A program made the translations under genes and the position numbers. A stretch of DNA of 64,000 nucleotides from IMG/VR virus record IMGVR_UViG_3300031857_000007, one strand, 5' to 3'. How positions within the stretch are numbered: position 1 is the stretch's first letter; each line of letters starts with the position of its first letter. The DNA comes from a virus (lineage: Duplodnaviria > Caudoviricetes). The notes beneath the pieces were generated by a model. That model saw only the letters and a program-made list of their open reading frames with translations. It was not told where the DNA came from and searched no databases. Positions 1-64,000 of the stretch are shown in pieces.

Positions 1-3000
1 GCTTTTTGTGTTGAAACACGACTGTCTAATGGACCTCCAATTTCATTATCTCCCAGTCCCACATCTGTAGAGAATTCTTCAATAGCAACGCCACCAGAAA
101 GACTTAATCTAAGAGAATCTAACTGACCAATAGAGACTTTATTATTGAATACAATATTTCCAGTTCTGTTATATGCAACAATAAACTGACCAATCTTAAA
201 GTCTCCGAGTTCATTTGTTCCTGAAGTATAAACTCTTCCTCCAAGAGAATAAACTTGCTCAGATGCTGGATCTGTTTTGCCACCATTTTGTGGTAATGCA
301 TTATAATCAATTCCTGATCCCGAAAATTCCCAGGTGTGAGAAGAAGAGTTGACAATAGAGGGTCTATGGAAATGAATTTTATAATCTTCTACAAGGTTTG
401 CAATATTCAATATTTGATTCCCTGTTTCTGTAGAATCGACCTTAAATTCTATGGTGCAGAATGTAGTTATTCCCGTTACTGAGGTTATTGCAATTGATAC
501 TGGAGATCCACTATGATCTAAAATAGTAGAATTGGTTCCAATTCCAGTAACACCAAAATTATTTCTTATTCCTCCAACCTTTTCAACAGAAACTATCAGT
601 TCTCTTGAAGAACTATTGTAGGTATATGCATATCCTACTGCTGTTCCACCATTAACAGACTGAGTTACTTGTCTTCCTGGAACAAAATTTAAAGTGCTCG
701 ATGTAGAAGCAATACCAATTCTTTGATATGATCTATGTGTGTCAATTGTTTCATAATTAAAGAATTCTTGATTTCCTTTTTGGAAAGTATTAATACCTGT
801 TGTGACAGAAGTTAAATCTACTAACCTTGTTAAGCTCTCGTCTTCACATAGTTGGAAGTTATCAATATCAACAAACCTTACATAGTATTCGTTTTGGTTT
901 GTGAGTCCACCAATTACTTGAGCAGGTATTACACCTTCATGTCCTAGATATACTACTTTATCTCCTTGCGTAAATCCATGACTTGCAATACCTATAGTAT
1001 CTGTTGTTGTGTTAACACCAACTGCAATATTAACAGTTTTTGAGACTACTGCTTGTTTAAATGCGGATGTTTGATCTATATTATTTCCGTCAAAGAATCT
1101 TAGAACATAAAGTTCTTGATCTGTTCTTCCTAAACCAATAACTTTCAAGGTCTGAAGACCACCACTTGTACCTGTTGCAGCAGCTATACCTCTATCAAAC
1201 ACATAGGATCTTTGATTGAATCCTGTTGATTTGAGGGCATAATATCCAAAGTTAGTCGCAGAGTTTGTGATTGACAAGTATCCACCAGACTGAGCTAGTG
1301 ATCCATAACGACAGAAGATTTGGAAGCAAGAAACAACCTGAGAATATCCATCATTAATAACACGCCAACCAATTCCACCAAACGAAACCATGGTAAATGC
1401 ATTAGCAACCATGGACTTACCAAATTCTGGTTGTGGACCAATTACAGGATTTTCAGCTTCTTCAGGTATAATTGCTGTATTTGGAGTTAATACTTTAGAT
1501 CCATCAACTAAAATACCATTTCCACCTAAGAATGATAAGATAGAGCAGTTTTGGATGTATGGAGATCTTGTAATAATTGGTTTTGTTGTTTTGACTGCGT
1601 ATCCAGTTCTTGAAGCAGTTGAGTCTGCAGGATCGTCAAATGCAACAGCATAATCAAAAGTATATTGTGGAATACCAGCGGCATCCACATAATCTTTCAT
1701 TGCGAATCCTGTCACATAGCAACCATTTCTAACTCTAAATAAATCTTTTCCGGCATTTAATGGTCGTATAATAGTATTTCTTAAGTTGTCTCCAACAACT
1801 GCTACGTCTTCATAAAGAAGAATTGGGTTGTCCTCTACATACTCTCCAGCTTCAACAAAAATGCATACTGGATTTGATTTTACCGTAGGTAAAGTAACAG
1901 AAGGAGCAGCTGTTGTTCCAATACCAATAATGCTAGTAACAATACCAACATAAGATCCAATTGCACTCCAAACATCTGCACAACAATTTTCACTATATGC
2001 ATTTGGATTGCATGAATCATCATATGCAAGAGTTAAATCAAATGATTGGGATATTGTATTTTGATAAGTTGTTGGTATTCCAACATTATTAATGATATAT
2101 TTTGAAATGTCGATAATATAGCGATATGCCGCCACTGTTTCTGTTGTTTCTCCAGCAACATAACTAGTTCCAGCATTCCAATATGCTAAACCTGCCTGAA
2201 CGGTCTTTGAATTACCTCCATATGATAGGTCATAAACTATTGCGTCTACAATATATCCAATATCTCTTTTGCAAGTAGTTTCATCATATTGTGGATCTGT
2301 AAGAAGAGCTGGGTATGTAGTTGTTGTGAACCCAATAACCTCTGCTTTAATGAATTCTTTATTTGCCTCAAGTAAATTTGCAGCATCTAAATATCTTCCG
2401 CCAGGTAATACAAATGACTCAAACGATGCTAATTGTGCCGCTCTCTTGAGTGTAGCAACTGGAGCTGCTTTACCGTCGTTTGCATCATTACCGTTTGCAG
2501 TCGAAACATAAATTCTATTTTCATAAAGACCAGTATTTTCAAATGATAATCTTCCTCCAGGATTTAGTGTTAAAACTTGTCCAGGAATTCCTAAGTTTGG
2601 AGGCAGAGTTAATGTGTATGATTGTGAATTAGTTGCTGCAGATCCAACAAATCTATAAGTATTAATTCCACTTGTTTGAGTGTTAATTCCAATAAATTTT
2701 AAGTCATTGTTTAAGATTAAATTGTCGTAAGTTGCTTGTATACCACTTAATGTTGTTATAATTCCAGAATTTGCATTAAATGTTGATACACCACTTAAAA
2801 CGTTTGAAATGCCATTTATTGTTACTGATCCTGATCCAACTGTTAAGACTCCACTTATTCTAGCATCTCCAGTAACAATTAAAGTTGTATTGCCAAATCC
2901 AACTTTAACGTTACCAATTGTGCCCACTCCAGAATAATTTAAGTCTGTTCCAGATATGGTTTGAATTTGTGCGGTTGTAATTATTCCTGTGACAGAATTA

Positions 3001-5603
3001 ATAATTGTTGCCGTAGCAATTCCAGAATAATTTAAATTAGTGCCACTTAAATTTGTTATTGTACCTACACCAGAATAGTTGATATTTGTACCATTCAGGT
3101 TTGTTAGTGTTGATATTCCAGAGTAATTAATATCAGTTCCCCTTAGAGCCTGTATATTAGCGTCTGTTGCGTTGAAATTGATTATAGTACCAACACCAAT
3201 ATACTCTAAATTAGTACCTGAAATTTCGGTAATTAGACCAACATTAGAAAATGTGTTATCATAATATAAAGTATTTCCTCTCAAACTACTAATACTTGCA
3301 ACTCCAGATAGTGTGAAGTCTGTAGCAAACAATTCATTGACCGTTGAAATTCCAGAATAGTTTAAATTTGTACCATTTAGATTTTGGATACTTCCATTTC
3401 CAGAATAGTCAATATTCGTTCCATACAAGGAATCTATAGTTCCGATACCAGTGTACTTAACATTTGTTCCTAATAGAGTTGAAACAGTTCCTACACCAGA
3501 ATAATTTAAGTTGGTTCCCCTCACATATGCAATATTTGAATCATCGGAATTTAAATTGGAAATCGTTCCAATTCCGGAGTAACTAATGTTAGTACCTGTT
3601 AGGTTTGGAATAGTTCCAAATCCAGAAACATTAATATCTGACGAATTTAATGTTGTAAATGTTCCAACACCAGAATAGTTAATATCTGTACCGGATATGC
3701 TAGAAATTGTACCTATACCAGAATAATTTAAGTTAGTCCCAATTATATTTGCAATAGATCCAATTCCAGCATATTCTAAATTTGTACCTTTAAGTTCTGG
3801 AATAGTTCCAATTCCAGAGGAATTTAAATTTATTGTCGTTACGTCGTCAAAGGATCCTTCTAAAAATGTTGCAGTATCTCCATCTAATGTGGTTACTGTT
3901 CCACTAGAATAATTTAAAGTACTTCCGCTAATGTCAGAAATATTTGCTGTGGTACTGTTAAGAGTTGCAATAGTACCAATACCAGAATAATTTATGTTAG
4001 TTCCTTCTAAGTATTGGAGTGTGCTTATTCCAGAATAATTGATATTGGTACCAGATAAGGTATCGATTGTTCCAATTCCAGAATAGTTTAGATTTGTTCC
4101 TCTTAAAGTATCTAGTGAAGAAATGCCAACATTTTCAATATCAGTTGTTTTTAATTGAGATATTGTACCAACACCAGAATAATTTAAATTTGTACCATTT
4201 ATCGTTGCAAAACTACTTATTCCACTGTAGTTTATGTTAGTGCCATTTAAATCTGCGACAGTACCAACACCAGAATAATTTAGATTTGTTCCATTTAAAT
4301 ATGCTAATGTGCTTACTCCAACATACTCTATGTCAGATCCTTTAAGATTTGATACTGTACTTAATCCAGTATAATTTAATGTTGATCCTTCAAGTGTAGA
4401 AATTGTTGCAATTCCACTTATTACAATATCTGTCGAAGCAACAGATGTAAAGTTTGCATTATTATAGGTTATTTGATCTCCACTAAGAGTTGGTATATCT
4501 GCGCTTGCAAATGTCGCTATTCCACTGTAGTTTATATCTACACCATTTAGTGAGGATATTGTTCCTATACCAGTATAAGATAGATTAGATCCTCTTAAAT
4601 CTGATAATGTGCTTACCCCAGAATAATACAAATCTGTACCTATTAATCTGGATATTGTTCCTACACCAGAGTAATTTAGGTTCTCTCCAATTAACGTTGT
4701 AACACTTCCAACACCAGAATAATTGATATTTGTACCAGATAAGGTATCAATTGTTCCAATTCCAGAATAGTTTAGATTTTCTCCAGTTAGAGTATTAATT
4801 GTGGAAATACCTGAATAATTTAGGTTTTGTCCATTTATTTTACCAATATATCCATCTGAATATGACAATCCTATGCCACTTATTGTTGTAATTATACCAA
4901 CACCAAAATTACCAATAGATGCATAAATATCCGAACTAAGTCCAACGGAAGTTGCATTTATACTTCCAAAAGTTCCAACTCCACTATAGGTTAAAAACGT
5001 TCCTGAAATATTGGTAACTACACCAACAGCGGACCTTAGATTTTGTAAAGTAGAAATACCAGAATAATTTGCATTTACTCCAGTTAAGTTTGTAATAATT
5101 CCTACGTTATATTCTAATCCTGATCCAGATAAAGAAGTTATAATTCCGACCGAATAATTTAATTCATATCCTTGTAAGGTATTTGCAATACCAACACCAT
5201 ATGTTAAAGTATCTACAGAAAGAGTACCAATAGTACCAACACCAGTAGCAACAATATTTGTCGATTGTACTGAAGTTGTTTCAACTAAATTTGTGAGTAC
5301 AGTATTTGCAGCAAGAGCTGATGGGTCCAAATAACTGCTACCAGTTTTATATGTTGTATTGGTAATGGTTATACCAGAACCAATTCTTATCTCTCCACCA
5401 TCTCCGTCAAGAGTAACTGTATTCCCAGAACCAAAAGTCGCTATTCCAGAAACCTTTGCTGTACCAAAAACTTCTAAATCAGAAGAAGCATTATTGGTTT
5501 TTATACCAACCCTACCAATAGTTGTAATTACAGTGTTATTCTCTGTAAAAGAACTTACACCAACATTTAACTGAGATTTTCTTCCGCTTAGAAATTTGTC
5601 CAT
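1..5603 (-). CDS. Large tail-fibre/virion structural protein, partial (at least 1867 aa, C-terminus runs off the window start)
   Basis: Absent from the ORF track because it has no stop in the window. ATG at 5603 (MDKFLSGRKSQLNVGVSS); the same frame reads ..GLGDNEIGGPLDSRVSTQK at position 3. Contains many GTNLNYSGIGT-type repeats, then NGNDANDGKAAPVATLKRAAQ and SPYIQNCS/KSMVANAFT beta-helix-like segments that resemble the 526-aa neighbour. Confidence 0.85.
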   Translation of the reverse strand, partial: MDKFLSGRKSQLNVGVSSFTENNTVITTIGRVGIKTNNASSDLEVFGTAKVSGIATFGSGNTVTLDGDGGEIRIGSGITITNTTYKTGSSYLDPSALAANTVLTNLVETTSVQSTNIVATGVGTIGTLSVDTLTYGVGIANTLQGYELNYSVGIITSLSGSGLEYNVGIITNLTGVNANYSGISTLQNLRSAVGVVTNISGTFLTYSGVGTFGSINATSVGLSSDIYASIGNFGVGIITTISGIGLSYSDGYIGKINGQNLNYSGISTINTLTGENLNYSGIGTIDTLSGTNINYSGVGSVTTLIGENLNYSGVGTISRLIGTDLYYSGVSTLSDLRGSNLSYTGIGTISSLNGVDINYSGIATFASADIPTLSGDQITYNNANFTSVASTDIVISGIATISTLEGSTLNYTGLSTVSNLKGSDIEYVGVSTLAYLNGTNLNYSGVGTVADLNGTNINYSGISSFATINGTNLNYSGVGTISQLKTTDIENVGISSLDTLRGTNLNYSGIGTIDTLSGTNINYSGISTLQYLEGTNINYSGIGTIATLNSTTANISDISGSTLNYSSGTVTTLDGDTATFLEGSFDDVTTINLNSSGIGTIPELKGTNLEYAGIGSIANIIGTNLNYSGIGTISSISGTDINYSGVGTFTTLNSSDINVSGFGTIPNLTGTNISYSGIGTISNLNSDDSNIAYVRGTNLNYSGVGTVSTLLGTNVKYTGIGTIDSLYGTNIDYSGNGSIQNLNGTNLNYSGISTVNELFATDFTLSGVASISSLRGNTLYYDNTFSNVGLITEISGTNLEYIGVGTIINFNATDANIQALRGTDINYSGISTLTNLNGTNINYSGVGTITNLSGTNLNYSGIATATIINSVTGIITTAQIQTISGTDLNYSGVGTIGNVKVGFGNTTLIVTGDARISGVLTVGSGSVTINGISNVLSGVSTFNANSGIITTLSGIQATYDNLILNNDLKFIGINTQTSGINTYRFVGSAATNSQSYTLTLPPNLGIPGQVLTLNPGGRLSFENTGLYENRIYVSTANGNDANDGKAAPVATLKRAAQLASFESFVLPGGRYLDAANLLEANKEFIKAEVIGFTTTTYPALLTDPQYDETTCKRDIGYIVDAIVYDLSYGGNSKTVQAGLAYWNAGTSYVAGETTETVAAYRYIIDISKYIINNVGIPTTYQNTISQSFDLTLAYDDSCNPNAYSENCCADVWSAIGSYVGIVTSIIGIGTTAAPSVTLPTVKSNPVCIFVEAGEYVEDNPILLYEDVAVVGDNLRNTIIRPLNAGKDLFRVRNGCYVTGFAMKDYVDAAGIPQYTFDYAVAFDDPADSTASRTGYAVKTTKPIITRSPYIQNCSILSFLGGNGILVDGSKVLTPNTAIIPEEAENPVIGPQPEFGKSMVANAFTMVSFGGIGWRVINDGYSQVVSCFQIFCRYGSLAQSGGYLSITNSATNFGYYALKSTGFNQRSYVFDRGIAAATGTSGGLQTLKVIGLGRTDQELYVLRFFDGNNIDQTSAFKQAVVSKTVNIAVGVNTTTDTIGIASHGFTQGDKVVYLGHEGVIPAQVIGGLTNQNEYYVRFVDIDNFQLCEDESLTRLVDLTSVTTGINTFQKGNQEFFNYETIDTHRSYQRIGIASTSSTLNFVPGRQVTQSVNGGTAVGYAYTYNSSSRELIVSVEKVGGIRNNFGVTGIGTNSTILDHSGSPVSIAITSVTGITTFCTIEFKVDSTETGNQILNIANLVEDYKIHFHRPSIVNSSSHTWEFSGSGIDYNALPQNGGKTDPASEQVYSLGGRVYTSGTNELGDFKIGQFIVAYNRTGNIVFNNKVSIGQLDSLRLSLSGGVAIEEFSTDVGLGDNEIGGPLDSRVSTQK
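2930..5110 (-). repeat. Intragenic 15-aa (45-bp) degenerate repeats, consensus near GTNLNYSG(I/V)GTIxxL
   Basis: Recurrent ccagaataattta(a/g)att(t/g)gt(a/t)cc on the + strand; includes a 66-bp copy pair with 2 mismatches at 4030-4095 and 4714-4779. Confidence 0.9.
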
Positions 5604-5644
5604 TTTTTATATAAAGTCCTACTTTAATAATAGTTTGTTAATTA

Positions 5645-5989
5645 TTAGTTGAGTGTTTCTAAAACACTTGCTATAAATTTTAAATTTCCTGTGGATCCTA
5701 CACCTGTTATATTTAACTTATCTCCGGATTCAAGTACTAGTTTTCCGGATATTAAATTTGCAGAATCATTTGAAGGAATTGCAAAATCCTTTACAATCTC
5801 AGTTGTTACTGCAGTTCCTGAAACAGATCTTTCGTGCGAAAATGTGATCGTATGTGATTCGGTGTCAACATTTGCAACCTGTGCAAGAAGAACAACACCA
5901 GAGTATCCTACAGGTGCAGTATATATCCCAACTTTATTTGGAGTAACTGCGTGTGTTACTGTTTTGAATACGTTTAAAGCTAATGCCAT
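5645..5989 (-). CDS. Small beta-rich virion-associated protein (114 aa)
   Basis: ORF packed 3 bp after the preceding fibre gene; KLVLESGDKL motif typical of small cyanomyovirus fibre-accessory proteins. Confidence 0.7.
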   Translation of the reverse strand: MALALNVFKTVTHAVTPNKVGIYTAPVGYSGVVLLAQVANVDTESHTITFSHERSVSGTAVTTEIVKDFAIPSNDSANLISGKLVLESGDKLNITGVGSTGNLKFIASVLETLN

Positions 5990-5992
5990 TTT

Positions 5993-7573
5993 TTATCCTC
6001 CTAGTGCTAAAATAAATGGAGTCATTGTAGTAAATAAACTCTTTGAATAGAAGTTTCCTGATATTGTTCCGGTTTGTTGATTTACCGTAACCCCATCACC
6101 TATTCTAAAGTTTCCAGACTGATCAGTAGACGTGTATACAACTAATCCACCATTTCTCGCATCTGTTTCATTTTCTTGTATTGGTATTCCTCCTGCTGAA
6201 GGAAGAGCACTAGAAATTGTTATGCCAGAACCTACATATTCAAATGAGTGACCAGAAGCCAATATTCTACTTTGTTTAAAGAATGGGACTGTTGATCCAA
6301 CACCAACAGAATATGGAACATTATCACTTAATGTAATTGTCGAAATTCCTGAAGAAATTGGCGTGGAACTTTCGATCACATAATACGTCGGTAATATAGA
6401 TGCAATTGCTGTTGCGGTATTGATCCCAACATCTGGTGAAGATATTGTTATCGTTGGAACAGATTCATATCCTCTGCCACTGGAGACGACTTGAATATTA
6501 ATAACACTACCATTATCAATTTCTGCTACTGCCTGTGCTTGTATTCCCCAAGAAGTTGATGGTGGAGAAATTGTTACTGTTGGTGCAGAAGTATAACCTG
6601 TACCACCTGCCGAAACAGTAACTTTTTCGACGGTACTGTACAATTTATCGAAATAAACTACTTGACCATCATATGGTCTCGTATTACTAAGTCCTGAAAT
6701 AACAAATTCATTGCTGTTTGCGGATGCATATGAAGTTACAATACCAGTAAATTGAGTAGAACTTACTCCATCTGCAACCAATGCATAGTTCCCAAACGAA
6801 GAGTTTGAGTTTGTCAGATCACATGCTCCACCCGATCCACAATAGACTGCAATATCGTTACAAATAGTGAATAGAGAAACTAATTGTGCATAACCACTGT
6901 TAGTAATAGAGACACCTATTCCACCTTGATTGTACTGAGTATAGCTATCAAGGACCATTGATTTTAAATTGCCACTTGCATGATTTCCATCAATTTTCAT
7001 TCCAATGCTATTTGGAATGAAATTAGTACAATTTTGAATATATGGTGATTGTGTAATTGTTCCTGCACCTACTGGATTAAATGCAAATATTGCTTTTCCA
7101 GAATTTAGAGTGCCTGTATAAGACATCTCTGCAACATAGTTTCCATTTGTCACATAAAATAAATCAGAAGTTGCATTTTGTGGAGATACTGATACTTCTC
7201 TTAAACTATCTCCAATTATTGATACTTGTTCTGGAATTGAAAGAGGGTTATTCTCTAGATAAGATCCAGCACTAACTTTAATAACTGTTCCTGTTGTTGC
7301 TGCTGTGAGTGCTGCTCCGATTGTTCTTTTCGCGTCTCCAAGTTTTTTTCCTGTGTTTGTATCGCTTCCGTCTTGTGTGACATAAAGAATATTAGTAACT
7401 GTTGCTCCAGCACCAAGTCTTACAATATCGGTGCCAATTCCTGTTCTTTCTCTGCGGGCATATAACTCTGCATCATATGTATTAAGTCCAAGTTCTCCCA
7501 AAGGCAAATCACTTATCTGCGGTGATTTACCGGGAACTGCGGATCTTTTAATTCTAATTATAGGGGATGCCAT
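5993..7573 (-). CDS. Tail fibre/spike protein with Mtd_N-like N-terminus and pectin-lyase-like beta-helix (526 aa)
   Basis: N-terminal IRIKRSAVPGKSPQISDLPLGELGLNTYDAELY is Mtd_N-like; YVTQDGSDTNTGKKLGDAKRTIGAA starts a beta-helix; SPYIQNCTN; GGTGYTSAPTVTIS virion repeat. Confidence 0.8.
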   Translation of the reverse strand: MASPIIRIKRSAVPGKSPQISDLPLGELGLNTYDAELYARRERTGIGTDIVRLGAGATVTNILYVTQDGSDTNTGKKLGDAKRTIGAALTAATTGTVIKVSAGSYLENNPLSIPEQVSIIGDSLREVSVSPQNATSDLFYVTNGNYVAEMSYTGTLNSGKAIFAFNPVGAGTITQSPYIQNCTNFIPNSIGMKIDGNHASGNLKSMVLDSYTQYNQGGIGVSITNSGYAQLVSLFTICNDIAVYCGSGGACDLTNSNSSFGNYALVADGVSSTQFTGIVTSYASANSNEFVISGLSNTRPYDGQVVYFDKLYSTVEKVTVSAGGTGYTSAPTVTISPPSTSWGIQAQAVAEIDNGSVINIQVVSSGRGYESVPTITISSPDVGINTATAIASILPTYYVIESSTPISSGISTITLSDNVPYSVGVGSTVPFFKQSRILASGHSFEYVGSGITISSALPSAGGIPIQENETDARNGGLVVYTSTDQSGNFRIGDGVTVNQQTGTISGNFYSKSLFTTMTPFILALGG

Positions 7574-7624
7574 TTAATGCAAATCGGTATATACCTCAAA
7601 GTTCAGTATAAATGAACTTTTATA

Positions 7625-7631
7625 TATTTAT
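7625..7631 (-). promoter_or_regulatory. T4-type late promoter (ATAAATA)
   Basis: tatttat on + strand about 50 bp upstream of the 7573 start; an AAAGTTCA/TGAACTTT hairpin (7598-7620) lies in the leader. Confidence 0.6.
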
Positions 7632-7837
7632 CAATAATCTTCAGTCTGCTGAGAATCTTCAATTAAAGATTTTAAAGCCCTATTTTCTTCCGTTATACTT
7701 TCTATAATAGTTTTTAATTGATTTATCTGTGCCTCTAAAACAACGTTTTTAGTCAAAAGTTCAAAAGTTTTTTGTTGATAAACATTAATAACTTCTTTCA
7801 GGTCATTTTCATTCATATTAGTAAGTTCCGCAGTCAA
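7631..7837 (-). CDS. Small coiled-coil protein (68 aa), possible fibre assembly chaperone
   Basis: Heptad pattern (LLTKNVVLEAQINQLKTIIESI); overlaps the stop of the upstream fibre gene. Function is inferred. Confidence 0.7.
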   Translation of the reverse strand: MTAELTNMNENDLKEVINVYQQKTFELLTKNVVLEAQINQLKTIIESITEENRALKSLIEDSQQTEDY

Positions 7838-10800
7838 CTGTAATATTTTCTAATAATCTTTCTGTGCCTGAACAATTTATTATTGCTGATTGTCCAGCAC
7901 AATCATTAATCCATATAGTAGAAACCTCTATTGGTGCATAGGAGGAAACTGTTATTTGTGGACTTGTTGTTCCAACTCCAACACTTTCTGATATTTGAGA
8001 TCCAAATTTAAATCTAGAATCTGTTTGTTCCCAAATAAATGCTGACTTTTTAGATGAAGTTTGATAATAGTTGAATAAAATCCCCAAATCCCAAGTAGTA
8101 GTTGTGGATGGAGCAGATCCATCAACTACCCCAAGTTCAATTGTGCGGTCCTCTACTGTGATTGATGTTGTATTTACTTGAGTAGTTGAACCATTAACGT
8201 ATAGATTTCCACTAACAGTAAGGTCTGAAGTGGTTTGTACATTTCCTGTAGAATTGGATATGCTAATTGCAGAAGTTCCATCACTGGCTTTTAGATATTG
8301 AGATCTTACCTCTCCAAAGGTGCCTATTCCACTATAAGATATATTTGTTCCAGATAGATTAGTTACAACTCCTACAGTACTGAATAGATTTTGAACCGTT
8401 GCAATTCCACTTACATTTAAATTTGTTGCAGTTGCATTTGTAATGGTTGAATTTGTATAATTTAAAGTCGTTCCACTTAAGTTGGTTGCTGTAGAAACTC
8501 CAGTATAATTTAAATTGGTTCCTCTTAGTGATGTAATATCTGCAACTGTATAATTTAAAGTCGTTCCACTTAAGTTAGTTGCAGTAGAAATTCCGGAATA
8601 ATTTAAATTAGTTCCTCTTAGTGATGTAATATCTGCAACTGTATAATTTAAAGTAGTCCCAGTTAGAGTTTCTATTGTCCCAATTCCAGAATAATTTAGA
8701 TTAGATCCTCTAATATTTGAAATCGTACTTACGCCAGTGTATAGTAAATTGTCTCCAGTTGCGGCATAAATGTTTCCTAAGTCAAAATTTAAAGTTGTAC
8801 CATTTAGTGTAGAAATTGTACCTACACCAATAAAACTGTAATTAGTTCCTCTTAATGTAGTTACAATACCAATATTGGAATATAGATTAACAAAGTCTGC
8901 TGTTGTTCCATCAATAGTTGGTAAAGTTGCTATTCCCGAATAATTTAAATTAGTACCAGTTAATGTTGTTATGATTCCAACATTAGAATAGACAGTTGTA
9001 AAATCGGCAGTTGTACCATCAATAGTTGGTAAAGTTGCTATTCCTGAATAATTTAAATTAGTACCTACCAAGTTTGCTACAGTTCCTACACCAGAATAAT
9101 TTAAATTGGTACCTACCAAGTTTGATACAGTTCCTACACCAGAATAATTTAAATTGGTACCAGTTAATGTAGTTACAATTCCAACGTTAGAGTAAACAGT
9201 CGTAAAGTCTGCTGTTGTACCATCAATAGTTGGTAAAGTTGCTATTCCAGAATAATTTAAATTAGTACCAGTAAGAGTTGGAATTGTGCCCACACCAGAA
9301 TAATTTAAATTGGTACCTACCAAGTTTGATACAGTTCCTACACCAGAATAATTTAAATTAGTTCCTCTTAATGTAGTTACTATGCCAGTATTTGAATATA
9401 GATTAACAAAGTCTGCTGTTGTACCATCAATAGTTGGTAAAGTTGCTATTCCAGAATAATTTAAATTAGTACCAGTAAGAGTTGTGACTGTAGTAATTCC
9501 AGAAACATTCAGATTTGTAATATTTGAATTTGTGTAAGTAGCTGTAGTTCCTGATATTGTAGTAACCACACCAGTAACAATATTACCGGTTGTAAAATTG
9601 CCTGTATTATAGGTCGCCGTGGTGCCAGATAAAGTTGTAACTACACCAGTAACAATATTGCCTGTAGTGGCATTTAATGTGGTTAGATTGCCGGTATTAT
9701 AGTTTGCGGTAGTTCCTGATATTGTGGTAACTACGCCAGTGACAATATTACCTGTAGTGGCATTTAGTGTAGTTAGATTGCCGGTATTATAGGTCGCTGT
9801 GGTACCAGATAAAGTTGTAACTACACCAGTAACAATGTTGCCAGTAGTTGCATTTAATGTAGTTAAGTTACCAGTATTATATGTTGCCGTAGTTCCTGAT
9901 AGTGTTGTGACTACTCCAGTGACAATGTTACCGGTAGTGGCATTTAATGTAGTTAAGTTACCAGTATTATAGTTTGCGGTAGTTCCTGATAGTGTTGTGA
10001 CTACTCCAGTGACAATGTTACCGGTTGTAAAATTACCGGTATTATAGTTTGCGGTAGTTCCTGATATGGTAGTAACCACACCAGTAACAATATTGCCTGT
10101 AGTGGCATTTAATGTGGTTAAGTTACCAGTATTATACGTCGCTGTGGTACCAGATAAAGTTGTGACTACTCCGCTTACAATATTTGCATTGGTTATATTT
10201 GAAGTTGTGCTATCTAAAGTTGTGATTGTCCCCAATCCACTTACTTTGAGATTCACTAATGTCAAATCTGTAGCTGTAACTACACCTAATGTGGATATAC
10301 CCGAAACTACATGTATTCCAGAAGCAAAAGTTGCTATTCCAATAAATGTAGATATTCCACTTATTTTTAAATCAGTAAATGTATTTGGTGCATTTGAAAC
10401 TGCCGTTTCAATTGTATTGATTGTAATAGCATCTAAAGATAATATATTTTGTAATTGTCTTTCGTTACTAATTACCTGAGTAGATCCAATGCTTACAGAA
10501 AATGCTGTCAGTATTCCTGTAGCAGAAATATTTCCATTAGGATCTAATCTTATATTAGTTATAGATGTTGATGGACCAACTCTAACAAATCCTTTATTGT
10601 ATTGATTTCCATTGTAATCAACATACCAAGATGGTGAACCTACATTATTTAAATAGTAACCACCAGTTGTGGAATTTGTAATTACTGTGCCCGATTCTGG
10701 ATAAAATAAACTTCCAGGAATCGAATCTGATCCATCAGTTATTCGACCTACGCTTAATTTTGCAACGGATCCATAACTTGCAATTCTTGTGTCTTTATAT

Positions 10801-11774
10801 AAAGTTATAGAATCGCTTGGATTATTTGTAGAAATTCCTACAAATCCATTTGAAGACGCAGAAATTATGGTTCCGCCAACACCAACATTAAACGAACCTT
10901 GAACCGTTCCTATTCCAGAATAATTTAAATTGGTACCTCTAACATTTGAAATTGTACCTACACCAGAATAATTTAAATTAGTACCAGTTAATGTAGTTAT
11001 GATACCAGTATTTACAAATAAATTTGTGTTGTATAAAGTGGAAACATTTGAAACTGTAGAATATAAAGTTTCTATAGTACCAATTCCACTATAACTTATA
11101 TAAGTTCCACTTAAATTAGTTACAATACCTGTATTAATGTTTGAATATGTTGAGTTAAATGAAGCAATAGTGCCAATACCAGAATAATTTAAATTTAATC
11201 CTCTTACATGTTGAATTGTTGAATATTCACTATTAAATAATGGAATAGTTCCTATTCCAGCAACAGTAAAATTATTACCTACATTTAAATTTGTGCCTAT
11301 ATTTACACTTTTCTCTACACCCAATCCACCCTCAATTATTACAGCTCCAGTATCTTTGCTATAAGAATCTGCTGGATTTGTGAATGTTACAATTCCACTT
11401 AAAATTGGAATATTTGTTACCCAAGATAATGATCCGCTTCCATCATTAAGTAAAACGCTATTTGCTGTTCCTTGATCAGCTGGAAAATAATATGTTACTG
11501 CAGAACCAACAGCAGAAGGTGCAGCGAGAGTTATGTAATTTGAACCGTTTGTTGAAGCCTCTACAAGATTAATTCCACTGCCGCGTGTGCTTTCGTCTTC
11601 TCTTGTCCAATATCTATGAGATCCAAAGAATTTATTTCCAGATACAGTGGTATTAAAACCTACAAAAAGATCAAAGTTATTAAGAGAGAAAGCTGGTTCA
11701 CCGGGCTTTAATGCGGGAACTGTGCCACCAATCCCAGCATTGCCCCTTTTAAACCGAAGTAGTGATGAGGCCAT
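7818..11774 (-). CDS. Long repeat-rich tail fibre protein with Mtd_N-like N-terminus (1318 aa)
   Basis: N-terminal LRFKRG..VPALKPGEPAFSLNNFDLFVG is Mtd_N-like; extensive T/N/G repeats; C-terminal LTVSGNLYVNGSTTQVNTTSITVEDRTIELG fibre motif ending VDCGTY. Confidence 0.85.
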   Translation of the reverse strand: MASSLLRFKRGNAGIGGTVPALKPGEPAFSLNNFDLFVGFNTTVSGNKFFGSHRYWTREDESTRGSGINLVEASTNGSNYITLAAPSAVGSAVTYYFPADQGTANSVLLNDGSGSLSWVTNIPILSGIVTFTNPADSYSKDTGAVIIEGGLGVEKSVNIGTNLNVGNNFTVAGIGTIPLFNSEYSTIQHVRGLNLNYSGIGTIASFNSTYSNINTGIVTNLSGTYISYSGIGTIETLYSTVSNVSTLYNTNLFVNTGIITTLTGTNLNYSGVGTISNVRGTNLNYSGIGTVQGSFNVGVGGTIISASSNGFVGISTNNPSDSITLYKDTRIASYGSVAKLSVGRITDGSDSIPGSLFYPESGTVITNSTTGGYYLNNVGSPSWYVDYNGNQYNKGFVRVGPSTSITNIRLDPNGNISATGILTAFSVSIGSTQVISNERQLQNILSLDAITINTIETAVSNAPNTFTDLKISGISTFIGIATFASGIHVVSGISTLGVVTATDLTLVNLKVSGLGTITTLDSTTSNITNANIVSGVVTTLSGTTATYNTGNLTTLNATTGNIVTGVVTTISGTTANYNTGNFTTGNIVTGVVTTLSGTTANYNTGNLTTLNATTGNIVTGVVTTLSGTTATYNTGNLTTLNATTGNIVTGVVTTLSGTTATYNTGNLTTLNATTGNIVTGVVTTISGTTANYNTGNLTTLNATTGNIVTGVVTTLSGTTATYNTGNFTTGNIVTGVVTTISGTTATYTNSNITNLNVSGITTVTTLTGTNLNYSGIATLPTIDGTTADFVNLYSNTGIVTTLRGTNLNYSGVGTVSNLVGTNLNYSGVGTIPTLTGTNLNYSGIATLPTIDGTTADFTTVYSNVGIVTTLTGTNLNYSGVGTVSNLVGTNLNYSGVGTVANLVGTNLNYSGIATLPTIDGTTADFTTVYSNVGIITTLTGTNLNYSGIATLPTIDGTTADFVNLYSNIGIVTTLRGTNYSFIGVGTISTLNGTTLNFDLGNIYAATGDNLLYTGVSTISNIRGSNLNYSGIGTIETLTGTTLNYTVADITSLRGTNLNYSGISTATNLSGTTLNYTVADITSLRGTNLNYTGVSTATNLSGTTLNYTNSTITNATATNLNVSGIATVQNLFSTVGVVTNLSGTNISYSGIGTFGEVRSQYLKASDGTSAISISNSTGNVQTTSDLTVSGNLYVNGSTTQVNTTSITVEDRTIELGVVDGSAPSTTTTWDLGILFNYYQTSSKKSAFIWEQTDSRFKFGSQISESVGVGTTSPQITVSSYAPIEVSTIWINDCAGQSAIINCSGTERLLENITVDCGTY
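8450..9480 (-). repeat. Intragenic repeats GTNLNYSG(V/I)(G/A)T and GTNLNYSGIATLPTIDGTTADF (4 copies of the long unit)
   Basis: Seen directly in the translation and as near-identical DNA (ccatcaatagttggtaaagttgctattcc). Confidence 0.9.
9545..10175 (-). repeat. Intragenic tandem 30-aa (90-bp) and 25-aa units TT(L/I)SGTTA(T/N)YNTGN(LTTLNA/F)TTGNIVTGVV
   Basis: 90-bp DNA period visible (e.g. 9801-9840 vs 9891-9930); no charged residues in the units. Confidence 0.92.
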
Positions 11775-11792
11775 ATTATTCTATCTTTTAAA

Positions 11793-11799
11793 TATTTAT
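11793..11799 (-). promoter_or_regulatory. T4-type late promoter (ATAAATA)
   Basis: tatttat on + strand, 19 bp upstream of the 11774 start. Confidence 0.65.
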
Positions 11800-11802
11800 T
11801 GA

Positions 11803-12135
11803 CTAGAATACTCCACCATCTACATCAATGCGATTATCGAGATCTGCATCTAAAGTGTTTAAGAAATCTTCTGGTAAACCGGGTTGCACACTTGCTGTAG
11901 TTGAAGCTGCAGAAAGAACTCCATCGGGGTCAACAATTGTAAATTTATTCAATACACTATCATATACTACTACATAACTATTTTTGTTTGAATTTGGATT
12001 GTCCTTAGATATTCCTGGAAAAGATACATCCAACAATTCCTGAAAGTAATTTGAAGCCATGGCTTTTTCTCTGGTTACCTTAAACCCGGATGTTTTATTA
12101 AATTTTACATTATATGACATGCTTCCTATAGTCAT
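11803..12135 (-). CDS. Hypothetical virion-associated protein (up to 110 aa; start uncertain)
   Basis: ORF overlaps the upstream stop; YVVVYDSVLNKF and C-terminal IDVDGGVF resemble fibre-adaptor motifs. Confidence 0.6.
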   Translation of the reverse strand: MTIGSMSYNVKFNKTSGFKVTREKAMASNYFQELLDVSFPGISKDNPNSNKNSYVVVYDSVLNKFTIVDPDGVLSAASTTASVQPGLPEDFLNTLDADLDNRIDVDGGVF

Positions 12136-12470
12136 TATGCAGATACCGTTGGTGATACTAGGGCCATTCCTTCAATAACTCTTGTTTTTTGTCCATATCC
12201 AGTAGATATAATTACAATATCATAATAGTTTCTTCCCTCAGATAACTCGCTAGTTATTGTACTGCCCATGGATATGAGTATTTTACCAATTGCAGGTGTA
12301 ATAGAAACTGAAAAGGACTTTGAAATTGTTGATGAAGGAAATTTTTTTATTTTTGCCACGGCAGTATATCCAGATAAATTGAATGCAGATCCGTCTGGAT
12401 TTGATATTGTGAATGAATTTTCAAAGTCAACACCTTTTTCTATTGTAATATTGACTGCTGGTACTGCCAT
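12135..12470 (-). CDS. Beta-sandwich virion protein (BppU/LtfC-like fibre adaptor, 111 aa)
   Basis: NITIEKGVDFENSFTISNPDGSAFNLSGYTAVAKIKK...GRNYYDIVI...RVIEG pattern typical of this family. Confidence 0.65.
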   Translation of the reverse strand: MAVPAVNITIEKGVDFENSFTISNPDGSAFNLSGYTAVAKIKKFPSSTISKSFSVSITPAIGKILISMGSTITSELSEGRNYYDIVIISTGYGQKTRVIEGMALVSPTVSA

Positions 12471-12482
12471 TTGTTTTTTTAA

Positions 12483-12932
12483 TTATTTATCATCATCTTC
12501 TTTGGATCTTTTCTTTAACAACTTTGATAACTCTGCGGTAGATCCAACAAACAATGCGTTTGTGACATTTGTTGGTCCATTTGGTTGTTTAACCTGTTCT
12601 ATATCTTTTAATTTCTTTTGCAAATCCATTAATTTGTCTGTTGCGTCCGCAACATTTTTTATCAATTGACCAGCAACTTCATATGCTCGTGCTTGTTCAG
12701 TTTCTTGAGCTAATTCTAAAATTCCATTTATTGCTTCTTGTCCTTTTTCAATAATAGAATACAAATTTCCTCTAGTATATTCATAATCTTTTTTTACATC
12801 ATTGGAAAAGGATTCTATCTTCTTTTCCTTATCAATTTGTATTGAATTATCAACTTCTACATCAACATGTACAATTTCGTCCGAAACGTTGAATGTATTA
12901 TTTAAATCTTCAAATTTTTTTGTCATTTTCAT
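12483..12932 (-). CDS. gp16: Terminase small subunit (start may be the second Met, 12926)
   Basis: KDYEYTRGNLYSIIEKGQEAINGILELAQE..ARAYEVAGQLIKNVAD and TNALFVGSTAELSKLLK match cyanophage gp16; lies directly after gp15. Confidence 0.88.
   Translation of the reverse strand: MKMTKKFEDLNNTFNVSDEIVHVDVEVDNSIQIDKEKKIESFSNDVKKDYEYTRGNLYSIIEKGQEAINGILELAQETEQARAYEVAGQLIKNVADATDKLMDLQKKLKDIEQVKQPNGPTNVTNALFVGSTAELSKLLKKRSKEDDDK
12484..12490 (-). promoter_or_regulatory. T4-type late promoter (ATAAATA)
   Basis: tatttat on + strand, overlapping the gp16 stop, 14 bp upstream of the 12470 start. Confidence 0.6.
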
Positions 12933-12933
12933 T

Positions 12934-13938
12934 TTATGCTATCGAATCGCTAAATCCAAAATCATCTCCAACTTCAATTAAAGCATTATCTGCTTGAGTA
13001 ATTTTGTTTATAACAGATCCAAGAACATGTGGAGATGCAATTGTTGAATCTGATCCACGTACAACTTTTAATGTATTTCCAGTAATAGATTTTACATACA
13101 TCTCTTCTTGATCAATTGTTATGTAATCTCCTTCGGATATGGAAGAAGAACTCTCAACATTTATGGAAGTTTGATCTGATGTAATATCCTGGGACAAATT
13201 GGTTATACTATTGTTTGTATAACTCTGTGTTGCTCTAGGTTCAACCGCATAAGTAATTTCTCTTGTAGGAGTTTTTGTAGTATCTCCTGCAACATATCCA
13301 ATAGAAACTTTTTTGATAATATCTGAAGAAACTGAAGTAGAAACTGGTCCAAACAAATAAGTTTTTGCAGTAAATCTTAACGTATAGATCAAAACCCTTC
13401 TTGAAGAGTAATCGCCTTCATAATTATCTTGCATTTGAATTCCTTCGAATACGATAGGAATATCCCTTTTTTCTCCAATTTCATCTACTAAATCTATAGA
13501 CAAATTATATGAAGGTTGAAAATATGGTAAAATTTGTTCCACTATTTGTAACATATCATCGTTTAATCTTGTAAATATACTCAATTCAAAATACAAGTTA
13601 TATGGAACTGGCATATATGCCTTTCTTTTATCACTTTGATTTGAAGCGGAACTTGTTAAAAATGTTTGAACCGTAGATACTTTTCTTGCAGAATCATATG
13701 ATATGCCATTAAGTTCAAATGACATTCTTGGCACGGTAATTTGTATTGGCTTGTTTAGATCAGGAACTTGCTCAAGCCTTGCTAAGAATTTTTGTGTCGG
13801 ACCATATGCAAGAGGTACTTTAATCAAACTTACTGTTTGATCTTGGTCATTTTTATGTTTTATTCTTATTTCGTTAAATATTGATCCGAATCCGATGATT
13901 GTTTTTCTTAGAATCTCGTGATAAAAATATTCAAACAT
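12934..13938 (-). CDS. gp15: Tail sheath stabiliser/tail completion protein
   Basis: YFYHEILRKTIIGFGSIFN, VPLAYGPTQKFLARL, PRMSFE, QIVEQILPYFQP motifs; T4 synteny 13-14-15-16. Confidence 0.95.
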   Translation of the reverse strand: MFEYFYHEILRKTIIGFGSIFNEIRIKHKNDQDQTVSLIKVPLAYGPTQKFLARLEQVPDLNKPIQITVPRMSFELNGISYDSARKVSTVQTFLTSSASNQSDKRKAYMPVPYNLYFELSIFTRLNDDMLQIVEQILPYFQPSYNLSIDLVDEIGEKRDIPIVFEGIQMQDNYEGDYSSRRVLIYTLRFTAKTYLFGPVSTSVSSDIIKKVSIGYVAGDTTKTPTREITYAVEPRATQSYTNNSITNLSQDITSDQTSINVESSSSISEGDYITIDQEEMYVKSITGNTLKVVRGSDSTIASPHVLGSVINKITQADNALIEVGDDFGFSDSIA

Positions 13939-13987
13939 TTTTTGTTCTCTTACTTATTAATGATTTGAAATCATTATAATTGTAACC

Positions 13988-13995
13988 TATTTATA
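13988..13995 (-). promoter_or_regulatory. T4 late promoter, perfect TATAAATA
   Basis: tatttata on + strand, 50 bp upstream of gp15. Confidence 0.75.
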
Positions 13996-14004
13996 CTAAT
14001 AAAA

Positions 14005-15393
14005 TTATGCTTCTCCAAAAGGATTTGTTTCAGTAAAATCAAAAATATTATCTGATTCGGATTCTATTTCTTCATTCTGTGCATATGGATCACTAAATTC
14101 ATCTATTGGTGCATTGCTTACCTTATATGAAGCATTGCTCGTAGACCCAACTATCAATTCTCCCAGTTTAAATGTGCCAGTAACATTAGAAATTTTTAAT
14201 TTAGATGTAGTAGAATTCCATTCCCTAACTATCGCTTTAGTTCCACTAATACTGCCAATTATTTCTTCATTAAATGTATAAGTTCCAACCCCTACCATAT
14301 CTGGAGAGGAGAATGTTATTGTTGGATTTGAAGCATATCCAGTACCTCCGTCTCTTATTCTTATTGAGGTTATCTTTCCAGAAGAATCTATTACTGCAAT
14401 AGCTTTAGCTGTAACTCCTGTACCAACTGGTCCACTTATAGTAACCGTAGGTGCAGTAGAATATCCAGATCCACCAGAAACTAAGGTCACAATACCAACA
14501 ATTCCATTTCCTATTGTCGTGGTTGCAGCTGCTCCAACTCCACCACCACCAACAAATACAACGTTTGGTGCTACCGTATATCCTGCACCTGCATTGATAA
14601 TATCAACACCTTGAACTCGTAATGATTTAGATCCATTGCAATTTACAATATTTCCTATCATTGTTGCAATTCCAGTTGCATTGACACCACCCTGAGCAGC
14701 TGGAACCGCTGAAGATATTGCCACAATTGGAACACTTGTATAACCTTCTCCCCTATTAGTCACAGTTATGGATCTTAGTCCTCCATTAACAATATGTGCA
14801 GTTGCCACAGGAGTTGATCCTACACCAACCAAAGATAAAGTTTGAATCTGTCCATATTCGACAATATTATTATCTAATTCTTCTATGCCAGTATCGATAA
14901 TTTCGTCTTCGTATATAAACAGTTCACAAGTTAATTCATAGACATAATTTTTTTGTAATTGGTAGAATGGCTTTTCATGCTCTACAAATTTTATTTCAAA
15001 TAATCTATCACCTAAAGGAAAATAAACTAAATCACCTTCTTTAGGTCTTGTTGAAAGTTCAATATTTGGTTGACCATTAATTAATGGTGTAATGTAAGAT
15101 TCGAATCTTTCCTTTGAAATTACGAGGGATAATTCATTAATTGGCTGGACACCAAATTTTGACAATAAAGTTCCTGGTCCACCATATCCGTCATATGTAT
15201 TTACATAAGCTTCCAAAGGATATGCACTAGTAAATTCTGATTCTATTAATTCCTTTATGATTGATTTTTTTGTTATATATTTTCTGGGAACATAGTATAT
15301 TTCCACACCATACATTCTTAGTTGCTCATTTATGAGATCTTGTATTAGACCTTGCTCACTTGCCGAACCTTGAAGAAAAAATGGATTTAACAT
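14005..15393 (-). CDS. gp14: Neck protein gp14 with inserted GGSGYxxAPTVT virion repeats (462 aa)
   Basis: MLNPFFLQGSASEQGLIQDLINEQLRMYG, RPKEGDLVYFP, FEIKFVEHEKPFYQL, C-terminal DFTETNPFGE. Confidence 0.95.
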   Translation of the reverse strand: MLNPFFLQGSASEQGLIQDLINEQLRMYGVEIYYVPRKYITKKSIIKELIESEFTSAYPLEAYVNTYDGYGGPGTLLSKFGVQPINELSLVISKERFESYITPLINGQPNIELSTRPKEGDLVYFPLGDRLFEIKFVEHEKPFYQLQKNYVYELTCELFIYEDEIIDTGIEELDNNIVEYGQIQTLSLVGVGSTPVATAHIVNGGLRSITVTNRGEGYTSVPIVAISSAVPAAQGGVNATGIATMIGNIVNCNGSKSLRVQGVDIINAGAGYTVAPNVVFVGGGGVGAAATTTIGNGIVGIVTLVSGGSGYSTAPTVTISGPVGTGVTAKAIAVIDSSGKITSIRIRDGGTGYASNPTITFSSPDMVGVGTYTFNEEIIGSISGTKAIVREWNSTTSKLKISNVTGTFKLGELIVGSTSNASYKVSNAPIDEFSDPYAQNEEIESESDNIFDFTETNPFGEA

Positions 15394-15399
15394 ATAACA

Positions 15400-16239
15400 T
15401 TAACCTACCATATCTAAAGGAGGTAATTCGTATGTACTTGACATTTTATCCATTAGAACATCAATCTCTCTCTGAGCGTCGTCATATATCTGCCTACCAT
15501 TCAATTCTACTCCACCTGGCAATTTAACACCTTGGAACTTAATCAAATTCTGCCCCCACTGCTTTTTAATTAATGAAGTCAAATATGGTTTGAGGAAAGA
15601 ATCATTCCAAACCCTACTATAATCGTTAGGATCTAGTGTGGTGTAACAATCAATAACAAAAAATGTATCTGGACTAACACTTGACCAATCTATATCCAAA
15701 TATAATCTGTCTTGTCTTTTATTAAATCTTATCTGTTTTTGAGTTGTCAATAACCAATTCAAATCTTCAAGATAAGTTTTGACCATTGCATAACTCAAAA
15801 GTTCTGTTGTTCCCCAATAATAAATATCATTTAAAAATAATTGATATTTAACACTAAACATATTGTGGGTTATAGTGTTGGCACCGTCAAAATGGAAAAT
15901 TTTATTGACACCTATTACAGACGGAGGAATTTGTAAATAATTGCTATTTTCATAATAAGTAAATGTCGTTGCAGTACCAACTATATTTGTTGTTGCACTT
16001 GTACTTGCAACTCCAACACCACCAACTTTTGCTCTTCCTCGATCAATATCATTTTGATTGACTTTATATTTAAAAAACGTAGGATAAACGCCGTCAAAAT
16101 GTCTTTCTTGGAAAAACTGTATCGCATCATCTACTAGGTCTTCAATTTGTTCATCCGCAACGTTAATTTCCAAAACAGGATAACCTAGTTTTCTCTTGCA
16201 ATAATCAATTAATTCTTGTCTGCTGGTTGGTTGTGCCAT
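15400..16239 (-). CDS. gp13: Neck protein gp13
   Basis: SRQELIDYCKRKLGYPVLEINV, IKKQWGQNLIKFQGVKLPGGVELNGRQIYDDA. Confidence 0.95.
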   Translation of the reverse strand: MAQPTSRQELIDYCKRKLGYPVLEINVADEQIEDLVDDAIQFFQERHFDGVYPTFFKYKVNQNDIDRGRAKVGGVGVASTSATTNIVGTATTFTYYENSNYLQIPPSVIGVNKIFHFDGANTITHNMFSVKYQLFLNDIYYWGTTELLSYAMVKTYLEDLNWLLTTQKQIRFNKRQDRLYLDIDWSSVSPDTFFVIDCYTTLDPNDYSRVWNDSFLKPYLTSLIKKQWGQNLIKFQGVKLPGGVELNGRQIYDDAQREIDVLMDKMSSTYELPPLDMVG

Positions 16240-16242
16240 TTT

Positions 16243-16407
16243 CTATAAGTTACAAACGACCTCTTGTTGTTTTAGATATAATTTTAAATAGCACTTAAGC
16301 ATTAATTTTACTTTTTCAATATCCTCTATACTATCTATCTCTCTACACATTTTCTCATATTCAAACAACTTGGTAATATTTTCTAATTCAATTGTACTAG
16401 GATCCAT
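16243..16407 (-). CDS. 54-aa helical protein, possibly NblA-like (not in the ORF track)
   Basis: Hand translation MDPSTIELENITKLFEYEKMCREIDSIEDIEKVKLMLKCYLKLYLKQQEVVCNL; the start overlaps the upstream ORF end and the stop lies 3 bp before gp13. NblA likeness judged by eye only. Confidence 0.55.
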   Translation of the reverse strand: MDPSTIELENITKLFEYEKMCREIDSIEDIEKVKLMLKCYLKLYLKQQEVVCNL

Positions 16408-16621
16408 TTAAAAATCTCCTTAATAAACCTTTAATTTCTTCAAGATCTGTTTTTATAGAATTGACATCCTCCTCAAGATTTTTTATTTTTTGTGATTCTA
16501 ACTCTTTTAATGCTTTTTGTTGCAAATAAGTATGATATTCGGAAATATTTGTATTTAGAATAGCGCCACTATTTTCATCTCTCACATAACTTGCATTTTC
16601 TTTTACTTTTATGTGCGTCAT
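16397..16621 (-). CDS. Conserved cyanophage coiled-coil hypothetical protein (74 aa)
   Basis: YVRDENSGAILNTN...LEEDVNSIKTDLEEIKGLL; typical neighbour upstream of gp13. Confidence 0.75.
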   Translation of the reverse strand: MTHIKVKENASYVRDENSGAILNTNISEYHTYLQQKALKELESQKIKNLEEDVNSIKTDLEEIKGLLRRFLNGS

Positions 16622-16623
16622 AA

Positions 16624-19128
16624 TTAGGCAAGTGCAATAACTCTTAATTGTCTAAATCTTGGAGGGTATGTTTGATTTGTTGAAGTTCCTATTAACTTAA
16701 CACTAAAATATCTAAATGCCGGTAATTGGTCTATAGTAAATTCATGCTCAATAAATTCAAGTTGATTGGCAAAAAATCCTCTTTTAGTGCTTTTTGGTCT
16801 TTTTCTGTCCGGTCTTCCACTATTTTTTGATGTATCGACAACTTTTTTGATAGTTTCTGGACTTGGAGAAATTGAAGTTTCTCCGACTATTGATAGATTG
16901 TCATATCCTGGGAATGGATAATAAATCAGTTCTTCTTTTGGATCGTTAGCAATTGCAAATAAAGCCCTTATATCACTATCCACATTTACATATGCATTTA
17001 CATATAATTTAATGGAAGTTGCTGGAGTTTCTAGTGAAATTGGTTTCGTTGCATATACAAATGCGGTTGGATCATCTTTAAGAGTAGACACTCTCTCATC
17101 TTCTACATAATCTTCAATGACATTATTAATTCTATTAGACGTTAAAATCATACCAGATCTATGAAGATCTATAACTGGAGAAATATAAGTATTTGCTGTC
17201 AATAGTCTCATATTTAAAGTAAATGATTTTTTGCCTGGCAGTGTAGACAGTTTACTATTTTCATTTACTTTAGAGCATATTAATCTTGGCGAATTTAAAT
17301 AATTGTTCGCATTTAAATTAATTTCTTCAAAACCCTGATCTGAGAAAGACTCTTCATTTCCGCTTACACTTGTTCCACTAACAGTTCTTATTGAAGCATT
17401 TATTTTAGTTCCATTAAGAGTTAATGTTTCGATATTTGGTCTAATAATTTCATATTGTATATTTTGTGATGCATTAACTCTAGATCCACCTGCAGATTTT
17501 GTTTCATTCAAATATAACTTAGGAAAACTTGCTCCTGTAGATCTATCAATGCCATTAGAACTAGTATCTATTTTTATATGATAATGATCAAGTCCTATAG
17601 ATTCACTAACAGTAGAGTCGCCAAGACTATGATCTTTATTAATCCTCCTCAATGAAACTGATCCAAGTTCATATTTGTATATTTGAGTTCCTGTTGTATA
17701 AGAAGACGCAACGGTTTGGTCAACGGATCTTGTTATTCCAGTTAAAGCGCCAGTAGAAGTTCCTGAGTATGAAATAATTTCATCTCCAATTCTTGCGTAT
17801 CCTAAATTGGATGTTCCAACTCCAACATTTTCAAATGTACCAAATACTGATTCATCTTCGACTAAGATATCTGCAGTTGAAGATAGATCATAATTTGCCA
17901 TTAATTTTGACGGAATTGTATCTGGCAAAACATTTGAAATCGAAACAGTATTTGTAGGTGAGTGCATTCCATGATTTTTGTGATTTACTTTAATATGTAA
18001 ACCATCACTTTGAAGTTCGATTGTACTTGCAAGAACGTTAGATCCCGTTGCCTTTAGATCCGTAGTTATTCCAGAATTATTTACATACTGCAAAGTATTT
18101 CCTACACCAGTCAAAAATTCTCCTTGAACCTGGTCTACGATAAGTTCATTAATTCCTGATAGAGAACTTACCGATAATCTAATATTTCTTCCTAATGTAT
18201 CATTTCCAATTTGATTTGCGGTTAGGATATCACCAACAATATATCCTGTTCCGCCAGATTGAATTGTTGCAGCAACAGCAACACCATTAGATATATGAAT
18301 ATTTGCTGTCGCATTTTTGCCGGTACCAGTCACACTAGTTAAAGCTACTCCAGCAAAAGTTCTATTTCCCGAAGACGGTGTATATCCAATTCCAGCATTT
18401 ACAATTGTTAAATTTCCACTGCAAGATCCTGCATATCCAACATAATTAGCAGTTACACTAGAATTTCTTTGGACAATTGTATTTCCTAGTGTTGGTAGAT
18501 CACTTGTCGATAAAGTTGTCCCCAATCCAACTTTAACTTTCCTCGAATTTAAAAATAGTGGTCTTTTTACTAATCTTGCTACTTCTCCATTTCCTGTAGA
18601 TAAATCTGGATTGTAAAAATTTACATCTCCAATTACACCAAAACTAGCTCTATAAAGTTTGAACTTTAAATCGTCAAAATCACTTGGATTCCAAGTTATT
18701 CCATTTTGTGATTTAAAAATAGAACCAGAAAGAGGTTGTTTTGTTACTACAATTTGTTTAGATTCTAGTTGAGTTTGTGACTCGGTATCAATCTCTCCCA
18801 ATCTAGATAACCAGACTAGATACTCACTTGAGTTTGATAACAAACATATACAATGAAATTCTGATCCAGATAGATAAATCGGTGACTTGAATGTTACTCG
18901 CGTGGCCACTGATCCATCGTCGGATACATTTACATCTTTAGGATCTACTACAATCTCACTAAATGGATATACTTTATTCGATGGAAACCCCAAATTCATT
19001 GGTCTCAATTGAACCGTTACTGGAAGTTCCGGATCTTTGGAGAAAAAATAAAGATCAACAGAAGTTACAAATATTCCACTCTTTGGCTCTACATAAAAAG
19101 ATTGTGCTAATGGATCTACTAGTTTCAT
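16624..19128 (-). CDS. DUF4815/VrlC-like baseplate-associated protein, C-terminal part (834 aa)
   Basis: Begins MKLVDPLAQSFYV..GIFVTSVDLYFFSKD; GSIFKSQNGITW..DDLKFKLYRASF; ends FSVKLIGTSTNQTYPPRFRQLRVIALA. Confidence 0.85.
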   Translation of the reverse strand: MKLVDPLAQSFYVEPKSGIFVTSVDLYFFSKDPELPVTVQLRPMNLGFPSNKVYPFSEIVVDPKDVNVSDDGSVATRVTFKSPIYLSGSEFHCICLLSNSSEYLVWLSRLGEIDTESQTQLESKQIVVTKQPLSGSIFKSQNGITWNPSDFDDLKFKLYRASFGVIGDVNFYNPDLSTGNGEVARLVKRPLFLNSRKVKVGLGTTLSTSDLPTLGNTIVQRNSSVTANYVGYAGSCSGNLTIVNAGIGYTPSSGNRTFAGVALTSVTGTGKNATANIHISNGVAVAATIQSGGTGYIVGDILTANQIGNDTLGRNIRLSVSSLSGINELIVDQVQGEFLTGVGNTLQYVNNSGITTDLKATGSNVLASTIELQSDGLHIKVNHKNHGMHSPTNTVSISNVLPDTIPSKLMANYDLSSTADILVEDESVFGTFENVGVGTSNLGYARIGDEIISYSGTSTGALTGITRSVDQTVASSYTTGTQIYKYELGSVSLRRINKDHSLGDSTVSESIGLDHYHIKIDTSSNGIDRSTGASFPKLYLNETKSAGGSRVNASQNIQYEIIRPNIETLTLNGTKINASIRTVSGTSVSGNEESFSDQGFEEINLNANNYLNSPRLICSKVNENSKLSTLPGKKSFTLNMRLLTANTYISPVIDLHRSGMILTSNRINNVIEDYVEDERVSTLKDDPTAFVYATKPISLETPATSIKLYVNAYVNVDSDIRALFAIANDPKEELIYYPFPGYDNLSIVGETSISPSPETIKKVVDTSKNSGRPDRKRPKSTKRGFFANQLEFIEHEFTIDQLPAFRYFSVKLIGTSTNQTYPPRFRQLRVIALA

Positions 19129-19170
19129 TTTTTTATCTGTTGATTTTTACTCAAGTTTATTACTATTAAT

Positions 19171-19177
19171 TATTTAT
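19171..19177 (-). promoter_or_regulatory. T4-type late promoter (ATAAATA) for the DUF4815 C-terminal ORF
   Basis: tatttat on + strand between the SET stop (19186) and the 19128 start. Confidence 0.6.
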
Positions 19178-19185
19178 TTTTCTAG

Positions 19186-19587
19186 TTAAATAAAATTTTC
19201 AGCATTTTCTTCTCCATAATTTAAAGTCAATTCCTCACCAGCATCAATATCCCTAATAGCATAATGCCTCATTACTTCATTTACTTTATCTATTTCATAA
19301 TCTACATTTGGATCAAAACTATGATTATACAATCCACAAAAACCCATTCCTATAATACTAAATTCATTATCTAAATTGTAACTATAACTTACACAAGAAG
19401 GAGCATTATTTAATTCTTCTAAAGGTACTTTAAAGTAAGGAAATTCCTCTAAAATTTCATATTTTTTTATTGAATCTTTTGCAAAAACTCCCCATCTATG
19501 TATATTTGATCTTTGGACTATCATTTTTTCCGAAAATATCAAATCATTTAAATGCATTGACTTGAAAGACTCAACATTTCTTCTCAT
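19186..19587 (-). CDS. SET-domain protein-lysine methyltransferase (133 aa)
   Basis: IHRWGVFAKDSIKKYEIL (GxGvFA motif), LYNHSFDPNV (NHSxxPN), AIRDIDAGEELTLNYG (ELxxxY with the catalytic Tyr); ATGA overlap with the upstream ORF. Confidence 0.92.
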   Translation of the reverse strand: MRRNVESFKSMHLNDLIFSEKMIVQRSNIHRWGVFAKDSIKKYEILEEFPYFKVPLEELNNAPSCVSYSYNLDNEFSIIGMGFCGLYNHSFDPNVDYEIDKVNEVMRHYAIRDIDAGEELTLNYGEENAENFI

Positions 19588-19853
19588 ATAGTTTGACCAA
19601 TAATTTTTTTTAATGAATCCATCTCTTGCTTCATTTCCTTTAATGCTTCAATGATAACAGGAATTAGTTGTTTGTAATCAACAGCAAGATATCCATTATC
19701 TTGCATTTCGACCATTTCAGGAAATTCTTTTTGGACTTCTTGTGCTATAACTCCATAAGAATTTCCTGTCACACCGGTTATTTCTTTCATTTTATTATTC
19801 CACTCATAATATTTTCCATTTAATCTTGTTATTTTATCAAGATACAATCCCAT
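19584..19853 (-). CDS. Peptidase_S74 intramolecular chaperone, C-terminal moiety (89 aa)
   Basis: LDKITRLNGKYYEWN, GVIAQEVQKEFPEMV, YLAVDYKQLIPVIIEALKEM coiled coil; lacks the SDxxxK start, which ends the upstream ORF; TAATG overlap. Confidence 0.85.
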   Translation of the reverse strand: MGLYLDKITRLNGKYYEWNNKMKEITGVTGNSYGVIAQEVQKEFPEMVEMQDNGYLAVDYKQLIPVIIEALKEMKQEMDSLKKIIGQTI

Positions 19854-22800
19854 TATTTCAGATTAATACTAAACAATCTATTTAGTGCATTATTGATAGG
19901 TTGAATGTTGGTTTTTAAATTAATGTCACTCATACCCATACCACCACCACCACTACTACCGCCGCCACTGCTGCCGCCACTCATTCCTCCACCACTGCTA
20001 CCACCACTACTACCGCCGCCACTGCTGCCGCCACTCATTCCTCCACCACTGCTACCACCACTACTACCGCCGCCACTGCTGCCACCACTGCTGCCGCCAC
20101 TCATTCCTCCACCACTGCTACCTCCGCCACCGCCGCTCATAGAAGCTCCGCCAGCAGATCCGCCATTATTTCCACCACCACCACCACTCATAGAACCACT
20201 AGAATTTCCTCCTCTATTGCTCGAATTTGAATTGGAAGTCACAAATCCACCAGAACCAGAACTCATATTACTTCCACCACCCATAGAACCACCTGATATA
20301 ACAATACTTGTACCAACAGATCTAGTATTATTTTTGCCAACAAATCCGTCTTTAGATCTTTGAGTAGTCGTAACTTGTTGACCTACAGTAACTGACCTAT
20401 TAGTTCCTCCAGTTCTACTTACATTTGCAATAACTTTAGTATCAGTATTTCTAGATTTTACTCCAGACTGACTTAAAATATTATTCAGTTTTTCATCGCT
20501 AACAATTCTAGCATCTAACTTATCTTGTCTAATATCCTTATCTCGGGTCTTCCTCTCAAATCTTATATCGGCTGCAGTAAGAGTAACACCTTGTTGAGCG
20601 AATATTTGTTTAGCCTCTTGGGTGGAAATGCTCTTCTTAGATTCAAGTTCAGCATAGTTGTATTCTTTTCCTTGATATGTAACGGTTTGAAGTTCAACGG
20701 CAACTGTTTTTCCAGTTCCTCTTGCAGTTGTCAATAGGTACTCTACACCAGTTGTTGGTGCGACTGGAGGATTGGGAACATCAACTGGTTTAGATAGAGG
20801 AGTATCATTATCACCTCTTCCACCACCACTAACTGGTGCGGGAGAAGGAGGAATTGAAGGAACATTGATTGGAGTAGTTTCTACAACAGTATATCCATCA
20901 GAAACAACCGAAGTTGCATCGATGACTGTTTGGTTTTCAACTCTAACATTTCTTAAAGAAAGAACATTTTCTTGAGCCTTATTAACTTTACCTTCTGCAT
21001 AGAATTTTTCTTCTGCACTAGTAATACTTCCCTGTACTTGAGAATTTAGATTGCTACTTGTCAATCTGAATAATTTTGTTCCTGTTGTAAAATAAGGATT
21101 TGTATTGATGTTTGGATTTGGAATATAGAAAGATCCTATTATAACCCCAATACTATCAGTAATTAATCTGACATCTGCAACTGTTGCTTCAGCTCCGCTA
21201 GTTTGTCCTTTTAACTTCATTCCTGGAAGAACATATCCATAATATAAACCCTGTGATTGATATGCTAAACTATATGTGTCTACATTTAGAGTAGTTGAAG
21301 TTGTAGAATACTCAGAAGGTAAAAATTCGTTTCTATTATATGGATTTGAAACATAGATATCTGAAGGATTATTATATGGACCATACTTATGATTAGAAGA
21401 ACTTACTCTAAAAGATATTGAAGGACTTTCTTGAGTATCTTGTGAAGAACCTTCGATATAACCTTTAACAGTTTCTCCAACTACAAATGATCCAAACTGC
21501 ATAGAAACTTCAATTAGTTTTGGAACAATAAATCTATTAATATCCTTTCCGTCAAAAAACGCATATACTCTTGTAGAGGGTTTTAATCTCTTTGCAACAA
21601 ATTCAATATTTCTAGATCTCATGTATGGAATTATATCCGTACTTAGAATCTTATCGCCAAGAGAAACTGTACTAAATTCTGCTTTAGTGCTAGTTCTTAA
21701 TCCTTTTCTAGCGGCTGTTCCACTAGCCAATGTAATATCATACGTTTCTTGGAAAGTATTGCCATACTCATCTTGAACAACTTCAGTTTGAGTTTGTTTA
21801 GTGGTTCCTGTCCAATTAGTTTCCCAAGATCCCCAAATTACGGGTCCAAAACCAGTTTGCTTATCTAAATCAGCAATGCTGATTTGAGAGAAAGTTTCTG
21901 TATAATTGCCTTGTACATTAATATTATTCGCTGACAATCTTACAGTATCAACCCAAATATCAGAAGAAGGTGTTAACTCTATGGTACCATTGTAATAAGC
22001 AACTCTATATGGAGCAACACTTTCAACTCTTGTGCCATAAGGTTGATCTATTTCTAAAACCTCAGTATAATCTAGTGTTATTACATCGCCAGTTCTCTTA
22101 ATTCCAGTTCCAATCAAATCGGTCACATATCCAAGATCTGCTGTTGGATCATATACTCCATCAATTCCAACAAATGAAGTTGATCCTAAAAGTAAGTCAA
22201 TTGAAGTTGTATAAGGAGAAGGTCTTAGTTCTGAGTTTTTGACATCAATACTATTCTTTACTATCGTTTTCTTTAGTTGAGACTTAGTATCTGAAAAATC
22301 ATCGACAAAGAAACCGCACTTAAATCGGTTCAATCCATTTGTGTCTCTAATTTGTAGATTGGAAGTATCACTTTCCAGAAGAGACAATGAAGTATAGTAT
22401 TCTAGATTTTTAATTCTATTTTCTAAACTAGAGATATCAACCATTCTATATCTCTTATGCTCCATCATGCTTATGTTAATGGAACTTAGATCACACAAAT
22501 ATGCGGGAAGTAGCATTGTTGCAACTTCTATAGCATCATCTGCTGGTAGTGGTGGTTGAGGATTATCTGAGGGTTCTCCTTTACTTAACTGCAAATATCC
22601 TTCTTTAGTTAAGAAAATTTTATCTATTCTAGGCAAATAATAAGAATAATCTAATAGTATTGACTCATCTGAAGCTAAAATATTAGATGCAGAATTTCCG
22701 CTAGAAGTAAATGATCTTGCCAAAAACTCAAATGGTGATCTGGATCCAGAAGTTACGGAATAATTTGATACTCTAGGTCTAATATCAATAATATCACTTG

Positions 22801-25800
22801 ACTTAACTCCATTAATTGCAGGTAAATCACAATAATCAAATTGGTTATATGAATTTATTATTGTAATATCCCCAGTGTCTGATGGCAGATAACTTGCAGA
22901 CTCAAACAATATCTTCAATCTTCTTGTTGGCTCTGAAGATGTAGTCTTTCTTACTATTCTGGAGTAATCATAAATCGTATTTGTCTGACCATTTTCAAAA
23001 GTAAAACTATTTGTAATATTCTGATCTCCAGATTCTACTTCTGTTATTATTGCTTGTATTCCAGATTCTTTAAATTTTACGGTTTCACCAACTTTAAATC
23101 TATTCTCGTTTAAGTATATTAAAGAAATTTTTAGATCATTTAGTTTTTCAGAATAGATAGCTACTGCATTACTTTCTTTTCCTACAATTTCTTCTCCAAT
23201 CAATAAATCGCCAGTTTTATTTGTTGGACCGGAAAGAGATATCATACTAATCGCAGGAAGATCTGGATTAGATGTATCATTGGACTCAAAAATACCAATT
23301 ATTTTGGTTACATCTGGTTCCATCAAGCATATGTCACTATCCTGAACTCTAGTGCCATATGGATAATTTCCATATGTCAATCCGTCATTAAATGTAGTTG
23401 ATCCGATTCCAGATCCTTCGTATTTTGATTTGTCAATTATAATTGATCTTACTCTATTTCTATTCTTAACCTTTTCTTTGATGTTAACTTTTCTTAGAGT
23501 TGCTATTAATCTAGCAGTTGTATTTGACCCTAATCCATTTATTGTAAGTTCTGTAGATCCGGAAGTAAATACAAATTTATCTGCACTTAAATTTTCTGTT
23601 TGTCCATCATATCTTATCAATACGTATCTTTCTTCATCAAATGGTAAAAAGGTTTCATTACTTCCAGCAACTATAGTTCCCGTTGAATTTGATGTGATAT
23701 TGACAATAAATTCTTTTCTGATGGTTAAATTTGAATTCTCTAAATCTACAGAAGATATGTTTTGATTTGGTAATACTGTATATAAAGTATTATCGGTTGA
23801 AGACTGGAATCTTGAAGTTAAGATATTAAAATCGCTAGGATTAATAATTGTTGTTGGCAAATCTCCTTCACATACACCAATAACTTTGTTTACTGCACTA
23901 ATTCGGATAGAATTTTGAAATACTGCCTCTATTCTTGCGTATGAGACTGTGGACAACCCAGGATTAGAGTAAGATACAATATTTCCTACTGTAGCTATAC
24001 CGGAAAATATAAATGACGAGGAAGAAACAGTGCTTATTCCACCACTTCCTGCAGTTATATTTACTTGTCCAATATTAATAGAAGGATATTGTTTTACATC
24101 TGCAGTAAAAGTTGAAGCAGAACCAACAACTCCATACAGAGATTTGATGTCATTTGGATAATAATCCGTTATTGCTGTAGAAACTCTGCTTATACTTTCG
24201 GTACCATTGAATATAATTTTTTCGCCAACTATAAAATTACCTTTGGTATTGTATGCAGTAATGATACCAGAATTGCTAGCATCAAATCTTAAAAATCCAA
24301 CAGCTCCGCTAGATTTTCCTTTAATATGAACAGAATTACTTAAAGATATTGGTTCATTTAAAAATATTTCAGTATATGTTTGAATATCATAAAGAGATAT
24401 ATCCCACTCATTAATATCTGGATATGCTGTACTATATGATCCCGATTCTAAAGCAAAATCATATACTCTTGCGAGTCCAATCTCTTTTCCTGAAGCAGTT
24501 TTTTGATCAGATCCAATCCTAGAATTTCTTAAACTTAAAGTATATGAAGTTGCAATCCCTAAGCTTGGGGATCCATAAACTCTATTTAAGGTAAATGTTG
24601 GTCCGGTTACATAATTAATACTTCTATTTTGTAATTTTTTAGTTGTCCTAGGCTTTTCAAAATCAATAAAAGTTGGAGATATGGTTTCTATCTCATATCC
24701 TCTAACAAAAGCTTTTAGTGGAGATATTTTGTAAGTACCAAGATCCTCTGAAGGTACTTTTCCATCATATGTTATCTGATCTTCTGTAAATAACCCATTG
24801 TTGCCCTTAAGATCGTTTAATGATTCTTGTACACTTAGTTTTGGTTGTACTACATAATAATCACCAGACTCTTCATAAGTCCTTCTGGCAAGTTCTTTTT
24901 GTAAAATATTATATTGTGGAGTATTAGATACTGATCTAAGAACACCATTCTCAACTTCTAGAAGTTGAACAAAATTTTCAACATCTTTTACACCTAAAGG
25001 AACCTTAGAAATTACTGCTTTTATAGATAATCTATCGGCACCTGGAGCAGAATAATTCGAAAATCCCTGTGCATTATCATTCAGCGATTTATCTTTATCT
25101 GAAGTAATAATATCTTCAAAGATTTCAAATCCAACTTTATAACTAGGAGTATTTGAGTATTGGTCTAATAGTATTGTTTGTTCTGGTACTTCAACAAAAC
25201 AACCTCTTAAAAAGTAAACTCCAGAAGAAATTATAACCGCAGAAGAAGGTGAATTACAATCTACAGAAATTGTGGACGCAATTCCCTCTCCATCTTGAAA
25301 TATTACTGATTGTTCTCTATTTAAAGAACTTTTTGTTGTTAGTGCCCCTTCAATTAATAAAATTTCTCCATCAGCAAATCCTTCATAACTATTAGTTTGA
25401 GAATCTGAATTTAAATAGTTTACATATAATGTATTATTTCCTCGATCCGAATTTGTAAAGTCTAGTACACCAATTACGGTTGCTCTTACTCCAGAATTCT
25501 GGCCCCTAAGAGTTCTTCCAATTAAACTTGGCAAATATGCAATAACATTGGTTCCCAAATACAAATTCTGAAGTTCAACAGCTTTATAACTATCAACATA
25601 GTTTACGCCACCAGGAATTACAACAGAACCTTCCTTGAAAAAATGATTTCCAAATTGTTCAATTTGATTTTGTAAAATGGATTGAATTGTTGTTAATTCT
25701 CTAGCTTGTACAGGGTACCCTGGTTTAAATAGTACCCTATAGTATCCATTTATTGCATCAAAATCATCAAAATAAGGTGATACATTGAGATTAGTTTCCT

Positions 25801-25807
25801 GGGGCAT
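19853..25807 (-). CDS. DUF4815/VrlC-like baseplate-associated protein, N-terminal part, with Gly/Ser linker and S74 N-terminal motif (1984 aa)
   Basis: MPQETNLNVSPYFDDF..YYRVLFKPGYPVQARELTTIQSILQNQIEQFG; LARRTYEESGDY; ENRIKNLEYYTSLSLLE..RFKCGFFVDDFS; ends GGGGMGMSDINLKTNIQPINNALNRLFSINLK. Confidence 0.9.
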   Translation of the reverse strand: MPQETNLNVSPYFDDFDAINGYYRVLFKPGYPVQARELTTIQSILQNQIEQFGNHFFKEGSVVIPGGVNYVDSYKAVELQNLYLGTNVIAYLPSLIGRTLRGQNSGVRATVIGVLDFTNSDRGNNTLYVNYLNSDSQTNSYEGFADGEILLIEGALTTKSSLNREQSVIFQDGEGIASTISVDCNSPSSAVIISSGVYFLRGCFVEVPEQTILLDQYSNTPSYKVGFEIFEDIITSDKDKSLNDNAQGFSNYSAPGADRLSIKAVISKVPLGVKDVENFVQLLEVENGVLRSVSNTPQYNILQKELARRTYEESGDYYVVQPKLSVQESLNDLKGNNGLFTEDQITYDGKVPSEDLGTYKISPLKAFVRGYEIETISPTFIDFEKPRTTKKLQNRSINYVTGPTFTLNRVYGSPSLGIATSYTLSLRNSRIGSDQKTASGKEIGLARVYDFALESGSYSTAYPDINEWDISLYDIQTYTEIFLNEPISLSNSVHIKGKSSGAVGFLRFDASNSGIITAYNTKGNFIVGEKIIFNGTESISRVSTAITDYYPNDIKSLYGVVGSASTFTADVKQYPSINIGQVNITAGSGGISTVSSSSFIFSGIATVGNIVSYSNPGLSTVSYARIEAVFQNSIRISAVNKVIGVCEGDLPTTIINPSDFNILTSRFQSSTDNTLYTVLPNQNISSVDLENSNLTIRKEFIVNITSNSTGTIVAGSNETFLPFDEERYVLIRYDGQTENLSADKFVFTSGSTELTINGLGSNTTARLIATLRKVNIKEKVKNRNRVRSIIIDKSKYEGSGIGSTTFNDGLTYGNYPYGTRVQDSDICLMEPDVTKIIGIFESNDTSNPDLPAISMISLSGPTNKTGDLLIGEEIVGKESNAVAIYSEKLNDLKISLIYLNENRFKVGETVKFKESGIQAIITEVESGDQNITNSFTFENGQTNTIYDYSRIVRKTTSSEPTRRLKILFESASYLPSDTGDITIINSYNQFDYCDLPAINGVKSSDIIDIRPRVSNYSVTSGSRSPFEFLARSFTSSGNSASNILASDESILLDYSYYLPRIDKIFLTKEGYLQLSKGEPSDNPQPPLPADDAIEVATMLLPAYLCDLSSINISMMEHKRYRMVDISSLENRIKNLEYYTSLSLLESDTSNLQIRDTNGLNRFKCGFFVDDFSDTKSQLKKTIVKNSIDVKNSELRPSPYTTSIDLLLGSTSFVGIDGVYDPTADLGYVTDLIGTGIKRTGDVITLDYTEVLEIDQPYGTRVESVAPYRVAYYNGTIELTPSSDIWVDTVRLSANNINVQGNYTETFSQISIADLDKQTGFGPVIWGSWETNWTGTTKQTQTEVVQDEYGNTFQETYDITLASGTAARKGLRTSTKAEFSTVSLGDKILSTDIIPYMRSRNIEFVAKRLKPSTRVYAFFDGKDINRFIVPKLIEVSMQFGSFVVGETVKGYIEGSSQDTQESPSISFRVSSSNHKYGPYNNPSDIYVSNPYNRNEFLPSEYSTTSTTLNVDTYSLAYQSQGLYYGYVLPGMKLKGQTSGAEATVADVRLITDSIGVIIGSFYIPNPNINTNPYFTTGTKLFRLTSSNLNSQVQGSITSAEEKFYAEGKVNKAQENVLSLRNVRVENQTVIDATSVVSDGYTVVETTPINVPSIPPSPAPVSGGGRGDNDTPLSKPVDVPNPPVAPTTGVEYLLTTARGTGKTVAVELQTVTYQGKEYNYAELESKKSISTQEAKQIFAQQGVTLTAADIRFERKTRDKDIRQDKLDARIVSDEKLNNILSQSGVKSRNTDTKVIANVSRTGGTNRSVTVGQQVTTTQRSKDGFVGKNNTRSVGTSIVISGGSMGGGSNMSSGSGGFVTSNSNSSNRGGNSSGSMSGGGGGNNGGSAGGASMSGGGGGSSGGGMSGGSSGGSSGGGSSGGSSGGGMSGGSSGGGSSGGSSGGGMSGGSSGGGSSGGGGMGMSDINLKTNIQPINNALNRLFSINLK
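19938..20300 (-). repeat. Gly/Ser low-complexity coding repeat; 54-bp unit (SSGGGMSGGSSGGGSSGG) x3, one copy with a 12-bp expansion
   Basis: tcattcctcc recurs at 19981, 20035 and 20101 (spacings 54 and 66 bp). Confidence 0.9.
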
Positions 25808-25813
25808 AACCGT

Positions 25814-27367
25814 TTAGAATTGCAAAATAACTTTTATATCTTCTTTTTGATTTGAAGACCTTGTTATTGAAGGTCTATTGTCAACATAAATTATATTTCC
25901 AGAATATTTTTTAACTTCTGGATCAGAAACTCCATCGACAAAAGTTTGTCCAAGATAATATGTCCTACTATTTATTGTAGTTGAGACACCACTAAAACTT
26001 GTGTCTATACCTAGATTGACACTTCCTCCATAAATTGTTAGCGAACCTCCGGATATTGGATTTGCACTAAATTCATTCATATCATATCCATAGATTGGTG
26101 TCGTATTTCTTGATCCATCACTATTAAAACCAACAAGAGTTCTATCTTGCCAGTATTTAAGAACTCCAGTGTCTTGGTCATAGAAAACAACCCTACCAAC
26201 AGCCGTTATGCCAAGACCTATAGTTTGAGTAATAAAACTATTTTCAGTAAAGACCGCTGTGCTATATCCACTACCAACAAGTTTTAATGCTGACAAACAA
26301 CTTGCTTTAGATAAAGTCAATATTGAATCCGAATTAAAACTTTCTGGATTTTCTATAATTCCAATTCTAGCAATCTTATTGCCTACAACAAAATCTGGAT
26401 TTTGTATATCATTTTCAATTCTAGAATAAATTAAGATATTGTATGCGCCCAGTTCTCGGTATATGTCATATCCATGTCCACCTTTTGGTGGAATTATTAA
26501 ATCAAACGTTGGTCTTGTAGAACCAGTTGGAACATTTCCAGATTCCAAATCAATTGTTCCGTATGTATATCCAGATCCACCTTTAGTTATCGTAACAGTA
26601 TCAACTTTAGAATCATTATTGACCACAATAGTAGCTTCTGCTCCAGATCCATCACCCTTAATAGGAACCCTGGTATAAACTCTATTTGCAGTTCCTATAC
26701 CAATACCTCTATTGGTAATAACTGCAATTTTTAGTTGACCACTAGTAGAAGCATTGTCCCTAACTGCAAAATTTTCTGCACTATTTTCCCAATCTGTTGG
26801 AACGGGAATAAAATTAATAGAATCAAATTTTACAATGTCACTTGGTTTAATTGTATAGAGATATTTCCACACATATCCATCTCCACTAGAACCTGCAGAT
26901 CTTGGTTCTAAGTCCGTAAATGTTGGTTCGTCTAAAGATGGTCTTCCTGTAGGATTTTCTGGATCTGTTCCATTATGTAGACAAATATACACTCTAAAAT
27001 CACTATTTACAACATAAAAATTTGAAGAATATATACTAGTAGCATTTGAAGGTTTAGATGTATTTGTCCTGCTAATATCATGACGATACATATCATAAGT
27101 GGTTCCGGAAGACCATGTTATTTTTCTAACCACTTGACGCACATCGTCACTTCCAATTTTTTTTAATGCTACGATAGTATCCCAATAATCGGATTCTTCG
27201 TTAAAATTATCTTTAGGTGCAAGTGGTGAAGTATCCCAAGTGGAACTATAATCTGTTGCATTGGTCAAACCAACAAATGCATAATAAGAATTTGCTGAGG
27301 AAGTTGCTGCAGAAACAAAATTTTTTGCATTTAATATTCTAAATTGATCAGTTATAATTGCAGACAT
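25814..27367 (-). CDS. gp8: Baseplate wedge subunit gp8 (517 aa)
   Basis: MSAIITDQFRILNAKNFV, YDMYRHD, FYVVNSDFRVYICLHNG, DGYVWKYLYTI, GNIIYVDNRPSITRSSNQKEDIKVILQF. Confidence 0.93.
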   Translation of the reverse strand: MSAIITDQFRILNAKNFVSAATSSANSYYAFVGLTNATDYSSTWDTSPLAPKDNFNEESDYWDTIVALKKIGSDDVRQVVRKITWSSGTTYDMYRHDISRTNTSKPSNATSIYSSNFYVVNSDFRVYICLHNGTDPENPTGRPSLDEPTFTDLEPRSAGSSGDGYVWKYLYTIKPSDIVKFDSINFIPVPTDWENSAENFAVRDNASTSGQLKIAVITNRGIGIGTANRVYTRVPIKGDGSGAEATIVVNNDSKVDTVTITKGGSGYTYGTIDLESGNVPTGSTRPTFDLIIPPKGGHGYDIYRELGAYNILIYSRIENDIQNPDFVVGNKIARIGIIENPESFNSDSILTLSKASCLSALKLVGSGYSTAVFTENSFITQTIGLGITAVGRVVFYDQDTGVLKYWQDRTLVGFNSDGSRNTTPIYGYDMNEFSANPISGGSLTIYGGSVNLGIDTSFSGVSTTINSRTYYLGQTFVDGVSDPEVKKYSGNIIYVDNRPSITRSSNQKEDIKVILQF

Positions 27368-27380
27368 TTTTAACGTTTTT

Positions 27381-27387
27381 TATTTAT
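27381..27387 (-). promoter_or_regulatory. T4-type late promoter (ATAAATA)
   Basis: tatttattta on + strand, 14 bp upstream of gp8. Confidence 0.6.
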
Positions 27388-30300
27388 TTATGAATTATAA
27401 TTAAAGTATCTCAATGGATTTAATCTAATTAAAATTGGATTAGTTGACAAACCAGTTGTTCCATTGTTATTGTACGAATTAAATGCTGTTGGATTAGTTC
27501 TGCTATTTGTAGAAACTTTTCCCCAACTATAATTGCCATAGTATCCTGTGTTAGCAATTCCTGTTAACCCATTATAAGAAGAAACTGAAGTTATGACTCT
27601 TGAAACATAAGTTACACCTATACCAGGTATACTTCTTGTTACATTAGAAACAGAAATAACCTCATAAACATTGTCCAGAAACTCCGTGCCAACGCCAACG
27701 ATAGATTTATCTCTCCTTAAAGAAGTTACACCATTTCCAACATTTGATTTATTTACTACGAAATAATATCCAGTAGAAATTCCACTAATTGTTATTGCTG
27801 TTCCTACAATCGAAGAATTTCTCAATATTGAATTTTGTGGAATATAGAAATCAAATGCAATAGCAGTGGAAGCAACTCCAACTACTGAAGTTGTTGCAAC
27901 ACCAACAATTCTTCCAAAATCACCCTCATATGAAACATATTCAATAATCTCTGAAATTGGTTCTGGATCTTCAATTAAAACAACAGGAGGATTTGTTGTT
28001 GTATATCCAATTCCACCATAATTTATTTGAATTGAAGTTACTACTCCCGCAGAAATAAATGCATTTGCAGAAGCTCTTAGAGTGGTGCCCAATCCGACAG
28101 GATTTGCAATAGTAACTGTTGGATTTGTTGAGTATCCAATTCCGCCACTTGTAATATTAATAGAACTTATCGTTCCTGCAATTGATACTATTGCGGTACT
28201 AGCAGCCGATACTTTTTGATCTTGTGAAGTCAATTTGACTGTGTAGTAGATTGAAGAAGATGTATTCTCCTTAGCACTATCAAAGAATGACTTAACACTT
28301 TCCACAAAAATAAATGTAGATCCTACTCCAACACTTTGTATTATATTTGTTGATGGATTTACTAAGGGTTCATACCATTCTCTGTTTTTGGAAATTTGTA
28401 TGCCGTCAATAATAACATCCTCTGTTTGTCTGCACCAGATTACAGGTCTTAAAAGATTTCTATTTGAAGAAACACCAATATTAGAATATGGGTTTGTCAA
28501 AACACTATCCGAAGAATTAACTCTTGTGACCAATCTATTTGTTTGATTTAAACTAAGATCTTCACTATAAATTCTTAACTGATCTCCAACTTTAACAGTT
28601 TCTAAAATATCAACAGAAACTACATCGACACCTTCAGTTCCCTTATAGAAAAGAATTTTAGAAGTATCTCCTGCTCTAGGTGCTTCTACAAACTTGATAA
28701 TGCTTCCACCTTCAAATATGTAGGATTGTCCTGGTGTTTGTAAAATATCATTTATAAACACTAGCAGTGTAGATTCTACATTAATGTTTGATCCTTTTTT
28801 GGATCTTATTGACTGTTGAACTCCATCAATTTTTATTGGGAAAGTATTAACTTGACCATCAAATAATTCATCTATATTATCAATAACTTGAAAACTTCCA
28901 AGAGACCAACCATTAAACTGGTCATTATAAATTCTATCGATTGATAATTCAAATGGTTGAAGATTCTTTGTTATATCTGTTGGAATGCCAGTGGATCCAC
29001 CATACTCAATAGTTAATTTTTCACCCTGACCGTATCCATACCCATTATTTTGTATCTCAAAGTCAATGATACTTGATCCTTGTCCAACTACAATACTAAT
29101 AGTTGCTCCAGTACCAAATCCAGGAGTTGAATTTGTGGAATAAACTAAAGGAATATTTGAATATGATAATGGAGAATCAAAAATTACCTTTGGTGGATTA
29201 CTTGAAGTATATCCAATTCCAGGATTTGTTATTGAGACACGAACAATATTTCCATTACTAACTGAAGCAAATCCAACATAGGTTATATTTGTAGAAGTTA
29301 ATGATTCTGTATACACACCAACATTAACAGTTGTTTGAATTCCAGATCTATATCCAGATCCACTATTTCCAATACTTATTGCTGAGATTGTTCCTGCAGA
29401 AGAAACGATTGCAGTTCCACCTGCAGCAACAAGAGGTTGATATCCAAAACCTTTAGTGGAACCAACAGAAACAATCTGTCCTCCGAATGGTAAATTTGTG
29501 CTAGTAATATCATCTGGATCATATGATCCATTAAATGTTATTGAAGTTATACCTGCATTTTCTGTTAATGTATAGTCTCCTACAATATCAACTACTCCAA
29601 GTCTTTGTGGTCCTTGGAATATTTGATTGATCAGAATTACCGCATTATCTGAAGAAATTCCTGAGATATTTTTGCCTTCTGATCTTAATGTAAATGTTGA
29701 CTTAATTCCAGTAAACCCTTCAGAAATATCGTCAAAAATATAATTTTTACTATAAGGATCACTTGTAGAATTTGTAGCGGAAGACCTCATAAAAGATCTA
29801 CCACTAAATGTTGAATGAGTAGTTATTCCTGTATAGTCTCTATCATCTGGTCTATTACTATCAGTTCCTATAGGAGATTTTCCATAAGGTGCTTTAAAGA
29901 AATTAATAGTATTTCCAACAATATTATAATCTCCTAATATCTTTTTAATTAAACTGCCAACAGTGTGAATTCCAATATTTGTACCCATCCAACCACGTTG
30001 GACTTGTACAATATTAGTACTTCCAAGTCCTACAGTATTCAATCTCATAATTTCATCATCGACCATAATTAAGTCATCGCTGAAGAATGAAGTAATTCCT
30101 GAGAATTTGACTCTATCATCAACGATTTCAACTGTTTTCGCGCATGTCGTAGTAATAGAAGAACCAACAATAGGAGATTGAATTACATTATCAATTGTCA
30201 CTAATACTCTAGAATTTTGTCTCTTAGAAGTAAATGAGTGAACAGTTCCGATACCAAGTGAATTTAATTGCAGTGGAATTGGAACAGCCTTTAAAGCATC

Positions 30301-33300
30301 TGTTGCAGAAGCAGCAACTCTTATATCTAAGTCACTTACTTTAATTGCATAAATTGATCCTGGCAATTTATTGGTTATTCCTATTCCGGGAATTGATATT
30401 GCAGTTGTAATTCCAATAGATTGAGTATTTCCAATTCCAGGAGAAGAATATTGGAGTTCTTCGCCAGTAACAAAATAATGTTCTGGAATTCTTATAGTAT
30501 TATTTGTAATATTAACAACGCTTGAATCGGTGCCGTCAAAATAACGCTTAAAGATTTCTCTACCGCTGCTAGTTAATTCAAAAGATCTTCTAACATCTCT
30601 TTCAGTACCTTCATATGATCCATAATTACTCTTTATAAATCCATTATTCAAATCAATATTATTTGTTGCTATTCCCTCATCCAATGGTTTCATTGCAACT
30701 TGGAATATTCTAACCTGTGCATTAATATTTGGATTTGGCGTAAAGTATAAATTAGTTTGATTTCCTGAAATGTCAGATCCAAAAGTTCCAAGTCCACTAT
30801 GAGTTTCTACAATTCCAAATTCTGTAATTGAGGTTGTATTGAAAACTGTCTCATCAACAACAACCAATTCTGAAATCTGATATCTACTATTGGTTGTATC
30901 TTCGACAGAAGCAATATAATATGCACCAGAATAATCACTAGAATAACTTGAAACTAAGTTTTGAGTTGGGGCAGATGTAGAAGCTATAGAGACATAATTA
31001 GAACTTAATGAAGATGTGCTCAATATTGCAGTTCCTGTACCAACAGAACCACTTGTATTTGCCGCAAAAGATATTGCCATAGTGTTTATGGTTGCAGCTA
31101 CTCCTGGATTTGGTATAAATTCTACTATTAGTCCAGGACCAGACAAATATGCATTATATGTACCCAGACCACTACTTGCATATGCATTTCTTGAGTGATT
31201 TGTAATTTGACCATATTCTAAGAGATCTACATTTGTTCCATCGTGAATAGCAGTTAGTTCATCGTATTCATATATGTCATTATTAGATTCTATTTGTACT
31301 AATATTTTTGTTGAACGATATGTAGATGCTATCGATACGATTGTTGAGGGAGTGGACGAAGAAGCATTAACATTACTGGTCGATAATCTTATAATATCTC
31401 CAAAATAAGAGGTAGAAGTTGCTGTAACGTCGTCTTTTAAATTAAATGACAGAAGACTAATATTATAGTCATTAACTGTATACTTAGAAGGATAAAATAG
31501 TAAATTGCCCTCATCGCCATTTACAGTGAAGTCAAATGATCCCAGATCTTCTAGATAACTTTCGACTCTTCCGTATTGATTTAAATACCCAAAATCATTA
31601 TCATATAGTAAAGAAACTAATAGAATTTGTCTATCCGAACTAAATCTCTTATCTCTTACATATGTAATATATTTTCTAGATCTGGAGTCATTCATTCTAA
31701 ATGTATCAACAATAGAAAATGGAGTTGATCTAGGAACACTCTTGAATGTGTCACTAAAATCATCTATCTCTAATACTCTATTTCCTATTGATTGGAGATA
31801 ATCTTGTATCTCTTTCGATGTAAAGACTATATCAGTTGAAATTATATTATTATCATTATTGATCGTTTCTTCAAAAACTAAATCATAATCGTAAATGTGA
31901 TTTAGATTAATTGTAGAAGAAAAATCGCAGATTCCATAAAAATCTCCATTATCTTGAGAGGTTTGTATGCCAACATAATCCAAATCTCTTGTTTCTATAA
32001 CAAGATCGCTAAATTTCTTGTATCCAACAACGTGATTTAAATTACTTACTGGTGTATTCCAGGTTTCATATGGTATTTCTGATTTCAATGAGTATGAAAA
32101 ATATTGATAATAGTCATTATCATGAATTTTTTGTAGACTGCTGTTTAAGAATCCAGTTTGTCTCTCCCACCCTTTAGTTACAATAGAAGAAGAATCAATT
32201 TCATAAGTTGCCTCAAAAGACTCTTTATTTGATATTAATCCTTGAGATTTTGAAGATAAACCTCTCAATACAGTATTTGTATAAAATTCTTTGTTTGTGG
32301 AAACTTTTAGAATTTCATTTTTTTGATCCCAATTTTCAACTATTCCGATTGAATCATCTGATACTACAGTCTCTCCCTTAATAAAATTATTTTTTGATAG
32401 AATTGCGTCAAACTTTGGAAAATGTTTTTCTGGGATTATCCTACCCTTTGAATTTATAGGATCATATCTTCCAGGAACTTGCCCTGATGAAATATATTCG
32501 GTAAGATCATATGTGACAGTAGCATTAATGCCTCCTATATTTGGAGATACTGCTACAACAGGGAATAATCCATAAGAGTATTGTGAGGAATTATAACCTC
32601 TTCCTGTAGATCCTAGACCAACACTAATGTTCTCAATTAGAACTTTATCTCCAACAGAGAATGGGAAGTCTGAAGCATTGCTGTAACTAACTGCAAGTCC
32701 AACAGTGACATAATTTGTCAATGGATTGTATCCAATTGACGATATTCCAACTCCATTGCAATTATTTACAGGAATAATAATTGGAGGAACGTTACTAATT
32801 CCTGTTGTATTTTTGAGAATAGTAACTTCTGTATCACCTACTTTATAGAACAAATCAACATCATCAACAATTTTTCTAGTTAATCCGTCTATTACCAAAA
32901 GGTCTGGTGAAACTGCATAATTTATACCAGCAGAAGTTATACCAATCTTTTCAAAAGAAGTTAAAGTTGAAATTTTTAATATTTCTGGTAGTTTTGCTAA
33001 CGGTCTAATTGTAGTATCAGCATAATAATCATAACCAATATCATTTATTATTGACGTTTTAACTTGCCCAATACTTGAACTGTATGGCAAGAGGACAGCT
33101 CCAGTTCCCTTTTCACTTACAATGGTAGAAATTCCTGGAAGTTTTTCGTACTGAGATCCAGTAGTATCAACATCTAGTGCATAAATTTCACCATATGAAG
33201 TTTTTGAGTCAGTATAATATTCAAATAATCCTTCATTTTTTCTGTAAATATTTTTTTCAGGAACAGTTGGCATACTAAAACTAAATGTAGTAGATCCAAT

Positions 33301-36300
33301 TCCCGAAATTTTATATGTTCCAGTATATTCACTTTCATATCGATATATTGTATTTCCCTCTTTAATATATTCTGCATCAATTATTATCTGTGATTTTTCT
33401 ACTGGGATATTGTCAATATTTACAACATCCAATTTGTAATATATTGTCTGCGGGAAATTTTGTGTTGCATTAATTTTTACGTTAGCTGTTGGATCAATAC
33501 CAACAACTCCTTCCCTATAAATTTCAAATTCGTTGGATAACTGAGAAGTTTCAAATTTATTTTTGAAATTTTTATCTAGATAGAAATTCAGTTCAAACGC
33601 AGGATATAAAGTAGAATTTTTGCTATAAGAAAGAGAAGAATCTGACAAATCAAAAATAACAGAAGATCCTTTTAAAATTGCCAATTCTGGGTTTATTGGC
33701 GATAATGTTCCAAAAGAGGAGCTTCCAATACTTACTATTGAAGGTTTTGAAGATACTGATTCATAATAATTTTCGGATAGTTTAATTTTGTTTTCATCTA
33801 AAACTACTGCATAATAAATTTGCTCATTAGTTAATCCTGTACATGGAGAAGTAGATGTATGAATTATCTTTTGTCCATTATTATATCCATGATTATTAAT
33901 TGTAATAATATCATTGACAATATCAACATCCGAAGAAACAAAAGATCTTGGATTTACTATCAGTCTTCTATTGTAATCATTATACTTGACTACAATAGTT
34001 GTTGATATTCCTGGAGAAGAATTGATATAAACTGAGTCTTTTATGTTTAAACCGTGCGTTGACGCAGTAGAAATGGTGACAATATTTTTAATTCCAGAAC
34101 CAATAACAACGTTGTCATAATTTGTTCTAAAGCTATGTATTGTTCCAGTACCTATGCCAGTAAAGTATAAAATACTTGTAGGTTTGCTGCTATCAATACC
34201 AACATAAGTTCCTGTTGACCCAACACCAACTTTAAGAGTTGATATTCCTATTAAATCATTATTAATCCTTACAGAATAAACTATTTGATTATCTAATAGT
34301 TGGAAACTAGAAGATCCATTTGTTGAAACGGATACTGGTGTTCCTCCGTTAGAAAAATAGACTAGTCTATCTCCAGTTTCCAATCCATGATTCTCATAGT
34401 AAATTGACCTTACTGGAATAGTTACAGTAGAACTTCCACTACCTGGATTTGAAATGTATGCAGTATATGTTCCAGTTATACCAATTCCAAGCGATTCTGA
34501 AGGATTAAAATAAATTTCCCTGTTTACTCTATACTGGTTAGAAGTATTATAACCAACATTAATGGTAAACTTTCTTGAATTTTCGTATAGGGGCGTTAAA
34601 GATGTATGTGCAGATCCGACAGTATTATCATACTGCCTTAATACTTTAATTCTTGAAGATTTTATATCGACGGACAATACTTTTACTTTTTCGGTACCTA
34701 TTCCTAATACATCATTTTCTCTAATATTTGGATAAATTAGAGATCCTGAAATATTAAAATATGTAACAATACCAGTTGCAGCTGCACTTCCAATTCCAGA
34801 TATTAATTTAAATGTTTCCGATCTAACACCAACTTCATATAAATTTTTTAAACTTGTAGTAGTTGTATTGATTCCTGTTATATAAACATAATCAGAATTT
34901 TTAAATCCATGGGGCAAACTTGAGAATCCTATGAAACTACCTAACGTTAGATATGGAGAAAACTCTATATTTTCAATTTTATTAGTAGAGCATGATATTT
35001 CTTGGATTTCATTTCCTTTAACCAAAGAAACTCTGGCTGAAGCTCCTCTTCCACCAGTTTCTGTGTTATCAAATACTACCAAATCTCCAACGTTATAATT
35101 GATTCCTCCACTAACAATTCCTACAGATTCTACCGCACCTTTAGTTGCAAACTTAATTTTGGAAGTTTGATTTTGTATATTTGAAGGTTTTATTAAATAA
35201 TCATAAAAAGTGTTTTCATTTGTAAGTCCATATGGTGTTGTATTTCTAAACCAATATGTTCCACTTAAATCTATACTATCTTGATTAGCATATCTTGTAA
35301 AATTATATTCTATTGGTTTGGATCTAAATTTATTTCCTATTAGATATGGGAATTCGGGTTTTTTGTAGTTTTTAAATACTCCAGAAGATTCTACAGTATC
35401 AGAATTGATCGTAGAGAAATATGCATAAACACCATTGGGATATTCGGGAGTTATACACCATCTTCCATTATATTCGTCCAAATCTCCTTTTGCTTTAAAT
35501 TCATAATCCTGAACAAAGAATCCTTTTGGATATAAATCTAAACTTGGTCTAGTAGTGGGCAAATTCTGTATTATTTCATATCCAGATATCATTTGCTTAA
35601 CTGTTCCAGATCTAGATCCAACTTTAGTAAATCCATAAGGACCATAAATTGGATTTCCGTCATATGCCCACCCAATAATTGGTGAGTGAGATGAAGATTT
35701 AACTTCCTTATCATTAATCAGAATTAAATCTGGTGTATAATTTAAATTGCCATCAACAAATCTTGAAGACAATAATGTTTTTCTTAAGCTTCTTGGTGAA
35801 TATATGTGAGTATATTGTAATCCATAGTCACTATTAAGACCAGAATCTACTATCCCGTCATCATTTGAGATTTTATTATTTTGGTATAATTTTTCAAATA
35901 AATTAATTGTCCATTCTTTAATCTTTGCCTCAAATTTTGCTTCTTGCCCTCTAGACAATACAATCGCTGTTGTATTTGAAGTATTAAATCCAACTCCACC
36001 ATTAATTACTTTCACTTCTGTTAATTTTCCATCATTAATTATTGGAGTCATTAAAGAAGAATAACCGTCTCCATAATAAATTATTTCTGGAGTCGAATTA
36101 TAATTTGCGCCAGAATTATTGACTAAGACATCAACAATTTTTCCATTTGAAACAATTGGTGTTATTTCCGCACCATCGCCATTAACAAGAGTAATTTGGG
36201 GTTGTCTATTATATCCAATAATATCGGAACAACCATATCCAACTCCACCAGAATCTAAGAAAACTGATTTAATTTCCCCTAAAATAATAGGTCTAATTTT

Positions 36301-39300
36301 AGCATTAAAATCTTGTCCAGATTTTGTAGAAACTCCTATCACACCATTGATTAAAATTTCAATAGGTGGGTAGTTAAAGTAATGATTATCATCATTATTT
36401 GATGTCAAATTGACAAATTGATTTGTTTCATAGAAATATCTAGATAATGTACTTCCAATTCCCACTTCAGATAACTTAAATTTATCATCGTCAATTTTAG
36501 ATACAAAGTATTTTTTAGAAGTTGATAATCCACCAATAGGGTTTATTGACTCATAAGTTATGATATCTCCCTCATTATACCCATGATTTTTTGCAGAAAT
36601 TTCATTTGAATATGTGTTGATTCCAGATCTAGTAACTGATATTTTTCTATTGGTAAAATTATATCCAGCGTTTAAAATATTAATAAATCCAATTCTATTT
36701 TTTGGTGAATATGATCTGAATCTATGATTACCAATACCATATGATGTCAAATTGACAGTATTAATTCCGATAATGGCATCATTTTGAGTTTTATGTAATT
36801 TGACTGTATATGCGTCCTCTACATAAACATAATATTGAGAATCTGTAGTCAATCCGCCAACAGATTGCTGCTTATCTGTTCTGTAAATAACCCTTTCAGA
36901 ATCTCTAAATTTATGATAAGTTGAAAATGCTATAGTATTATTTGACAAGTCTACCATGTTGGCATTTGATGATGAATTAAAATCAACATAATGCTCAAAT
37001 GAAGTTAAAGTTGCTTTGGCAGTTGCTTCCTGCCCATTTAAACCGCTAATAGTTATAATTGGTTCTGATATATAATCAAACCCAGGATCTATAATATCAA
37101 TTCTTTCTAAGGTTCCGACAACTGAACAAAATCCAGTTGCGCCAACACCAATTTTATCTGTTATTTGTAAAATTGGGGGATTTACTACATCATAATCGTA
37201 TCCTCCACCAGAGACGATAATTTCTTCTAGTTCTCCATAAAAAATACTATCAGAAGATTTGTAATTTAATACTTCAACACCATTAACTAAAATTCCAATT
37301 GCTCCAGGCAAAGTTTCGTAAATATTGCCATCGTCTTCGGGATCTGATATTTTTCTTATAATTTTTTGAGGTTCAACTTTCTGTGAATTGAATTTGTAAT
37401 ATTCAAACTTATTGTTTACGACAGTTCCATTAACACTTACAAATTTATTATTGTCTATATTAGATCTACTTTTGGATAACTTTATTGTATCCTCATCAAT
37501 TTTTTTGACATAATATATGCCATTAAGAATATCCAATCTATTATTCTCGTCAGACTCATTATACCAGATTGCTTCTCCGGTATAAAATCCATGTCTAACA
37601 ATTCTTAATTCTTCTCCAGAAAAAGAACCAGAAAAAGTAACTGATAGATCATTAATGTTGAGTGGTTCTTCATGATAAGTTGGTAATGATGGGGAAGTTA
37701 CAAATGTAGAATCCAAATCCGTATATACATTTTGTATATTTGTAGTATAGAGACTTAGTTCTGGTTGATTTGTTGAATTTACTCTTGAAAGAGATTTTTT
37801 TACATTAACTATTAAATTAGTTGGTGGTATTAACCCTTGCCCTTTAATTATGCAAGAATTTCTATTTTCTATCGAATAAATTGTTGTTTTTATGATAGAA
37901 CCATCAGTCAACAATAATTCTAGAATGTCCCCAATGTTGAAAATATTTTGATCTATTGTTGCCAATCTATAAGTATAATCTGTAGAATCGATAAGATCTA
38001 AAGATTTTATTGTATAACTTGGGCATATATTAAAGATCCAATTATTATCTCTAAACTTTTTAGAGTCATATCCTAAAGTTTTAATTCTTACGGTATCATT
38101 TTTTGCAAAATAATAAGTGTTATCAATGATATCTAAATCAGAAAGGACCCCTGTTACTCTAAACTTTATTATTTGGTTATTTTTTCCATATCCATAAGCA
38201 TATGCGTCCACATTTAAGTCGGATCCTGCAGGAATATTTTGATCTATTCCATAGCAATTATACAGCTGAGTTAAACTTTTACCAGAGTATCCAATAGAAA
38301 CTGTAGTTCCATTGTCCAATTTGGTATATAAAATTGCTTCAGTGGGAAATGATACTGTAGAATCTACATCAATAAATGTGGCTCCTATTGAAACATTATT
38401 GAGTATTTTTGTTCTTGGGTGTATCGAAAATTCTCCAAATATAGATCCATTGAGTCCAATATCTTTTTGGTAATCATAATCAAGACTAAGAACATAATAT
38501 TCTTTTCCATCTCTTAAAATCTTTTCTATATTATTGACAACACCATTTGCTCCATTGTAAAGATCACCTTGTTCCTGATATATCGTTCTATTCAATAGTT
38601 CGCTTAGATCTTCGCCTTCTAGAGACTCTACAACTAAATTTCTAACTACTCTATACTGAGCATTTGAAGGCTCAATTAAATAATCTTTTGGTTTTATTAC
38701 TTCAACGTCTACTCCATATAGGGCTTTGAATAAAATTTTGTACGATTGATCAGTTCCTTTTGAAGTATAAAAATCTTTTGAATTTGTAATGAAAAGTTCT
38801 TCGTTTAAATTCTCATAAAATTCTCTACCTTCAAATCCAGGAACAACTTGTTTTTTTATTTTGTTGAAAAAGTCTTTAAGAAATCTTATACTTAAATTAC
38901 TTACTGTAGATCCACTAGCATGTGTTGCTATTCCTGATTGAGAGAATATAAGTTGATCTAAATTAGTATTTCCTTGATATGTTGTAATACCACTAAATCC
39001 TCTAGCGCACCCAACAAATTGATTTGTTGTTATTCCAGTATAGGTAATTATTTCAGAATCAATTTGAATCAATCCATAACTATCAGGAAATCCATATGTG
39101 GATTCTACCTCAATAACATCTCCCAAAGAATCGATGTCATTAATTAGAACAGTAGAATCTGTAAGATTGGTTAAATTTTCCAATTTTACATATTGATCTA
39201 TGTTCTGAAGTATATCAGATACTCCTCCCTTAGCATCGAGTGATTTATAATACTGAGATAGAAATTCCGCGACAAGAGGATACTCATCGCGTACAAATAA

Positions 39301-39351
39301 TGGAAGTTGATTTTCAACAATAGAGTTGATTTTGATTCTTGTATCTGCCAT
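27388..39351 (-). CDS. gp7: Baseplate wedge initiator gp7-like giant protein (3987 aa)
   Basis: Lies between gp6 and gp8; N-terminal VENQLPLFVRDEYPLVAEFLSQYY and FYTSKGTDQSYKILFKALYG; YHYH-like HSPIIGWAYDGNPIYGPYG..GDLDEYNGR; IHDNDYYQYFSYSLKS..HVVGYKKFSDL. Confidence 0.85.
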   Translation of the reverse strand: MADTRIKINSIVENQLPLFVRDEYPLVAEFLSQYYKSLDAKGGVSDILQNIDQYVKLENLTNLTDSTVLINDIDSLGDVIEVESTYGFPDSYGLIQIDSEIITYTGITTNQFVGCARGFSGITTYQGNTNLDQLIFSQSGIATHASGSTVSNLSIRFLKDFFNKIKKQVVPGFEGREFYENLNEELFITNSKDFYTSKGTDQSYKILFKALYGVDVEVIKPKDYLIEPSNAQYRVVRNLVVESLEGEDLSELLNRTIYQEQGDLYNGANGVVNNIEKILRDGKEYYVLSLDYDYQKDIGLNGSIFGEFSIHPRTKILNNVSIGATFIDVDSTVSFPTEAILYTKLDNGTTVSIGYSGKSLTQLYNCYGIDQNIPAGSDLNVDAYAYGYGKNNQIIKFRVTGVLSDLDIIDNTYYFAKNDTVRIKTLGYDSKKFRDNNWIFNICPSYTIKSLDLIDSTDYTYRLATIDQNIFNIGDILELLLTDGSIIKTTIYSIENRNSCIIKGQGLIPPTNLIVNVKKSLSRVNSTNQPELSLYTTNIQNVYTDLDSTFVTSPSLPTYHEEPLNINDLSVTFSGSFSGEELRIVRHGFYTGEAIWYNESDENNRLDILNGIYYVKKIDEDTIKLSKSRSNIDNNKFVSVNGTVVNNKFEYYKFNSQKVEPQKIIRKISDPEDDGNIYETLPGAIGILVNGVEVLNYKSSDSIFYGELEEIIVSGGGYDYDVVNPPILQITDKIGVGATGFCSVVGTLERIDIIDPGFDYISEPIITISGLNGQEATAKATLTSFEHYVDFNSSSNANMVDLSNNTIAFSTYHKFRDSERVIYRTDKQQSVGGLTTDSQYYVYVEDAYTVKLHKTQNDAIIGINTVNLTSYGIGNHRFRSYSPKNRIGFINILNAGYNFTNRKISVTRSGINTYSNEISAKNHGYNEGDIITYESINPIGGLSTSKKYFVSKIDDDKFKLSEVGIGSTLSRYFYETNQFVNLTSNNDDNHYFNYPPIEILINGVIGVSTKSGQDFNAKIRPIILGEIKSVFLDSGGVGYGCSDIIGYNRQPQITLVNGDGAEITPIVSNGKIVDVLVNNSGANYNSTPEIIYYGDGYSSLMTPIINDGKLTEVKVINGGVGFNTSNTTAIVLSRGQEAKFEAKIKEWTINLFEKLYQNNKISNDDGIVDSGLNSDYGLQYTHIYSPRSLRKTLLSSRFVDGNLNYTPDLILINDKEVKSSSHSPIIGWAYDGNPIYGPYGFTKVGSRSGTVKQMISGYEIIQNLPTTRPSLDLYPKGFFVQDYEFKAKGDLDEYNGRWCITPEYPNGVYAYFSTINSDTVESSGVFKNYKKPEFPYLIGNKFRSKPIEYNFTRYANQDSIDLSGTYWFRNTTPYGLTNENTFYDYLIKPSNIQNQTSKIKFATKGAVESVGIVSGGINYNVGDLVVFDNTETGGRGASARVSLVKGNEIQEISCSTNKIENIEFSPYLTLGSFIGFSSLPHGFKNSDYVYITGINTTTTSLKNLYEVGVRSETFKLISGIGSAAATGIVTYFNISGSLIYPNIRENDVLGIGTEKVKVLSVDIKSSRIKVLRQYDNTVGSAHTSLTPLYENSRKFTINVGYNTSNQYRVNREIYFNPSESLGIGITGTYTAYISNPGSGSSTVTIPVRSIYYENHGLETGDRLVYFSNGGTPVSVSTNGSSSFQLLDNQIVYSVRINNDLIGISTLKVGVGSTGTYVGIDSSKPTSILYFTGIGTGTIHSFRTNYDNVVIGSGIKNIVTISTASTHGLNIKDSVYINSSPGISTTIVVKYNDYNRRLIVNPRSFVSSDVDIVNDIITINNHGYNNGQKIIHTSTSPCTGLTNEQIYYAVVLDENKIKLSENYYESVSSKPSIVSIGSSSFGTLSPINPELAILKGSSVIFDLSDSSLSYSKNSTLYPAFELNFYLDKNFKNKFETSQLSNEFEIYREGVVGIDPTANVKINATQNFPQTIYYKLDVVNIDNIPVEKSQIIIDAEYIKEGNTIYRYESEYTGTYKISGIGSTTFSFSMPTVPEKNIYRKNEGLFEYYTDSKTSYGEIYALDVDTTGSQYEKLPGISTIVSEKGTGAVLLPYSSSIGQVKTSIINDIGYDYYADTTIRPLAKLPEILKISTLTSFEKIGITSAGINYAVSPDLLVIDGLTRKIVDDVDLFYKVGDTEVTILKNTTGISNVPPIIIPVNNCNGVGISSIGYNPLTNYVTVGLAVSYSNASDFPFSVGDKVLIENISVGLGSTGRGYNSSQYSYGLFPVVAVSPNIGGINATVTYDLTEYISSGQVPGRYDPINSKGRIIPEKHFPKFDAILSKNNFIKGETVVSDDSIGIVENWDQKNEILKVSTNKEFYTNTVLRGLSSKSQGLISNKESFEATYEIDSSSIVTKGWERQTGFLNSSLQKIHDNDYYQYFSYSLKSEIPYETWNTPVSNLNHVVGYKKFSDLVIETRDLDYVGIQTSQDNGDFYGICDFSSTINLNHIYDYDLVFEETINNDNNIISTDIVFTSKEIQDYLQSIGNRVLEIDDFSDTFKSVPRSTPFSIVDTFRMNDSRSRKYITYVRDKRFSSDRQILLVSLLYDNDFGYLNQYGRVESYLEDLGSFDFTVNGDEGNLLFYPSKYTVNDYNISLLSFNLKDDVTATSTSYFGDIIRLSTSNVNASSSTPSTIVSIASTYRSTKILVQIESNNDIYEYDELTAIHDGTNVDLLEYGQITNHSRNAYASSGLGTYNAYLSGPGLIVEFIPNPGVAATINTMAISFAANTSGSVGTGTAILSTSSLSSNYVSIASTSAPTQNLVSSYSSDYSGAYYIASVEDTTNSRYQISELVVVDETVFNTTSITEFGIVETHSGLGTFGSDISGNQTNLYFTPNPNINAQVRIFQVAMKPLDEGIATNNIDLNNGFIKSNYGSYEGTERDVRRSFELTSSGREIFKRYFDGTDSSVVNITNNTIRIPEHYFVTGEELQYSSPGIGNTQSIGITTAISIPGIGITNKLPGSIYAIKVSDLDIRVAASATDALKAVPIPLQLNSLGIGTVHSFTSKRQNSRVLVTIDNVIQSPIVGSSITTTCAKTVEIVDDRVKFSGITSFFSDDLIMVDDEIMRLNTVGLGSTNIVQVQRGWMGTNIGIHTVGSLIKKILGDYNIVGNTINFFKAPYGKSPIGTDSNRPDDRDYTGITTHSTFSGRSFMRSSATNSTSDPYSKNYIFDDISEGFTGIKSTFTLRSEGKNISGISSDNAVILINQIFQGPQRLGVVDIVGDYTLTENAGITSITFNGSYDPDDITSTNLPFGGQIVSVGSTKGFGYQPLVAAGGTAIVSSAGTISAISIGNSGSGYRSGIQTTVNVGVYTESLTSTNITYVGFASVSNGNIVRVSITNPGIGYTSSNPPKVIFDSPLSYSNIPLVYSTNSTPGFGTGATISIVVGQGSSIIDFEIQNNGYGYGQGEKLTIEYGGSTGIPTDITKNLQPFELSIDRIYNDQFNGWSLGSFQVIDNIDELFDGQVNTFPIKIDGVQQSIRSKKGSNINVESTLLVFINDILQTPGQSYIFEGGSIIKFVEAPRAGDTSKILFYKGTEGVDVVSVDILETVKVGDQLRIYSEDLSLNQTNRLVTRVNSSDSVLTNPYSNIGVSSNRNLLRPVIWCRQTEDVIIDGIQISKNREWYEPLVNPSTNIIQSVGVGSTFIFVESVKSFFDSAKENTSSSIYYTVKLTSQDQKVSAASTAIVSIAGTISSINITSGGIGYSTNPTVTIANPVGLGTTLRASANAFISAGVVTSIQINYGGIGYTTTNPPVVLIEDPEPISEIIEYVSYEGDFGRIVGVATTSVVGVASTAIAFDFYIPQNSILRNSSIVGTAITISGISTGYYFVVNKSNVGNGVTSLRRDKSIVGVGTEFLDNVYEVISVSNVTRSIPGIGVTYVSRVITSVSSYNGLTGIANTGYYGNYSWGKVSTNSRTNPTAFNSYNNNGTTGLSTNPILIRLNPLRYFNYNS

Positions 39352-39354
39352 TTC

Positions 39355-41307
39355 TTATAATCTTACTAAGTTCCCTGTGTCGTAGCTTGATGTAACTATG
39401 TATGTTGTGCCAGTATAGGATGTATTTTTGTATGGAAGGTTGAGATCAGAAATATCTGATCCAGATGCAATTTCATCCTTTAAGGTAGTAATGAAACTAT
39501 TATTGACATCCAACTGTAAATATAAATCTTTTAATCCTATCACATCATTTGATAATGGTATTGCGGATATTTCAATAATTGGTCTTCCTTCAAAGTTCTT
39601 TGAAGTGCCAACAATATTAACTGGATTTAGAAAAATTTCTCCTTTTAAATAATCTATTTTACCTACAGATTTTTTAATCGTTGAAGATTGAGTATCTGAA
39701 TCCAATCTAAAGAAAAACAAAGAACCATATCTACCATCAGTCCCCGAATCTGGAATATCTGCCAGATATACAGTCCCTGTTATTCCTGCAATTTCAAATC
39801 CAGAAGATTTAATATTGTATCCATTTCCACCCTCAACATAAAATTGATTTCCAAAACATATTTCATATTCTGCCAAAGAATTTAATGTTGGACTTAAATC
39901 TCGTCTTATTTGAATTCTTGTAATATTTGAGGTAATAGATTGATCTGAATTATCAATTATTTTTAGGAATTTGCTATACTTAAATTTTGCACCATATTTA
40001 TTCAATTCCGAAGAATTTGCATATTCATTAATGTTATTAAGTACGCCCGTAGAAATATTACTTGGACTTGAAGAGAAATTAGTATTATAGTAAATTCTAC
40101 TGTCAAATTCAACATAAAGATATTTTAGGTCTAAAATTTCTGGAACTATTCCTGCTACACTATATTTTCTCAAGGAGGATATGATATTATCTTTGATTGA
40201 GTTTGGTACAAATGCTCCGTTAGTTGGTTTTATAGTTATAAAAACTTTTCCATATTCTGGAGGATCTAAATTTTCACCCCCAAAAGCAGAAACTGATTCT
40301 GCTTCAGGATAAATTTGAGGTACAATCGCTTCATAATCTGCAGCAGTTACAGCCCTATTTTGTGCTGCATATATTCTAGGAGCATATTTTTTAATCGAAT
40401 TAATAGATTCAATATCCTTTCCTCCCGCTGCTGACTGATCTGTTGTTAGATCTGATATATCGCTAGTTATAGTATTTCCTTCATTATCAATGATTCTTCC
40501 TGCAAAAGTGAAGTTACTTAGACCATTTGCCGAAGGTCCATTGGTAACAATATATGAAACTTCAATATAATTATTTGCAGATAGCTTTTTGCCAAAAATA
40601 CCATCTCCAAATACCAATTCATATCTTTGATCTTCTATTTCTTGAATAAAGAAAACCTTTGATTCTGGACCAATATCAAATAAACTATCCGACAAATTAT
40701 ATTTTGTTGATGACGATGAATTCTGATTGTCTCTTACCTGAACACTTATTAGAGAAGAGTCAATATTTGCATTATTTAAAATAAATTTTTGATTTGGATT
40801 TAAAGAATCTACTGTAAAATTAGAGGTTAGGTAGGTTCCTTCATAAATTTCAACATCTGAAAAAAATGCTATTTTATTTACAACTGGAACAGTGATATCA
40901 TTTAATATACTAAAAGTGTAACTTTCTCTGCCAAAGGAAGTTGGTGTAGAGCAAACAATTCCTCTTTTTAAAGTTAAAGTCACAGGATTAAATGATAATT
41001 CTGTGGTATCTACAAAAAAACTTATTTTAGATCTTGGGGAAATTCTAGATTTTGGTATATATCCAATATTTTTCGCAAGAGATACTACATTCTCTCGCAA
41101 AGTTGCACTATCGATAAAAATTTCATTACTTATCATATTGGCATTATACGAAGAAATGTACGTATTATATGCCAATATATCTAAGATAATAGACAGATTA
41201 GATCCTTCGAAATCATAATCAGTAAAATTCGAGTTCAATCTAAGATAATCCTTTATTGAACTCTTAATATCGTTGAAATCTAAATTTGTAAAATTGACTA
41301 ATGCCAT
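39355..41307 (-). CDS. gp6: Baseplate wedge subunit gp6 (650 aa)
   Basis: LDFNDIKSSIKDYL..FTDYDFEGSNLSIILDILAYNTY; AQNRAVTAADYE. Confidence 0.95.
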   Translation of the reverse strand: MALVNFTNLDFNDIKSSIKDYLRLNSNFTDYDFEGSNLSIILDILAYNTYISSYNANMISNEIFIDSATLRENVVSLAKNIGYIPKSRISPRSKISFFVDTTELSFNPVTLTLKRGIVCSTPTSFGRESYTFSILNDITVPVVNKIAFFSDVEIYEGTYLTSNFTVDSLNPNQKFILNNANIDSSLISVQVRDNQNSSSSTKYNLSDSLFDIGPESKVFFIQEIEDQRYELVFGDGIFGKKLSANNYIEVSYIVTNGPSANGLSNFTFAGRIIDNEGNTITSDISDLTTDQSAAGGKDIESINSIKKYAPRIYAAQNRAVTAADYEAIVPQIYPEAESVSAFGGENLDPPEYGKVFITIKPTNGAFVPNSIKDNIISSLRKYSVAGIVPEILDLKYLYVEFDSRIYYNTNFSSSPSNISTGVLNNINEYANSSELNKYGAKFKYSKFLKIIDNSDQSITSNITRIQIRRDLSPTLNSLAEYEICFGNQFYVEGGNGYNIKSSGFEIAGITGTVYLADIPDSGTDGRYGSLFFFRLDSDTQSSTIKKSVGKIDYLKGEIFLNPVNIVGTSKNFEGRPIIEISAIPLSNDVIGLKDLYLQLDVNNSFITTLKDEIASGSDISDLNLPYKNTSYTGTTYIVTSSYDTGNLVRL

Positions 41308-41709
41308 TTATCGTGACTGCTGTAATGCAAATGATAGTTGCTGAGGTAATGCCTCTATACCAATAATATAATATTTTATGACCACATTAAATTCATTGTT
41401 ATCATAATTTGGTGTAATATCAATACCTATTAAACTAACTCTAGGTTCATTATTTTTGATTGTAAGTTCAATTTCGCTTTTTAATATTGAAGCAGATATC
41501 TCATCAATGTTTTCAAAGAGTAAACGCGATACTTTTGATCCAAATGTTTCATTAAAAAATTTTTCGCCCGTTCCATATAAAACTAAATTTCTAACGGATC
41601 GAGCGATTGCGGTTTCATTTTTAATTGTGAGAAGATCATAGTTCAGGGGACTCACCTGAAACGAAAGACTTATATCTTTAAATCCCTTTGAAATTCTTTC
41701 GACAGGCAT
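41308..41709 (-). CDS. gp25: Baseplate wedge subunit gp25
   Basis: FKDISLSF..KNETAIARSVRNLV..GEKFFNETFGS..IKNNEPRV. Confidence 0.92.
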   Translation of the reverse strand: MPVERISKGFKDISLSFQVSPLNYDLLTIKNETAIARSVRNLVLYGTGEKFFNETFGSKVSRLLFENIDEISASILKSEIELTIKNNEPRVSLIGIDITPNYDNNEFNVVIKYYIIGIEALPQQLSFALQQSR

Positions 41710-41739
41710 TTATAATATTAAAGTTTATAAATTCTGTAT

Positions 41740-41746
41740 TATTTAG
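41740..41746 (-). promoter_or_regulatory. Late promoter variant (CTAAATA)
   Basis: tatttag on + strand about 30 bp upstream of gp25. Confidence 0.5.
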
Positions 41747-41754
41747 AGACTTTT

Positions 41755-42000
41755 TTACATTCCTATTATTGGTTCTGTACCATATTCCCAGTCATCATAG
41801 TCTTCATCATTTCTTATTTTTGAGTGAATTTCATTTTGATGAAAGAAATCATGCTTTTTGGGTGTGAGGTCATCATTTGCAATTTCTCTAAGCATTTTTT
41901 GCTTATTGATTTTAGATTCCCAACCATATTCTGAGGACAAATACTGAGTTCCCCACTCATTTTTCATGAAATTTTGATCTTTATCGACTTGTTTGGTCAT
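41755..42000 (-). CDS. Conserved cyanophage hypothetical protein (81 aa)
   Basis: FMKNEWGTQYLSSEYGWE..MLREIANDDLTPKKHDF..DDWEYGTEP; ORF in the late operon. Confidence 0.7.
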   Translation of the reverse strand: MTKQVDKDQNFMKNEWGTQYLSSEYGWESKINKQKMLREIANDDLTPKKHDFFHQNEIHSKIRNDEDYDDWEYGTEPIIGM

Positions 42001-42505
42001 TTTTTTGCTCCTGATCTGTTAAATCAGAACTTTTTACGGGGTTGCTATCCCGTTTTTCAATCAAATCGTAGTCATCTTCAAGAATTTCTTTTAGATAATC
42101 ATTATCCCACATATTATAATATTCACTTTTAGCAAGATTTTCTCTGAATTTACGTAATTTGTCCGTTGGTTGTCCTAGAATTAAATTATATTTTCCGTTA
42201 TTCGTTTGAATTCCTTTAATGTATGTTTTATATGCGCCACAATCTTCAAAAAATTTCCACTTTTCATGTTTTTGATTATAATAATCTACCCAAAATTGAA
42301 CAGTATCCAAATCAAAATAGTCTTCTATGATATAAATGATAACTTGATAACCTTCAATTGGTATAATATCTTCTGCGGAGCACTCTATGATCTTAAATTT
42401 TGAGTTTGCTGCAAAAGGACAAATTGCAAATCCATTCAATTCTGGACGAACTTTTGATACTTCCTTTATCCAATTTAAGATATAAAGTTCTTTATCTGAA
42501 AACAT
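41981..42505 (-). CDS. Hypothetical protein with DUF1415-like ICPFA motif (174 aa)
   Basis: LNWIKEVSKVRPELNGFAICPFAA; LILGQPTDKLRKFRENLAKSEYYNMW. Confidence 0.6.
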   Translation of the reverse strand: MFSDKELYILNWIKEVSKVRPELNGFAICPFAANSKFKIIECSAEDIIPIEGYQVIIYIIEDYFDLDTVQFWVDYYNQKHEKWKFFEDCGAYKTYIKGIQTNNGKYNLILGQPTDKLRKFRENLAKSEYYNMWDNDYLKEILEDDYDLIEKRDSNPVKSSDLTDQEQKNDQTSR

Positions 42506-42546
42506 AAAAAAAGAGTGCTTATTTCTATTTAAGCACTCTAAAAAAA
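42506..42546. terminator. Bidirectional intrinsic terminator with an embedded late-promoter-like TTAAATA
   Basis: AGAGTGCTTA-tttctatt-TAAGCACTCT perfect 10-bp stem flanked by A runs on both sides. Confidence 0.75.
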
Positions 42547-42687
42547 TTATTTACCTTGTCCCCGATACTTCTTCTTACGTCCATTACGAGAAGTTGGTGA
42601 AAGTAATGTACGAGGAGAACGCCCCTGACGAGTTTTCTTGGGTGCTCCTGGTTCAAAGATTACCTTATTGTTTCCACCTTTAGCCAT
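42547..42687 (-). CDS. 46-aa highly basic peptide (not in the ORF track)
   Basis: MAKGGNNKVIFEPGAPKKTRQGRSPRTLLSPTSRNGRKKKYRGQGK; GGAGG RBS upstream. Confidence 0.7.
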   Translation of the reverse strand: MAKGGNNKVIFEPGAPKKTRQGRSPRTLLSPTSRNGRKKKYRGQGK

Positions 42688-42843
42688 TTAAATTTCCTCC
42701 AGTTCAATATCAATAGGATCAAAAGACTTTTCCTCATAGAAGTTTTCGGAAAAATCTTGAAGAACCTCAGTACATTCTTCAATACTGAGGTTCGAATAAA
42801 TTTTACGACCTTTATAAAGGATATTGTAAAATTTTGTAGTCAT
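42688..42843 (-). CDS. Hypothetical protein (51 aa, MTTKF start)
   Basis: TGATG overlap with the glycosyltransferase stop supports this start rather than the track start at 42894. Confidence 0.65.
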   Translation of the reverse strand: MTTKFYNILYKGRKIYSNLSIEECTEVLQDFSENFYEEKSFDPIDIELEEI

Positions 42844-43610
42844 CAGATAATACGAGTTTTTTCGTGTCCAACGCGAATTCGAGGATCGCACCAAATCTTA
42901 AATCCTTTCTCAATAGCGTCAAGACAGAACGAAACGTCTTCACCACACATATCTTGAACTTGCCCAGATTCAAAGACTTGCATCTTAGGAGCAAACCAAG
43001 GATATTCGAGATTTTCGAAGACTCCATTTTTAATCAGAACCCAACCAAATCCAGTGTAGTCAACAGTAAAAGGCTTACGACGCTTTGAGATTGATTCTAC
43101 AGTCTCATGATTCATGACTCCACCATTCTTACGGAAGTCGTCTTCCTCTAACCAGTGAGCCACTGAGGTTGTGTGCCCGTCTTCAGTTGCATACCAACCA
43201 GCAGAAATAGGACGTTCCTCACCTTCTGCAGGAAATGCAAGGTCACAAAGTTGCCAGAATTTTTCTGAGTTAAAAACAATGTCATTATCAATCCATAGTT
43301 GATAATCATATTGTAGTTTTCCATCCCAGGGAACTTGGTTTGGACCTCGGAGAACATTTGCGCCGAGAACTTTACACCTTGCAAAATTAACCATAGATGA
43401 GTAATCCTGAGAAATCTGGATACTCATTTCATTCTTTACTAGATCAAAGCATAGTTGTACGAATGACTTGAGGAATGTATAAGAACAACCTCTTCCAGGA
43501 AGACAAAAAACAATTGACTTCCCTCGCATTCTTTCTCTAATAGCATCATAATCCCACTCTTCAGTCTTGGTCTTAGGTGCTACCGTTTTAACAGTGAATC
43601 CTTTTGCCAT
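42843..43610 (-). CDS. GT-A fold glycosyltransferase-like protein (255 aa)
   Basis: YQLWIDNDIVF (DxD), VDYTGFGWVLIKNGVFE, GEDVSFC, VGHEK motifs. Confidence 0.85.
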   Translation of the reverse strand: MAKGFTVKTVAPKTKTEEWDYDAIRERMRGKSIVFCLPGRGCSYTFLKSFVQLCFDLVKNEMSIQISQDYSSMVNFARCKVLGANVLRGPNQVPWDGKLQYDYQLWIDNDIVFNSEKFWQLCDLAFPAEGEERPISAGWYATEDGHTTSVAHWLEEDDFRKNGGVMNHETVESISKRRKPFTVDYTGFGWVLIKNGVFENLEYPWFAPKMQVFESGQVQDMCGEDVSFCLDAIEKGFKIWCDPRIRVGHEKTRII

Positions 43611-43634
43611 AAGTTTTAGTAACCTTCAAAATCA

Positions 43635-43663
43635 ATTTTATCGTCTTATTTAGTGTTTGTCAA
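43635..43663 (-). promoter_or_regulatory. sigma70-like promoter TTGACA-17-TAAAAT with nested late CTAAATA
   Basis: Read directly; 17-bp spacer; about 25 bp upstream of the glycosyltransferase. Confidence 0.7.
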
Positions 43664-43676
43664 TCTAAGAGGCCCC

Positions 43677-43868
43677 TCAAAAAGAAGAAGCGTTTATTAT
43701 TTCTTTGTTAATTGCAAGTTCTTCATATTGTAGATCTTCTTTCTTAAATTTTACGTCAAGAACCTCAATCATTCTGTGCATCATTTCCCAGGTCTCCTCA
43801 AATTTGTTCTTTGGGAGATTGTGATATATGCACTTACCCTTTGCATATATGTGATATACTTTATCCAT
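43677..43868 (-). CDS. Hypothetical protein (63 aa)
   Basis: YHIYAKGKCIYHNL resembles YNILYKGRKIYSNL of the 51-aa ORF at 42688. Confidence 0.65.
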   Translation of the reverse strand: MDKVYHIYAKGKCIYHNLPKNKFEETWEMMHRMIEVLDVKFKKEDLQYEELAINKEIINASSF

Positions 43869-43912
43869 CTGAATAATATTTGAACGGCTTTCGCGTCGGT
43901 CCCATTATATAT

Positions 43913-44035
43913 TCACTCACGGGATAGAAGTATTTTTACGGTTTCCTTTACACACAGCAAAATATACTCGAATTGCTCTCCGAGGGTCGTTTTATAATCG
44001 GAAATTTTTTTATCAGAAAATGGTTTATTCTCCAC
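43913..44035 (-). CDS. Possible 40-aa ORF (GTG start)
   Basis: MENKPFSDKKISDYKTTLGEQFEYILLCVKETVKILLSRE; GGAGG 7 nt upstream. Confidence 0.45.
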   Translation of the reverse strand: MENKPFSDKKISDYKTTLGEQFEYILLCVKETVKILLSRE

Positions 44036-44140
44036 TTTTACCCTCCGGAAATTTTTTTAAGTATAATAACACTCTCGCTTTTTGTCACCTCTGTAGGTTA
44101 GGGTAGTTAACAATTTTTATAACGGGGGGCACGGCGGGGC

Positions 44141-44161
44141 GGGGGCGGCGGACCGCGCCCC
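44141..44161 (-). other. GC-rich hairpin with UCCG tetraloop at the 3' end of the early unit
   Basis: Minus strand GGGG(C)GCGG-TCCG-CCGC-CCCC, at the AT/GC composition boundary. Confidence 0.5.
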
Positions 44162-44198
44162 ATACAACTGCCCATCACGAACATGCCACTAACGAAGA

Positions 44199-44537
44199 TC
44201 AGACCCCACGCCGCTCTAAGGCAGCGGAGCGGCGATCTGCGGCATACTGTGCTTTGGCACGGGCAACCACAGAATCAAGATCGCGAACCATCTCCTTACC
44301 GATTCCACAAACGCGGGTCAGGGTCACACCCTTACCAGCACCCGCAACGGTGTCGCCAGTGGATCCGAAATCACCACCGCGAACGTTACCGATCGCTGCC
44401 CCTCTACCATGCTGCGATTGACGCTGCCAGGTCTCACCCTTGCGAGCGTGGCGAGTGGGCAGGCGGCGGTAGGAAATTTCACCACGGCAGTCTGCCAGCA
44501 GGAGGTCAAGGCGGTTGGCGGTTTGAGCGTTGATCAT
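44199..44537 (-). CDS. Early hypothetical protein (112 aa, MINAQ start)
   Basis: In frame with the track ORF 44199-44582; an extended -10 TGCTACAAT at 44560 places the start at 44537. Confidence 0.7.
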   Translation of the reverse strand: MINAQTANRLDLLLADCRGEISYRRLPTRHARKGETWQRQSQHGRGAAIGNVRGGDFGSTGDTVAGAGKGVTLTRVCGIGKEMVRDLDSVVARAKAQYAADRRSAALERRGV

Positions 44538-44559
44538 GGGATCGGTTGGCGACTTGTGA

Positions 44560-44612
44560 ATTGTAGCACGAAACGGGGTCACCCCCGCCCTGCGTGTGCC
44601 TCAGAGTACTGG
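44560..44612 (-). promoter_or_regulatory. Early promoter cassette (extended -10 TG-C-TACAAT)
   Basis: attgta at 44560-44565; partial dyad motif upstream. Confidence 0.55.
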
Positions 44613-44749
44613 GCGGCGATGACGGTAGCGGGCACTCCCCAGTGAACGTAGGAGGAAGGGCGGGAACCGTTCTTCAGTTGATCGGCGCGGGAGATCCATT
44701 TGATCTGGCGGGTCTGGAGGTCAGAGCACATGGCGAGAGGGAAGCGCAT
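44579..44749 (-). CDS. Early hypothetical protein (56 aa; not in the track)
   Basis: MRFPLAMCSDLQTRQIKWISRADQLKNGSRPSSYVHWGVPATVIAAQYSEAHAGRG, directly after a promoter. Confidence 0.6.
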   Translation of the reverse strand: MRFPLAMCSDLQTRQIKWISRADQLKNGSRPSSYVHWGVPATVIAAQYSEAHAGRG

Positions 44750-44773
44750 TGGTCGTCTGTCGGTTGCTTGAGA

Positions 44774-44803
44774 ATTCTACAGGGTCAGGGGGGCAGGGGT
44801 CAA
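44774..44803 (-). promoter_or_regulatory. Early sigma70-like promoter TTGACC-18-TAGAAT
   Basis: Read directly; shares CTGACCCTGTAGAATT with the promoter at 45008. Confidence 0.6.
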
Positions 44804-44982
44804 TACCCCAACCACACCAGGAACTCACCAGCGTCAACCCCGCCGAAGTCAGAGGTCGTGCCATAGTCGGTGCGGAAGTCATCCCACAGACCGTGCTGTT
44901 TGGCAGCGTGTGCCGCTTCGATCCAATAGATGGTGCCATTCTCAGGGTTGGTGATTTCAGCGATCAGGTCGGGGAAGGTCAT
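44800..44982 (-). CDS. Early hypothetical protein (60 aa)
   Basis: Follows the promoter at 45008; ends VDAGEFLVWLGY. Confidence 0.7.
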   Translation of the reverse strand: MTFPDLIAEITNPENGTIYWIEAAHAAKQHGLWDDFRTDYGTTSDFGGVDAGEFLVWLGY

Positions 44983-45007
44983 CGGTTGCCTTGCGGTTGA
45001 CTCTGTA

Positions 45008-45064
45008 ATTCTACAGGGTCAGGAGCGCGATCCACAGGCGGCGGGGGACACTTGGCAAATTGTC
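45008..45064 (-). promoter_or_regulatory. Early promoter cassette (-10 TAGAAT plus dyad motif)
   Basis: GACAATTTGCCAAGTGTCCCC upstream; CTGACCCTGTAGAAT. Confidence 0.6.
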
Positions 45065-45174
45065 TCTGCCTGCTTCTCTTGATATGAATTAATTGTGGCA
45101 GTGGCAGACTGTACAAAAGTGGAGGCAATTGCAATGCAGAAGATTGCAAACATTGAAGGGAGAATTGCTCGCAT
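45019..45174 (-). CDS. Small membrane or secreted protein (51 aa; not in the track)
   Basis: MRAILPSMFAIFCIAIASTFVQSATATINSYQEKQAETICQVSPAACGSRS; hydrophobic N-terminus. Confidence 0.55.
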   Translation of the reverse strand: MRAILPSMFAIFCIAIASTFVQSATATINSYQEKQAETICQVSPAACGSRS

Positions 45175-45198
45175 TGTACTTATAAAATTAATGTCAGA

Positions 45199-45366
45199 TC
45201 AGAATTGAATCGCGGTCAAAGTAGGGGCACTGATTGAAGCATAATGTGCGGCACAATCGTTGATGTTCTCCTGTTCAATGTCGCTGGTGATAGTTTCCAG
45301 AATCTGGAGAATGTCGGATCCGTTGTTACCTTGACGCAGAAGGGAAAGAGCCAGTTCGCGGGACAT
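45199..45366 (-). CDS. Early hypothetical protein (55 aa, MSRELAL start)
   Basis: 3' part of the track ORF 45199-45627; the upstream part of that ORF overlaps a real gene and is unlikely to be coding. Confidence 0.65.
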   Translation of the reverse strand: MSRELALSLLRQGNNGSDILQILETITSDIEQENINDCAAHYASISAPTLTAIQF

Positions 45367-45430
45367 TTGATCAAAAAAAGTTAATGTTTGGCGGAGTCTT
45401 TTTTGGGCGCTGCCATTCCCATTGTTCAGG

Positions 45431-45676
45431 TTAGAATGCCACCAATTGATCCAGATCCCATTGTGGCACAACCTGAACCTCAGCATAGGTGCTGGCGTTC
45501 TCTGCCAGCCAAGAATTGATGTGGCGGGTGGTGGTGGCGCTCCACTTGTGCTCTGTCCGCATCCAACCCTTACCAGGCACCAGAGCGGCGACAGGGGTGG
45601 AATAGGAGAACAGAACCTCAGTGCCATCCGCGAGGGAGACTTGAGTTTTGTTGCTGCCGATGGCGGAGACTTTCAT
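45431..45676 (-). CDS. Early hypothetical protein (81 aa)
   Basis: VLFSYSTPVAA..WSATTTRHINSWL, a motif common in phage early proteins; has its own promoter at 45700. Confidence 0.75.
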   Translation of the reverse strand: MKVSAIGSNKTQVSLADGTEVLFSYSTPVAALVPGKGWMRTEHKWSATTTRHINSWLAENASTYAEVQVVPQWDLDQLVAF

Positions 45677-45699
45677 GGCGGGTTGCCTGAACTGAGATC

Positions 45700-45758
45700 A
45701 GTATAAAGGGTCAGGGTGGGGGATCGGTGTCCCCCTTGTGCCAGTGCCTCAGTCGGCA
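45700..45758 (-). promoter_or_regulatory. Early promoter cassette (-10 TATACT, stem-loop, dyad motif)
   Basis: CTGACCCTTTATACTGATCTCAGTTCA is identical to the copy at 45952-45978; ACTGGCACAAGGGGG..CCCCC upstream. Confidence 0.75.
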
Positions 45759-45940
45759 TAAAGGGAGTTGAAATCCTCCACAAACTCCAGCGCCTCATCA
45801 CCCGTCATGCGGGAGATCATTTCACGGGCGATCGTTTCCCAGGAGTAGTGATCCGCCAGATCACAGATCGCCTCACGGGCATCGGAAGCGTAGCGGTGAG
45901 CGGCGGTGATCTGAGCGTAGGTCATTTCCAGGCGGGACAT
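45749..45940 (-). CDS. Early acidic hypothetical protein (63 aa)
   Basis: Follows the promoter at 45964. Confidence 0.7.
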   Translation of the reverse strand: MSRLEMTYAQITAAHRYASDAREAICDLADHYSWETIAREMISRMTGDEALEFVEDFNSLYAD

Positions 45941-45963
45941 GGTAGATCGGTTGAACTGAGATC

Positions 45964-46022
45964 AGTATAAAGGGTCAGCGGTGCCCCCATATGGGTCTGG
46001 TGGACAGTGCCTCAGTTGGCAC
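45964..46022 (-). promoter_or_regulatory. Early promoter cassette (-10 TATACT plus dyad motif)
   Basis: GTGCCAACTGAGGCACTGTCCAC upstream of CTGACCCTTTATACT. Confidence 0.75.
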
Positions 46023-46908
46023 ACTGGAAACGTCCGCTGTTGAAATTATGATAGGAGAACACCTCACGATTCACGAGTTTGAACATACCAAACTCATTGG
46101 TCATTACATAACCCTCAGCGTCAATACGATTGCCGTTCACATAAGCAGCAGGACCATAATTGCGACACAAGTATACACAATCATCTTTGATAGACTTAAC
46201 CAATGCCCACAAGCGAATCAGGTTAGGATCACAATCAAAGTCCTCAGCAGCAACCTGTTCGCCAGCACGAATGCAGGCGTTGATTTGTTGTTTGATCTTT
46301 GCTGCTTCCTTATCAGAAACAAACTCACAAGCGGTAGACATTTGGCGGGCAAAGTCCACAACTTCTTTCACATCAGCAAACGATTCTTGATTGTAAAGAA
46401 TGTATGCTTCAGGTTTCACAAACTTAACAGTTTCAGTATCATTCCAGATCGCACGGTCAGGCATTGCAACTGCTTCGCGCAGATCATTCTCTGCAAAGTA
46501 GCAAGTGTGAGGGGCAATGATAATCTGCTGAGAAACTACCTCAGAAAACTTGTAAGTAATCGTGTTGGGAGTATACTCATCGCTACCGCCAAAACCAATA
46601 AAATCACCTTGGTAGACAGTATTGGTGCGAGGAAGATAATCAAAGCAAGCATGAAGAATAGACGCAACCTCACCTTGATAGTGTTGATCAATTTCTTCAT
46701 GAGAGTGAGCAATGCGAATCTTTTTCTTGTTAAAGACTGCTTTCGTTCCTACAAAGAACTCACCGTTTGCAGGATCAATTCCCCACACAATTGCGGGAGC
46801 ACCATCAATCTTAACGCTCAAAGTGCCAGGGGCAATGAACCAATCAAGACACGAAAGATCACCAGTGAGAATGGTATCTTCGGGGTGTTCGAGGTGTGTG
46901 TTTTTCAT
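46012..46908 (-). CDS. DUF6267-like protein with covalent nucleotidyltransferase (ligase-like) motifs (298 aa)
   Basis: HLEHPED N-terminus; VKIDGAP (KxDG), FVGTK, YQGDF, EGYVM, FKLVNR. Confidence 0.75.
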   Translation of the reverse strand: MKNTHLEHPEDTILTGDLSCLDWFIAPGTLSVKIDGAPAIVWGIDPANGEFFVGTKAVFNKKKIRIAHSHEEIDQHYQGEVASILHACFDYLPRTNTVYQGDFIGFGGSDEYTPNTITYKFSEVVSQQIIIAPHTCYFAENDLREAVAMPDRAIWNDTETVKFVKPEAYILYNQESFADVKEVVDFARQMSTACEFVSDKEAAKIKQQINACIRAGEQVAAEDFDCDPNLIRLWALVKSIKDDCVYLCRNYGPAAYVNGNRIDAEGYVMTNEFGMFKLVNREVFSYHNFNSGRFQCAN

Positions 46909-46914
46909 GCTCTT

Positions 46915-46972
46915 AGTATGGCAGAGAATTGAGCGGATCGCAAGAGGGCGTGTGCCAGTTCTCAGAGTGCCC
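46915..46972 (-). promoter_or_regulatory. Early promoter TTGCGA-17-CATACT plus dyad motif
   Basis: GGGCACTCTGAGAACTGGCACAC upstream; -10 ends 7 nt before the ATG, implying a near-leaderless mRNA. Confidence 0.7.
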
Positions 46973-47288
46973 CATTCTCATCAAGAATTCCCCACTGAAT
47001 GGTTCCCTGATACATGCCAATGTAACGGTTTCCAATACTCAAACCAACGATTTCATCTTCACTATCACCAATCAGATTGACACTGAAATAGAAATAGTTG
47101 CTGATAGAATCGGGGGTGCGGAATTTCATAACCTGAATTTTCTCCCAAAGAATAGTAGCAATTGCAGCAACGAATGCTGCGGCAGTGATTACAAAACTCT
47201 TCATATCTTGATAGAGTTTCTGATAATCAACCTCCTGCAGTTTCACGAACAGATCATCAGCAGGCGGGAAAGATTTGGTCAGTTCCAT
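46962..47288 (-). CDS. Early protein with one transmembrane segment (108 aa)
   Basis: FVITAAAFVAAIATILW hydrophobic helix. Confidence 0.65.
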   Translation of the reverse strand: MELTKSFPPADDLFVKLQEVDYQKLYQDMKSFVITAAAFVAAIATILWEKIQVMKFRTPDSISNYFYFSVNLIGDSEDEIVGLSIGNRYIGMYQGTIQWGILDENGAL

Positions 47289-47309
47289 TGTGAAGAAAAG
47301 GTGAAAGAA

Positions 47310-47483
47310 TCAGTTCAGGAAGGTTGCGGGATTGCCATAATCGGCAATGTGATGACCATTCAAACGAATCTCAGCGTAACCGAATTCCTCTGCCAAATCA
47401 TAACAGAGATCGTATGCCTGACCCTCATCACTCACAGACTGCGACTCATAAGGGGCAGAGGGGACGATAACTTCGTAACGCAT
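47310..47483 (-). CDS. Early hypothetical protein (57 aa; not in the track)
   Basis: MRYEVIVPSAPYESQSVSDEGQAYDLCYDLAEEFGYAEIRLNGHHIADYGNPATFLN, directly after the promoter at 47506. Confidence 0.65.
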   Translation of the reverse strand: MRYEVIVPSAPYESQSVSDEGQAYDLCYDLAEEFGYAEIRLNGHHIADYGNPATFLN

Positions 47484-47505
47484 GAGGTTTGTTTGAACTG
47501 AAGTC

Positions 47506-47564
47506 AGTATAGGGGGTCAGCGGTGCCCTTGTGGGGTTTTGGTGGACAGTTCAGGGATTGGACC
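47506..47564 (-). promoter_or_regulatory. Early promoter cassette (-10 TATACT plus dyad motif)
   Basis: GGGCACCGCTGACCC shared with the 45964 cassette; ACTGTCCACCA upstream. Confidence 0.72.
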
Positions 47565-47585
47565 GCCGCGGCCACTCAGTTTGTG

Positions 47586-47762
47586 TCACTTAACCACGAT
47601 ACGGTTCAATTCTTCAAGTGTGCTCACATTCCAGTTGGCAATGTCACCATGGGGAGCATACAGTTTGCTATACCATTCCCCATACAATTCAGGATTAATG
47701 AGTTGCACCTTCTCTAGAGTTTCTGCAATCTCAACATTCAAATTGTGTTGGAAATTAGTCAT
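47586..47762 (-). CDS. Early hypothetical protein (58 aa; not in the track)
   Basis: MTNFQHNLNVEIAETLEKVQLINPELYGEWYSKLYAPHGDIANWNVSTLEELNRIVVK; TGATG coupling with the upstream ORF. Confidence 0.6.
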   Translation of the reverse strand: MTNFQHNLNVEIAETLEKVQLINPELYGEWYSKLYAPHGDIANWNVSTLEELNRIVVK

Positions 47763-47953
47763 CAACCCTCCAGCAGTTCGGGGTAGTATTCTTCACACTC
47801 GGTGATCAATTCTTCATCAGAATACTTAGCATAACCCTCATCCAGATAATCATAACAAAGCTGCGTCATTGTCTTGAGATCCATGTCATCCAACATCTGC
47901 TGAATGAGTTGATCTTGGAGTTCAGAACGGTTCATGTTAGTGTCAGTTGCCAT
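47762..47953 (-). CDS. Early acidic hypothetical protein (63 aa)
   Basis: LQDQLIQQMLDDMDLKTM..YSDEELITECEEYYPELLEG. Confidence 0.7.
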   Translation of the reverse strand: MATDTNMNRSELQDQLIQQMLDDMDLKTMTQLCYDYLDEGYAKYSDEELITECEEYYPELLEG

Positions 47954-48056
47954 TGATGATGTTCCAGAATTGTTTAGAGTTTGCCCCAGGAATGTGGGGA
48001 AGTTTCTTCTCCCAGTATCCTGTGATGTGACGATACCAAACTTTCAGGATGTTCAT
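47943..48056 (-). CDS. Possible 37-aa ORF
   Basis: MNILKVWYRHITGYWEKKLPHIPGANSKQFWNIINGN; fills the gap between coupled ORFs. Confidence 0.5.
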   Translation of the reverse strand: MNILKVWYRHITGYWEKKLPHIPGANSKQFWNIINGN

Positions 48057-48059
48057 GAT

Positions 48060-48185
48060 TCAGTAATCGTATTCGCCGTTAATGTAATCCGTGAGGTTAA
48101 AATCTTCTTCTTTCAGTTCAGGAATGTCCAGATCGAAGATCTCACCAGGCATGTCTTGAATCTCTTGCCACATTTCATCAAACAT
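48060..48185 (-). CDS. 41-aa very acidic early peptide (not in the track)
   Basis: MFDEMWQEIQDMPGEIFDLDIPELKEEDFNLTDYINGEYDY; GAGGGAG RBS; promoter at 48211. Confidence 0.65.
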   Translation of the reverse strand: MFDEMWQEIQDMPGEIFDLDIPELKEEDFNLTDYINGEYDY

Positions 48186-48210
48186 TGGTGTCTCCCTCAG
48201 GAACAAACGT

Positions 48211-48305
48211 AGTATGGCACCGATCAGGGCACGAATCAACCGATGGTGGACAGTACGGGAACTGGCTCACGAACCCTCTGGCTGCCGCCCAGGAGGCGCT
48301 AGAAT
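48211..48305. promoter_or_regulatory. Divergent promoter pair sharing one dyad motif: minus-strand TTGATT-17-CATACT and plus-strand -10 TAGAAT (48300)
   Basis: GTGGACAGT-acggga-ACTGGCTCAC at 48246-48270 lies between the two -10 boxes. Confidence 0.55.
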
Positions 48306-48393
48306 GGGGTCACAAGCGAATGAGGGGTGAGGTAGCCCTGCGGACGACAATTATCGACACTGAAGCAGCTTTGAAATATTAATTGCAAAGTAT

Positions 48394-48420
48394 AAAAAAA
48401 GGGAGGCATTGTGCCCCCCC
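48394..48420 (-). terminator. Intrinsic terminator after the ArdA-like gene
   Basis: Minus strand GGGGGGCA-CAA-TGCCTCCC-TTTTTTT. Confidence 0.8.
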
Positions 48421-48427
48421 ATTTGAT

Positions 48428-48865
48428 TCAGTGATCGCGGAAGATATGCATCGAACGATAAGAAGTTCCATCGTTACATGCAGTGAAATCATAACGCAAC
48501 GAAGTCTCCCAAGTTGCTTCCCAATCCACTACAATTCCAGAAGGGATATCATAACCCATATCATCATAGAAAGATTCAGCAAACTCTGCCTCATCATTGA
48601 AGCAACCTTGATAACGCTCATCACAGCATTCAATATCACTCATGCAACCAACTTCGCCAATGAGAGCATCAACTGCCTCGTATCCGATTGCTTCACCACA
48701 ACGAACATACTCCTCGTAATAGTTACAGAAGTCGTCCTCATTGTAGGTATCAATGAACTCCAACATGTCATCCAGAGCGTAGTTATCTTCCAGACGCTCT
48801 TCAATGAACTCTACAGTTTGAACATTCAGAGTTTCTTTGTAGTTAGCGGTCAGGGTGATCGACAT
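48428..48865 (-). CDS. ArdA-like acidic antirestriction (DNA-mimic) protein (145 aa)
   Basis: ERYQGCFNDEAEFAESFYDDMGYDIPSGIVVDWEATWETSLRYDF resembles the ArdA C-terminal pattern; about 36 D/E vs 7 K/R by hand count. Confidence 0.6.
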   Translation of the reverse strand: MSITLTANYKETLNVQTVEFIEERLEDNYALDDMLEFIDTYNEDDFCNYYEEYVRCGEAIGYEAVDALIGEVGCMSDIECCDERYQGCFNDEAEFAESFYDDMGYDIPSGIVVDWEATWETSLRYDFTACNDGTSYRSMHIFRDH

Positions 48866-48980
48866 GATGAAAAGAATTAGTTTGGGTTGGGGTGCTGATC
48901 TCCCCTACAGCATGTGAAGGATCTTACCTAGGACCTTTCCGATATCGGTGGTTTCGCTAGGAGGGTTCGCTTCTGAAAGT

Positions 48981-49040
48981 AGTATGGCAGCAGTGGGGGG
49001 AGAAATCAATCCCCCTTGTGCCACTTGTCAGACCGTCACA
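48981..49040 (-). promoter_or_regulatory. Early promoter TTGATT-17-CATACT within a GGGGGA/TCCCCC stem-loop plus dyad motif
   Basis: Read directly. Confidence 0.72.
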
Positions 49041-49240
49041 CGTCCTTCCATTTCACGCAATTGATTCATGATATCAAATAGTTCCATTTCGTCCATATCA
49101 GCACTCTCCATATCTACGGGTGCAAATTCATTCAAATTCACGCTACCGTCAGAATAGATTGGAGCATAGAACAGTTCGTTACTATCTTCCTGCGACAGGG
49201 TGAATACACAACCGTAGTTGGTGGCAGTGAGAAGAATCAT
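49028..49240 (-). CDS. Early acidic hypothetical protein (70 aa)
   Basis: ELFYAPIYSDGSVNLNEF; follows the promoter at 49262. Confidence 0.7.
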   Translation of the reverse strand: MILLTATNYGCVFTLSQEDSNELFYAPIYSDGSVNLNEFAPVDMESADMDEMELFDIMNQLREMEGRVTV

Positions 49241-49261
49241 GGGGCAATCCCTGACGACTTG

Positions 49262-49358
49262 AGTATCATTGCACCCAGCTGCCCCCTGTGGGCGATTTAG
49301 TGGACACTTGAACTAGTGGCACAATGATACTTGATATTGGCAATCGGTGCGCTATGAT
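49262..49358. promoter_or_regulatory. Divergent promoter pair around the dyad GTGGACACT-tgaact-AGTGGCAC: minus-strand -10 GATACT; plus-strand TTGATA-16-TATGAT
   Basis: Read directly; no plus-strand ORF follows. Confidence 0.5.
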
Positions 49359-49450
49359 CGAGAATCGATAGGATTAATGTAGATTAATCAGAATATTGGG
49401 AGGAGAATATAATTCTCCTAGCATGAAGAAATATTAATATTGGGATAGAG

Positions 49451-49612
49451 TTACCAAATACGGTCTAGACTCAGATCTTCAATATATGCCTTCACACGCT
49501 CATCGCCACCCAATTCAAACAGTTTTTCCCAATCAATATCGCGTGGGTTAAAGTCTTGAAACACGTCTAGTTCTAGAGTAATACGATACTTGTTTTTCTG
49601 TGCGTAAACCAT
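49451..49612 (-). CDS. Hypothetical protein (53 aa; not in the track)
   Basis: MVYAQKNKYRITLELDVFQDFNPRDIDWEKLFELGGDERVKAYIEDLSLDRIW. Confidence 0.65.
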   Translation of the reverse strand: MVYAQKNKYRITLELDVFQDFNPRDIDWEKLFELGGDERVKAYIEDLSLDRIW

Positions 49613-49638
49613 AGGATCTAGGTGAAGTAACTATGTAC

Positions 49639-49667
49639 ATGTTACATGAATCTAGAAGGAATGTCAA
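49639..49667 (-). promoter_or_regulatory. sigma70-like promoter TTGACA-17-TAACAT
   Basis: Extended TG; one GAATCTAG array copy lies inside its spacer. Confidence 0.65.
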
Positions 49668-49903
49668 GTGCATGGTGTATATATGAATCTCGATATGAAT
49701 CTAGTTGTATATGTGTGAATCTCGATATGTTGATATAATGATATGAATCTAGTTGTATAATGCGAATCTAGATGGGCAATCTAGTTGTATGATGCGAATC
49801 TAGTTGAGTCTAGTTGTGAATCTAGTTGTGAATCTCGAAGGATATATGCGAATCTAGTTGTATAATGATATAACGTTATTGTTATATGATATCATGAATC
49901 TAG
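49648..49903 (+). repeat. Non-coding array of 13 same-orientation GAATCT(A/C)G motifs (11 exact, 2 variants)
   Basis: Copies at 49648, 49685, 49697, 49717, 49745, 49764, 49777 (variant), 49796, 49806 (variant), 49818, 49830, 49850, 49896; often followed by TTGTAT. Confidence 0.92.
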
Positions 49904-49946
49904 TTTTATATGTGCCCGCCTCCGTGTATTTTTGTTTCGGGGGCGC

Positions 49947-49975
49947 TTGACATTTTTTCGGAGTTGTGATACAAT
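49947..49975 (+). promoter_or_regulatory. Plus-strand sigma70 promoter TTGACA-17-TACAAT with no downstream ORF
   Basis: Near-consensus boxes with an exact 17-bp spacer. Confidence 0.7.
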
Positions 49976-50002
49976 GCACGCTAAGATCACAAGACTCTGA
50001 GG

Positions 50003-50047
50003 CATTTATAAGACATTTATAAGGCATTAATAAGTTTATAAGACATT
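50003..50047 (+). repeat. Four near-tandem CATT(T/A)ATAAG-like repeats, about 11-bp period, followed by a very AT-rich tract to 50170
   Basis: catttataag at 50003 and 50014, cattaataag at 50025, tttataag at 50035. Confidence 0.75.
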
Positions 50048-50172
50048 AAAGAACTCAGAGACTCTCTAACAATATAACGATAACATTATAAGAGATAAAT
50101 CACACAAACATATTTAAAAATACATTTATTAATTAATTTAATTGTTTTTTACCATAAAATAAGCATTTTTAG

Positions 50173-50655
50173 TCATAATTGTTCAATAGTATATTCTTTC
50201 CATTCTTTAATCTTACAATCATTCAATAGGAATTGCATCTTATTATAAGGTGCTCTTGGTTTGCGAATTAACCTCATATTGGTTTGTTCTAATAGAGTAT
50301 TACCTTTCTTTGTATTACAAGAACTACATGCTACTACAAGATTTTCCCATGTATCTTCTCCACCTCTACATTTAGGAATAACATGATCAATTGTCAATCG
50401 TTGTGTAGATTCGCAATATTGACAAGTATGATTATCTCTCTTGTAGATCATTGATCTTGATGGTTTGTTCATAACAATCTTAGAAAATGGTACTTTCACA
50501 TAACTTAAAAGGCGTATGACTCTATTCGATAATATCTGTGCCTTTTCTTTTAAGAGAAGAACTATTGCTCTTTTCCAACTGGTTATGTTTAATGGTTCAT
50601 AGGAAGAGTTTAATACCAAGATACTGGTATTTGGTTGTATCGTTATACCATTCAT
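50173..50655 (-). CDS. HNH endonuclease (McrA/HNH_5 bacterial type, 160 aa)
   Basis: ILVLNSSYEPL; YKRDNHTCQYC..LTIDHVIPKCRGGEDTWENLVVACSSCNTKKGN. Confidence 0.93.
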   Translation of the reverse strand: MNGITIQPNTSILVLNSSYEPLNITSWKRAIVLLLKEKAQILSNRVIRLLSYVKVPFSKIVMNKPSRSMIYKRDNHTCQYCESTQRLTIDHVIPKCRGGEDTWENLVVACSSCNTKKGNTLLEQTNMRLIRKPRAPYNKMQFLLNDCKIKEWKEYTIEQL

Positions 50656-50668
50656 GACTCACACTCAT

Positions 50669-50986
50669 TTAATCTCTTTGTCTCCAATCGTCGGGTTTGT
50701 CGCCTGTGAAGAAATCAATTATATCGTCTGCACTATTGAAATTTGTTCTATGATTTGAGGGATCGGGATCACCTAAATCTAATGCATTCATGAAGTCGTC
50801 CAAACTCCCTTCTTGCATATTTGGATTAGCAGCACGTCTTCTTGCTTGTCTTAGAATAGTTGCAGCAGAACGATTTGATTTTGCTAACTTCTCTGCCCAT
50901 ATCATATCCTCTAAACTTACTTCTTCATGCATTGCGATTTTATCACAGATTGCCTCAAGGCGAAGGCGATATTGCGTAGAGAGCAT
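50669..50986 (-). CDS. Conserved cyanophage hypothetical protein A (105 aa), paralogue of 58276-58593
   Basis: 48 of the first 57 aa are identical to the second copy. Confidence 0.85.
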   Translation of the reverse strand: MLSTQYRLRLEAICDKIAMHEEVSLEDMIWAEKLAKSNRSAATILRQARRRAANPNMQEGSLDDFMNALDLGDPDPSNHRTNFNSADDIIDFFTGDKPDDWRQRD

Positions 50987-51006
50987 GTGTGTTATTCAAA
51001 TAATGT

Positions 51007-51246
51007 TTATTTATTTCTTAATTCTATCTCTTGCTGCAACTCTTTGGCAAGTTTATATGCGCGTCTCCACATGATATACTTTACAATTGGATTGGCAGGA
51101 TTATGTAATATCCACCACTTTGTCTTTTCATATTGTACTCTTGCAAGTTGAGTGAGCATATAAAATCCTCTTGCAACTGATTGATCGGTAAGAATCAAAT
51201 ATGCAATACAAAAGAATATAATAAAGTATATGTAATTTGTGCTCAT
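51007..51246 (-). CDS. Membrane-anchored hypothetical protein B (79 aa), paralogue of 58614-58847
   Basis: N-terminal TM helix; shared YEK.KWW.L.NP.NP.VKY.MWRR..KLAKEL. Confidence 0.8.
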   Translation of the reverse strand: MSTNYIYFIIFFCIAYLILTDQSVARGFYMLTQLARVQYEKTKWWILHNPANPIVKYIMWRRAYKLAKELQQEIELRNK

Positions 51247-51416
51247 TTTCTTAGTGTTTTCAGATATTCTAAGACAGTATCCCGTACTGCCATAAGTTCA
51301 TTATAACACTCTTGATTATGAGCACATTGTCTCAATTCAGAATCTGGTTTATGTACTGATTCGACAAACAAATCAAGTCCACGATTCCATTTAGTTTCTT
51401 GAGATTCATTTTCCAT
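51243..51416 (-). CDS. Hypothetical protein (57 aa; not in the track)
   Basis: MENESQETKWNRGLDLFVESVHKPDSELRQCAHNQECYNELMAVRDTVLEYLKTLRK; ATGA overlap. Confidence 0.65.
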   Translation of the reverse strand: MENESQETKWNRGLDLFVESVHKPDSELRQCAHNQECYNELMAVRDTVLEYLKTLRK

Positions 51417-51576
51417 CTTGTTTAATTGTAACGGGGCAGAAAGGAATAACTTTTCGGATTTCTTGGACTATTTCTGTTTTTTGAACTTCAGTTAATCCAA
51501 CAACTCTTTGAATACGGTAAATGATATTCAAAGCTTGTGAACAGGTAATAATGGTTGATGCAGTGAGAACAACCAT
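51406..51576 (-). CDS. Hypothetical protein (56 aa; not in the track)
   Basis: MVVLTASTIITCSQALNIIYRIQRVVGLTEVQKTEIVQEIRKVIPFCPVTIKQDGK. Confidence 0.55.
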   Translation of the reverse strand: MVVLTASTIITCSQALNIIYRIQRVVGLTEVQKTEIVQEIRKVIPFCPVTIKQDGK

Positions 51577-51629
51577 GTCTATTCTCTTATTCTATTACTA
51601 TTTAATACAGTTTATGATATTTTAATGAT

Positions 51630-52016
51630 TCAATCCCAACTTACATTTTGTACAAGGAAACCAGGCATTACATAGGTCCATGCACCAAGTTCTTGACTGC
51701 CACCAACTTTATACTCCCATTTGTACTCAAACTTATTGTGACTATCCCATGTCACATATCCTTGTTCTTTATCAAATCGTCCTTTGATTGTCAGAGCATG
51801 TTTATTGGAGAAAATATTACGAGTGCGAAGAGAACCGCCCTTTTCGCGAGTTTCAATCACAACACAAGTGTCAGGATAGGTTTGAATACCTGCCTCAAGA
51901 ATACATGGAGTTTCATATCGAAATGGTCGATATGTAGTGACATTTTGACCATATGCTGGTACTGAAAAAAGAAGTGCAGCAAACAACAATAGTTTTTTCA
52001 TGATCATTTCATTCAA
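51630..52016 (-). CDS. Exported protein with signal peptide (up to 128 aa)
   Basis: MKKLLLFAALLFSVPAYG signal peptide; Cys pair. Confidence 0.75.
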   Translation of the reverse strand: MNEMIMKKLLLFAALLFSVPAYGQNVTTYRPFRYETPCILEAGIQTYPDTCVVIETREKGGSLRTRNIFSNKHALTIKGRFDKEQGYVTWDSHNKFEYKWEYKVGGSQELGAWTYVMPGFLVQNVSWD

Positions 52017-52026
52017 TACATTTCAT

Positions 52027-52173
52027 TTACTTTTCCAGGTTATCCAAATATTCGGAAATAACCTTAATGAAGTCTTCTTTGGTGAAGGTGTTAAGAATAC
52101 TTTCCCTAGGATCATTTTCATCCCAGGTGATAGTGAGAGATCCGTCTTGTTCTTCATTTACTTCAATCGTCAT
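52027..52173 (-). CDS. Acidic hypothetical protein (48 aa; not in the track)
   Basis: MTIEVNEEQDGSLTITWDENDPRESILNTFTEEDFIKVISEYLDNLEK. Confidence 0.6.
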   Translation of the reverse strand: MTIEVNEEQDGSLTITWDENDPRESILNTFTKEDFIKVISEYLDNLEK

Positions 52174-52504
52174 AATTACTGTCCCATGGTGCTTTACGTT
52201 CTAAAACTCTTTTGACCCTTTCCATTACCTCTGGGTCTGGTGGTTGATTCAACCTATCAACAAGAGCGTCAAAGTTTTCTTTTGATAGAATAATCTTTTC
52301 AGGTTTTGCACCTTTACCCCAGAACTTTTCAAACTCCCATTTGTAGTTCATATCCAACCATCCAGCATTTAGAGAACTCCAAAACTCTCCCCATACATGA
52401 TAGTCATCAAAGCGAAAACCTTCATGACCAATCAACCGATACCACCACCAGAATGGAGTATAACGGAAAAACTTATTTGAGATAATCAGTTTATGAATAT
52501 TCAT
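52163..52504 (-). CDS. Hypothetical protein with a DUF1778/TacA-like C-terminal segment (113 aa)
   Basis: IILSKENFDALVDRLNQPPDPEVMERVKRVLERKAPWD; Trp-rich N-terminus. Confidence 0.65.
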   Translation of the reverse strand: MNIHKLIISNKFFRYTPFWWWYRLIGHEGFRFDDYHVWGEFWSSLNAGWLDMNYKWEFEKFWGKGAKPEKIILSKENFDALVDRLNQPPDPEVMERVKRVLERKAPWDSNYDD

Positions 52505-52668
52505 TTATCTTTAATTACACAAGAACTTCCAGTACAGTTTAATTCGCCAGAAGTTCCAGATACTGTAGAAGTATGTTGTTCAGTTTTATCTGGTTTGATA
52601 TTTGAGTAGACCATACCAGCAAGACAAACACCAATAAGAGAGAAAAAGATAACGTTGCAAAGTTTCAT
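52501..52668 (-). CDS. Single-pass membrane protein (55 aa; not in the track), paralogue of 57676-57849
   Basis: MKLCNVIFFSLIGVCLAGMVYSNIKPDKTEQHTSTVSGTSGELNCTGSSCVIKDK; ATGA overlaps at both ends. Confidence 0.7.
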   Translation of the reverse strand: MKLCNVIFFSLIGVCLAGMVYSNIKPDKTEQHTSTVSGTSGELNCTGSSCVIKDK

Positions 52669-52874
52669 TGTGCTAACCTCAGTTTACGTTCTTTTGAAGA
52701 AATGTGCCCGTAAAATATATCATCATAAGGATAAATGTAATCGTCATACCACCCAGAACAAAGTGCTTCCCAGAAGTCACAATAGTCTCCAGAAACATAA
52801 CAATCCCAGGCATACCAGAAGTCATGAAATCCGTCAATGAAGAGTTCCAATTTTGTTGGTTCTTTGAAGTTCAT
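52665..52874 (-). CDS. Aromatic/acidic hypothetical protein (69 aa)
   Basis: ATGA-coupled chain of ORFs. Confidence 0.65.
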   Translation of the reverse strand: MNFKEPTKLELFIDGFHDFWYAWDCYVSGDYCDFWEALCSGWYDDYIYPYDDIFYGHISSKERKLRLAQ

Positions 52875-53056
52875 GGTGTTTCATTACTCCAATAGTATCT
52901 CAGTCTATCACTATCAGCAGAAATATTCAAGTGGTAGATCTTGTCGTCTTGTGTGTAAATTCCAACCCACAGACTGCGTTCATTCATACTTTCCAAGTGA
53001 AACAACTTCACCTCTTCCAGTACGATTTCATCAGGGTTTTCAATAAATCTACTCAT
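52871..53056 (-). CDS. Hypothetical protein (61 aa)
   Basis: ATGA-coupled; FHLESMNERSLWVGIY. Confidence 0.65.
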   Translation of the reverse strand: MSRFIENPDEIVLEEVKLFHLESMNERSLWVGIYTQDDKIYHLNISADSDRLRYYWSNETP

Positions 53057-53268
53057 TTTGCCTCCCAGAACCTACCATCAGAACCACAAGAATAATCAAG
53101 TGATTCCCAACATTTAGCACGGAGCATGTCACAGAACCTGCTCTCATTACCAGTTACAAGATTTGTAGAAGTATTTGGGGAAGTGCAAGTATCGTGTCGG
53201 TGTCCCATTCCAAATAAATGAGAGACCCAATCCCGACGATAATACTTACAATCTTTACAAAGTTTCAT
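53053..53268 (-). CDS. Cys-rich putative Zn-binding protein (71 aa)
   Basis: CKDCKYY..TCTSP..FCDMLR..SCGSDGRFWEAK. Confidence 0.7.
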   Translation of the reverse strand: MKLCKDCKYYRRDWVSHLFGMGHRHDTCTSPNTSTNLVTGNESRFCDMLRAKCWESLDYSCGSDGRFWEAK

Positions 53269-53531
53269 TGGTATGGGTTTTTAAGGTTGTCTAGGATAGC
53301 ATCAAAGAAAGCAATGCGATCCTTGTCGTATTCTACATCAACACCATGAGAATTGCAAAAATCTACAATGTTCTTTTCAGTTTTAGTTGGAGAATAGATG
53401 TTGCGGAACCTCGCATAAGTGATATGATCCCTGAACTCTTGCTTCATGGTCTCAAAGAGTTGGAATAGTTCTTGTTGTGTAAGTTCTACTTCACGATCAG
53501 TTGATTGATGTCCAGTAAATTTGATGTTCAT
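53265..53531 (-). CDS. Hypothetical protein (88 aa)
   Basis: ATGA-coupled. Confidence 0.65.
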   Translation of the reverse strand: MNIKFTGHQSTDREVELTQQELFQLFETMKQEFRDHITYARFRNIYSPTKTEKNIVDFCNSHGVDVEYDKDRIAFFDAILDNLKNPYQ

Positions 53532-53818
53532 GATAGGTTAAAGTGTAAATGAGTTTTCCATGTACCAATGGTTTTCTTTTGTAACATATCAGCAATCACA
53601 TGGGGAATAAACCTTGTATATTTGTCCAGAAACTCTCGCTCTGTAAGTTCATCACACCCGCGTAGATAATAATCATTATTAACAAAGTTTGCAAATTTTG
53701 CGAACTCATAATCTCTTTCTCCATCAAGATTATAACGACAGATTTGCAACCACACAGATCTACCTTCACCAGTCGCAAAGTAATCAATCACAAAGAAACG
53801 ATAGAATGGTTTATCCAT
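53528..53818 (-). CDS. Hypothetical protein (96 aa)
   Basis: FFVIDYFATGEGRSVWL; coupled ORF. Confidence 0.65.
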   Translation of the reverse strand: MDKPFYRFFVIDYFATGEGRSVWLQICRYNLDGERDYEFAKFANFVNNDYYLRGCDELTEREFLDKYTRFIPHVIADMLQKKTIGTWKTHLHFNLS

Positions 53819-54389
53819 TATTTTCCTCCTTCAGTTTTCTCACTCGTTCAAGAAACTCATTACCTTGTTCATACAATCGTGTAATCAAATCCTTAATATC
53901 TTCAATATCAATCACATTATACTCAACATTCATATTCTCACAACGGAGGGCATCAATCATACATTCAAGTGTCATTGCCTGCATATGTTCTGGGGTGATT
54001 GGTGTACCGTGAGGAAGACCAGAACATTCTTCATTATAGAAGTGATTATATCGTCTCAGGACAGTATCAGCACGTTCTCTACTTTCCCATTCTTCCTTCT
54101 CAATCTCAGCAAGTTTCAGCATAGCATCACCGTGCTTCTCATAGAGTTCATCAAGGGCAGCAAGTGCCTTATTTTCTGCCTCTCTTCGTGCTGCCTCTTC
54201 TAACATCTCTTCGTGCGTAAGATTTTCAAGAACAAGGTCTTTTGCAGAATCTTCCATTTTTTTCATATCCTGTTTGTAGATAAGTTCTTTCAACCTCTGT
54301 TTGCCGTATTCAGTGAGTTCGTGTTTTTTGTTGCGGAGTTCTTCTACTTCTTCTTGTGTGAGACTAACCCACGGCATGTCTTCATTCAT
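53811..54389 (-). CDS. Coiled-coil, acidic hypothetical protein (192 aa)
   Basis: Helical E/K-rich sequence; overlaps both neighbours. Confidence 0.7.
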   Translation of the reverse strand: MNEDMPWVSLTQEEVEELRNKKHELTEYGKQRLKELIYKQDMKKMEDSAKDLVLENLTHEEMLEEAARREAENKALAALDELYEKHGDAMLKLAEIEKEEWESRERADTVLRRYNHFYNEECSGLPHGTPITPEHMQAMTLECMIDALRCENMNVEYNVIDIEDIKDLITRLYEQGNEFLERVRKLKEENNG

Positions 54390-54612
54390 AATACTCTTTC
54401 CTCACACATTCTATTTCAAGGTCTTCTACCCTGTCTTGCAAGTCCATAATAAGTTGAAGGATTTTCATAGTATCCAGATTACCATTTTCATCAGCAACAA
54501 GAGAAAGATATGATTGTTTTATAATCTCTTGCTGTTCTTCAAATGGTTTGAGATACCATTCCTTTCTTTGTTTTTGAGTATATTTGTCCCAACCTAATGG
54601 GTTGTATCTCAT
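54382..54612 (-). CDS. Hypothetical protein (76 aa)
   Basis: Coupled ORF. Confidence 0.65.
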   Translation of the reverse strand: MRYNPLGWDKYTQKQRKEWYLKPFEEQQEIIKQSYLSLVADENGNLDTMKILQLIMDLQDRVEDLEIECVRKEYYE

Positions 54613-55121
54613 CGTAGCATCCCCTTAATTTTTTCAAGACAATGATTAAATCCATCCACAAGTAATTCAGTATTTACATTCTGACTTCCTGCTGCTGATT
54701 GTTCTTTCGGCAACCAATCTTCTACCAAATCTACAACATCATTACAAGCATCAAAATCATAACCAAGTTCATCTACCAATCTATTAAAAAGTTTTTGTGC
54801 TTCGTATTTTTTCACCAACCTATTCACAACCTCATCCATAGGTTTTGGATTATCTTTCTCATCCCATTCTACTTCATCATAATGTTCAGGTTCATCAACC
54901 ACTCCATCCTCCTTTGCTGCATTCCAACCATACCGAAAGATATTCCAGGATTGAATATCAAATTTAGTTGCATCTGAACCAGTTTCAGGATACTTGCCGA
55001 AAACTTCTTTATATGCTTCTTCTACTGGTGTCTTTGGTTCTTCTACTCTCTTATACTTCACACCCATAATGGTTGCGTAGTCTCCTTCTATAAGAACTTT
55101 TGAGATGTCGGTTTCAGTCAT
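54609..55121 (-). CDS. Mosaic hypothetical protein (170 aa)
   Basis: ATGA-coupled; ends LVDGFNHCLEKIKGMLR. Confidence 0.7.
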   Translation of the reverse strand: MTETDISKVLIEGDYATIMGVKYKRVEEPKTPVEEAYKEVFGKYPETGSDATKFDIQSWNIFRYGWNAAKEDGVVDEPEHYDEVEWDEKDNPKPMDEVVNRLVKKYEAQKLFNRLVDELGYDFDACNDVVDLVEDWLPKEQSAAGSQNVNTELLVDGFNHCLEKIKGMLR

Positions 55122-55387
55122 CGGTCTTCATTATAAAATACAAATCCTGTTGCTGTTTTTTCACAGTAGTAATAATACTCTTGGAATACACCATTCATAA
55201 AATCTTCAAGTGTTTCCAGTTCATCACTACCAGTTGAATGATAACAGTCTAACACAAAATCCTCATACTCACCAACAAAACCACAGAAACGGTCAGGAAA
55301 CTTTGAAATACTTTTATCTGGGAAGAGTTCATAGTAAGTATCTAATACTTCCTGCCCATATTCTTCTAGGATTTCTTCAAACGTCAT
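55118..55387 (-). CDS. Acidic protein, weakly ArdA-like (89 aa)
   Basis: EEYGQEVLDTYYELF..DRFCGFVGEYEDFV parallels EAIGYEAVDAL..ERYQGCFNDEAEFA of 48428-48865. Confidence 0.6.
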   Translation of the reverse strand: MTFEEILEEYGQEVLDTYYELFPDKSISKFPDRFCGFVGEYEDFVLDCYHSTGSDELETLEDFMNGVFQEYYYYCEKTATGFVFYNEDR

Positions 55388-55562
55388 AAGGTTGCTGTGG
55401 GTCTTTTTTCCAAATTTCTTTGTAGATAATCCAAGGTTCTTCTTGGTGGGTCATTTGAGCAGTCCAGTGGTATCCATTCTCATCAACAGCATCAAGATAA
55501 TGAATGCGTGTCTTGGGATCAATTGTGCGTGTGATGTGTGTGAATTTAACTCGTTCAATCAT
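55377..55562 (-). CDS. Hypothetical protein (61 aa)
   Basis: IHYLDAVDENGYHW; coupled ORF. Confidence 0.65.
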   Translation of the reverse strand: MIERVKFTHITRTIDPKTRIHYLDAVDENGYHWTAQMTHQEEPWIIYKEIWKKDPQQPYDV

Positions 55563-55885
55563 TTTACTCCAAGCAAGTCCTTTTCAAAATCAGTCAAACG
55601 AGCAAGAAGTTCTTGTCGTTTTTGTTCTTTGATTTCTTCTTGTCGTTTTTCTTCCAACATTTCATCAAGAACATCCATCATAGCATCAAAACAATAATTA
55701 CCCTTGTTCCAATCACTCTCACCTTTTTGAGTGATGACTACCTTTTCATCAAAGTTTTCTGGACGGAACATTTCATAGATACGAATTACATAATCACCAT
55801 CTTTGTCCTCACGAACCTCAACACTTAAATCAAGTTGGTTTGCTTTGGAAAAGAGTTTGAGAAGTTCAGTTTCTCTGATAGTCAT
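55559..55885 (-). CDS. Hypothetical protein (108 aa, MTIRE start)
   Basis: Start trimmed from the track ORF to sit just after the upstream stop; ends ELLARLTDFEKDLLGVK. Confidence 0.7.
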   Translation of the reverse strand: MTIRETELLKLFSKANQLDLSVEVREDKDGDYVIRIYEMFRPENFDEKVVITQKGESDWNKGNYCFDAMMDVLDEMLEEKRQEEIKEQKRQELLARLTDFEKDLLGVK

Positions 55886-55886
55886 T

Positions 55887-56060
55887 TCAGTTCTGGTGTT
55901 GTTTGAGGTGAAGTTGGATACATTCCATAACATTATCAAGAGTTAGAGCACTACCCTCATAGTAGTAATCCATATTCATTACATCTGTGACTTTGAGTTT
56001 GTAATAAAAATCTCCATCAGAAGAATACTGATGAATGATGATGTCAGTTTCGTAGTTCAT
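55887..56060 (-). CDS. Hypothetical protein (57 aa, MNYETD start)
   Basis: A promoter at 56082 lies inside the longer track ORF, so the real start is at 56060. Confidence 0.6.
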   Translation of the reverse strand: MNYETDIIIHQYSSDGDFYYKLKVTDVMNMDYYYEGSALTLDNVMECIQLHLKQHQN

Positions 56061-56081
56061 CGGTTTGTTTCTTATGAAGTC

Positions 56082-56138
56082 ATTATAAGGCAAAAGGAGC
56101 ACCTGTGGGATGCTCCTGTGCCAGTTCTTCAAGTGTCC
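56082..56138 (-). promoter_or_regulatory. Early promoter cassette (-10 TATAAT, GGAGCA/TGCTCC stem-loop, dyad motif)
   Basis: GGACACTTGAAGAACTGGCACAGGAGCATCCCACAGGTGCTCCTTTTGCCTTATAAT. Confidence 0.72.
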
Positions 56139-56392
56139 TATTTCAGTTCATCTTCCTCTTTTTGAATAGCAGAGATAGCATTTAGAAACTCCAAACCATA
56201 TTTACCTACAACCCAAGCATCTTTATCCTCAAAGAACCTAGTACCGATGGTTCTCATATCATAGCCTTCTGTGCTTTTATTGAAGAAAGCAACGACATAG
56301 CAACTATCACCAGAGTCGTGAGTATACCACTTGACGAGTTCATACTTGTTGTTGACTTTACTCCAACGAAACTCTATGTTACGAAATCTCAT
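56138..56392 (-). CDS. Hypothetical protein (84 aa)
   Basis: MRFRNIEFRWSK..YELVKW; ATGA-coupled. Confidence 0.7.
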   Translation of the reverse strand: MRFRNIEFRWSKVNNKYELVKWYTHDSGDSCYVVAFFNKSTEGYDMRTIGTRFFEDKDAWVVGKYGLEFLNAISAIQKEEDELK

Positions 56393-56565
56393 TCTTCTTC
56401 CTCTTCATAAGGGAACATTTCATCATACTCTTCATCAGTGAGAGTCAGATACTGAACATCAGCATCTTTGTGCTCTTCGGCATACACTAACTGATAGTGA
56501 GCAAAACTACTTTCAGAAGTGCTAGCGTACTCTATGAGTCCATCAACAATACAAAGGTAATTCAT
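56389..56565 (-). CDS. Acidic hypothetical protein (58 aa; not in the track)
   Basis: MNYLCIVDGLIEYASTSESSFAHYQLVYAEEHKDADVQYLTLTDEEYDEMFPYEEEEE; coupled at both ends. Confidence 0.65.
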   Translation of the reverse strand: MNYLCIVDGLIEYASTSESSFAHYQLVYAEEHKDADVQYLTLTDEEYDEMFPYEEEEE

Positions 56566-56777
56566 TAGAGCACCTCCCAGTGTGCATCAGATTTGTCACC
56601 GAAACGATTAGTTCCAGTTCTTGTACTAACCCAAAAAAAGTATTTACGGTTTTCTGATGCCAAGAATAACTCACCACCAGTGTCCTGCTCTACAATACAG
56701 ACAGGATTGTTTCCCATGATATTTGCTAATCTATTCTTCGCCTTGCTGCTTTTGGGTCTTACGGTTACTCTTCTCAT
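56565..56777 (-). CDS. Hypothetical protein (70 aa)
   Basis: VTVRPKSSKAKNRLANIM; TAATG coupling. Confidence 0.7.
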   Translation of the reverse strand: MRRVTVRPKSSKAKNRLANIMGNNPVCIVEQDTGGELFLASENRKYFFWVSTRTGTNRFGDKSDAHWEVL

Positions 56778-56994
56778 TTTGGATCTCCAGTTTCAGTTTG
56801 CGAATACCAGTAATAAAGTAAGCAAAATCACGGGATTCAGTCACCCGTTTTTCTTCACCACAGACACCACATTTACCATTCCAGACAGATGAACAACCGA
56901 CTGAATAAACACCATAAGTTTGACCACAATCCATACAAGTGGTGCCTGCCTGCTCAAGTCGTTTGAGTAGTGCCTTCTTCTCTTTGAGAGTCAT
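56731..56994 (-). CDS. Zn-ribbon protein (87 aa, MTLKE start)
   Basis: CMDCG..CGVCG; the promoter at 57016 supports the later start. Confidence 0.7.
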   Translation of the reverse strand: MTLKEKKALLKRLEQAGTTCMDCGQTYGVYSVGCSSVWNGKCGVCGEEKRVTESRDFAYFITGIRKLKLEIQNEKSNRKTQKQQGEE

Positions 56995-57015
56995 AGGGGC
57001 GTTTCGTATAATGGT

Positions 57016-57072
57016 ATTATAGGGCATCAGGAGGCGTCTTCAACGTCCTCTGTGCCAGTTTCCAAAGTGTCC
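57016..57072 (-). promoter_or_regulatory. Early promoter cassette (TTGAAG-16-TATAAT plus dyad motif)
   Basis: GGACACTTTGGAAACTGGCACAG upstream, overlapping the 3' end of the upstream ORF. Confidence 0.65.
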
Positions 57073-57398
57073 TCATCGCCAGTAAGGTCTTTAAGTCTAT
57101 TCATAAAGTCTTCATCAAGTGGATAGACCTTTTCTTCACCACGATCAATCCTATCACACATCTCCATCAGATATTCTAGAAACTCTTTGGGATATGTTTC
57201 ATCCATATTAATGCTGCACCAGAACCACTGATAACATTCTTCATATGGATCGTCGTTTTTCAGCAGAGCATAATCAGCATAGTTTCCACTGATGAGATCT
57301 CTCCACATCTTAAAGTTGTTCCAGATCTCTCTCCAACCAGTCTGGAAACAATGTCCGAAGTAATACTCAAACCAGTTCAGTTTTTTCTTCATCAACAC
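57027..57398 (-). CDS. Aromatic/acidic hypothetical protein (123 aa)
   Basis: LNWFEYYFGHCFQTGWREIWNNF; coupled ORF. Confidence 0.7.
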   Translation of the reverse strand: MLMKKKLNWFEYYFGHCFQTGWREIWNNFKMWRDLISGNYADYALLKNDDPYEECYQWFWCSINMDETYPKEFLEYLMEMCDRIDRGEEKVYPLDEDFMNRLKDLTGDEDTLETGTEDVEDAS

Positions 57399-57679
57399 TC
57401 ATCCATTCCAAGATAATCAGTCTCTTTTTCATCCACTTCCTCTAAATGGTCCCATCTCCAAGTGCGGGAAAGCAAATCAATATCAAACCCAAACTTATAT
57501 GCCCAGAAGAGAATACCTAAAAGACCATTACTTCCCATTGTAATCTGAAGATAAGGTGAAGAAGGATAATCATTCCAACTTACAGAAAACTGAAACAAAC
57601 TCCATCGTTTAATATTAACAACTTGAACATAAACTTCGTGTCCAAAGTCATAGCGATGCTTAAATTTAATTAGATTCAT
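57392..57679 (-). CDS. Hypothetical beta-rich protein (95 aa)
   Basis: WSLFQFSVSWNDYPSSPYLQI; ATGA overlap. Confidence 0.7.
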   Translation of the reverse strand: MNLIKFKHRYDFGHEVYVQVVNIKRWSLFQFSVSWNDYPSSPYLQITMGSNGLLGILFWAYKFGFDIDLLSRTWRWDHLEEVDEKETDYLGMDEC

Positions 57680-57849
57680 TGCTCTTTAATAACACAAGAT
57701 GTAGTGCATTTAAGGTCACCAGAAGATCCAGAGACCGTAGATGTATGGTGTGGTGTTTTTTCTGGTGTCAGATTATATGATACAATAGCGGACACAAAAA
57801 ACGCAAGTGCAGGGATTGCGACATATTGTAGATAAGTTTTACTGCTCAT
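57676..57849 (-). CDS. Single-pass membrane protein (57 aa, MSSKT start), paralogue of 52501-52668
   Basis: TM helix followed by HTSTVSGSSGDLKCTTSCVIK. Confidence 0.7.
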   Translation of the reverse strand: MSSKTYLQYVAIPALAFFVSAIVSYNLTPEKTPHHTSTVSGSSGDLKCTTSCVIKEQ

Positions 57850-58024
57850 TATTGTTTTCCTCAAAGTCAAACCATTCATACAGAGAGTTCATCGCACCAT
57901 CAACCACACAATCAACCACAGCATCTTCGTGTGGGTTCTCTACGTGTTTATGGGCACGATTGTATCCATAACGGACACCTTCTTCCAGTGCCATCTCCAA
58001 TACCTTACGAAAGTTAGGTTTCAT
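57839..58024 (-). CDS. Hypothetical protein (61 aa)
   Basis: ALEEGVRYGYNRAHKHVENP..LYEWFDF. Confidence 0.7.
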   Translation of the reverse strand: MKPNFRKVLEMALEEGVRYGYNRAHKHVENPHEDAVVDCVVDGAMNSLYEWFDFEENNNEQ

Positions 58025-58025
58025 A

Positions 58026-58229
58026 TCAATAAGGAAGAGATTTCAGACCATCCAGAACTTCCTGAAAGCGTTCGGCACGACTCTTGTGGTGCTCTACATT
58101 CTCCTCAAGCACACTCACAATATCGTCCAGGACAACATCCAGAGACGCATCAGTATCAAAGTATTGTTGGATTGCTTCGGCAAGATACCGCCGCCGACTC
58201 CATTCCATACTATAGGGTTTGTAGTCCAT
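58026..58229 (-). CDS. Hypothetical protein (67 aa)
   Basis: First gene after the consensus promoter at 58251. Confidence 0.7.
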   Translation of the reverse strand: MDYKPYSMEWSRRRYLAEAIQQYFDTDASLDVVLDDIVSVLEENVEHHKSRAERFQEVLDGLKSLPY

Positions 58230-58250
58230 AATCAGAGTGTATATGCGGGT

Positions 58251-58279
58251 ATTATAAAGGTTTTTTCAGATATTGTCAA
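58251..58279 (-). promoter_or_regulatory. Perfect sigma70 promoter TTGACA-17-TATAAT
   Basis: tgtcaa at 58274-58279 and attata at 58251-58256 on the + strand. Confidence 0.85.
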
Positions 58280-58593
58280 TCTCTTGTTCGCCAATCGGTT
58301 TCGTCATCATCACGTTTAAACCAATCATGCAGTTCATCTGGGTTGTCAAAACCTCTTCTACCAAATCTTTCGTGCCCTAAACCACCAATATCCATTGAGT
58401 TTAGGAAATCATCCATTTCATCCATATTGGGATTTTCCGCTTTACGTCTTGCCTGGCGGAGCATTGTTCCAGCAGAGCGATTTGCCTTTGCAAGTTTCTC
58501 TGCCCAGATCATATCTTCTAAACTTACTTCTTTATGAAGTACAATCTTCTCACAGATTGCTTCCAGTCTCAATCTGTACTGCGTAGAGAGCAT
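58276..58593 (-). CDS. Hypothetical protein A' (105 aa), paralogue of 50669-50986
   Basis: MLSTQYRLRLEAIC..EVSLEDMIWAEKLAK shared. Confidence 0.85.
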   Translation of the reverse strand: MLSTQYRLRLEAICEKIVLHKEVSLEDMIWAEKLAKANRSAGTMLRQARRKAENPNMDEMDDFLNSMDIGGLGHERFGRRGFDNPDELHDWFKRDDDETDWRTRD

Positions 58594-58613
58594 ATGTATT
58601 ACCAGATGTAGTG

Positions 58614-58847
58614 TTATTTATTTTTATATTCGTCCATTAACTCTTTTGCGAGTTTCATAGAACGACGCCACATTAAATATTTTACCACAGGATTACGTGG
58701 ATTGTTTAACAACCACCACTTTTGTTTCTCATAGTTAGACTTTGCTAACTTAAGCACATAATAAAAGGCAGCAGCGATACTATCATCTGTTGCGATAAAG
58801 TATGCCGCTACTGCAAATACGATAAACCAAGCATAATAAGACATCAT
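58614..58847 (-). CDS. Membrane-anchored protein B' (77 aa), paralogue of 51007-51246
   Basis: Shared KWW..NP.NP.VKY.MWRR. Confidence 0.8.
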   Translation of the reverse strand: MMSYYAWFIVFAVAAYFIATDDSIAAAFYYVLKLAKSNYEKQKWWLLNNPRNPVVKYLMWRRSMKLAKELMDEYKNK

Positions 58848-58869
58848 CTAGGTCTCATAGTTTTATTAT

Positions 58870-59115
58870 TTAACCAAGAAATTGATCTAGACTGGAGACC
58901 GATGCGCCTTTTGCGGACTTTTGAATGTAGGTTTTGGCGGACTTGTAATTGTTTGCTAGATGAACCTGCTGTCCGTTGTGAATGATAATAAACTTTTTAC
59001 CAAATGGCACTGCTGCCCACATACCATCTTTAGTGACATAACCTTGTGGATCTGATGGTTTTGGATTTAAGATTCCTGGACGATCTACAAAAGGTTTCTG
59101 AAAGTTTTCGCTCAT
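58870..59115 (-). CDS. Conserved cyanophage hypothetical protein (81 aa)
   Basis: GYVTKDGMWAAVPFGKKFIIIHNGQQVH. Confidence 0.75.
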   Translation of the reverse strand: MSENFQKPFVDRPGILNPKPSDPQGYVTKDGMWAAVPFGKKFIIIHNGQQVHLANNYKSAKTYIQKSAKGASVSSLDQFLG

Positions 59116-59255
59116 CCGAATACAGCGGTCACACCAATAACTTTAGCACTTGGATTACGTGCTAGAGCAGTCCGCCTGGCATCATCATAATCACGTGCCT
59201 CGACAATCTCATCAAAGACTTTGCCAGCGACATAGAGTTGGACTTTGCAGCGCAT
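59112..59255 (-). CDS. Hypothetical protein (47 aa; not in the track)
   Basis: MRCKVQLYVAGKVFDEIVEARDYDDARRTALARNPSAKVIGVTAVFG; ATGA overlap. Confidence 0.7.
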   Translation of the reverse strand: MRCKVQLYVAGKVFDEIVEARDYDDARRTALARNPSAKVIGVTAVFG

Positions 59256-59294
59256 TAGAGTTTCTCCTGATGTGTAGGTAGTATAGCAGAAAAG

Positions 59295-60524
59295 TCAGCG
59301 CCTGACAATGCTGACGGCAACCTCACCTTGCTTGAAGATGATGTCCACCACATTCTGGACTGCCTTCGCAGTGCCCGTAGATGCCTTGTCAAAGACCGGG
59401 CAGACCACCAGACCATAGGATTTAGTGTAGGACGACAGGTCGCCTGCCTGAATGGCGCCAGAGCGGATTCCAGCGGCGTCTTGGGGGTGCAGACGCAGCG
59501 TCCGACCAACGGTCTGACCGATGCCCACAACGTCCATAGAGCGCAAGAACACGACCGCTTCCAGAGCAGAAATGTTGATGCCTTCTGCCAGAATGCTGTG
59601 ATGCAGGACCACAAACTTTTTGTCAGGGTCTTTGCCCCAAGCATTCAGAGTGTCAAAAAACACCTCACGATTGACCTTCTGCCCATCAATAAATGCACCG
59701 TGCTTGGCAGTAATGTGCAGCACAGAGTAACCTTGCTCGGCAATCTGGTCTGCAAAGTCAGATTCAGACAGCAGAGCAATGATGTGGCGAGTTGCCTTTG
59801 CACACACCAGAATCTTATCGACAGGATTGTCCTGAATGATTTGCATCAGATACTCACAGTCCCGTTGAGCAATATCCTCACCCTTGACGGACAGACGCAT
59901 TGGAGCAGTAATCACTTTGGGAGGAATGATATAGCCACCCTGTACCAATTCAGGAGCAGGAACTTTGGCGATGATATTACCGTAGACAGCAACATCATTC
60001 ATACCAGGTTTGGCAACGGTGGCAGAATACTTGGGAGTTGCAGTAAAGAAGTAGCAACGCTTTGCTTCAGCAGCAAAATGCTCTACAGCAGGAAAGAAGT
60101 GACGTTGAACGCTATTGTGTGCCTCATCAAAGTAAATCGTATCCACCTCAATATCTGCCTTTGCAAGTTGCTGCAGAGAATTGTAAGTGGTGAAAATCAG
60201 TTTGTGACCTTGAGTTTGCTCATACCAAGTGCGAATCGCATTGGGACGAGTGCTGCTGAAGTGATGAGTCTCACCACTGTGAATGTGCATCACAGAAGCA
60301 TTAGTGATAAACTCAAGGTATTCAGCAGACAACTGCTCTGCCAGGAGGATGCGCGGCGCCGTCACTACAATAGTCTTGGGGGTGCTAGACTGAAACACAC
60401 GAATAGCATCAAAAATGCCCACGTTGGTCTTACCACCACCGGTAGGAAACACACAGATACCTTTGAGATGCTGTGCCAGAGCATCCAGAGCAACTTGTTG
60501 GTGAGGGCGAAGTTGGTACATCAT
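59295..60524 (-). CDS. Superfamily 2 DEAH helicase (ResIII-like, 409 aa)
   Basis: YQLRPHQ (Q motif), PTGGGKT, FDEAH, FTAT, LAEGIN, QTVGRTLR. Confidence 0.93.
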   Translation of the reverse strand: MMYQLRPHQQVALDALAQHLKGICVFPTGGGKTNVGIFDAIRVFQSSTPKTIVVTAPRILLAEQLSAEYLEFITNASVMHIHSGETHHFSSTRPNAIRTWYEQTQGHKLIFTTYNSLQQLAKADIEVDTIYFDEAHNSVQRHFFPAVEHFAAEAKRCYFFTATPKYSATVAKPGMNDVAVYGNIIAKVPAPELVQGGYIIPPKVITAPMRLSVKGEDIAQRDCEYLMQIIQDNPVDKILVCAKATRHIIALLSESDFADQIAEQGYSVLHITAKHGAFIDGQKVNREVFFDTLNAWGKDPDKKFVVLHHSILAEGINISALEAVVFLRSMDVVGIGQTVGRTLRLHPQDAAGIRSGAIQAGDLSSYTKSYGLVVCPVFDKASTGTAKAVQNVVDIIFKQGEVAVSIVRR

Positions 60525-60543
60525 CTCTCAATTCAATACACAT

Positions 60544-60600
60544 ATTATAGCAGCAAAAAAGGGGTCTTGCGACCCCCCTGTGCCAGTTTGTCAAGTGTCT
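60544..60600 (-). promoter_or_regulatory. Early promoter with stem-loop (GGGGTC-GCAA-GACCCC), TCGCAA-17-TATAAT and dyad motif
   Basis: AGACACTTGACAAACTGGCACAGGGGGGTCGCAAGACCCCTTTTTTGCTGCTATAAT; may also terminate the upstream fibre transcript. Confidence 0.78.
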
Positions 60601-60613
60601 TAAGTATCAAGAC

Positions 60614-62629
60614 TTATGGAATTGTAGCGATACCACACCAACCAATTCCATTATAAACTTCTAATCTCTTGTTAGTTGTATTATAAATCAAACCACCTTC
60701 TACAATTGATAATGAATTTCTCTGCGTTGTTGTGACTTTAGGTGGAATCATAAATTGGAATATACTTCCAAGAGTTGGAACATTATACCCAGCAGCACTA
60801 AAATCAGCAAAAGAACTTGGAGTCGTTGTTCCAACTCCAACACCCTGAAAATAACCAACACCACGAGCAGCATCAACACTTACATCGTATGCAAGACTTG
60901 GTGCATAAGTGAATACATTTGTTCCAACTCCAATGCCACCAAGTGAATTGACTATGAATGCAGTAGTGCCGGCATTAACTATAAGAGGATAAGTTGAAGA
61001 TGCAGATGTTTGAATGCCAATGTTTCCAGTAGTAGTAATCGTTGTAAATCCTACTGAAGAATTTACTTGAATACGATTAAATGTTGAAATGCCTGTTGTT
61101 GCATTTACGTTGTTATTTAAAGATCCCGTAAGAGACAGTGTAGTTGTAATAAGATTATTTGCTGTTAAAACTCCACCAACAGTTAAGTTTCCGGAAACTC
61201 CAAGATTTCCACCAACAAAAGAATTTCCAGTTACTGTTGACGTTCCAACTACGTGTAGAGTGTTAGATGGAATGGTAATTCCAATTCCAAGAGAACCTCC
61301 ATAAGTCAAAGTCATTAATGGAGTATTAGCATTTTGCCCATAAATCCAATTAAATGCACCAGTTCCGACACCAGAAGAACCTAGATTCAAGTAATTATTT
61401 ACATTTCCAAGAGCATAATTGATAATATCTAAAGAAGACTGTGTGCTATATCCTTGACTTACGTTAGTATTTCCAAATCTTAATACCCCATTGGAAGTTT
61501 GTAGTGAATTGCTTCTTCCAATAGAAATAAGTGCGGATTGAGTATCACTTGTAACTAGAATTGATGCAGCAGTTGCATTTCTAATTTGCAAATCACCAAT
61601 TGGATTAGTTGTTCCAATTCCAATACTTGTTTGGGCAACTAGATTTGTGGTTGTTGTAAGTCCTGATACACCAAGAGTAGTGGCAGTTATGATTCCACTT
61701 GCATTTAAATTGGCAGCCGTTATATTTCCAACAGTAATACTTGGGGTCCCTGTTAGTGATTGTGCCGTGCTTGCAGTTCCAGTTACATTCCCAACAAATC
61801 CGCCAGCGGCAGTTACGATCCCAGAAACGCTGATGCTTTGAGGTAATCTAGGATTGGATAAAGTGCCCGAAGAAATATTTGAAGCATTGATTCCAGAAAT
61901 ATCTGTTCCAAATCCGGCAAAACTGTACGCTGTTACGATTCCAGAAACACTAATGCTTTGAGGTAATCTAGGGTTGGATAAAGTGCCTGAAGAAATATTT
62001 GAAGCATTAATTTGAGTGATGTTTGACCCAATTCCATCAAAACTTGCAGCAGTTACAACTCCAGAAACATTGATGTTTTGGGGTAATCTAGGATTGGATA
62101 AAGTTCCTGAAGAAATGTTAGAGGCATTAATCTGAGTAATATCTGACCCAATTCCAGCAAAACTTGCAGCAGTTATGATTCCTGTATATGTTGCATTTCC
62201 ATTATTATTGATCGTGACTGCAACACCAACCTGTAAAGTTCCTGTTGGATTGGTTGTCGCCACACCAACACTTGATGTTGTAGAAATAGTGCCTGCAGAA
62301 ACATACCAACCATCAACAGCAATTGCATAAATGTTTGTTAGTCCCGCAGCATCTCCATAAAAAGTTGTTGCAGTTACGACTCCAGAAGCATTTATATTTG
62401 ACGCAGTTAAAAATCCAACGGTGCTAACACCAGTAACATTCAAGTCACCAATTTTTGCACTCGTTGCAGTAACTAGTCCAATAACTCTAGTATCACCATA
62501 AACATTTAAAAGATAAGATTCTGGAATTGTTGTTCCAATTCCAACCAAGCCATTCGCATTTACAACGAAATTATCTTCGTCAACTTGGACTCCATTTCTA
62601 AAATTAAATGACTTCTTATAATTTGCCAT
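60614..62629 (-). CDS. Tail fibre-like virion protein (671 aa)
   Basis: MANYKKSFNFRNGVQVD..GLVGIGTT; several IGIGTTNP motifs; ends PPKVTTTQRN..EGGLIYNTTNKRLEVYNGIGW. Confidence 0.85.
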   Translation of the reverse strand: MANYKKSFNFRNGVQVDEDNFVVNANGLVGIGTTIPESYLLNVYGDTRVIGLVTATSAKIGDLNVTGVSTVGFLTASNINASGVVTATTFYGDAAGLTNIYAIAVDGWYVSAGTISTTSSVGVATTNPTGTLQVGVAVTINNNGNATYTGIITAASFAGIGSDITQINASNISSGTLSNPRLPQNINVSGVVTAASFDGIGSNITQINASNISSGTLSNPRLPQSISVSGIVTAYSFAGFGTDISGINASNISSGTLSNPRLPQSISVSGIVTAAGGFVGNVTGTASTAQSLTGTPSITVGNITAANLNASGIITATTLGVSGLTTTTNLVAQTSIGIGTTNPIGDLQIRNATAASILVTSDTQSALISIGRSNSLQTSNGVLRFGNTNVSQGYSTQSSLDIINYALGNVNNYLNLGSSGVGTGAFNWIYGQNANTPLMTLTYGGSLGIGITIPSNTLHVVGTSTVTGNSFVGGNLGVSGNLTVGGVLTANNLITTTLSLTGSLNNNVNATTGISTFNRIQVNSSVGFTTITTTGNIGIQTSASSTYPLIVNAGTTAFIVNSLGGIGVGTNVFTYAPSLAYDVSVDAARGVGYFQGVGVGTTTPSSFADFSAAGYNVPTLGSIFQFMIPPKVTTTQRNSLSIVEGGLIYNTTNKRLEVYNGIGWCGIATIP
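61805..62170 (-). repeat. Three tandem 40-aa (120-bp) repeats (AxSFxGxGxxIxxINASNISSGTLSNPRLPQxIxVSGxVT)
   Basis: ttggataaagt(g/t)cc recurs at a 120-bp period (61854, 61974, 62094). Confidence 0.92.
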
Positions 62630-62643
62630 TTTAGATTTTTAAC

Positions 62644-62650
62644 TATTTAT
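62644..62650 (-). promoter_or_regulatory. T4-type late promoter (ATAAATA)
   Basis: tatttat on + strand, 15 bp upstream of 62629. Confidence 0.6.
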
Positions 62651-63279
62651 GGTTGGCTAGTAATATAATAAAGTTTTGGAATATAAGTATCAATGACAGA
62701 TTGAATTTCAAAAACTTCACCTTTTTTAATTCTTAAATACTTACCAAAATTAAGGTTGGTGAAATTTTCTTGAGTAGGACTTTTATAGGTGATTGTGTTT
62801 AATTCTGATTTATATATTGGATTTGCAAGATAAAGATCTTTGTTTTTATCAACTACTTCTATCGTTTCTCCTGCTGATATTTTTATTTGCTCACCATTTA
62901 AAGTTTTTGCAGAACTTGGACACTCCCACTCCACTCCTTCAGATTCATTTGTGGTAAACAAACTATTAAAATGTAATGAATAGCACCATTTTGAATTATC
63001 TTCTAAGGCAGTTATTAAAACTGCCTTTTGTGGTCTTCTATTAAAAGAGTCTCCAGCATAAACAGTATCGATTACATCCGTTCCTATTTCTTGAAATGTA
63101 AAGCTTCCTTCGGTTGCAAAAGTGCATCCATAATCTTCTATTTGATTATCTTCTCCCAATTCAAGACTAGTTTTTGATAAGTCGCAGGTGATGAATATTT
63201 CACCTTTATTCATAGTCCAATAACTTAACAGCAGTTTATTTTTACTATCTCTAAAATTTTTAAATTCTACTGGTTGCAT
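62647..63279 (-). CDS. Hypothetical beta-rich protein (210 aa), possibly cupin-like
   Basis: TAATG coupling to the upstream adhesin-like gene; fold guessed from the strand pattern only. Confidence 0.65.
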   Translation of the reverse strand: MQPVEFKNFRDSKNKLLLSYWTMNKGEIFITCDLSKTSLELGEDNQIEDYGCTFATEGSFTFQEIGTDVIDTVYAGDSFNRRPQKAVLITALEDNSKWCYSLHFNSLFTTNESEGVEWECPSSAKTLNGEQIKISAGETIEVVDKNKDLYLANPIYKSELNTITYKSPTQENFTNLNFGKYLRIKKGEVFEIQSVIDTYIPKLYYITSQP

Positions 63280-64000
63280 TACCCAACACCTCCTAATCTA
63301 GATCCAGTTACCAACCAAGTTGCAAAACCACTATTAACTATATAGTTGCCTGCCGTCCCTCCGCCACCAGAAGAACTTCCACCATTTTGCCCTAGATTTC
63401 CTCCACTTGCACCAGCAGATCCTGAGGCGCTTGCAGCCCCATTTTGAGAATATCCACCGCCGCCGCCGCCACCGCCGGCAGTTAAATTTCCTGCAGTACC
63501 ACTATTTGCACCAGATCCACCAGATCCGGCAACAGATCCGGCGCCGCCACCACCTCCACCACCATCGGCGCAGGCAGTATCACACCTTTGCTCACAACAA
63601 CCAACTTGCCGACATTGAGTAAAGCAACCACCGCTTCCTGCGCCGCCGCCACCTCCGCCGCCACCGATGGTTCCATTATTTGTAATGAAAGTTGTGAGAT
63701 TTAAAGTTAAAGCTGGACCGCCATTGCTGCCCCCTCCACCATTTGCATTTCCACCATTTCCGCCAGCACCCACAATGTAATTATTATTTGTTAGATAGAG
63801 TGAAGATCCTGCAGGAAAACTGCCGGTATTGAAGGCAGTTGTTGAAGTGTTTGATGCACTTATTGTTCCGTTTACAGTTAAGTAATATTTAACTGGCAGA
63901 TTATTGGTAATAATCGTTGCAATTGATTTATATCCACCCGTAACAGATGCATTTGAAAGGTCATTATAGGCATTGTAATCTGTAGCCGCACCTATAGTTC
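63279..64000 (-). CDS. Gly-rich gp38-like tail-fibre adhesin domain, partial (N-terminus beyond the window end)
   Basis: The frame is open to 63998, so the track start at 63773 is an internal GTG. YIVGAGGNGG..GGPALTL..ITNNGTIGGGGGGGG mirrors the Gly-rich motifs of T2-type gp38. Confidence 0.7.
   Translation of the reverse strand, partial: TIGAATDYNAYNDLSNASVTGGYKSIATIITNNLPVKYYLTVNGTISASNTSTTAFNTGSFPAGSSLYLTNNNYIVGAGGNGGNANGGGGSNGGPALTLNLTTFITNNGTIGGGGGGGGAGSGGCFTQCRQVGCCEQRCDTACADGGGGGGGAGSVAGSGGSGANSGTAGNLTAGGGGGGGGYSQNGAASASGSAGASGGNLGQNGGSSSGGGGTAGNYIVNSGFATWLVTGSRLGGVG

Follow-up and report, generated by a model that had tools for sequence, protein, structure and literature searches.

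The window analysed here, a stretch of 64,000 nucleotides from a freshwater T4-like phage, carries a split VrlC/DUF4815 gene, in which the ORFs P0001 and P0004 are two parts of one giant baseplate protein; the split noticed in a preliminary description of the same DNA is thereby confirmed. In a profile search, residues 1-1637 of P0001 (19853..25807, minus strand) matched positions 1-1411 of phrog_358 (E = 0) and residues 4-834 of P0004 matched positions 1421-2055 (E 1.5e-185); P0001 also matched Pfam DUF4815 (E 1.9e-56). On the profile, the break falls between positions 1411 and 1421. Instead of forming one polypeptide, the N- and C-terminal VrlC modules are kept apart by a stop codon (19853-19855) and the starts of three more genes. 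All four ORFs, P0001-P0004, lie on the minus strand, at the coordinates given in the preliminary description. The N-half homology ends at 20897 and the C-half ATG is at 19128, which leaves a gap of 1768 nt, close to the 1.75 kb estimated earlier. This insert opens with a Pro-rich spacer, which is followed by a small domain, by Gly/Ser repeats and by the opening 25 residues of a Peptidase_S74 domain; next come an 89-aa ORF for the rest of S74, a SET gene and an ATAAATA motif (Table 1). Our best explanation, to which we assign a joint probability of roughly 0.55, is that of a fractured baseplate gene, the halves of which would be made as separate late proteins, with a split S74 domain acting in trans, an exchangeable insert cassette and a SET gene as passenger. 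The layout is shared with many uncultured relatives and seems not to have been described before.

Table 1. Features of the split VrlC/DUF4815 locus, in the direction of transcription (positions refer to the window).
Feature	Position	Strand	Basis or remark
VrlC/DUF4815 N-half core (P0001 residues 1-1637)	20897..25807	-	phrog_358 and Pfam DUF4815; aligns to PDB 9euf chain residues 382-711
Pro-rich spacer, start of N-half tail (about residues 1644-1687)	20747..20878	-	translation
Small tail domain 'type A' including basic segment (residues 1686-1838)	20294..20752	-	common to L003 (80% identity), L004, L005 and L083
Gly/Ser/Met-rich tandem-repeat linker (about residues 1839-1959)	19931..20293	-	direct repeat family D10
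S74 start (S74N), last 25 residues of P0001, with Ser1960...Lys1965 dyad and first helix	19856..19930	-	Pfam S74 positions 1-25
S74 body P0002, separate 89-aa ORF	19584..19853	-	Pfam S74 positions 17-57, E 2.5e-09
Minimal SET-domain lysine methyltransferase P0003	19186..19587	-	Pfam SET, 52.2 bits (cut-off 22.4)
ATAAATA late-promoter-like motif	19171..19177	-	starts 49 nt upstream of C-half ATG
VrlC C-half P0004, 834 aa, own ATG	16624..19128	-	phrog_358; residues 2-171 align to 9euf chain residues 789-951

The notion that both parts are normally one polypeptide is borne out by five cultured cyanophages with a single VrlC/DUF4815 CDS of 2500-2600 aa, and by the solved DUF4815 chain of Staphylococcus phage 812, which comprises 1152 aa (PDB 9euf, 9euj, 9euk, 9tic and others) and to which the N-half as well as the beginning of the C-half can be aligned (Table 1). 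Judging from the PDB entries that contain it, this chain is probably the trimeric tripod protein gp119 (PMC13433997). P0004 shares 36-52% identity with the C-terminal third of the single-chain proteins from cultured cyanophages. When compared with S-SM2 SSM2_099 and S-SCSM1_19, both halves are full-length phrog_358 matches in the same gene neighbourhood, but they are encoded by two ORFs 1.77 kb apart and the N-half carries a 347-aa tail. The genomic position of VrlC is kept between gp8 and the genes for small virion proteins and the gp13/gp14 neck proteins, in the same order as in S-SM2, and the flanks in the window match Pfam Phage-Gp8 (25814-27367) and T4_neck-protein (14005-15393).

Four sequencing runs of different studies yielded contigs that agree with 16500-19975 and 20190-25559 without a single difference, all gene junctions included; the sole part that these short-read contigs do not bridge is the Gly/Ser repeat (about 20030-20189). 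This gap would be the place for an assembly or sequencing artefact, which together with pseudogene decay we regard as an extremely improbable source of the split: two independent assemblies (L096 and L097) have the same gene order as the window, more than 40 independent loci exhibit the same layout with intact ORFs, the S74 motifs are under purifying selection with the residues of the S74 start invariant in 16 lineages, and a promoter-like motif is specific to split loci. The earlier view that the split is not the result of decay therefore holds. The stretch was found nearly whole in runs from 15 studies, the phage being common in lakes, and material for tests should accordingly be obtainable.

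P0004 starts with its own ATG, four residues ahead of the DPLAQSF sequence and preceded by a 57-nt spacer after the SET gene. The C-halves of the compared split loci likewise start 0-4 residues ahead of the conserved sequence. T4-type late promoters have a TATAAATA-like box a short distance ahead of a late gene; of this box, the sequence in front of the C-half contains the ATAAATA core without the full 8-mer. On the minus strand of the first 44 kb, seven of nine ATAAATA motifs are situated less than 60 nt upstream of gene starts. Within 80 nt upstream of the C-half, the motif occurs in 23 of 29 split loci and a corresponding motif in 0 of 31 fused loci. The preliminary description had ascribed an ATG and a late promoter of its own to the C-half; the start codon is present and the late-promoter-like motif is a specific trait of split loci. 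We propose that VrlC is cut at a hinge between its two modules, a site tolerating large insertions in many relatives, and that the N-half would be read together with the upstream baseplate genes and the C-half from its own ATG behind the late-promoter-like motif. The two halves would then assemble without a covalent link. A tripod-type baseplate protein working as two chains would mark the hinge as a natural site for insertion and display.

All 39 split relatives from IMG/VR group together in a single clade (SH-aLRT 94) that is surrounded by fused relatives, and in each of the 39 loci the VrlC modules reside on separate ORFs. Their inserts vary and may consist of nothing, of S74 alone or of S74 plus SET; in the sampled split lineages, S74 without SET occurs in ten and neither of the two in 19. 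Fused relatives feature in-frame linkers of 23-251 aa or extra domains at the same site, among them a long Arg-Pro repeat in S-SCSM1, and Pro-rich linkers are found there as well. The closest relative, L003, is 90% identical in the C-half, has kept the same tail domain and lacks S74 and SET. About 730 bp are deleted, the left edge of the deletion being the Gly/Ser linker, and a remnant of the SET 3' end is retained, so that the cassette must have been lost there. With this loss and with the many split lineages devoid of both, S74 and SET are not required for a split VrlC, nor can S74 be essential for assembling the halves. Given that the nearest clade routinely has two genes with varied inserts, the split is an old lineage trait and not a module special to this genome. 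Of the maturation module put forward in the preliminary description the layout itself is real, but part of what was named there as refuting it, homologues that are routinely two genes with unrelated inserts, is seen in this clade.

The tail of the N-half (P0001 residues 1638-1984) starts with the Pro-rich segment, continues with a stretch of about 150 aa with a basic part and with tandem repeats coding for Gly/Ser (19927-20187; 11 copies at a spacing of 12-15 nt) and ends in a segment beginning with SDINLK. The AlphaFold2 model for the 'type A' domain was poor (pLDDT 48) and a Pfam search assigned this domain to no family. No Hint domain was detected in the window by Pfam domain search. At its end, the tail enters an S74 domain that is itself not contiguous: profile positions 1-25 are encoded by P0001 and 17-57 by P0002, positions 17-25, the helix at the break, being covered by both, and the two ORFs are joined by a TAATG stop/start overlap. 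In the S74 start, S, D, L, K, N and I are invariant in 16 lineages (alignment A1), including the Ser-Lys dyad at the beginning of the domain with the Lys five residues past the Ser. S1960 and K1965 correspond to S911 and K916 of endoNF (PMC8326128). Homologues of the S74 body form 76 stand-alone clusters, the domain is split in all 42 IMG/VR loci with a close body homologue (at least 57% identity), and in the PHROGs search P0002 matched only C-terminal ends of long tail proteins. A search of the literature found no paper on a split form of S74. The Ser...Lys at the start, the GVIAQEV core, the C-terminal helix and the placement at the C-terminus of a structural protein of the phage are shared with the Peptidase_S74/ICA domains of endoNF and MyRF, and a trimeric complex is predicted. 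In contrast to these, the domain is divided between two polypeptides with the break helix on both, and a low-complexity Gly/Ser linker is found upstream rather than the triple beta-helix usually folded by S74.

A complex model of three S74 starts and three separate S74 bodies reached an ipSAE of 0.85, compared with 0.00 for the best of three controls, a mark that 58 of 80 solved complexes attain, as do 2 of 110 mismatched pairs; as S74 structures are solved, this pass may mirror known structures. Runs agreed in at least 85% of contacts and the pLDDT of the partners was at least 83. The model speaks for the S74 start docking into the body that is encoded apart from it. In MyRF and endoNF, the Ser and the Lys five residues on are both indispensable, and a trimer made by the C-terminal helix, which drives trimer formation in solved S74/ICA domains, is required for cleavage (PMC8326128). 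We propose that the N-half bears a flexible tail made up of Pro-rich spacer, small domain and Gly/Ser linker with the S74 start at its end, and that what remains of the chaperone, together with its C-terminal helix, is made as a separate 89-aa protein by stop/start coupling. Three bodies would trimerise, capture three tail ends and complete the S74 fold in trans, and the completed fold would hold three N-halves together. The dyad may then cut ahead of Ser1960, freeing the 25-mer with the 89-mer. Self-cleavage of the appendage, as suggested previously, is plausible in view of the dyad and the docking model, the cut itself being predicted, as are the trimer and the occurrence of both halves in virus particles. 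S74 has been described as intramolecular, and a natural two-piece version in dozens of lineages would show action in trans and provide a ready-made system for how trimer formation turns on cleavage.

Programmed frameshifts are known in phage tail genes, and a frameshift or similar recoding could join the S74 pieces into an ordinary intramolecular chaperone ending the N-half, all the more as in the compared loci the two pieces meet directly or share 1-16 nt. However, the frame offset differs between lineages, being -1 at TAATG, ATGA and TGATG overlaps and +1 at a 16-nt overlap, L006 even has a 5-nt spacer, a start codon is present at each junction, and the compared junctions have no slippery sequence in common. 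A simple read-through product would moreover carry the break helix twice, since S74 positions 17-25 are on both pieces. We consider recoding very unlikely. Separate translation without cleavage, leaving the 89-aa protein bound to the tail ends for good as a trimeric cap or adaptor, appears unlikely too. The complex model speaks for binding only and is silent on cleavage, and separately encoded fibre chaperones that act as temporary caps are described for Alteromonas phages (PMC10579305). Binding alone, however, would not need a dyad that is invariant in 16 of 16 aligned lineages and both residues of which are indispensable for cleavage in the solved homologues (PMC8326128).

The SET gene follows the S74 body with an ATGA overlap. 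The best solved relative of P0003 is vSET of PBCV-1 (A612L; PDB 1n3j, E 2.4e-13), which it resembles in size (133 versus 119 aa), in an alignment over residues 18-127 and in the aligned catalytic motifs NHS and EEL-x-x-x-Y; it differs in being encoded by a phage of bacteria within a late baseplate operon. In the collection of cultured phages, the only SET matches were two records of one 735-kb uncultured phage. Wherever SET occurs in VrlC context, the S74 body immediately precedes it (six of six IMG/VR loci as well as L096, L097 and L098-L109). SET occurring there only together with S74, and translationally coupled, is also how a functional link would be expected to look.

An integrated three-part maturation module, in which lysine methylation by SET, on the N-half appendage or on the S74 pieces, precedes self-cleavage by S74 and the C-half joins in trans, would fit this constant position, the coupling in the window, by which SET would be expressed with the late structural genes, the conserved catalytic motifs and a Lys/Arg-rich stretch present in the N-half tail. 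Against it stand SET homologues of about 45% identity that are found alone near DNA polymerase genes of other phages, where neither VrlC nor S74 is present, the sampled split lineages that have S74 but not SET or neither, and L003, which lacks SET yet has the same tail domain. Among the compared loci, we found no lysine motif that tracks the presence of SET. We therefore view this module as rather doubtful, and methylation of appendage lysines, as proposed earlier, is unsupported, given that remoter homologues of SET are encoded in phage regions unrelated to this one. As part of the fractured-gene explanation favoured here, and at the same joint probability, SET would be a vSET-like passenger of one cassette subtype that is expressed with the late genes; its target is probably not specific to VrlC.

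We take the insert to be a modular cassette that lineages gain, exchange and lose and that has, in homologous form, fractured an unrelated gene. Lineages whose C-halves share just 55-57% identity have SET-linked S74 bodies that are 80-86% identical. Stronger constraint on these bodies could imitate exchange between lineages. In L122, two ORFs correspond to the 361-aa protein P0199: one of 483 aa aligns to its residues 1-236, and one of 141 aa to its residues 240-359. Lying between the two aligned parts are a Hint domain, a Gly-rich stretch, an S74 start and an S74 body. A homologous cassette splitting an unrelated gene for a protein of about 360 aa suggests a mobile gene-fracturing module. The genes of the insert in the window are confined to S74 body and SET, with no homing endonuclease, nuclease or recombinase, which counts against the mobility of the cassette. 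Tentatively, and with less confidence than in the fractured gene as such, it may be speculated that Pro/Gly linker, optional Hint, split S74 and optional SET constitute a new class of mobile gene-fracturing cassettes of phage structural genes. Insertion would be tolerable because autoproteolysis by S74 and Hint, in place of splicing, rids the product of the protein parts that the insert brings and because restart signals, either a coupled start or a late promoter, serve the downstream half, with the split S74 as a clamp that works in trans and trimerises the fractured protein. If the cassette truly moves between genes, cleavage plus restart would be an added route for selfish inserts in essential genes, beside introns, inteins and endonuclease-driven fission.

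Genes fractured by mobile inserts are known from loci with split inteins and homing endonucleases (PMC2677866) and from Aeromonas phage Aeh1, in which nrdA is split by mobE and element-derived interaction domains occur (PMC3045599), and such 'genes in pieces' have been reviewed (PMC2988022). An essential phage gene residing in two ORFs, an insert bringing parts that plausibly aid assembly of the product, and related inserts in different host genes (VrlC and the P0199-like gene of L122) are common features. In contrast to the split-intein loci, there are no split intein halves on both fragments and no homing endonuclease, so that the halves cannot be rejoined; self-cleavage by S74, and by Hint in some relatives, would replace splicing here, and the target is a structural gene and not one of replication or nucleotide metabolism. 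The Hint domain of L122 is 47% identical (E 2e-36) to that in the VrlC tail of L083, and in both loci it is whole and encoded on the N fragment only.

The break in the VrlC/DUF4815 baseplate gene pointed out in the preliminary description is confirmed: of the 2056 positions of phrog_358, 1-1411 are covered by residues 1-1637 of P0001, the N-half with its tail, and 1421-2055 by residues 4-834 of P0004, the C-half. Since both match one profile and fewer than ten positions are absent at the break, they represent one family in two parts. The minus strand carries every gene of the region (see table). The tail of P0001 (residues 1638-1984) is made up of four successive parts. P0002, the separate S74 body (S74 positions 17-57), has its start codon in a TAATG overlap and the SET domain protein P0003 in an ATGA overlap, and a 57-nt spacer precedes P0004. 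Elsewhere in the window, no second copy of S74, SET or the tail domain that could have served as donor was found; a repeat search at the VrlC locus yielded the Gly/Ser repeats only. Megablast of the 9.2-kb region revealed no close relative among cultured phages. For the tail domain, ESM Atlas gave no usable lead, and no fold is assigned because the AlphaFold2 model, built on a five-sequence alignment, has a mean pLDDT of only 48. The gp7-like baseplate giant of the same region features a YHYH domain (E 5.2e-25).

Genes and tail parts at the split VrlC locus (window coordinates)
Feature	Position	Strand	Length
gp7-like giant	27388..39351	-	3987 aa
gp8	25814..27367	-	
P0001 (VrlC N-half and tail)	19853..25807	-	1984 aa
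P0001 tail part 1: Pro-rich spacer			
P0001 tail part 2: stretch including a basic part			~150 residues
P0001 tail part 3: Gly/Ser/Met tandem repeats			
P0001 tail part 4: SDINLK..., Peptidase_S74 positions 1-25			
P0002 (S74 body)	19584..19853	-	89 aa
P0003 (SET)	19186..19587	-	133 aa
P0004 (VrlC C-half)	16624..19128	-	834 aa
After P0004: two small virion-protein genes, then gp13, gp14, gp15, gp16		-	

The earlier statement that both halves normally form one polypeptide proved correct. VrlC is a single CDS of 2500-2600 aa in the cultured phages S-SCSM1, S-SM2, SynMITS9220M01, S-SSM7 and S-CAM9, in the same place with gp8 on one side and the neck genes on the other. In the sole solved relative, a 1152-aa DUF4815 chain of the phage 812 baseplate, both parts reside in one chain, with P0001 aligning up to residue 711 and P0004 from residue 789. 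As this chain is present in entries with the inner tripod and with arm segments where tripods attach, it is probably the trimeric tripod protein gp119. The distal domains of gp119 swing by tens of angstroms on tail contraction (PMC13433997), and the break in the window's VrlC therefore falls at what looks like an inter-module hinge.

To place the split among relatives, 80 IMG/VR loci were fetched with the C-half as query and six with SET, and every locus holding both flanks was classified. In this set, loci at about 51-53% identity are fused and the closest loci are split. In the C-half tree, the 39 split rows without exception fall into one group (SH-aLRT 94) with fused rows around it, and the states without S74 (19 rows), with S74 only (10 rows) and with S74 plus SET (7 rows, window included) are scattered over this group, in which the N-half tails measure 100-500 aa and feature at least three unrelated small domains. 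The question whether homologues are routinely two genes with unrelated inserts is thus answered differently for the group of 39, all split with varying inserts, and for the distant loci, which are fused. Fused relatives carry in-frame Pro-rich linkers of 23-251 aa and sometimes whole extra domains at the same site; S-SCSM1 (L001:8566-9000) has a long Arg-Pro/Pro-Gln repeat linker, ~145 aa between conserved blocks, in frame and exactly at the split site. This VrlC site is an insertion hot spot, be the gene broken or unbroken, and the layout is a lineage-wide modular arrangement and not a bespoke three-part module. In two fused loci (L007, L027), ~220-aa in-frame hinge inserts before DPLAQSF contain repeated G-R-x-x-D/E...G...Y-W motifs, which may resemble DUF4214-type repeats. 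A further contig (L112:1-1076) carries a VrlC-N-like end that features a "type B" tail and split S74; terminase genes come next, in place of the VrlC C-half, which may point to a different phage type, a rearrangement or a chimeric contig.

The ATG of P0004 is preceded by ATAAATA, the T4-type late box core, with the motif starting at a distance of 49 nt. This motif occurs nine times on the minus strand of the first 44 kb, seven times less than 60 nt upstream of a gene start. Among distinct split loci, 23 of 29 feature it at most 80 nt from the C-half start and the other six have near variants; none of the 31 fused loci has the motif. This distribution of a promoter-like motif argues for the earlier view that the split is regulated, with a C-half that is probably promoted separately.

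The stretch is nearly whole in runs of 15 studies, nearly all labelled as freshwater or lake-water metagenomes; no RNA runs are among those listed as carrying it. In four studies, contigs are identical to the window over 16500-19975 and 20190-25559, which takes in the start of the C-half, SET, the S74 body and the junction between the S74 pieces. Misassembly, which had been named as a concern, is thereby countered for the gene junctions and not for the Gly/Ser repeat (about 20030-20189), the sole part unbridged by Logan contigs. We also considered, and rejected, that the A-run preceding the P0002 ATG contains a sequencing frameshift: the split is kept in relatives with different frame offsets, and the sequence is identical in four studies.

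The S74 chaperone itself comes in two pieces. Its start retains invariant S, D, L, K, N and I in 16 lineages whose preceding tails have diverged beyond recognition, and the body is conserved even more strongly. Depending on the lineage, the junction is a TAATG, ATGA or TGATG overlap (-1 frame), a 16-nt overlap (+1 frame) or a 5-nt spacer; stop and start are present at every junction and the pieces are never in frame. Both pieces match profile positions 17-25, and the helix at the break thus occurs twice. IMG/VR contains 411 S74-body matches altogether; in a wider scan, each of the 42 loci with an S74 body of at least 57% identity proved to be split. Hits of at most 53% identity mostly (29 of 37) represent an ordinary S74 domain ending a long ORF (500 codons or more), in general with the Ser motif in the same frame, and the remaining ones lie mostly at contig ends or within shorter ORFs. 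Stand-alone S74 bodies make up 76 clusters in the protein collection, and two near-complete genomes (L096, L097) show the identical gene order.

In solved S74 homologues the Ser-Lys dyad is indispensable, and cleavage requires the trimer that the C-terminal helix builds (PMC8326128). Here, the dyad sits on the N-half and the trimer-forming helix on P0002. A predicted assembly of three tail ends and three bodies reaches an ipSAE of 0.85 versus 0.00 for the best of three controls. Of 80 solved complexes 58 reach this mark, as do 2 of 110 mismatched pairs; because S74 structures are already solved, the pass signifies likeness and not proof of binding. Runs share at least 85% of contacts, with partner pLDDT of at least 83. 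Self-cleavage of the appendage, as proposed earlier, is plausible, judging from the dyad kept in 16 lineages. A sequence search of solved structures with P0002 returned designed helical proteins, by chance only.

Part of the insert between the VrlC halves can be lost. The closest relative (L003), with a 90% identical C-half, has the same tail domain and Gly-rich linker without S74 or SET. Its alignment stops at window position ~19939 and restarts at ~19207 with a recognisable remnant of the last SET codons, just ahead of the promoter-like motif; as this 3' remnant persists, L003 has deleted ~730 bp. Where lineages have C-halves just 55-57% identical, their SET-linked S74 bodies share 80-86% identity, and SET-less pairs show no comparable excess. 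This would be expected if lineages had exchanged the cassette, although stronger constraint could give the same picture.

A complete Hint/intein-like domain with a terminal His-Asn (PT-HINT E 2.1e-05, under the Pfam cut-off) is present in the VrlC N-half tail at L083:5246-6733 (also L084 and L085), upstream of the small domain and the S74 start, so that these tails may hold two different self-cleaving modules. The most telling case is L122:2544-4677 (also L123), where the break in a ~360-aa gene of phrog_10745 falls at residues 237-240. Residues 1-236 of the unsplit 361-aa protein P0199 align to a 483-aa ORF whose remainder comprises Pro-rich sequence, a Hint domain, Gly-rich sequence and, last, the S74 start; the S74 body is a separate ORF of 88 aa joined by an ATGA overlap, and only 2 nt later, without promoter-like motif, a 141-aa ORF aligns to P0199 residues 240-359. 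The Hint domain is 47% identical (E 2e-36) to that of L083-L085. With Hint and split S74 shared, related modules have therefore fractured two unrelated genes. The C-part has no match among cultured phages and, in IMG/VR, matches only its own contig and an identical copy on one other; unsplit relatives were found only via exhaustive profile search.

P0003 is a minimal SET protein with PBCV-1 vSET as best solved relative (E 2.4e-13; NHS and EEL-x-x-x-Y align) and homologues in about 110 clusters. In all six IMG/VR loci found with SET (64-71% identity), and likewise in L096 and L097, the gene belongs to the VrlC cassette. A functional link, with SET methylating the appendage or the S74 pieces as a maturation step, would explain why SET is so tightly coupled to the S74 body. 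We consider this unlikely, as the two homologues examined at ~45% identity are isolated genes in other phages, close to DNA polymerase A genes and with neither VrlC nor S74 nearby; for this reason, we read SET as the probable passenger gene of one cassette subtype. Lysine methylation of the appendage thus finds no support, and the maturation module once envisaged is reduced to a split that is real, maintained and apparently separately promoted, with plausible self-cleavage.

Among known kinds, mobile-element "genes in pieces" and split-intein "fractured genes" (PMC2988022, PMC3045599, PMC2677866) come closest; compared with those described there, VrlC stands out by a two-piece S74 chaperone and the lack of nuclease and splicing. 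A full-text search of the searchable literature found no prior description of the VrlC split/S74/SET layout.

Elsewhere, window 44001-50000 is a GC-rich island (0.43-0.55 versus about 0.32 elsewhere) of short ORFs without family matches, apart from a phrog_455/DUF6267 match at 46012-46908 (first part of the profile only) and an anti-restriction-like ORF at 48428-48865. No tRNA was found in it, nor any Rfam match in 42-52 kb. An HNH endonuclease ORF lies just past it (50173-50655). A 185-nt direct repeat, 76% identical, occurs at 50810-50994 and 58417-58601, 7.6 kb apart. Two large fibre-like ORFs at 2700-5100 and 8300-11200 (1867 aa, 3' end open, and 1318 aa) consist of dozens of 48-nt (16-residue) repeats of a family common to both genes.

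Follow-up and report, generated by a model that had tools for sequence, protein, structure and literature searches.

The sequence analyzed here, referred to below as the window, is a stretch of 64,000 nucleotides that forms part of the genome of a T4-like cyanomyovirus. Genes for a baseplate wedge subunit, a tail sheath stabiliser, a head-closure protein, tail fibres and a DNA helicase are present, and the database entries closest to the window belong to Kyanoviridae, among them S-SM2, Bellamy, S-SCSM1 and S-SRM01. T4-like cyanophages are among the most abundant viruses of the ocean and, to our knowledge, do not have the MotA/AsiA middle-mode system of T4. All credible genes in the 64-kb window lie on the minus strand, and no tRNA or tmRNA was found in it. 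The stretch from 44 to 50 kb has a G+C content of 0.43-0.55, compared with about 0.33 in the remaining window. The tetranucleotide GGCC is strongly depleted in the window as a whole (6 observed against 40.6 expected, ratio 0.15), which suggests avoidance of a HaeIII-type restriction site. At 44560-49330 and 56090-60600 (minus strand), the sequence upstream of early genes contains a GTGCCA..TGGCACA palindrome and a G+C hairpin, and the -10 box follows about 31 nt later.

The locus of interest is a 560-bp gene-free gap (49613-50172). On its left lies the gene for an acidic protein of 53 amino acids (P0001, phrog_12516; 49451-49612, minus strand), which is the first of a leftward early operon. 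Two divergent TTGACA promoters had been proposed here by an earlier, sequence-only reading, and both were recovered by a consensus scan. The left promoter (49639-49667, minus strand) is of the sigma70 type, TTGACA-17-TAACAT, and the right promoter (49947-49975, plus strand) is a near-consensus TTGACA-17-TACAAT with a TG before the -10 box. In this they are unlike the TGGCACA-palindrome early promoters, which have no TTGACA -35 box. The first copy of a GAATCT(A/C)G motif, found by pattern search at 49648-49655 (plus strand), falls inside the spacer of the left promoter, as had been claimed for one copy, and its position is operator-like. Twelve more co-oriented copies, which follow the extended consensus aTGnGAATCT[A/C]G[T/A]TG, are found at 49685-49903 (plus strand). 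A repeat search detected an AT-rich near-palindrome within the array, ATGATATAAC..GTTATATGAT (49865-49895), and AT-rich elements like it were read by eye inside the arrays of relatives. A G+C-rich hairpin (49917-49945, plus strand; fold of -13.9 kcal/mol, z -1.88) stands immediately 5' of the right promoter. The start of an ORF-less transcript occupies 49976-50050 (plus strand), with the 5' end GCACGCTAAGATCACAAGAC followed by CATTTATAAG-type repeats at 50005-50050. Further to the right there is an AT-rich tract (50111-50210), identified by a stability scan as a candidate DNA unwinding element, and a lineage-specific HNH homing-type endonuclease gene (50173-50655, minus strand) abuts the module. 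In addition, positions 49869-49887 and 50072-50090 form a 19-nt inverted repeat, 89% complementary, that brackets the right promoter and about 100 nt of its transcript; similar pairs are visible by eye at two related loci (L114 and L104).

The exact motif GAATCTMG occurs 13 times in the 64 kb by pattern search, with 11 copies on the plus strand at 49648-49903 and 2 elsewhere, while 100 shuffles gave a mean of 3.41 and a maximum of 8. The exact copies of the array start at 49648, 49685, 49697, 49717, 49745, 49764, 49796, 49818, 49830, 49850 and 49896. Two copies with one mismatch, CAATCTAG at 49777 and GAGTCTAG at 49806, bring the total to 13 in about 256 bp, and no credible ORF was found in the array stretch. 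This agrees with the earlier description of thirteen co-oriented 8-mers in some 255 bp of non-coding DNA, of which 11 are now seen to be exact. The start-to-start spacings are 37, 12, 20, 28, 19, 13, 19, 10, 12, 12, 20 and 46 bp, so that the recurrence of short steps also held, with five spacings of 10-13 bp and four of 19-20 bp. Even scattering of the motif, named in advance as a refuting outcome, was not what we found: the remaining 63.7 kb contains 2 copies, and the motif is concentrated in relatives as well. The rarity of CTAG, on the other hand, had been offered as support and has to be dropped, since its observed/expected ratio outside the array is 0.91 in this genome.

The array shows only weak helical phasing, with vector strengths of 0.53 at 10.0 bp and 0.29 at 10.5 bp. 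The regular, helically phased spacing expected of iterons was not found, either in the window, where spacings range from 10 to 46 bp, or in the arrays of relatives, which are equally irregular. Information content is highest on the 8-mer and trails weakly into (T/A)TG, and the spacers vary in length and sequence. The RNA folds of the array are not significant on either strand (z -0.58 and +0.57). A CRISPR array was ruled out, as it had been before, by repeats of 8-11 nt and irregular gaps of 2-38 nt, against the repeats of 23-50 nt and the unique spacers of even length that are required. The motif was also compared with the TGGCACA-palindrome early promoters of this phage, and the two are unrelated.

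The right promoter points against the gene direction and has no ORF downstream. Conservation of this promoter extends to S-SM2, S-SRM01 and many IMG/VR contigs, and in relatives G+C-rich tracts sit at the equivalent place 5' of it. The transcript 5' end is also conserved in relatives, and the short tandem repeats behind it are lineage-specific, those of the window being of the CATTTATAAG type. The fold of the rightward transcript is not significant (z -1.6), and no Rfam family was found in the 47-53 kb region of the window. The AT-rich tract lies 135-235 nt downstream of the right promoter and is conserved in relatives. No 100-mer in the 64 kb is less stable than positions 50111-50210, and among the 60-mers 50111-50170 ranks second in instability. 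About 200 bp separate the array from this tract, with the right promoter between them. Free-standing genes for homing-type endonucleases have a hotspot at the right border of the module: the window has its HNH gene on the minus strand, and in five related loci (L014, L017, L135, L108 and L127) a GIY-YIG or HNH gene follows the rightward promoter on the plus strand.

A search of IMG/VR with the right promoter returned S-SM2 and eleven other contigs of the same architecture, to which S-SRM01 was added by BLAST. They define a control module that is present in one copy per relative's contig and that the 53-aa gene always adjoins. From left to right it consists of this gene, the leftward promoter, a short interval, a G+C-rich tract, the rightward promoter with its conserved transcript start, lineage-specific short repeats and the AT-rich tract. 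In most contigs from the right-promoter search the distance between the promoters is just 90-130 bp or so and the array is absent. Arrays were sought as three GAATCTMG copies within short gaps in IMG/VR and then by tblastn with the 53-aa protein. ATCT[AC]G arrays of 7-21 copies were found directly 5' of the 53-aa homologue in many independent IMG/VR contigs, and the arrays that the sequence-only reading had proposed to look for at the syntenic site in relatives are thus present.

An unbiased sample of 80 loci was drawn with the 53-aa protein as sole criterion. In it, arrays of 7-21 copies are present at every locus of the clade to which the window's 53-aa protein belongs (MVYAQK N-terminus, 72-87% identity), and the other loci of the sample, about 60, have zero motif copies; because array and gene are physically linked, this co-occurrence is not independent evidence. 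From gene start to transcript start the distance measures 337-588 bp in the MVYAQK array clade versus about 175 bp in the roughly 60 array-less loci. Arrays are also found in more distant clades, where the 53-aa homologue is about 52-58% identical and the spacers are unalignable. The pooled consensus of 149 sites is aTGnGAATCT[A/C]G[T/A]TG, and the core varies by phage lineage (ATCTAG, ATCTCG or ATCTCGNCGAGAT). Among close relatives the copy number changes from 7 to 21 by whole-unit indels. In the relatives' large contigs a single array holds most sites (13 of 17 in G004, 8 of 10 in G002), and triple clusters are confined to the module locus, with the exception of two mini-arrays in G001. Array-less genomes have the motif as scattered pairs only. 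No direct GAATCTAG array was found in the cultured phages of the collection, among which S-SRM01 alone has a palindromic variant. We found no published description of the module or of the GAATCTMG motif. The array is real and very far from random; evolution has maintained it, and it is tied to an early promoter core.

The link to the promoter core could be followed across lineages. An equivalent of the leftward TTGACA promoter is present in nearly all relatives, and in 11 of 15 array lineages CTAGAT (minus strand) occupies positions 7-12 of the 17-bp spacer of TTGACA-17-TAnnnT, compared with none of 17 array-less lineages. The spacer site is flipped in L140 and L150, and ATCTCG-N-CGAGAT palindromes occur at the same place in L142, L150, S-SRM01, L014, L017, L108 and L135. 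Judged from the sequences, direct and inverted arrangements of one site correspond to protein half-site behaviour. Such a mixture is typical of recognition by a protein, and neither an RNA signal nor neutral slippage would be expected to give it. In the S-SRM01 group (L001 2223-2360; L014, L017, L135 and L108) there are two CTCGTCGAGAT copies inside a minus-strand ORF of 45-51 amino acids. The product of this ORF is very acidic, the CTCGTCGAGAT copies encode DLDE, and the stop codon overlaps the ATG of the 53-aa homologue.

The complete 215-kb contig G001 has two extra mini-arrays nearby, within 4 kb. They are made of GAATCTAGTTG (locus L219; G001:C1:114529-114618 and 115723-115802), with 6 and 4 copies. 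Each is placed between a TGGCACA-palindrome early promoter and the start codon of a small early gene, and the TAGATT of one copy lies 30-31 nt after TGGCACA, the usual place of the -10 box. On this positional evidence the places taken by the motif, namely promoter spacer, -10 box and leader, are those of repressor operators.

Candidates for a protein that might bind the array were sought in the window and in relatives. No DNA-binding Pfam or PHROG annotation was found among the neighbouring genes, and no Rep-like or initiator gene among the array neighbours in the 64-kb window or among the genes specific to array genomes. The gene-content contrast compared whole contigs of five array genomes and three array-less ones and is a weak one, the array genomes being interrelated and several contigs incomplete; the array-specific genes in it encode small proteins without known function or membrane-like proteins, with no recognisable domain. 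The 53-aa protein was considered as an RHH or HTH binder and rejected, as its AF2 model (pLDDT 74.6) is mostly coil with no DNA-binding fold, and it has no Pfam match. A DUF6267 protein of 298 amino acids looked enriched beside arrays and was also rejected as a partner, since it occurs in array-less genomes such as S-SM2. In this protein (46012-46908, minus strand; phrog_455), SVKIDGAPAIVWG resembles the KxDG motif I of ligase-type nucleotidyltransferases, but a sequence search against solved structures gave no ligase match, so that the resemblance is no more than a lead.

The explanation that we favour, with moderate confidence, is that the array is a multi-site operator or iteron cassette for a putative DNA-binding protein, probably phage-encoded, that represses the leftward early operon. 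The GAATCT[A/C]G core with [T/A]TG would provide half-sites for a sequence-specific DNA-binding protein. Because one site is inside the 17-bp spacer, protein bound there in the leftward early promoter would occlude RNA polymerase. The early operon headed by the 53-aa gene, in which there is also an ArdA-like gene, would be shut off in this way. The other twelve sites, which lie upstream, may serve as a high-avidity platform for loading, by cooperative binding or by spreading, and such a platform could also stop leftward read-through. Enrichment of the motif, conservation of the array and of the operator position, half-site behaviour and near-confinement to one locus in the relatives' contigs were all observed. 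Together with the recurrence of the array, the G001 mini-arrays, the information content that peaks on the 8-mer while spacers differ, and the lack of RNA structure, they argue for an operator, and from them we infer that a protein binds and that binding represses. Several points weigh on the other side. Neither the neighbours nor the gene-content contrast yielded a cognate repressor candidate, thirteen sites are many for a simple operator, spacing is irregular and phasing weak, and in a substitution comparison limited to three close relatives identical columns make up 85.6% in motifs versus 79.3% elsewhere.

The sequence-only reading had left a choice between a replication origin and a multi-site operator or protein sponge. 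The operator part is now directly supported by comparison, through the fixed spacer copy, the half-sites and the G001 mini-arrays; support for the origin part comes only from the context of the module, with neither an initiator gene nor a skew inflection found. The origin explanation holds that a phage-encoded initiator binds the copies and, together with the adjacent promoter and the AT-rich tract, starts replication, in iteron fashion or by R-loop priming as in T4, and that the promoter-spacer copy serves autoregulation as in iteron plasmids. We regard it as possible, though doubtful. As in iteron origins, the locus has several non-coding direct repeats of one motif with a candidate AT-rich unwinding element nearby, and a set of direct repeats plus one operator copy at a promoter makes up the classic Rep-iteron layout. 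As in oriF and oriG of T4, a promoter without ORF is followed by an AT-rich tract, here about 135 nt 3' of it; this promoter is strong, the least stable 100 bp of the window lie downstream of it, and the module is single-copy and conserved.

Sister lineages add to this picture. The sequence TTTTCCACA is the cyanobacterial DnaA-box consensus (PMC4674748). Downstream of the right promoter, lineages without the array often have a direct pair of TTTTCCACA boxes and an inverted third copy that is nearly perfect, with the AT-rich tract behind them. The 2-3 perfect boxes that sister lineages have in the module count in favour of an origin. The carriers are L002 (S-SM2), L003, L004, L188, L194, L212, L291 and G010. 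S-SM2 has 3 perfect DnaA boxes in 190.8 kb, and 2 of them are in the module at 58064 and 58085, 21 bp apart; S-SCSM1 and G010 also have DnaA-type boxes within the module. No DnaA box within one mismatch was found in the 260 bp downstream of the window's right promoter, nor downstream of this promoter at any array-bearing locus. Precedents exist in T4, where an iteron cluster stands beside an early promoter at oriE and a promoter is joined to an unwinding element at oriF and oriG, but even for oriE the role of the iterons is unproven (PMC3016281).

Other evidence speaks against origin iterons. No Rep-like or initiator gene is found nearby or among the array-specific genes, and the irregular spacing is unlike that of typical iterons. 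The right promoter stands between the array and the AT-rich tract, while the DnaA boxes of sister lineages are on the same side of the promoter as the tract, and the G001 mini-arrays occur in ordinary promoter and leader contexts. An inflection of GC skew, which had been suggested as a check, did not appear: because all genes share one strand, the cumulative skew runs monotonically through the window and through each of the eight relatives. It lends the origin no support and cannot decide the question. We found no paper that maps replication origins of T4-like cyanophages or explains their early-gene switch-off. The module looks origin-like in its sequence and an origin role for the array is plausible; the control module is the strongest candidate for the Kyanoviridae replication origin, and any link between the array and replication is something we infer from this layout.

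Operator and origin can be combined in one proposal, which we put forward only tentatively and with considerable doubt. The module would be the Kyanoviridae origin with an exchangeable docking cassette for the initiator. In some lineages the cassette would recruit host DnaA through TTTTCCACA boxes; in the window's clade GAATCTMG iterons would have taken the place of these boxes, and a phage-encoded initiator of an undescribed family would read them and also shut off the neighbouring immediate-early operon.

Two further explanations are unlikely. The array could be a decoy that titrates a host DNA-binding protein, such as a regulator or a defence factor, off its targets or off phage DNA. Many closely packed sites at one locus would suit such a sponge, and the host DnaA sites of sister modules are a precedent for docking of a host protein. 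However, a motif that varies by lineage is better explained by co-evolution with a phage protein than by a fixed host site, and the fixed promoter-spacer position points to regulation, not titration. Moreover, GAATCTMG matches no cyanobacterial regulator site known to us, which we also count against a sponge. It seems equally improbable that, within a hyperplastic intergenic hotspot, the array evolves fast in the manner of a satellite repeat or serves as a recombination substrate, kept by duplication and deletion of units and with no binding function. The whole-unit indels that change copy number from 7 to 21 between close relatives, the endonuclease hotspot at the module border and the weak substitution contrast between motifs and spacers are what such a repeat would give. 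Nevertheless, the 8-mer core persists where the neighbouring gene is 52-56% identical and the spacers are unalignable, and a fixed promoter-spacer copy and palindromic variants are unexpected from neutral slippage.

Finally, we consider very improbable a signal at the RNA level, in which repeated CUAGAUUC in a leftward leader RNA, transcribed by read-through or from a second upstream leftward promoter present in several relatives, would bind an RNA-binding factor or regulate translation: a second leftward TTGACA-17-TATAAT was indeed seen by eye upstream of the array in L083, L114, L044, L079, L139 and L104, and the G001 mini-arrays are in 5' leaders, but the window has no such second promoter, the motif is flipped or palindromic in other lineages, and there is neither an RNA structure signal nor an Rfam match.

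The locus is a practical handle open to synthesis, with a motif of 8-11 bp, a defined operator position and natural variants in which the sites are direct, palindromic, absent or replaced by DnaA boxes. These variants may be used to fish out the binder and to probe both transcriptional shut-off and the initiation of replication. If the binder belongs to a new DNA-binding or initiator family, it would open the regulation of a large group of viruses; if it does not, the array is still a clear lineage marker of a conserved control module.

The closest parallels within T4 itself are its origins. At T4 oriE a group of evenly spaced direct repeats of 12 nt adjoins an early promoter, and the role of these iterons is undefined (PMC3016281), and T4 oriF and oriG consist of a promoter and a directly downstream unwinding element (Kreuzer and Brister 2010, PMC3016281). 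The window resembles oriE in being from a T4-type phage, in having short direct repeats beside an early sigma70-type promoter, and in the presence of repeats at syntenic sites in relatives. It differs in its core of 8-11 nt and its irregular spacing, and no context like repEA/repEB was found. Like oriF and oriG, the window has an ORF-less promoter that fires toward an AT-rich, easily melted tract, although this tract begins about 135 nt 3' of the promoter.

Iteron origins form a second group for comparison. In P1, F, pSC101, RK2 and R6K, Rep monomers bind the iterons and Rep dimers bind an inverted-repeat operator, and such origins of plasmids and phage-plasmids also have DnaA boxes and an AT-rich region. 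In contrast to them, the window has no adjacent Rep gene, its spacing is irregular and there are no DnaA boxes downstream of its right promoter; furthermore, the gene under the array-overlapped promoter encodes an acidic 53-aa protein whose AF2 model has no DNA-binding fold. The direct repeats, the inverted pairs in other lineages, the promoter-overlapping copy, the AT-rich tract and the DnaA boxes of sister lineages are shared features.

A third group is that of multi-repeat operators bound by small repressors, such as the omega heptad arrays of pSM19035, ParR on the parC iterons of plasmid R1 and the stoperators of mycobacteriophage L5. In these systems the cognate protein is known and is encoded next to or near its sites, whereas no gene for such a protein was found near the array, and we know of no need for partition in a lytic T4-like phage. 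The likeness lies in the sites themselves, which are short and asymmetric, stand in direct or inverted orientation around and over promoters, and in leaders are co-oriented with transcription. The GAATCTMG cassette, with its fixed operator copy and palindromic variants, is a new form of a known type of element.
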